This document shows positions 1-18,286 of a DNA stretch of 18,286 nt, piece after piece. The stretch is from a bacterium (GTDB lineage: Bacteria > Arandabacterota > Arandabacteria > Arandabacterales > JALGWA01), in assembly GCA_050125095.1 (NCBI GenBank), contig JASFEA010000065.1:1-18286 (forward strand). The letters run 5' to 3'. The stretch's first letter is position 1, and each line of letters starts with the position of its first letter. The translations under genes were made by a program, and so were the position numbers. Under the pieces are notes generated by a model. It saw only the letters and a list, made by a program, of their open reading frames with translations, was not told where the DNA came from and made no database searches.

Positions 1-1
1 G

Positions 2-2665
2 ATGCCCATCCTCTTCCTGGCAGTGACGGGCGACTACGACATAGCCGAGCTCAGGAAGGTGGTAGAGGACCAGATAGAGCCCAGGATAGAGAGGGTCCGG
101 GGCATAGCCAGCGCCTTCACCCAGGGCGGAAGGGATCGCGAGATCCACGTCTATGCCGACGATGAGAAGCTCGAGGCCTACGGACTTACCATTCAGGACC
201 TCCAGACGGCGCTCATGCTGGAGAACGTCCGCGTTCCGGGCGGGAGCATCAAGCAGGGCCGGACGGACTTCCTGGTGAGGACCTCGGGCGAGTTCAAGGC
301 CGTCGACGACATAAGGAACGTGGTGGTCACGCGTTACCAGGGGGCCCCCGTGTTCATGAAGGACGTGGCCACCGTCGAGGACACTTTCGCGGATGAGGCC
401 GAGATCATCCGGTTCAACGGCGAGCCGGGCATAATGCTGATGCTTCAGAAGCAATCGACCTACAACACGGTCGAGGTATCCGACCGCGTCAAGGCACAGC
501 TCCCCGCCATCGAACAGGCCCTTGGGGTCAAGTTCGTGCCGCTGATGGACTCGGCGCGCTATATCAACCGGTCCATCGGCAACCTGAGAACGGTGGCGCT
601 TCAGGGGGCCATCCTCGCGATCATAGTGCTGTTCCTCTTCCTGAGGAACGTTCCGTCGACGCTTATAATCGCGACCTCCATACCCGTTTCGATCGTCGCC
701 ACTTTCATCATCATGAACGCCACCGATGTCACGCTGAATATGATATCGATGGGGGGGCTCACGCTTGGAATTGGAATGCTCGTGGACTCGTCCATCGTTG
801 TGCTGGAGAATATCTACCGGCACCGCGAGAGGGGGCTTACGCGCAAGGAGGCAGCTACTTACGGCGCCGCCGAGGTGGCGACGCCAATCACGGCCTCTGT
901 ACTCACAACGGTCGCCGTATTCTTCCCGGTGATATTCGTGCCCGGGATCGCGGGCATACTCTTCAGGGACATGGCGCTTACGGTCACGTTCGCGCTCATC
1001 TGTTCCCTCTTCGTTGCGCTGACGCTTATCCCGCTGCTTTCCTCGAAGGTCCTCACGGTGGGCAGGAAGGCAAGGGAGGAGGTAAAGGAGAGGCGCATAA
1101 CGAGGTCGTATGAGCGCGTCCTGCGGTGGGCGCTCGCGCACAGGAAGACCACCCTCGGCATAGCGTTGCTGATTTTCGTCTTCAGCCTGAGCCTGATGAG
1201 ATATGTCGGCGTCGAGTTCACCCCCGCCAGCGAACCGGGCGAGTTCAACGTCAAAGTGGAGCTGCCGGTGGGGACGAGGATAGAACGAACCGAGGAGGCC
1301 ACGGCCCAGGTGGAGTCCATAATCATATCCCAGGTGCCGGAGCTCGAGGCCATTTTCGCGCGCGTCGGGCAGGGAAGCGGTTTCGGGGCCTTCTTCGGGG
1401 GGGAGGGCAGTCACAGCGCCAACATCTACTTCCAGGCGGTGCCGCTTGAGGATAGGGACAGGAGCGACGAGCAAATACGCTTCGCGCTCAGCAAGCCCAT
1501 AACCAGGGTGCCCGGGGCCGAGGTATATTTCGCCACCGACGCCTTCTCGGAGATGATGTTCGGGGGCGCCAGGCTCAAGGTCGAGATATACGGCCACGAC
1601 CTCGATACGAGCAGGGATATAGCTCTCCGGGTCAAGGAGATCATGGAGGGCATTCCCGGGACCATGGACGTGAGGATATCGCGGGCCGAAGGCAAGCCGG
1701 AGATCCAGGTGGCCATAGACAGGGAAAGAGCGGCCTATTTCGGGCTCAACCTCAGCTCCATCGCCCATGCCATACAGACCGGGGTGATGGGCGACGTGGC
1801 GGGGCAATTCAGGGAAGAAGGCGACGAGTACAATATCAGGGTGAGGCTGCCCGAGGAGCGGCGCCGGTCGTTGAGCGACATCATGGACATCCTGGTGCCG
1901 TCCCCGCAGGGCCATTCGGTGCCGCTGGGAAGCGTAGCGAGTATGAAATACGTAACCGGACCCGTTGAGATCGAGCGGCTCGGCCAGCGCCGGGTCATAA
2001 ACGTGACGGGCAACCTCACGGGCGAGCGCGACCTCGGCAGCGTGGTCGGCGACCTCAGGGAAGCGCTCAAGCAGGTGGAGGTCCCGCGGGACTTCATCGT
2101 GCAGGTCGCGGGCGAGGCCGAGGACGTCGCCGAGTCCTTCAGGTGGCTCGGGCTTGCGCTCATGGGGGCCATTTTCCTGGTGTACATGGTAATGGCCTCG
2201 CAGTTTGAGTCGCTGAGGCACCCCTTCATCATCATGTTCTCGCTTCCGCTGTCATTCATCGGCGTGGCCTGGATGCTCTTCCTTTCGGGAACGACCCTCA
2301 GCATAAACTCATTTACCGGCGTCATCGTCCTCGCCGGCATAGTCGTGAACAACGCCATTATCCTCGTGGACTACACCAATCTCTTGAGGGCCCGGGGGGC
2401 CGATCTGGAGGAGGCCGTCGTGACGGCGGCCAAGACGAGGGCGAGGCCCATCCTGATGACGGCCGTGACCACTATTCTGGCCATGACACCCATGGCGCTG
2501 GGCCTGGGCGAGGGCGGCGAGCTCAACGCTCCCCTGGCCAGGTCGGTAGTGGGCGGGCTGTCGACATCGACGCTTCTCACTCTTGTCATTATCCCCGTCG
2601 TCTACATGAGTTTCGAGAAATTCACAATGAGGTTCTCCAGGAAGAAATCCGGAGGTGGCGACTAA
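2..2665 (+). CDS. Efflux RND transporter permease subunit (AcrB/AcrD/AcrF family), 5'-truncated by the window edge
   Basis: Two porter-domain/TM halves. TM4 GMLVDSSIVVLENI, TM10 GIVVNNAIILVD, RARPILMT, and the C-terminal PLARSVVGGL..STLLTLVIIPVVY are typical RND motifs. 887 aa are visible versus ~1,030 typical, so the true start lies upstream. Confidence 0.96.
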   Translation: MPILFLAVTGDYDIAELRKVVEDQIEPRIERVRGIASAFTQGGRDREIHVYADDEKLEAYGLTIQDLQTALMLENVRVPGGSIKQGRTDFLVRTSGEFKAVDDIRNVVVTRYQGAPVFMKDVATVEDTFADEAEIIRFNGEPGIMLMLQKQSTYNTVEVSDRVKAQLPAIEQALGVKFVPLMDSARYINRSIGNLRTVALQGAILAIIVLFLFLRNVPSTLIIATSIPVSIVATFIIMNATDVTLNMISMGGLTLGIGMLVDSSIVVLENIYRHRERGLTRKEAATYGAAEVATPITASVLTTVAVFFPVIFVPGIAGILFRDMALTVTFALICSLFVALTLIPLLSSKVLTVGRKAREEVKERRITRSYERVLRWALAHRKTTLGIALLIFVFSLSLMRYVGVEFTPASEPGEFNVKVELPVGTRIERTEEATAQVESIIISQVPELEAIFARVGQGSGFGAFFGGEGSHSANIYFQAVPLEDRDRSDEQIRFALSKPITRVPGAEVYFATDAFSEMMFGGARLKVEIYGHDLDTSRDIALRVKEIMEGIPGTMDVRISRAEGKPEIQVAIDRERAAYFGLNLSSIAHAIQTGVMGDVAGQFREEGDEYNIRVRLPEERRRSLSDIMDILVPSPQGHSVPLGSVASMKYVTGPVEIERLGQRRVINVTGNLTGERDLGSVVGDLREALKQVEVPRDFIVQVAGEAEDVAESFRWLGLALMGAIFLVYMVMASQFESLRHPFIIMFSLPLSFIGVAWMLFLSGTTLSINSFTGVIVLAGIVVNNAIILVDYTNLLRARGADLEEAVVTAAKTRARPILMTAVTTILAMTPMALGLGEGGELNAPLARSVVGGLSTSTLLTLVIIPVVYMSFEKFTMRFSRKKSGGGD

Positions 2666-2962
2666 ATGCCTACCGAGATGGTATTCGTGGTGTTCAACTC
2701 CTCGATAGAGGACGAGATGCTGGAGGCCCTCCGGGAAGCCGGTATGGACTGCTTCACCAAGATCCCCGGTCTTCACGGCCAGGGCAGCTGCTCCGAGCCC
2801 AGGCTCGACAGCCACGTCTGGCCCGGCACAAATATCGCGTATCTCATTGCGGTTCAAAGCGAAGAGCGCGAGCGCATCCTCGAGGCGATCCGGAAGATGA
2901 AGGGGATCCATCGCGAGGAAGGCGTCTCAGCATTCGTCTTCCCCCTGACTCACATCGTATAG
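2666..2962 (+). CDS. PII-like small protein, PG0541 family (RND transporter-associated)
   Basis: 98 aa with PII-like pattern MVFVVFN...FTKIPGLHGQG..EPRLDSHVWPGTN. ATG directly follows the RND stop (TAA-ATG), with SD GGAGGT at 2651-2656. Confidence 0.82.
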   Translation: MPTEMVFVVFNSSIEDEMLEALREAGMDCFTKIPGLHGQGSCSEPRLDSHVWPGTNIAYLIAVQSEERERILEAIRKMKGIHREEGVSAFVFPLTHIV

Positions 2963-3062
2963 CGCCCGCGGCCGCCCTGCGGCCCCGCTGCCGTCCGCCC
3001 GTTCCCTATGGCCCGGGGCAAGAGAGCCCGATGGGCATGAAACGGGGGCGCGTCAAGCCCAT

Positions 3063-3091
3063 AAAAAAAGGGGCGCCGTATGGCGCCCCTT
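3063..3091 (-). terminator. Rho-independent terminator of the ompA-family gene (possibly bidirectional)
   Basis: Stem AAGGGGCGCC (3068-3077), loop GTAT, GGCGCCCCTT (3082-3091). The A7 tract at 3063-3069 is a U tract on the minus strand. It lies between convergent genes. Confidence 0.88.
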
Positions 3092-3108
3092 AACGAATGC
3101 GGTCAGGC

Positions 3109-4413
3109 CTATTCGCCTTCCCCTTGGTAAATCGTGAACTCGATCCTTCTGTTCTGGGCCCTGCCCTCGGCAGTATCGTTGGAAGCCACTGGCTCGCGCT
3201 CGCCATGAGTCCGGACGAGGATCCTGCCCGGAGGCGCGCCCTTATCGATCATGTAGTCCTTGGCCGCCTGGGCCCTTCTCCTGCCGAGACCCATGTTGTA
3301 CTCGTCAGAGCCGACGCTGTCGGTGTGGCCGTGAATCACGATCCTGACCTCGGGGTAGAGCTTGATGATATCGTAGACGTAGTCGAGGGTCGGATTCGGG
3401 ATGGGCTTGATAATGGTCTTGTCGAAGGAGAACCTGATGACCTCGATCTCTGAGAGGTCGGGCATCTTGACCGGGCAACCCACCTCGTCGACCTCCACCC
3501 CGGCCGGGGTGTTGGGACAGGCGTCAAGGCCGTCGCACACGCCGTCGCCGTCGGTGTCCTTCGGACATCCGCGCTCGTCGACTATGCAGCCCTTGGGCGT
3601 GCCGGGGCACTTGTCGAGCCCGTCGCACACGCCGTCGCCGTCGGTGTCCTTCGGACATCCGCGCTCGTCGACTATGCAGCCCTTGGGCGTCTCGGGGCAT
3701 CTGTCGACGCCGTCACACACGCCGTCGCCGTCGGAGTCCACCTCGCAGCCGTCCTTGTCCACCACGCAGCCCATCGGCGTGTCGGGACACCTGTCCTCGC
3801 AGTCGCTCACGCCGTCGCCGTCCTGGTCGCCTTCGCCGCCGGGATACCATGTGATGCCGACCCCGAAGTACCAGTGCTGGTTTTCGGTGGCCATCGTCCC
3901 GATCATGTCGCGGTCGTCGGTGAGTATGTAACGGTACTTGAAGTTGAAGTCGAGGGCGGCGACGCAGTTGAGGAACACGTCAAAGCCGACTCCGGCCCCG
4001 AATGCCGGGTCCCATTGCTTGTCGAGCTGCATCTCTCTGGGGCGGTCGTTCGAGTCCCATCGCATTACCCCCACCCCCATGTTTATATAGGGGGAGAACC
4101 TGCGGTCCGGCATGAAAGCGTATAACAGATTGAGGTCAATCGGTATGAGGTTGGTTCTGTATGCGTAACTGTCCGTGTCATAGTTCCAGCCGTATCCAAC
4201 GTTGAACAGGAGCGACCAGTCGTTCATCTCGCTTATGGACCTGCGCAACTTGAAGTTGCCCATGAACCACCCTTTGGCCCGCTCATTGTCGCCGCCAAAG
4301 AGCTGGTTGTAGCCAAAGTCGCCACCGAGCCCTAGCCGCCTGTCGTAGGCGTAACCACTAGAGGCGGCGAGGATTACGGAAAAGCAAACCAGCAAGAGAA
4401 CCGCTTTCTTCAT
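3109..4413 (-). CDS. OmpA-family outer membrane protein (OM beta-barrel + 4 thrombospondin type-3 repeats + OmpA_C peptidoglycan-binding domain)
   Basis: ATG 4413 follows SD AAGGGAGGAG. Signal peptide MKKAVLLLVCFSVILAASSGYA; barrel strands (FSPYINMGVG, FGAGVGFD, YFGVGITWY); DxDGDGVxDxxDxCPxTP repeats; HGHTDSVGSDEYNMGLGRRRA...GRAQNRRIEF OmpA_C signature. Confidence 0.95.
   Translation of the reverse strand: MKKAVLLLVCFSVILAASSGYAYDRRLGLGGDFGYNQLFGGDNERAKGWFMGNFKLRRSISEMNDWSLLFNVGYGWNYDTDSYAYRTNLIPIDLNLLYAFMPDRRFSPYINMGVGVMRWDSNDRPREMQLDKQWDPAFGAGVGFDVFLNCVAALDFNFKYRYILTDDRDMIGTMATENQHWYFGVGITWYPGGEGDQDGDGVSDCEDRCPDTPMGCVVDKDGCEVDSDGDGVCDGVDRCPETPKGCIVDERGCPKDTDGDGVCDGLDKCPGTPKGCIVDERGCPKDTDGDGVCDGLDACPNTPAGVEVDEVGCPVKMPDLSEIEVIRFSFDKTIIKPIPNPTLDYVYDIIKLYPEVRIVIHGHTDSVGSDEYNMGLGRRRAQAAKDYMIDKGAPPGRILVRTHGEREPVASNDTAEGRAQNRRIEFTIYQGEGE
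3469..3828 (-). repeat. Four 90-nt/30-aa TSP type-3 Ca-binding repeats within ompA
   Basis: DQDGDGVSDCEDRCPDTPMGCVVDKDGCEV / DSDGDGVCDGVDRCPETPKGCIVDERGCPK / DTDGDGVCDGLDKCPGTPKGCIVDERGCPK / DTDGDGVCDGLDACPNTPAGVEVDEVGCPV. Nucleotides 3530-3600 and 3620-3690 are identical. Confidence 0.93.
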
Positions 4414-4585
4414 TGTAACTCCTCCCTTAGTTACCTTCACTCTGCGATGGTTCAATACTTAAGATCAAACCACCTCCTTACTGTTTCCGCCAATGCTTTG
4501 CACTAACGTGCACTTATACCTGTTTCGGTACACGGCTAGCGGCACTTTATCAACTCGCCAAAATCTAGTCAATCAAAAAATGAGC

Positions 4586-4615
4586 TTGACACGCCTTTTA
4601 CGTTCTGATAGTTTG
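4586..4615 (+). promoter_or_regulatory. Putative sigma70 promoter of the thioredoxin/DUF1844 genes
   Basis: TTGACA (4586-4591), 17 nt, then TAGTTT (4609-4614) preceded by extended -10 TG. It lies ~60 nt upstream of ATG 4677. Confidence 0.65.
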
Positions 4616-4676
4616 CTCGAGCCCTGCTCATTAACATGTCTCGCCTTTTAACCCCTTTAAGAAAGGTACAGGTTAT

Positions 4677-5141
4677 ATGCGCGCTACAAGACTACTCCCT
4701 ATACTCCTGATTGCTGCAATCATGATGTCCGCTTCGCTGGGTCTCGTATCCTGTGGTAAGGAGGGCGAAGAGACCGCGGCGGGCGGCGGCGAAATCGAGT
4801 GGTTGACCGCTTATGAAGAGGCGATGGACCAGGCCAAGGACAAGAACCGGCCCGTTATGATCGACTTCTACACGGACTGGTGCAGCTGGTGCAAGCAGCT
4901 CGACAGGACCACTTACGTGGACGCGACGGTGGTGAAGAAGTCCGAGAAGTTCATCAGCCTTAAGATCGACGCGGACGGCCAGAGGTCGCTCGCGGCCAGG
5001 TACAGGGTGGGGGCTTTCCCGACTATTCTGTTTATAAATCCCGAAGGCCTGGAGATTCACCGGGTTGTGGGTTTCAGGCCGGCCGTGGATTTCTTAAAAG
5101 AGATGGACACGGCACTCGGCGCTTTCAAGAGGTCTTCTTAA
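4677..5141 (+). CDS. Thioredoxin-fold lipoprotein (WCSWC active site)
   Basis: Lipoprotein signal with lipobox LVS-C. RPVMIDFYTDWCSWCKQLD; cis-Pro loop YRVGAFPTILF; GFRP motif. Confidence 0.9.
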   Translation: MRATRLLPILLIAAIMMSASLGLVSCGKEGEETAAGGGEIEWLTAYEEAMDQAKDKNRPVMIDFYTDWCSWCKQLDRTTYVDATVVKKSEKFISLKIDADGQRSLAARYRVGAFPTILFINPEGLEIHRVVGFRPAVDFLKEMDTALGAFKRSS

Positions 5142-5171
5142 GCCCGGGCGGGGGGCGATTTGGAAGCCAGC

Positions 5172-5585
5172 ATGAACAGAGACGAGGCGCTCTTCGTAAA
5201 CCTCGTCATGATATTCAAGAGCGCGGCCATGCAGCAGATGGGCAAGGTCGTGAACCCGCTCACCGGGAAGGTGGAGCGGAACCTGGAGCAGGCGAGATTC
5301 TCCATCGACACCATAGCCATGCTCAAGGACAAGACCCGTGGCAACCTCTCAGACGATCTCACCAAACTCTTAGACTCGGTTCTGATGGAACTCAGGATGA
5401 ACTTCGTGGAGGAGACCAGGGTGGGGGACACGCCGCCGGCCGGAGCCGGAGAGCAGGCGGAAGCCCCGGAAGCCACGGCTTCCGGCGCCGGGGAGAAGGG
5501 TGGGAGCCGCAAGGGCGCAGGCGGTGAAAAGGAGGGTCCCGAAGCCGGGCCGGAGGACGCTCAGAATGGCCGAGAAGGCGAATAG
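5172..5585 (+). CDS. DUF1844 domain-containing protein with low-complexity C-terminal tail
   Basis: AMQQMGKVVNPLTGK...NLEQARFSIDTIAMLKDKTRGNL..LLDSVLMELRMNFV matches the DUF1844 pattern. Start is ATG 5172 or TTG 5160. Confidence 0.85.
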   Translation: MNRDEALFVNLVMIFKSAAMQQMGKVVNPLTGKVERNLEQARFSIDTIAMLKDKTRGNLSDDLTKLLDSVLMELRMNFVEETRVGDTPPAGAGEQAEAPEATASGAGEKGGSRKGAGGEKEGPEAGPEDAQNGREGE

Positions 5586-5726
5586 GATAGGGCAGCATTT
5601 TTTTCTTAAGGTCTTGCACCGCCTTGCCGAAGCAAGCAGATGTGTAGTCTCAACGGAATGCATAAATGCGCGGAGATCATTCAAGATTGACAAATTGGAA
5701 ATAATAGTTGCAAAGAGTTTTTTTTC

Positions 5727-5757
5727 TTGACAGGTTCTTTAGCACTATGATAGTTTG
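5727..5757 (+). promoter_or_regulatory. Putative sigma70 promoter upstream of the giant-protein gene
   Basis: TTGACA (5727-5732), 18 nt, then TAGTTT (5751-5756) preceded by TG-A. It shares the TGATAGTTTG 10-mer with the 4586 promoter and has a T-rich upstream tract. Confidence 0.6.
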
Positions 5758-5819
5758 GCAGCCGAATTTGGAAGTGATTAATACGGAGTGCCTTAGAGTA
5801 TTTTGGATGTTGTTTTCAC

Positions 5820-5851
5820 TTGACAACATTTGGGCGCGTGTGGCATGTTTG
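5820..5851 (+). promoter_or_regulatory. Possible second promoter upstream of the giant-protein gene
   Basis: TTGACA (5820-5825), 18 nt, then CATGTT preceded by TG-G and followed by TG. The -10 match is weak. Confidence 0.3.
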
Positions 5852-6225
5852 CGCTACTCTTTAAGAAGGGTAAGGTATACTGTATAGTTCCGAATGTGTT
5901 TTTGCTGAAAGGGGGGAGCTGAGTTCCGCTGCGAGAGACCCTCATCCAGTGGGAAAGCACGTTGGCTAATTAGCGTCGCTCGCAAGCATTCGAGTAGCTG
6001 GCTCATGCACTGTGAGATTAAGAAAGAGATTGAGAAAGAAAAGGGAGTCTTGGGGAAGTCCAGGCTCTCCATGCGCATTCGGCAGCAGGACAGAGAAGCA
6101 GGAGGTAGGCAATAGTGAGTCAACGCACTAATCGTTTTTCTTTATCAAGAGCCTTTACATATATATTCTCAGGTCTTGATGTCGAAAGTGGCAAGGGTTC
6201 AGTCAGAGAGAGGAGGAAAGGAGAA

Positions 6226-9200
6226 ATGGATTTCCATTCTTCTGCTAGGAAGCTTTTGGTCCTCAGTCTTCTCACCGCCGTGGTGATCGGTTTCGCCTCG
6301 GTCGCCAGCGCTACGATTACGATCACCAGCGCTGAGATCGTATTGATCGGCGACGAGGAGGGCGCAGGTGCCCGCGGTGAGGGTATGGTCAGTATCGGAG
6401 ACACTATAGAGGTTATAGTCAACGTCACCGATCCTGACAGCGTCCTGGCCGTAGTCGCCGACATGAGAAAGTACGGCGGGGCCGAAGAAGAGACGCTGTA
6501 CGCCTACCAGGGACGGCTGAGTTATATCTCTGGTGCCGCGTGGGTGCCGAGCTGCAGTATCACCGAGTACGGTGAGATCAACCAGCTCGCCATCTACTAT
6601 CCGGACTCCGACCTGGTCAGGACGGAGCACTGGACGGTGTGTCTCTCGGGCGGCGGTGCCGACGCTTATGCAACGGTTCCCGTTTTCACGGGCAACTGCA
6701 GCGGCGGCGCTTTCAACATCGGCACACCGGCGATCTACGACACCGCGGCCGTCAGCGCCTATGGGGTCAACAACTGGCGCGTTTACTGGCAGAGTGGAGA
6801 CGGTGATCCGGGCGGCGCGGTGGACACCTTCTATATCAGGGATGTAGACACCGCAACCGACCTTCCCACCATGGCCTTTGATGGGACCATGTGCTACGCG
6901 GAGAACGCGAGTGGCGACACGCTATTTACCTTCACTCCGGCGGTCACCGCCGGCACGCTTTGCTGTAGCGCCCTGCCGGCCAACTGCGACTACGTCGACT
7001 TCCAGACGTTCGGCGCTGGTTCCCACACCTGGGAGGTCACCGGTAACGTCAGCGGCGTTCTCGACGATGATGCGGTCACCGACGTGCTGTACTACGGCGT
7101 GGACTCGGGTGATACCCTCTTCTCATTCTTAATCGAGAACGTATCCTCGGGCGTCTGCTGTAATACCATCTGCACGGACTGCGACCACTTCGAGTTCGAG
7201 ACCTGGCAGTGGATCCCCGCGGACTCGACCTGGAGGGATACGCTCATAGTCCAGGACGGCGGGCAGTGGTGGATCGACAATACGCCGTGTGACTATATCG
7301 GCCACACGGATCCGTCGGCGCTGATCACCGCCTGGAACATCCTCTGGCCGGACTCAGGATTCCCGTATGACGTGGACACCATGAGCACGACGGTGCCCGA
7401 GGATGAGGGCGGCAACCCCGTCGACTACGATACTCACCACACCACGTACGCCCAGCTCGTTGATCCGGGCGGTGCGGGTGCCGAGTTCATCGAAGCCGAG
7501 GATTACTTCATAAGGTGCATGACCGACAGTTCGGGTGTGTTCGCTCTCTGGGGCGATGTCGACAACGTGCTCAACCCGACATCGCTCTTCGGGTTTGCTC
7601 CGGATACGGCCTATGCGTATCTGGACCTCCAGAGACTGTCGCACGCGAACGGTAATGATGATATACCGGACTTCTATTTCGATGCGCACTGGTTCGGCGA
7701 TCCTTACAGCGACACCAGCTACACCAACGTGGACTCGCTGGGATGGTGGATCGAGATGAGCCCCTGGTACGCAAGCGTCGACTGCCCGACCGAGGACAAC
7801 GGCGTCACCGGTCTCTGGGAAGTCGCATTCGCTTGTTCGGCGGGCTCAACCGACGTTGCCGCCGGCGAGCAGATGATCATGAAGTGGGTGTCGGACTCGG
7901 GTGATACGACTTACTTCCCCGGGTTCAGCCACAGCCTGTGCGCCATCGACAACCAGATCCCCGACTATATGCTGACCGGTTCGAGTGACAGCGTTACGGT
8001 GGACGATATCAGCTTCGTCGCCGACATGGACAACGCCGGCAACGCCGACGTCCTCAACCCGATAAGCATAGGAAACCCCATTGCCGACTGGCTGCAGATC
8101 AGAATCGACCTGGAGGGTCTCTTCGACCTCGCGGACGTCGAGGCCGGCGGATGGGGATTCGCGGACCTGATGGGCATCGGCTTCTACATGGCCGATACGC
8201 TCACGACGCCGCTGGGGCTTGATTTCCTCGGTGAGATGGGTCCCTTGAGCCCGATCTGGGGCACGGACTCGGTGGACGTGGTCGCTTCGCCGCCTTCACC
8301 GTACGCCTGGGATCAGGACTCGGTGGTAACTGCGGGAGTGTGGATCTTCGACAACGCCGGTAACGGCTGGTTCGTGGGTCCCAAGGACACGGCGCTGGCA
8401 ATCGATAACCAGCTGCCGGTGGTCCCCGAGGACTCCTGCGCCGCGTGGGGCGACCCCATCTACACGACAATCGCCGTGGATGCGGCCCCGTACGTGGGCT
8501 ACGCGGACTGCGGCGAGCCCGATCAGAATATCTACGGAAATGACTACTTCGACAGGGACAAGATCGTCTGCTACGCCAATCTCGGAGACGTCTTCGGCGC
8601 CGACGAGATCGAGAACGTGACGATGGTCAATGACCCGTACTGCGTCGGTGGCATCATCATGTACGACGACGGTACGCTGGGCGACGACCCTGTCGCGGAC
8701 GACGGTAACTACACGGGCCACGCCCGCGTGGAGATCGGCGACGGCACGACCTTCTGCTTCCTCGACAGCGACGAGGAGTCGGTGTACTTCGAGGTCGAGG
8801 TGGAGGACGACGCCGGTAACGTGGCCATAAGCGGCTCCTGTATCGGTGTCAAGTACGACAACGAGCTGCCCACGATCACCGCCGAGAACGTCATGATCAT
8901 GTTCTGGGATCATCCGGGCACCATACCGGTGGACGGTGATCTCAATGAAGACGGTATCGTCTCCATCGGCGACTCGCTCATATTCGAGTGGAGAGCCGAG
9001 GACGAGACCTGGGACGACATGGAGATCGACTCGGTGAGAGTGGATGCGGCAAGCATCGACCCGACGTACTCCGGGTGGATCACGCTCTACTGGGATCCCT
9101 CGGGCGGCGTCTATCGCAACTACGTGCCCGGTGAGGCGGGAATGCCTTACGAGGTCACGATGGGTTCGATTGACGGCGAGACGCTCGAGGCCGCTTTCTG

Positions 9201-12200
9201 CGTGTGGGACAATGCCGGTAACTCCACCGGCTGGAAGACATTCGTGTCCGATCCGGCCCTCACGCTCGACAACGTCGGCGGCATGATCCAGTGGGATCTG
9301 TTCCAGATCTCAACTACCGGTCCGGATTCGATCGCCTCGATCGGCGACACCATCTCCTTCTACTACGACGGTCCTGATGACGACGTGGTCGCCATCTGGA
9401 TCAACGTGGACGACGTCAGCGAGACCGTCGAATGGCTCGAGCTGACAGAGGGAGCGTCCTGGTCGGGCTGGATCATCGTGGATCCGGGCGCCGTCGATAC
9501 AATGGATTACTACTTCATGGGCAAGGCGTTCGACAATGTCGCCAACGTGGATTCCGGCTACCTGCCGAGATTCCCGGTTGACAATATGCCGCCCACTATG
9601 GACTGCGCCAATGCATGGCTCAGGCTGTGGGACTATGTCGACAACGCCGCCGACCGTTACGTCAATATCGGCGACAACCTGACGGCCTGCTTCTGGGACG
9701 TCAACGGCGACGTGGAGGCCGTGACCTGCGACTGGTCCAACTACGGGGCCGGCACTACCGACATGGTCAAGGGCTTCCAGGACCAGCCTGAACTCTGGGG
9801 TTACAGGCTCGATCCGGTTCCCGAGAACGGCGTCGACCAGGGCCCCGGCGGAATGGCCACCCTGGTCCACATGGTCGCGACCGACAAGGCCGGGAACAGT
9901 GTCGACGGCTGGTTCTGCCCCATCTGGCATGATGAGGCCGAGAACGACAGCCTGCTCCTGGACCAGGGCGGCACGTGCGACCACGTGTGCCAGCCGGTCG
10001 ATACCGAGCGGCCCGGCCCGCCTGATGCCGGCGACATTACCTTCGAGCTCATCGACGATGACGGCAACGGCGTCGCCAACGTCGGTGACAGGCTGAGAAT
10101 CATAGTCGACATGGGCAATCCCACGGCTCCGGGTTACGACATGCAGTGGGAAAGCGCCATGGTCCACGCCGAGATTCACCAGTACGGCGACGACTATGCG
10201 GCCGATCCCGAAGGCTACCTGATGCTGACCGACGACAACTACAGCGCCGGCGGCGAGGGTGACGGCCGGTTCTCATACTTCTACTTCTTCAACAACTCCG
10301 ACGGCGACCAGCTCATAGAGGGCTGCCCGATTCTCCCCGGCATGCTCGACGTGCCGGCCGGAGACGACTCGACCAGGATCAGGGTCCGGTCGATGGACGA
10401 TGCGGGTAACTACTCGGATGGCTGGATCCTGAGCGACGTGCTCCAGGGCGACGTCGTGATGCTCGGCGCCTCGGGCCCGGTCGCGGTGGACAACGAGATA
10501 CCCGAGATCGATCCCGAGTGGATCACGGTCACCTTCGTGGACGAGGACTTCAACGGCATCCTCTCCATCGGTGACACCGCCACGGTGTCGGTCGACATGA
10601 CCGACGCGCCGGGCAACGAGGTCGAGGGCGTATGGGCCAACCTCTATGACTGGGGTTACCCGTCAATGGATATGGTCGCTCTCCAGGCCAACTCGCCTGT
10701 CTACACATTCACCTGGGTAATCGAGAGAGTCCCCGGCGACTGGTGGATAGACGGAAGGCTGTTCGAGGACGAGCTGCCCGAGGAGGGCCAGGAGCCTGAA
10801 GAGATCCCGCCCATCATGAACGCGGTGCAGCTCGAGCCCGAGATGGAAGTCGTGGCTATAGACGCATCGGGCAACTGGAGCGCCTATGATTGGACCGGCG
10901 CCCCCGAGTGGGACGTCTTCACCTGGGGCGATCCTTATATCGATGACTGGCCGTTCATGTGGACCTGGACATCGAGCGGGCCTATCGGCGAGTTCATGGC
11001 CGATACGGACGCTCCGGACCCGGTGAACCCGACCTTCATCGCTACCGACTTTGAAGGCAGTGCGGTCAGGGCCACCAGGCTGGTCGACGGCAGGATCGGT
11101 CTCGATATCTTCTATGACTTCGAGCCCAGAAACCCTGACGTTTACGAGTTCTACGTCTACGGTGACATGGCCACTCCGGGCGTCATCGACTGGGATACCT
11201 ATCTCGGCGAGCCCGTTGCGGCAGGCACGGTGCCTGAGAGCGGATGGGGCACCGAGTACGAGTGGGTTTCGGACATACTTCCCGAGAGGGATGATCCTTA
11301 TAACTTCGGCGTTCTCGCGAAGGATAACGCCGATAACTTCTCCGACCCGGCGCTCACCTGGATCGCCGGCGAGGACGCGGACGCGACGGCTCCTACGGGC
11401 TACGTGGATGTGTTCAACGAGAACGACGCGCCGGCAACGCTCATCGATGCCGACGGCTACTTCCACGGCTATATCAACGAGCCCGAGGAATTCCAGAACG
11501 TCTGCTACGTCGAGTGGTACGGCAGGGTCAAGGATCTCGACAAGGTCACTCCGGGCGACCAGCCCAGCGAGTGGGTCTACTTCGACGAGACGGGCCAGTA
11601 TCCGCCGTCATACCCGCTTCCGGGGATGCCTTACATTGCCGACCCTGAAAGTCTGCTGAGCGCCGTCGCGGCGGCGCTGCCCGCATTCAGCTATCTCGAA
11701 TGCACGGACTTCGAGGTCTGCATAAGGCCTTGGGACGAGGCGGGCAACCACCCGACCATGGGCGAGTGCGTGCCCACGGCGTACACTTACGACACCTTCT
11801 ACCCGGCGATCACCTGGTACTCGATCGGCGGTTACACCGATCCGTGGAACCAGGAGTTCTCCAACACCGAGATGCCTCTCGTTCAGGTACTGGCCAACGA
11901 CGCATGTGCTGCGACGGGCGAGCTGACCTACAAGCTCTACCTGACCAAGACAGGCGGCCAGAGCCTGGGCGGCATCGGCCTGTGGCTGGATACCCAGACC
12001 CTGCCCGTGGGCGAGATCTATGAGTACACCTGGGATCTCACCAACTATCCGCAGGGCTTCACGGGTCTCAAGGCGGTTGTGATGGACGAGGCCGGAAACG
12101 GTGTCTACCACGACTGGCAGATAGTCGTGCTCGACGAGACGGCGCCCGAGGGCATGTTCGCAACGGGCGACCACCCGAACAACATGGTCATCCCCGGCCA

Positions 12201-15200
12201 GCACTTCGGCACTCATGAGAGCGTGTCTCTCTACGTGCTCGTGCCCTGGATGTCGGGTATGCCGGGCTACGACGTCGGCGAGGTAAGGACCTACTGGAGA
12301 ATGTACGAGAGCATGGACGACTGGACCATGATCGGTACGCAGACCTCGTACAACGATACCACGCCCAACGTCGGCGGCTATCTCTATTACGATTACGAGT
12401 TCAGCTGGGACACCAGCGCCTTCACGGACGGCGACATGATCGAGCTCAAGGCCGAGATCTACGACGAGAGGGGCAACATGACCTCCACGACGATCTGGGT
12501 CATGATCAACGGCGAATACGCCGTGCTCGCAATGGACGTCCCTGAAGCGATGGAGGTCTGCGGCGAGGACCGCGTCAGCGGCAAGATCAACATAGTCGGT
12601 ACCGAAGTCTCCTGTCCTTGGGACACTTACATGGCCTTCTGGATGTACAAGGAGACCAGTGAGCCCGACGTCGGTGACTGCGGTTGGGACGGCCGCTGGG
12701 CACAGCCGGACACGATGTTCCGTACAGGCGTGACCGACGAGACTATCTGGCGCTACACCTTCGATACGACCACGCTGCCGGACGGTTCGTACGACTTCAT
12801 GCTGTGCACCTGGGACATCGGAGATAACTGGAGTTACGACCAGGATCACGACTGGTGCGTCGACGCCGGTGCCTTCGCGGCCGCGGTCGCTAACGGCATG
12901 GGTATGACGCTCGTGGTCGACAACACGGCGCCTGAGGTCCGGATCGTGGACGTCAACTGCGCCGGCAATGTCTACCAGGGCACCGAGGCCTACGTGAGCT
13001 GTGGCGAAGACGTCACGGTGACCGCGTGGACCGAGACCACCTGCGATGTGGCCAGAGTCGAGTACTACCTCAGGGGCAGCGAGATCATGGACTACCAGCA
13101 CCTGGTAGGCATGAGCAGCACGCCCGGTGACTACGAGGTGACGTTCCCGGCTTCGGGCGACATCTGTGATCTCCTCGTTCCGGGCGCTCTCAGCGACGGC
13201 TTCGCGATGCCGATGCTCGTCGCGAGGGTCGTGGACGTGTTCGGCAACTACGACGAGTACAGCATCAGCTTCTACATCCTGAACGTCGCACCGACGAGCG
13301 CCTTCCTGACGAATCCGGCTCACGGAGAGCTGCTCAGGCACTGGGTCGCTCTGAGGTCGGACGTCATCGATGCTGACGCTATCTACGATGTGACTTACCA
13401 GTACCAGGCCGTCGGATCGCTGGACGACTGGACCAACATCGCGGTGACCAAGCCGCAGATGGGCGATCCGTGGAACCTGGATACCAAGAACGATACCATC
13501 TACTGGCGTACCGAGGGCGTCGCCGACGGCGCCTACTATCTGAGGGCGGTGGCCAGGAACGAGAACCTGGTGGTTGACGACGACCCGCCTCAGATCATGG
13601 TGACAGTCGACAACACGCCGCCTGTGGTCACGCTGGAGACGACCCCGATGTATCCGGAGGCCTTCACGGGTGACGCTCCGTTCATCGGCGGGCCTTATGT
13701 CGAGCTCGTGGCGAACGCGACTGACGCCAACGGCATCATGTGGGTGGACTTCGGTTACAGGACGGCGGAGACCGACGTCGGCTCGACCACGTGGATCTGG
13801 AATGACAGGCAGGCTCCTTGGGCCTACATGTGGGACGAGGACAGCGGTACTCCGTTCCCCGGCATAATCTCCGGCGGCTACATCATCGTGGCCCACGGCG
13901 AGGACAATGCCGGCAACGAGTTCTGGTACGAGGTCGAGCGTTACATCGACCACTGCCCGCCTTGGGGCTGGGTCACTCAGATCAATGACGACCTCACCCC
14001 GGAGAACTCGCAGTTCTCAGGCATGATCTCGATTACGGGCACCTGCATTGACGGTGCTCCGGACGCCAACTGCGACTTCGCGAACTGGGAGGAGAGCAGC
14101 GGCATGCACGGCGCTCAGTTCCAGTACGCGCCGGTCGACGGTATGTTCATGGCGGCCGAGAGCGGTACCGGCATGGTCTGGACGAATCTTGGCGGCCTCA
14201 TCATGGGTGACGGTCCGAGCTACACGCTCAACTGGGACGCCAGTTTCGCGGTCCCGGGCCGGTACTACCTGAGGCTCAAGGGCTTCGACAACGTGAACAA
14301 CGACGCGGAGTCGCTCTGCTTCGAGCTGCCGTACATCATGATCGAGATCCTGCCGCCTGGCCCGAGCACGGCGCAGATCGCCGGTTATGACAACGTGAGC
14401 GGCTGGCTGGTAGCGACCGCCCCGACGACTGCCGAGTACGTCAGGTTCGAGTACATAGTCGACGTGCCGGTGTTCGGCGATGAGTACGAGTGGACGCTGC
14501 TCGACCAGACCGACACTCCGATGGTGACGGGCGTCTACGGAGTCCCCGTCAACCTCGAGAACGTGCCGGACGGCGATTACCTCGTAAGGGCGATCGCGGT
14601 CTATCCGGACGGCTCCGAGGATGACGCTCCGCCTTACATGGAAGCCACGGTCACCGGCGGCGTCATGACAATGGGCGCGACGCCCAACGTCACCGAGTTC
14701 GAGCGCTGGGGCAACATCAACGCCCCGTCCAGCGTCAGGGTAGGTGCGGTCAGCACCAACGAGCCTACCTTCGTGGTGCTGCTCGATAACGACATACCCA
14801 ACAAGTTCAATACCCCGACGGCGGTCCTGCTGGATCCCGAGAATCCGGACGACCCGACCATCTGGGTCGACGAGTTCTCCATCACGCCTGCCGGCTACCA
14901 CGGCAACGCCACGATCCTGGCGAGCCATGTGGATAACGGCAGCGTGGGCATCCTCGAGAAGAGGGTGAGGACCTATCGTTCGACCATCGCCGAGGGTACA
15001 AAGGGCTATGTCTCGCAGGACGGCATGTCAATCGACATACCTTCCGGCGCCCACGACTACTCGGACGGCATACTGATGATCCACACCCCCGAGCCCGCGG
15101 CGCAGCCGCAGGTGGACGAGGTTGTGGTGGTAGGCCAGCCGGTGATGCTCTACAGCCTTTACGACGGTTGGGCATGCTTCGATGAGGGCTACACCGCTCA

Positions 15201-16569
15201 CATCAAGATGTCCTACAGCGATAGCGACATTCCCGCCGGCGGCTCCGAGGACAACCTCCGGGTAGCCAGGTGGAATCACTCGTCGCGCGTCTGGGAATAC
15301 AGCGGCATCTTCAATGTCCAGCAGGACACGGAAGGCAATGAGCTGTGGTTCAACGCGTCGTGCATGGATCTCTACGCTGTGGTCCATACGGCAGGCTTCA
15401 GGATTGCGACGCCGCGCATCATGCCGTTCTGCAACGGCTACACGGGCCGCTATCCGACAATAGTAACCATCATCGAGGACGAGATTCATGGTGTCGACCC
15501 TGATGACATCAAGGTCACGATCTCAGGTCCTGCCGACAATCCCGTGTTCGACAACACGATCATCTGGGATGACGGCCACGCGGCCTGGGGCTGGGTTGGA
15601 TACTATGATAACGTCTCCAATGATCTCTGGATCAATATCGAGGACGATGAGTTCGACTGGGACAATGAGTACGGTTATGACTTTACTCACGGTCTGCCGG
15701 GCGGCACCTACACGATGTACTATGTGGCGCTCAACGGCATCGGCGAGCGGAAGACCAAAACCCTGGAGTTCATAGTTGACGCGGGCAAGCCCCATGTGGA
15801 ACTCCTCGGCGACAAGGTCAATGCGCACCCGGTCATCGAACTCGCGGTCAGCGACGACCTCGCCGGTCTCGACCTCTGGAAGATCTGCGCCGACATGTAC
15901 ATAGTCGAGCGGGTCGACCAGGACTGCTGCTACGACGGGTACTACGGTCCCGTCGAGGCGGAAGAGAGGCTGGGCTGGGTCAAGCCGAGCTCACTCAAGT
16001 GGAAGGACGACGATGAGGAGTCGGGCATCCTCCTGCTCGAGTTCGGTGAGATCTACTACAACGGTAATCCGCACGGGCTCTCGCTCGACGTGGTCGTCTA
16101 CGACTGCGAGTACGAGTGCTACGGTGACGATTCCGATTGTGATGATTGCCTGTGCTACTACATGGAGCACGGCATCGCCGACTGCGTGGGCAACCATGCG
16201 ACGCCGATATGGAGACGTTACACCGTCGACATCTACTATGACCCGGATGGCGATGGTGATCCCAGCGCTTACGGCATCGCCGATGCGCACTTCTATCCGA
16301 ACCCGATCAACTTCTCTGAGCACGGGTGCGGAAGCATCTCCTACGACCTGAACGCAGCCGGTGACCTGACGGTGAAGATCTTCGACTTCGCCGGCGATTA
16401 CGTGGCGACGTTGTACGATGGATTCGCCAGCGGCACCGGGACCATGGAATGGTGCGGTCAGGATCATACGGGTCGCATGGTAGGTGCGGGTATTTACATC
16501 GGTTCGGCAACATTTGACAATGGTTCTGCAGTAGTGACCAGAAACTTCAAGATCGGTGTAATTAGATAG
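6226..16569 (+). CDS. Giant (3,447 aa) secreted acidic multi-Ig-like protein with C-terminal T9SS type-A sorting / FlgD-Ig-like domain
   Basis: ATG 6226 with SD AGGAGG (6211-6216) gives a Sec signal (MDFHSSARKLLVLSLLTAVVIGFASVASA). Recurrent D(N/D/K/E)AGN...DNxxP Ig-like module ends. The CTD reads FYPNP..SISYDL...LTVKIFDFAGDYVATL...WCGQDHTGRMVGAGIYI...KIGVIR. An alternative in-frame GTG lies at 6115. Confidence 0.9.
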   Translation: MDFHSSARKLLVLSLLTAVVIGFASVASATITITSAEIVLIGDEEGAGARGEGMVSIGDTIEVIVNVTDPDSVLAVVADMRKYGGAEEETLYAYQGRLSYISGAAWVPSCSITEYGEINQLAIYYPDSDLVRTEHWTVCLSGGGADAYATVPVFTGNCSGGAFNIGTPAIYDTAAVSAYGVNNWRVYWQSGDGDPGGAVDTFYIRDVDTATDLPTMAFDGTMCYAENASGDTLFTFTPAVTAGTLCCSALPANCDYVDFQTFGAGSHTWEVTGNVSGVLDDDAVTDVLYYGVDSGDTLFSFLIENVSSGVCCNTICTDCDHFEFETWQWIPADSTWRDTLIVQDGGQWWIDNTPCDYIGHTDPSALITAWNILWPDSGFPYDVDTMSTTVPEDEGGNPVDYDTHHTTYAQLVDPGGAGAEFIEAEDYFIRCMTDSSGVFALWGDVDNVLNPTSLFGFAPDTAYAYLDLQRLSHANGNDDIPDFYFDAHWFGDPYSDTSYTNVDSLGWWIEMSPWYASVDCPTEDNGVTGLWEVAFACSAGSTDVAAGEQMIMKWVSDSGDTTYFPGFSHSLCAIDNQIPDYMLTGSSDSVTVDDISFVADMDNAGNADVLNPISIGNPIADWLQIRIDLEGLFDLADVEAGGWGFADLMGIGFYMADTLTTPLGLDFLGEMGPLSPIWGTDSVDVVASPPSPYAWDQDSVVTAGVWIFDNAGNGWFVGPKDTALAIDNQLPVVPEDSCAAWGDPIYTTIAVDAAPYVGYADCGEPDQNIYGNDYFDRDKIVCYANLGDVFGADEIENVTMVNDPYCVGGIIMYDDGTLGDDPVADDGNYTGHARVEIGDGTTFCFLDSDEESVYFEVEVEDDAGNVAISGSCIGVKYDNELPTITAENVMIMFWDHPGTIPVDGDLNEDGIVSIGDSLIFEWRAEDETWDDMEIDSVRVDAASIDPTYSGWITLYWDPSGGVYRNYVPGEAGMPYEVTMGSIDGETLEAAFCVWDNAGNSTGWKTFVSDPALTLDNVGGMIQWDLFQISTTGPDSIASIGDTISFYYDGPDDDVVAIWINVDDVSETVEWLELTEGASWSGWIIVDPGAVDTMDYYFMGKAFDNVANVDSGYLPRFPVDNMPPTMDCANAWLRLWDYVDNAADRYVNIGDNLTACFWDVNGDVEAVTCDWSNYGAGTTDMVKGFQDQPELWGYRLDPVPENGVDQGPGGMATLVHMVATDKAGNSVDGWFCPIWHDEAENDSLLLDQGGTCDHVCQPVDTERPGPPDAGDITFELIDDDGNGVANVGDRLRIIVDMGNPTAPGYDMQWESAMVHAEIHQYGDDYAADPEGYLMLTDDNYSAGGEGDGRFSYFYFFNNSDGDQLIEGCPILPGMLDVPAGDDSTRIRVRSMDDAGNYSDGWILSDVLQGDVVMLGASGPVAVDNEIPEIDPEWITVTFVDEDFNGILSIGDTATVSVDMTDAPGNEVEGVWANLYDWGYPSMDMVALQANSPVYTFTWVIERVPGDWWIDGRLFEDELPEEGQEPEEIPPIMNAVQLEPEMEVVAIDASGNWSAYDWTGAPEWDVFTWGDPYIDDWPFMWTWTSSGPIGEFMADTDAPDPVNPTFIATDFEGSAVRATRLVDGRIGLDIFYDFEPRNPDVYEFYVYGDMATPGVIDWDTYLGEPVAAGTVPESGWGTEYEWVSDILPERDDPYNFGVLAKDNADNFSDPALTWIAGEDADATAPTGYVDVFNENDAPATLIDADGYFHGYINEPEEFQNVCYVEWYGRVKDLDKVTPGDQPSEWVYFDETGQYPPSYPLPGMPYIADPESLLSAVAAALPAFSYLECTDFEVCIRPWDEAGNHPTMGECVPTAYTYDTFYPAITWYSIGGYTDPWNQEFSNTEMPLVQVLANDACAATGELTYKLYLTKTGGQSLGGIGLWLDTQTLPVGEIYEYTWDLTNYPQGFTGLKAVVMDEAGNGVYHDWQIVVLDETAPEGMFATGDHPNNMVIPGQHFGTHESVSLYVLVPWMSGMPGYDVGEVRTYWRMYESMDDWTMIGTQTSYNDTTPNVGGYLYYDYEFSWDTSAFTDGDMIELKAEIYDERGNMTSTTIWVMINGEYAVLAMDVPEAMEVCGEDRVSGKINIVGTEVSCPWDTYMAFWMYKETSEPDVGDCGWDGRWAQPDTMFRTGVTDETIWRYTFDTTTLPDGSYDFMLCTWDIGDNWSYDQDHDWCVDAGAFAAAVANGMGMTLVVDNTAPEVRIVDVNCAGNVYQGTEAYVSCGEDVTVTAWTETTCDVARVEYYLRGSEIMDYQHLVGMSSTPGDYEVTFPASGDICDLLVPGALSDGFAMPMLVARVVDVFGNYDEYSISFYILNVAPTSAFLTNPAHGELLRHWVALRSDVIDADAIYDVTYQYQAVGSLDDWTNIAVTKPQMGDPWNLDTKNDTIYWRTEGVADGAYYLRAVARNENLVVDDDPPQIMVTVDNTPPVVTLETTPMYPEAFTGDAPFIGGPYVELVANATDANGIMWVDFGYRTAETDVGSTTWIWNDRQAPWAYMWDEDSGTPFPGIISGGYIIVAHGEDNAGNEFWYEVERYIDHCPPWGWVTQINDDLTPENSQFSGMISITGTCIDGAPDANCDFANWEESSGMHGAQFQYAPVDGMFMAAESGTGMVWTNLGGLIMGDGPSYTLNWDASFAVPGRYYLRLKGFDNVNNDAESLCFELPYIMIEILPPGPSTAQIAGYDNVSGWLVATAPTTAEYVRFEYIVDVPVFGDEYEWTLLDQTDTPMVTGVYGVPVNLENVPDGDYLVRAIAVYPDGSEDDAPPYMEATVTGGVMTMGATPNVTEFERWGNINAPSSVRVGAVSTNEPTFVVLLDNDIPNKFNTPTAVLLDPENPDDPTIWVDEFSITPAGYHGNATILASHVDNGSVGILEKRVRTYRSTIAEGTKGYVSQDGMSIDIPSGAHDYSDGILMIHTPEPAAQPQVDEVVVVGQPVMLYSLYDGWACFDEGYTAHIKMSYSDSDIPAGGSEDNLRVARWNHSSRVWEYSGIFNVQQDTEGNELWFNASCMDLYAVVHTAGFRIATPRIMPFCNGYTGRYPTIVTIIEDEIHGVDPDDIKVTISGPADNPVFDNTIIWDDGHAAWGWVGYYDNVSNDLWINIEDDEFDWDNEYGYDFTHGLPGGTYTMYYVALNGIGERKTKTLEFIVDAGKPHVELLGDKVNAHPVIELAVSDDLAGLDLWKICADMYIVERVDQDCCYDGYYGPVEAEERLGWVKPSSLKWKDDDEESGILLLEFGEIYYNGNPHGLSLDVVVYDCEYECYGDDSDCDDCLCYYMEHGIADCVGNHATPIWRRYTVDIYYDPDGDGDPSAYGIADAHFYPNPINFSEHGCGSISYDLNAAGDLTVKIFDFAGDYVATLYDGFASGTGTMEWCGQDHTGRMVGAGIYIGSATFDNGSAVVTRNFKIGVIR
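16276..16566 (+). other. T9SS type-A CTD / FlgD-Ig-like C-terminal sorting domain
   Basis: YPNP, KIFDxxG, WxGxDxxGxxVxxGIY and terminal KxxVIR motifs follow an acidic linker (PDGDGDP). Confidence 0.85.
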
Positions 16570-16582
16570 GCAAGTAGGGATT

Positions 16583-16605
16583 GGGAGGGGGAAACTCCCC
16601 CTCCC
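16583..16605 (+). promoter_or_regulatory. Intercistronic stem-loop without U-tract
   Basis: GGGAGGGGGA (16583-16592), AAC, TCCCCCTCCC (16596-16605): a perfect 10-bp stem followed by GCTTCCC. Confidence 0.7.
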
Positions 16606-16666
16606 GCTTCCCGAGAGGATATAGAGTATGATGACAAATCTTCCCCCAACGAGGAGGTCAAGGGAA

Positions 16667-17563
16667 ATGTCGAAGCTTCTACTTGCTTTCACCGTCGCGT
16701 GCGTTCTGGTCTGCTATACCGCTGTGGCTTTTGGTGCTGACGCTCATTCCGCTCCACACCTTAGGATGGGGGTAGGCGCTCGAGCCATGGGCTTCGGAAC
16801 GGCCTTTACGGCCATTGCGGATGACGCGACGGCTAATTATTACAACCCCGCGGGGTTGGTGCAGGTTGAGCACATCGAGGTGACTTTCAGCTATGCGGCA
16901 AACATGGCCGTAGACAGGAACCTCAACTACATTGGCTACGCTCAGTGGCTCGGAACGGGTGCCCTCGGCATAGCCTGGATCAACGCGGGCATGCAGGATG
17001 TCCCGCTCTATGACGAGTCGGGCATGAGGACTGGTACCGACACCTACTCGGATAACACCATCATGTTGTCCTACGCTATCGAGGCCGGCAGCTTTATGTT
17101 CGGCGCCACGGGCAAGATCCTGGCGCAGAACACCCTGGGGACGAGCGCTACCGGGTTCGGAGTCGACCTCGGCGGCAAGCTCATGGTGACGGACAACGTC
17201 TGTGCCGCCCTCATGATCAGGGACATCGGGTCGCAGTACGGCGACACCGACGTCCCGCTGGACTGGCGCTTCGGTACGGCGGTCCATGCCCTGGACGGAG
17301 GTCTCAAGGTCGGGTTTGATATCGGTAAGACCCAGCATATCGACAATCTCAAGCTCTATCTGGGCGCTGAGTACGGTATGGAATTCCATCCGGGCTACAG
17401 CGCGTTCTTCAGGGCCGGTATCAATGATGTCGAGAGGCGCGGCTACTGCGCCGGTCTCGGCATTGCTGTACCCTACGTCATCTTTGACTACACTTACGTG
17501 ACGGAAAAGGAAGAAGCGGCACTCGGCAATAATCATAGAATTTCAGTATCGGCTAGGTGGTAA
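16667..17563 (+). CDS. PorV/PorQ-family (FadL-like) outer membrane beta-barrel
   Basis: Signal peptide; N-terminal LRMGVGARAMGFGTAFTAIADDATANYYNPAGL motif; GFGVDLG; FDYTY...LGNNHRISVSARW ending in an aromatic residue. SD GAGGAGG at 16651-16657; alternative ATG at 16628. Confidence 0.9.
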   Translation: MSKLLLAFTVACVLVCYTAVAFGADAHSAPHLRMGVGARAMGFGTAFTAIADDATANYYNPAGLVQVEHIEVTFSYAANMAVDRNLNYIGYAQWLGTGALGIAWINAGMQDVPLYDESGMRTGTDTYSDNTIMLSYAIEAGSFMFGATGKILAQNTLGTSATGFGVDLGGKLMVTDNVCAALMIRDIGSQYGDTDVPLDWRFGTAVHALDGGLKVGFDIGKTQHIDNLKLYLGAEYGMEFHPGYSAFFRAGINDVERRGYCAGLGIAVPYVIFDYTYVTEKEEAALGNNHRISVSARW

Positions 17564-17586
17564 GAGCCGAACGAGCGTGAGCACCG

Positions 17587-17618
17587 AAGGGGGCGCTTTA
17601 TGCGCCCCCTTTCTATTT
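17587..17618 (+). terminator. Rho-independent terminator after the PorV-family gene
   Basis: AAGGGGGCGC (17587-17596), TTTAT, GCGCCCCCTT (17602-17611), followed by TCTATTT. Confidence 0.8.
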
Positions 17619-17672
17619 GGGGTCAGGTCTTGAAATGCACAAAATCCCGGGGTCAGGTCTTAGAATGCACAA
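17619..17672 (+). repeat. Tandem 24-nt direct repeat, REP-like (GGGGTCAGGTCTT..AATGCACAA)
   Basis: Copies at 17619-17642 and 17649-17672, 30-nt period, 22/24 identical. Confidence 0.8.
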
Positions 17673-17773
17673 CCCCGCGCTCTTGCGCCGGAAGGAAACG
17701 GGTCTATCGATCGGGATAGGTCCCGGTCCCGGGATATGAATCTGACAGGCTCCTGCTCTTGAAGGAGACGGGT

Positions 17774-18223
17774 TTGGAGTTCAGCAAGAACGTGTGCCCC
17801 CAGTGCGGCCATAAATGGCCCAAGAGGAACCCTTTTCCCACGGTTGACATCATCATAGAGCTCAAGGGGGAAACACCCCCCAGAATCGTCCTGGTGAACC
17901 GCAAGAACCCTCCCCATGGCTGGGCGCTGCCCGGGGGCTTCGTGGACTACGGCGAGACGGTGGAGGAGGCGGCGGTGAGGGAGGCCAGAGAGGAGACCGG
18001 GCTTGATATCAGCCTGGTCCGCCAGTTCCACGTCTACTCCGACCCGTCGCGTGACGCCCGCGGCCACATGATGTCCACGGTATTCGTGGCGAGGGCCGGC
18101 GGGACTCCGGTGGGAGCAGATGATGCCAAGGAGGCCAGGGGCTTCGCAACCGACGATCTTCCGGAGGACGTCGCCTTCGATCACAGGGACATCATTGCCG
18201 ACTATGTAGCGGGGAAGTACTAA
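17774..18223 (+). CDS. Nudix hydrolase (ADP-ribose pyrophosphatase/MutT-like) with N-terminal CxxC
   Basis: Nudix box [35 protein letters not shown] and AFDH motifs. TTG 17774 has SD AAGGAG (17762-17767); TTG 17759 is an alternative start. Confidence 0.93.
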
Positions 18224-18286
18224 GAAAGCAGCGGTGGGAGGTGGGGCAGGGCCTGAGCGGGGCTTTTAAGCCGTGGCCCTGGGCTT

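Follow-up and report, generated by a model that had tools for sequence, protein, structure and literature searches.

The window analysed here, an 18,286-nucleotide stretch of DNA from an uncultured sediment bacterium, carries two neighbouring genes, one for a giant protein and one for an outer-membrane barrel (Table 1). An earlier note, made from the sequence alone, had placed the host in an FCB lineage outside Bacteroidia, which agrees with the nearest titled records, those of Candidatus Eisenbacteria. The note had also read a signal-peptide protein of 3,447 aa at this locus, and this reading holds: the frame is open from 6115 to 16569, and the ATG at 6226, preceded by a ribosome site of the GGAGGA type, gives a product of that length. 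The N-terminus, assessed by eye, has a basic part and a hydrophobic part and closes with Ala-x-Ala, a shape shared by the N-termini of the orthologues.

Table 1. Genes, protein segments and candidate transcription signals of the locus, in order of position.
Feature	Position	Strand	Description
Promoter-like site	5727..5754	+	TTGACA, 16 nt, GATAGT; roughly 470 nt before the giant gene; 10 of 12 consensus matches
Giant cargo gene	6226..16569	+	3,447 aa; mature protein about 375.6 kDa, pI 4.05; all-beta chain of Ig-like domains
Predicted Sec signal peptide	6226..6312	+	29 aa, ending in Ala-Ser-Ala; read from the translation
C-terminal sorting domain	16276..16566	+	Residues ~3351-3447; 7-strand beta-sandwich, type-A-like / FlgD-Ig-like; last hairpin lengthened
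Intergenic hairpin	16577..16612	+	G/C-rich, no U-run after it; -29.6 kcal/mol, z -3.8, 0 of 200 shuffles as good
PorV/PorQ-family outer-membrane barrel	16667..17563	+	298 aa with signal peptide; 14 strands
Terminator-like hairpin	17586..17620	+	Hairpin 17586-17612 with 11-bp stem, then U-rich run; -29.5 kcal/mol, z -3.2, 0 of 200 shuffles as good

Only one Pfam family, Big_3_3 (31.4 bits), was matched in the giant protein, and a PDB sequence search with its body returned no match at E <= 1. A model of the last 1000 aa consists of beta-sandwich domains (mean pLDDT 77). Foldseek related this model to generic multi-Ig chains (alpha-2-macroglobulin, GhpA, titin, S-layer), with TM at most 0.15 in the rows cited, and a search of the ESM Atlas with residues 1900-3340 gave weak leads to unnamed or Ig-like clusters, recognition staying below the mark. 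Orthologues measure 3,388-3,602 aa and are 26-51% identical along their whole length. The giant protein probably serves as a surface fibre, structural or adhesive in role.

Transcription signals were sought on both sides of the pair. The promoter-like site is a consensus match only, one of nine such sites in the region where shuffles predict 4.2. The terminator that the note had seen after the barrel gene is supported by folding, with its U-rich run, and is absent from the list of a consensus terminator scan; a search of the window against Rfam left every family below its gathering score. Four wetland metatranscriptome runs yielded contigs that match the locus at 99% identity or more and cover parts of both genes, as coverage that carries neither strand nor level; no RNA-library contig bridges 16570-16666.

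The tail domain of the giant extends to its last residue. The note had called it a type A/FlgD sorting domain, of which the likeness stands and the formal assignment does not: the last 117 aa gave 23.1 bits against FlgD_ig (PF13860; cut-off 27, E 7.5e-5, profile positions 12-76 of 79), 14.7 bits against Por_Secre_tail (TIGR04183; cut-off 23, E 0.023) and 28.5 bits against the PorZ tail model (E 5e-7), all under curated cut-offs. These matches are real but sub-threshold, and the 'type A' label holds by likeness, with the curated threshold missed. About 170 proteins of the genome bear the same kind of tail. The giant's tail matches the own-genome tail profile at E 2.4e-13 and aligns to 165 ordinary tails with an hhalign probability of 99.5% (E 3.9e-23). 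TIGR04183 is passed by three proteins of the genome, at 33.5, 31.4 and 28.8 bits; the first two belong to the set of tails that supplied the 165-row alignment, whereas the one at 28.8 bits reaches only 17.1 bits on the profile. In the structural model the tail forms seven strands at model residues 904-998 (block pLDDT 75-92); the type A domain of the T9SS is a 3+4 Ig-like beta-sandwich, according to a passage of PMC11285876. The nine families listed for the tail include no type B model. We rejected 'PorZ-type tail' as a distinctive label, as 20 tails of the genome match the PorZ tail region and the giant's ranks 14th.

For the barrel gene the most probable start is ATG 16667, the first codon of its signal peptide, and the gene ends at 17563; with this start the gap to the cargo stop, put at about 97 nt in the note, is 97 nt. 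In-frame residues further upstream seem conserved, and they coincide with the ribosome site. Assignment to the PorV/PorQ family, also proposed in the note, is borne out by a narrow margin: the protein scores 93.6 bits on NF033709 (cut-off 90), or 91.7 in the genome search, and its orthologues bear the NCBI name 'PorV/PorQ family protein'. It lies below the equivalog cut-offs for PorV (NF033710, 24.2 of 250 bits), PorQ (NF033711, 55.4 of 220) and PorV2 (NF052325, 76.1 of 325), and TIGR03519 (PorP/SprF) gave no match to it at E <= 0.001. The AF2 model has 14 strands (pLDDT 84, pTM 0.82), and its top two Foldseek matches are the PorV chains 8gl6_F and 6h3i_F (TM 0.74 and 0.72; E 3e-10 and 3e-9), with the transporters FadL and TodX next in rank. 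A quick-method tree of 95 barrels places the protein in a clade of 41 rows from loci of the same kind (SH-aLRT 83), which contains no paralogue from its own genome. The barrel thus appears to form an orthogroup of its own, with moderate clade support.

Several T9SS components were recognized elsewhere in the genome: SprA (SprA_N, 74.8 bits in a frame of 2,025 aa), PorU (542 bits, cut-off 420) and, adjacent to PorU on contig C39, a PorV. The latter barrel scores 192 bits on NF033709 and 108 bits on the PorV equivalog, under the cut-off of 250, and groups in the tree with the highest-scoring of the Roseivirga PorV-family barrels (NF033709, 431.5 bits); by these scores and its position, it is the housekeeping PorV. 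Since the genome has this PorU-PorV pair and 12-13 PorV-family barrels in all, the giant-adjacent barrel, at 24 bits on the same equivalog, is not the housekeeping copy but a paralogue, as the note had supposed. For PorP/SprF (TIGR03519) the genome gave one match, at 21 bits against a cut-off of 90.55, in another barrel on contig C107, and for full-length PorZ none, the best match reaching 64.5 bits against a cut-off of 260. GldK, GldL and GldM were detected neither in the host nor in eight other module-bearing genomes, a result that very divergent homologues could escape. GldM and GldL were found in none of five genomes, and GldL in none of four further module-bearing ones, the Roseivirga positive control being found (131.7 bits). 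Candidates for GldK proved to be FGE-sulfatase/PKD proteins (at most 99 bits, cut-off 350), and two neighbourhoods inspected in relatives contain CHAT/TPR or serpin genes, with nothing resembling porKLMN. The host T9SS thus looks variant at the level of gene content, as the note had anticipated: SprA, PorU and PorV were found; GldK, GldL, GldM and PorP were not detected.

Adjacency of cargo and barrel is conserved, whichever gene is used as the query. At 11 of 11 loci in relatives, the orthologous barrel is immediately preceded, in the same orientation, by a tail-bearing ORF, which measures 3,388-3,602 aa when complete. The same holds for a giant tail-bearing gene at all 44 usable loci in public genomes, taken from the best 45, the last of which has no upstream DNA. 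In the converse search, seeded with the tail in metagenomes, 35 loci were retrieved, and a barrel follows directly in 32/32 of those with enough downstream DNA, beginning 0-123 nt past the cargo stop or overlapping it by at most 19 nt. The pairing is far above chance. The lineages with this module, which span several little-studied phyla, have records titled Eisenbacteria, Zixibacteria and Ignavibacteria; we did not count phyla from these titles, near-identical barrels being titled both 'Ignavibacteria' and 'Zixibacteria', and one 'Alphaproteobacteria'. Literature searches found no description of pairs of a giant cargo and a PorV-family barrel outside Bacteroidota.

The arrangement recurs within the genome. 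For six of 13 PorV-family barrels, the ORF just before the gene bears a tail (own-genome profile, E <= 1e-4); at the five loci other than the giant's, the cargo proteins, PorU among them, have unrelated bodies, so that the tail is what barrel-adjacent cargo proteins share. A lengthened C-terminal hairpin is present in nine of 168 tails, the giant's included, and all six barrel-adjacent tails are among these nine, against 0/159 ordinary tails so placed (Fisher 2.9e-9, with a threshold chosen after seeing the data). The combination of a lengthened last hairpin and an adjacent barrel gene may offer a simple sequence mark for predicting surface-retained tail proteins. Some of the other PorV-family barrels sit in modules with TonB-dependent receptors.

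An interface between the giant's tail and the adjacent barrel, also suggested in the note, was predicted by co-folding, with scores of 0.87, 0.88 and 0.90 against 0.01 for the best of three controls. Of 80 solved complexes, 58 attain the mark used, as do 2 of 110 mismatched pairs. Partner pLDDT is at least 87, and the runs share at least 93% of their contacts. By the even-strand topology rule, the predicted contacts would join extracellular loops of the barrel to conserved motifs of the tail. Because a similar PorV-substrate complex has already been solved, the co-fold shows likeness, and its score may be due to memorized PorV-substrate structures, 8gl6 among them. Any specificity of the tail for its own barrel over the paralogues would follow from the genomics only. 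Pairing and co-fold agree with a shuttle and an anchor alike.

The reading that we hold to be reasonably probable is that the pair forms a module, made of a cargo and its cognate carrier or anchor, of a type IX-like secretion system. The giant acidic protein, to judge from its signal peptide, would be exported by Sec and, by analogy, would cross the outer membrane through the SprA translocon, SprA being present in the genome. GldK, GldL and GldM power carrier release in Bacteroidota; as they were undetected here, this analogy for the transport step is less secure. The extracellular loops of the barrel whose gene comes directly downstream, and not the general PorV, would then receive the C-terminal beta-sandwich, a step for which conserved adjacency, the separate barrel orthogroup and the co-fold all argue. 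By analogy the tail would most likely stay uncleaved and non-covalently bound, which is the least supported step; if so, the barrel would anchor a fibre of about 375 kDa, made of Ig domains, on the cell surface. Such anchoring would resemble PorQ holding PorZ, PorV holding PorU and SprF holding SprB. The note's central proposal, a private shuttle or anchor for one giant cargo, is thus supported, and nothing was found of what it had named as contrary evidence.

The barrel might instead be a dedicated but transient shuttle. It would collect the giant at the translocon and hand it to PorU, the tail would be removed, and the giant would be released or linked to a glycolipid. This is the fate of ordinary type A cargo, whose tail is removed by PorU before release or covalent linkage to a surface glycolipid. 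The giant's tail has all the type-A-like motifs and belongs to the same domain family as some 165 ordinary tails, a PorU well above its cut-off is encoded in the genome, and both the genomic pairing and the co-fold are compatible with a shuttle. We nevertheless consider it rather unlikely: a general PorV is already present, so that a private shuttle leading to the same outcome would call for some additional reason; no full-length PorZ, which is reported to act as lipopolysaccharide donor, was found in the genome; and the lengthened last hairpin is common only to barrel-adjacent cargo, including PorU, a protein reported to keep its tail (PMC10202324, PMC10947112).

The two other explanations that we weighed dispense with either the secretory role of the barrel or the rest of the system. 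If the barrel were a FadL-like uptake channel, importing a hydrophobic or polymeric substrate captured by the giant, the two genes would be linked by a shared physiological role; the rank of FadL and TodX just behind PorV among the structural matches and the TonB-dependent receptor modules of other barrels in the genome fit such a function. It is nonetheless very improbable, given that the sequence family is PorV/PorQ and not FadL, that the contact predicted with confidence involves the sorting tail, the only part of the cargo common to secretion substrates, and that at five other loci unrelated cargo bodies, with the tail in common, are each directly followed by a barrel. That the pair might be a self-contained device for export and anchoring, with no need of SprA or other T9SS parts, would account for GldK, GldL and GldM being undetected in the host and eight other genomes; the positive control was found. 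We regard this as very improbable, however, in a genome with SprA, PorU, PorV and about 170 tail-bearing proteins; moreover, a 14-strand barrel with an N-terminal plug region would seem small for a multi-domain protein of 375 kDa.

Under the preferred reading of a cargo with its cognate carrier or anchor, the conserved pairing suggests, for every giant of this kind, a carrier or anchor of its own in place of the general one. A broader and speculative scenario, which we think has a small chance of being right, is that in early-branching Bacteroidota relatives with no detectable PorP/SprF or GldKLMN the PorV family radiated into cargo-specific carriers. One barrel per large cargo would then be the ancestral logic of the T9SS, and the single general PorV of Bacteroidia would be derived. 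The giant and its barrel would be an ancient, vertically kept surface organelle, common to the lineages titled Eisenbacteria, Zixibacteria and Ignavibacteria, and would leave the translocon independently of the known energy chain.

The current model, as given in a passage of PMC12635249, assigns type A substrates to one general carrier, PorV, and type B substrates to private carriers of the PorP/SprF type that also act as anchors. The type B systems include SprB-SprF of Flavobacterium johnsoniae, in which a giant adhesin is exported and anchored by an adjacent, dedicated FadL-like barrel, and PG1035-PorP of Porphyromonas gingivalis (passages of PMC9143113 and PMC12635249). The locus described here is like SprB-SprF in having one giant protein and one adjacent barrel gene, and differs from it in its type-A-like tail, in a barrel of the PorV/PorQ and not the PorP/SprF family, and in a GldK track and GldLM motor that were not detected. 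The best structural match of the barrel is F. johnsoniae PorV (6h3i, 8gl6; TM 0.72-0.74), whose extracellular loops bind the substrate tail according to part of PMC10994853, and the predicted binding of the tail to barrel loops matches this mode. Unlike the general PorV, described as serving many substrates (PMC12635249), the present barrel belongs to a set of 12-13 paralogues and accompanies just one cargo gene.

In P. gingivalis, a T9SS substrate is described as retaining its C-terminal domain and being held on the surface by a 14-strand barrel of the PorV family (passages of PMC10947112 and PMC10202324). Compared with the PorZ-PorQ and PorU-PorV sub-complexes of the attachment complex of that species, the barrel has the fold of PorV and belongs to the same NCBIfam family, and PorU-PorV is an adjacent gene pair in the host genome too. 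The cargo, in contrast, is a 375-kDa Ig-domain fibre with neither a PorZ nor a PorU body, the barrel falls under the equivalog cut-offs of PorQ and PorV (55/220 and 24/250 bits) and in a separate orthogroup, and the organism lies outside Bacteroidota; retention of the giant's tail is putative and proposed by analogy. The giant locus and the five others of the genome represent a third arrangement, a type-A-like tail with a private barrel of the PorV/PorQ family, which occurs in lineages whose genomes yielded no match for PorP or for the GldKLMN energy chain. Should the barrel truly hold the giant, one would have to ask by what means carrier and cargo come off the translocon in the absence of the known motor, and anchoring of a tail by a barrel would be old and general, and not a peculiarity of PorZ and PorU.

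The earlier note had read in the window a giant protein with a type-A C-terminal sorting domain (the tail), co-encoded with its own PorV-family barrel as candidate private shuttle or anchor, and this reading passed every test run. The giant tail-bearing ORF, the barrel gene behind it and, 3' of the latter, a hairpin with a U-rich run (-29.5 kcal/mol) were confirmed (Table). The most likely barrel start sets the gap between the two genes at 97 nt; apparent conservation 5' of this start overlaps the ribosome site. Translation of the giant gene predicts a typical Sec signal peptide at the N-terminus and a mature protein with a computed mass of about 375.6 kDa and a pI of 4.05, with 11.1% Asp and 1.1% Lys; the full sequence contains 62 Cys. 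One Big_3_3 domain (31.4 bits) is the sole Pfam domain recognised, and a PDB sequence search returned no match at E <= 1. For the last 1000 residues AlphaFold predicts an all-beta structure (mean pLDDT 77.3), which retrieves only generic multi-Ig chains in Foldseek, at low TM; we read the giant as a predicted chain of Ig-like beta-sandwich domains. Its body shows full-length homology within Eisenbacteria (26-51% identity), residues ~1930-3336 are 22-28% identical to giants in Zixibacteria- or Ignavibacteria-titled records, and no paralogue was found in its own genome.

Table. Features of the window and of the host genome, and profile scores of the giant's tail and of the barrel
Feature or model	Position or query	Strand	Observation	Cut-off (bits)
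Giant gene	6115-16569 (long frame), ATG at 6226	+	3,447 aa; GGAGGA-type ribosome site before ATG	
Barrel gene	16667-17563	+	ATG 16667 most likely start, signal peptide begins there	
RND efflux permease	2-2962		truncated at window start	
PG0541-family P-II-like protein	after RND permease		83.4 bits	45
OmpA-family protein	3109-4455	-	thrombospondin type 3 repeats	
Non-coding stretch	5586-6225		640 nt, 5' of giant gene	
Promoter-like sites	5727 and 5861		within non-coding stretch	
RNA-library contigs	5719-6075		ahead of giant gene	
Intergenic hairpin	16577-16612		G/C-rich, no U-run, -29.6 kcal/mol	
FlgD_ig	last 117 aa of giant		23.1 bits	27
PorZ tail region	last 117 aa of giant		28.5 bits, E 5e-7	
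PorU tail region	last 117 aa of giant		15.1 bits	
TIGR04183	last 117 aa of giant		14.7 bits	23
NF033709 (PorV/PorQ family)	barrel		93.6 bits	90
PorV2	barrel		76 bits	325
PorQ	barrel		55 bits	220
PorV	barrel		24 bits	250
Second PorU-like protein	host C154:144-4637		156 bits on PorU; long-type tail	
Barrel, best on 'PorV2' model	host C187:624-1745		142.9 bits	
Receptor-barrel module L024	host C2:43803-49330		TonB-dependent receptor gene, then PorV-family barrel	
Receptor-barrel module L022	host C2:57629-64107		as L024	
Receptor-barrel module L027	host C71:8785-15612		as L024	
Locus L031	host C32:4736-12076		tail-bearing proteins of 354 and 1,018 aa, then PorV-family barrel	
Long barrel	host C12:6217-8319		700 aa	

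Many stretches of both genes are covered by short contigs, of 99% identity or higher, from four wetland metatranscriptome runs; these contigs give neither strand nor level, and none of them bridges the intergenic hairpin. This hairpin might control how much is made of one product relative to the other, or it might make the long upstream message more stable. The non-coding stretch ahead of the giant gene had no match in Rfam.

That the tail is of T9SS/FlgD type held in part: it matches the models, with every score under its curated cut-off. A profile iterated on the host genome's own ORFs finds 173 carriers of the domain, almost all C-terminal, the giant among them (E 2.4e-13), and an alignment of 34 barrel-linked tails matches one of 165 ordinary tails with an hhalign probability of 99.5% (E 3.9e-23). 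From these matches and the seven strands of the modelled tail, we conclude that it is a diverged member of the type-A/FlgD-Ig family. TIGR04183 itself is passed by three host proteins, two of them in the own-genome tail set. A special PorZ-type label was rejected: 20 host tails match the PorZ region, and the giant's ranks 14th.

The barrel passes the PorV/PorQ family model, and its orthologues are named 'PorV/PorQ family protein' by NCBI. Its AlphaFold model, built from 34 sequences, has 14 strands (pLDDT 84, pTM 0.82); in Foldseek it is closest to PorV chains, from 8gl6 (TM 0.74) and 6h3i (TM 0.72), with FadL and TodX ranking next. An alternative would be that it is the only housekeeping PorV of the genome. 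The host carries 12-13 PorV-family barrels, against 3 in the Roseivirga control, and one of them, on contig C39, lies directly 3' of PorU (542 bits). In a quick LG+G4 tree of 95 barrels, whose many long branches make it a coarse picture only, the window's barrel falls in a 41-row clade (SH-aLRT 83) whose other members come solely from such loci in other genomes. All its own-genome paralogues lie outside this clade, and the C39 barrel clusters with the Roseivirga PorV-family barrel that scores highest on NF033709 (431.5 bits); the window's barrel is therefore not the housekeeping PorV. In that tree the C187 barrel sits together with Roseivirga's third PorV-family gene; it and the C154 PorU-like protein both lie at contig ends. 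Host contig C12 and eight Eisenbacteria-titled loci (L096, L099, L102, L108, L110-L112 and L117) carry barrels lengthened at the C-terminus by 200 aa or more; in the latter they follow the giant gene and are 500-550 aa long.

Adjacency of giant and barrel is conserved. In a 61-genome protein search, orthologue-level hits to the barrel (E <= 1e-55) came from 12 of 17 other same-class genomes, the remaining five being 57-94% complete. A tail-bearing ORF lies directly upstream on the same strand in 11/11 loci from these twelve; six of these giants are complete (3,388-3,602 aa) and five are cut at a contig end or N-gap. A barrel-alignment scan, one genome per species, kept 80 loci. In 44 of the 45 best, a tail-bearing ORF stops at most 127 nt ahead of the most upstream start of the barrel ORF or overlaps it by 46 nt; those that are complete or flank-limited range in length from 2,100 to over 3,300 aa. 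The 45th has no upstream DNA. Of the 35 weaker loci, most of them from Poribacteria and Riflebacteria, only 6 have such a neighbour, 24 have another kind of upstream ORF and 5 have none. Conversely, a tail-motif seed found 35 loci on metagenome contigs, a few duplicating those of the barrel scan; the barrel directly follows the stop of the tail-bearing ORF in all 32 with enough downstream DNA, three being too short. Phyla were not counted, because near-identical sequences bear conflicting titles. Judged by ORF sizes and order only, the succession RND, OmpA, thioredoxin, giant, barrel seems to recur in relatives.

The pairing extends to other loci of the host genome. Directly upstream of 6 of its 13 barrels (C65, which is the window, C12, C107, C32, C24 and C39) lies an ORF detected by the generic own-genome profile (E <= 1e-4), that on C39 being PorU. 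Beyond the profile match, all six tails continue for 19-24 residues, ordinary ones for 15. Among the 168 tail-bearing ORFs that are complete at the 3' end, six of the nine long-kind tails directly precede a barrel and none of the 159 ordinary ones does (Fisher's test 2.9e-9, with a threshold set after the data were seen). A profile of barrel-linked tails from other genomes only outscores the generic one for seven host ORFs, six of which adjoin or lie near barrels. In both C2 receptor modules, receptor and barrel are separated by a protein of 627-704 aa whose tail is a weak one of barrel-linked type; on C71 the barrel comes straight after the receptor, and such a tail is found on a 641-aa protein two genes further down. 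In L031 the 1,018-aa protein weakly matches ExeM/NucH nucleases, and the barrel is followed by an 820-aa protein that has a ComEA-type helix-hairpin-helix region; this locus may be a surface module for binding or taking up DNA.

Co-folding barrel residues 24-298 with the 105-aa tail (34-row alignment each) predicted an interface, with ipSAE of 0.87, 0.88 and 0.90 against 0.01 for the best of three controls; the tool's mark is reached by 58/80 solved complexes and 2/110 mismatched pairs. In these models partner pLDDT does not fall below 87, and 93% or more of the contacts are shared between runs. The modelled contacts involve barrel residues 81-84, 107-119, 154-161, 191-195, 224-226 and 280-286, probably extracellular loops by the model's strand order, together with the N-terminal segment 24-34; on the tail they fall in the conserved YPNP segment, in the two paired central strands and in the final strand. 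Since PorV-substrate complexes are already solved (8gl6), the result points to likeness to these and may be an echo of them.

The closest titled records to the host (3.35 Mb, 268 contigs, 91% complete) are Candidatus Eisenbacteria. The expected T9SS genes were recovered in part: SprA (74.8 bits, 2,025-aa frame) and PorU are present, but GldM and GldL were not found in five genomes of the class, nor GldL in four further module-bearing genomes (Roseivirga control, 131.7 bits). GldK candidates proved to be FGE-sulfatase/PKD proteins, with CHAT/TPR or serpin genes in two neighbourhoods in relatives. In the host, no PorP/SprF member was found, nor a full PorZ (best 64.5 bits, cut-off 260). Missing components may be absent or very divergent. 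Across these genomes, the presence of SprA, PorU, PorV and ~170 tails, with GldL, GldM, true GldK and PorP/SprF undetected, points to a T9SS that either lacks the known motor and ring or has them in very divergent form.

We lean towards a carrier or anchor mechanism for the pair, in which anchoring would be the least secure step. In the cited literature, PorU and PorZ retain their tails and are seated on PorV and PorQ (PMC10947112, PMC10202324), cognate PorV-like barrels are speculated to shield tails from cleavage (PMC10202324), and substrate binding sits on the carrier's extracellular loops (PMC10994853). A search of the literature, supplementary files aside, found no published description of a private PorV/PorQ-family barrel paired with a type-A-like tail. 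As described in the papers cited, type A cargo is served by one general PorV (PMC12635249), whereas type B cargo such as SprB is bound to private PorP/SprF carriers (PMC9143113, PMC12635249). The module described here differs from both: its tail is type-A-like, its putatively private barrel is of the PorV/PorQ family, and it belongs to a lineage without detectable PorP or GldKLMN.
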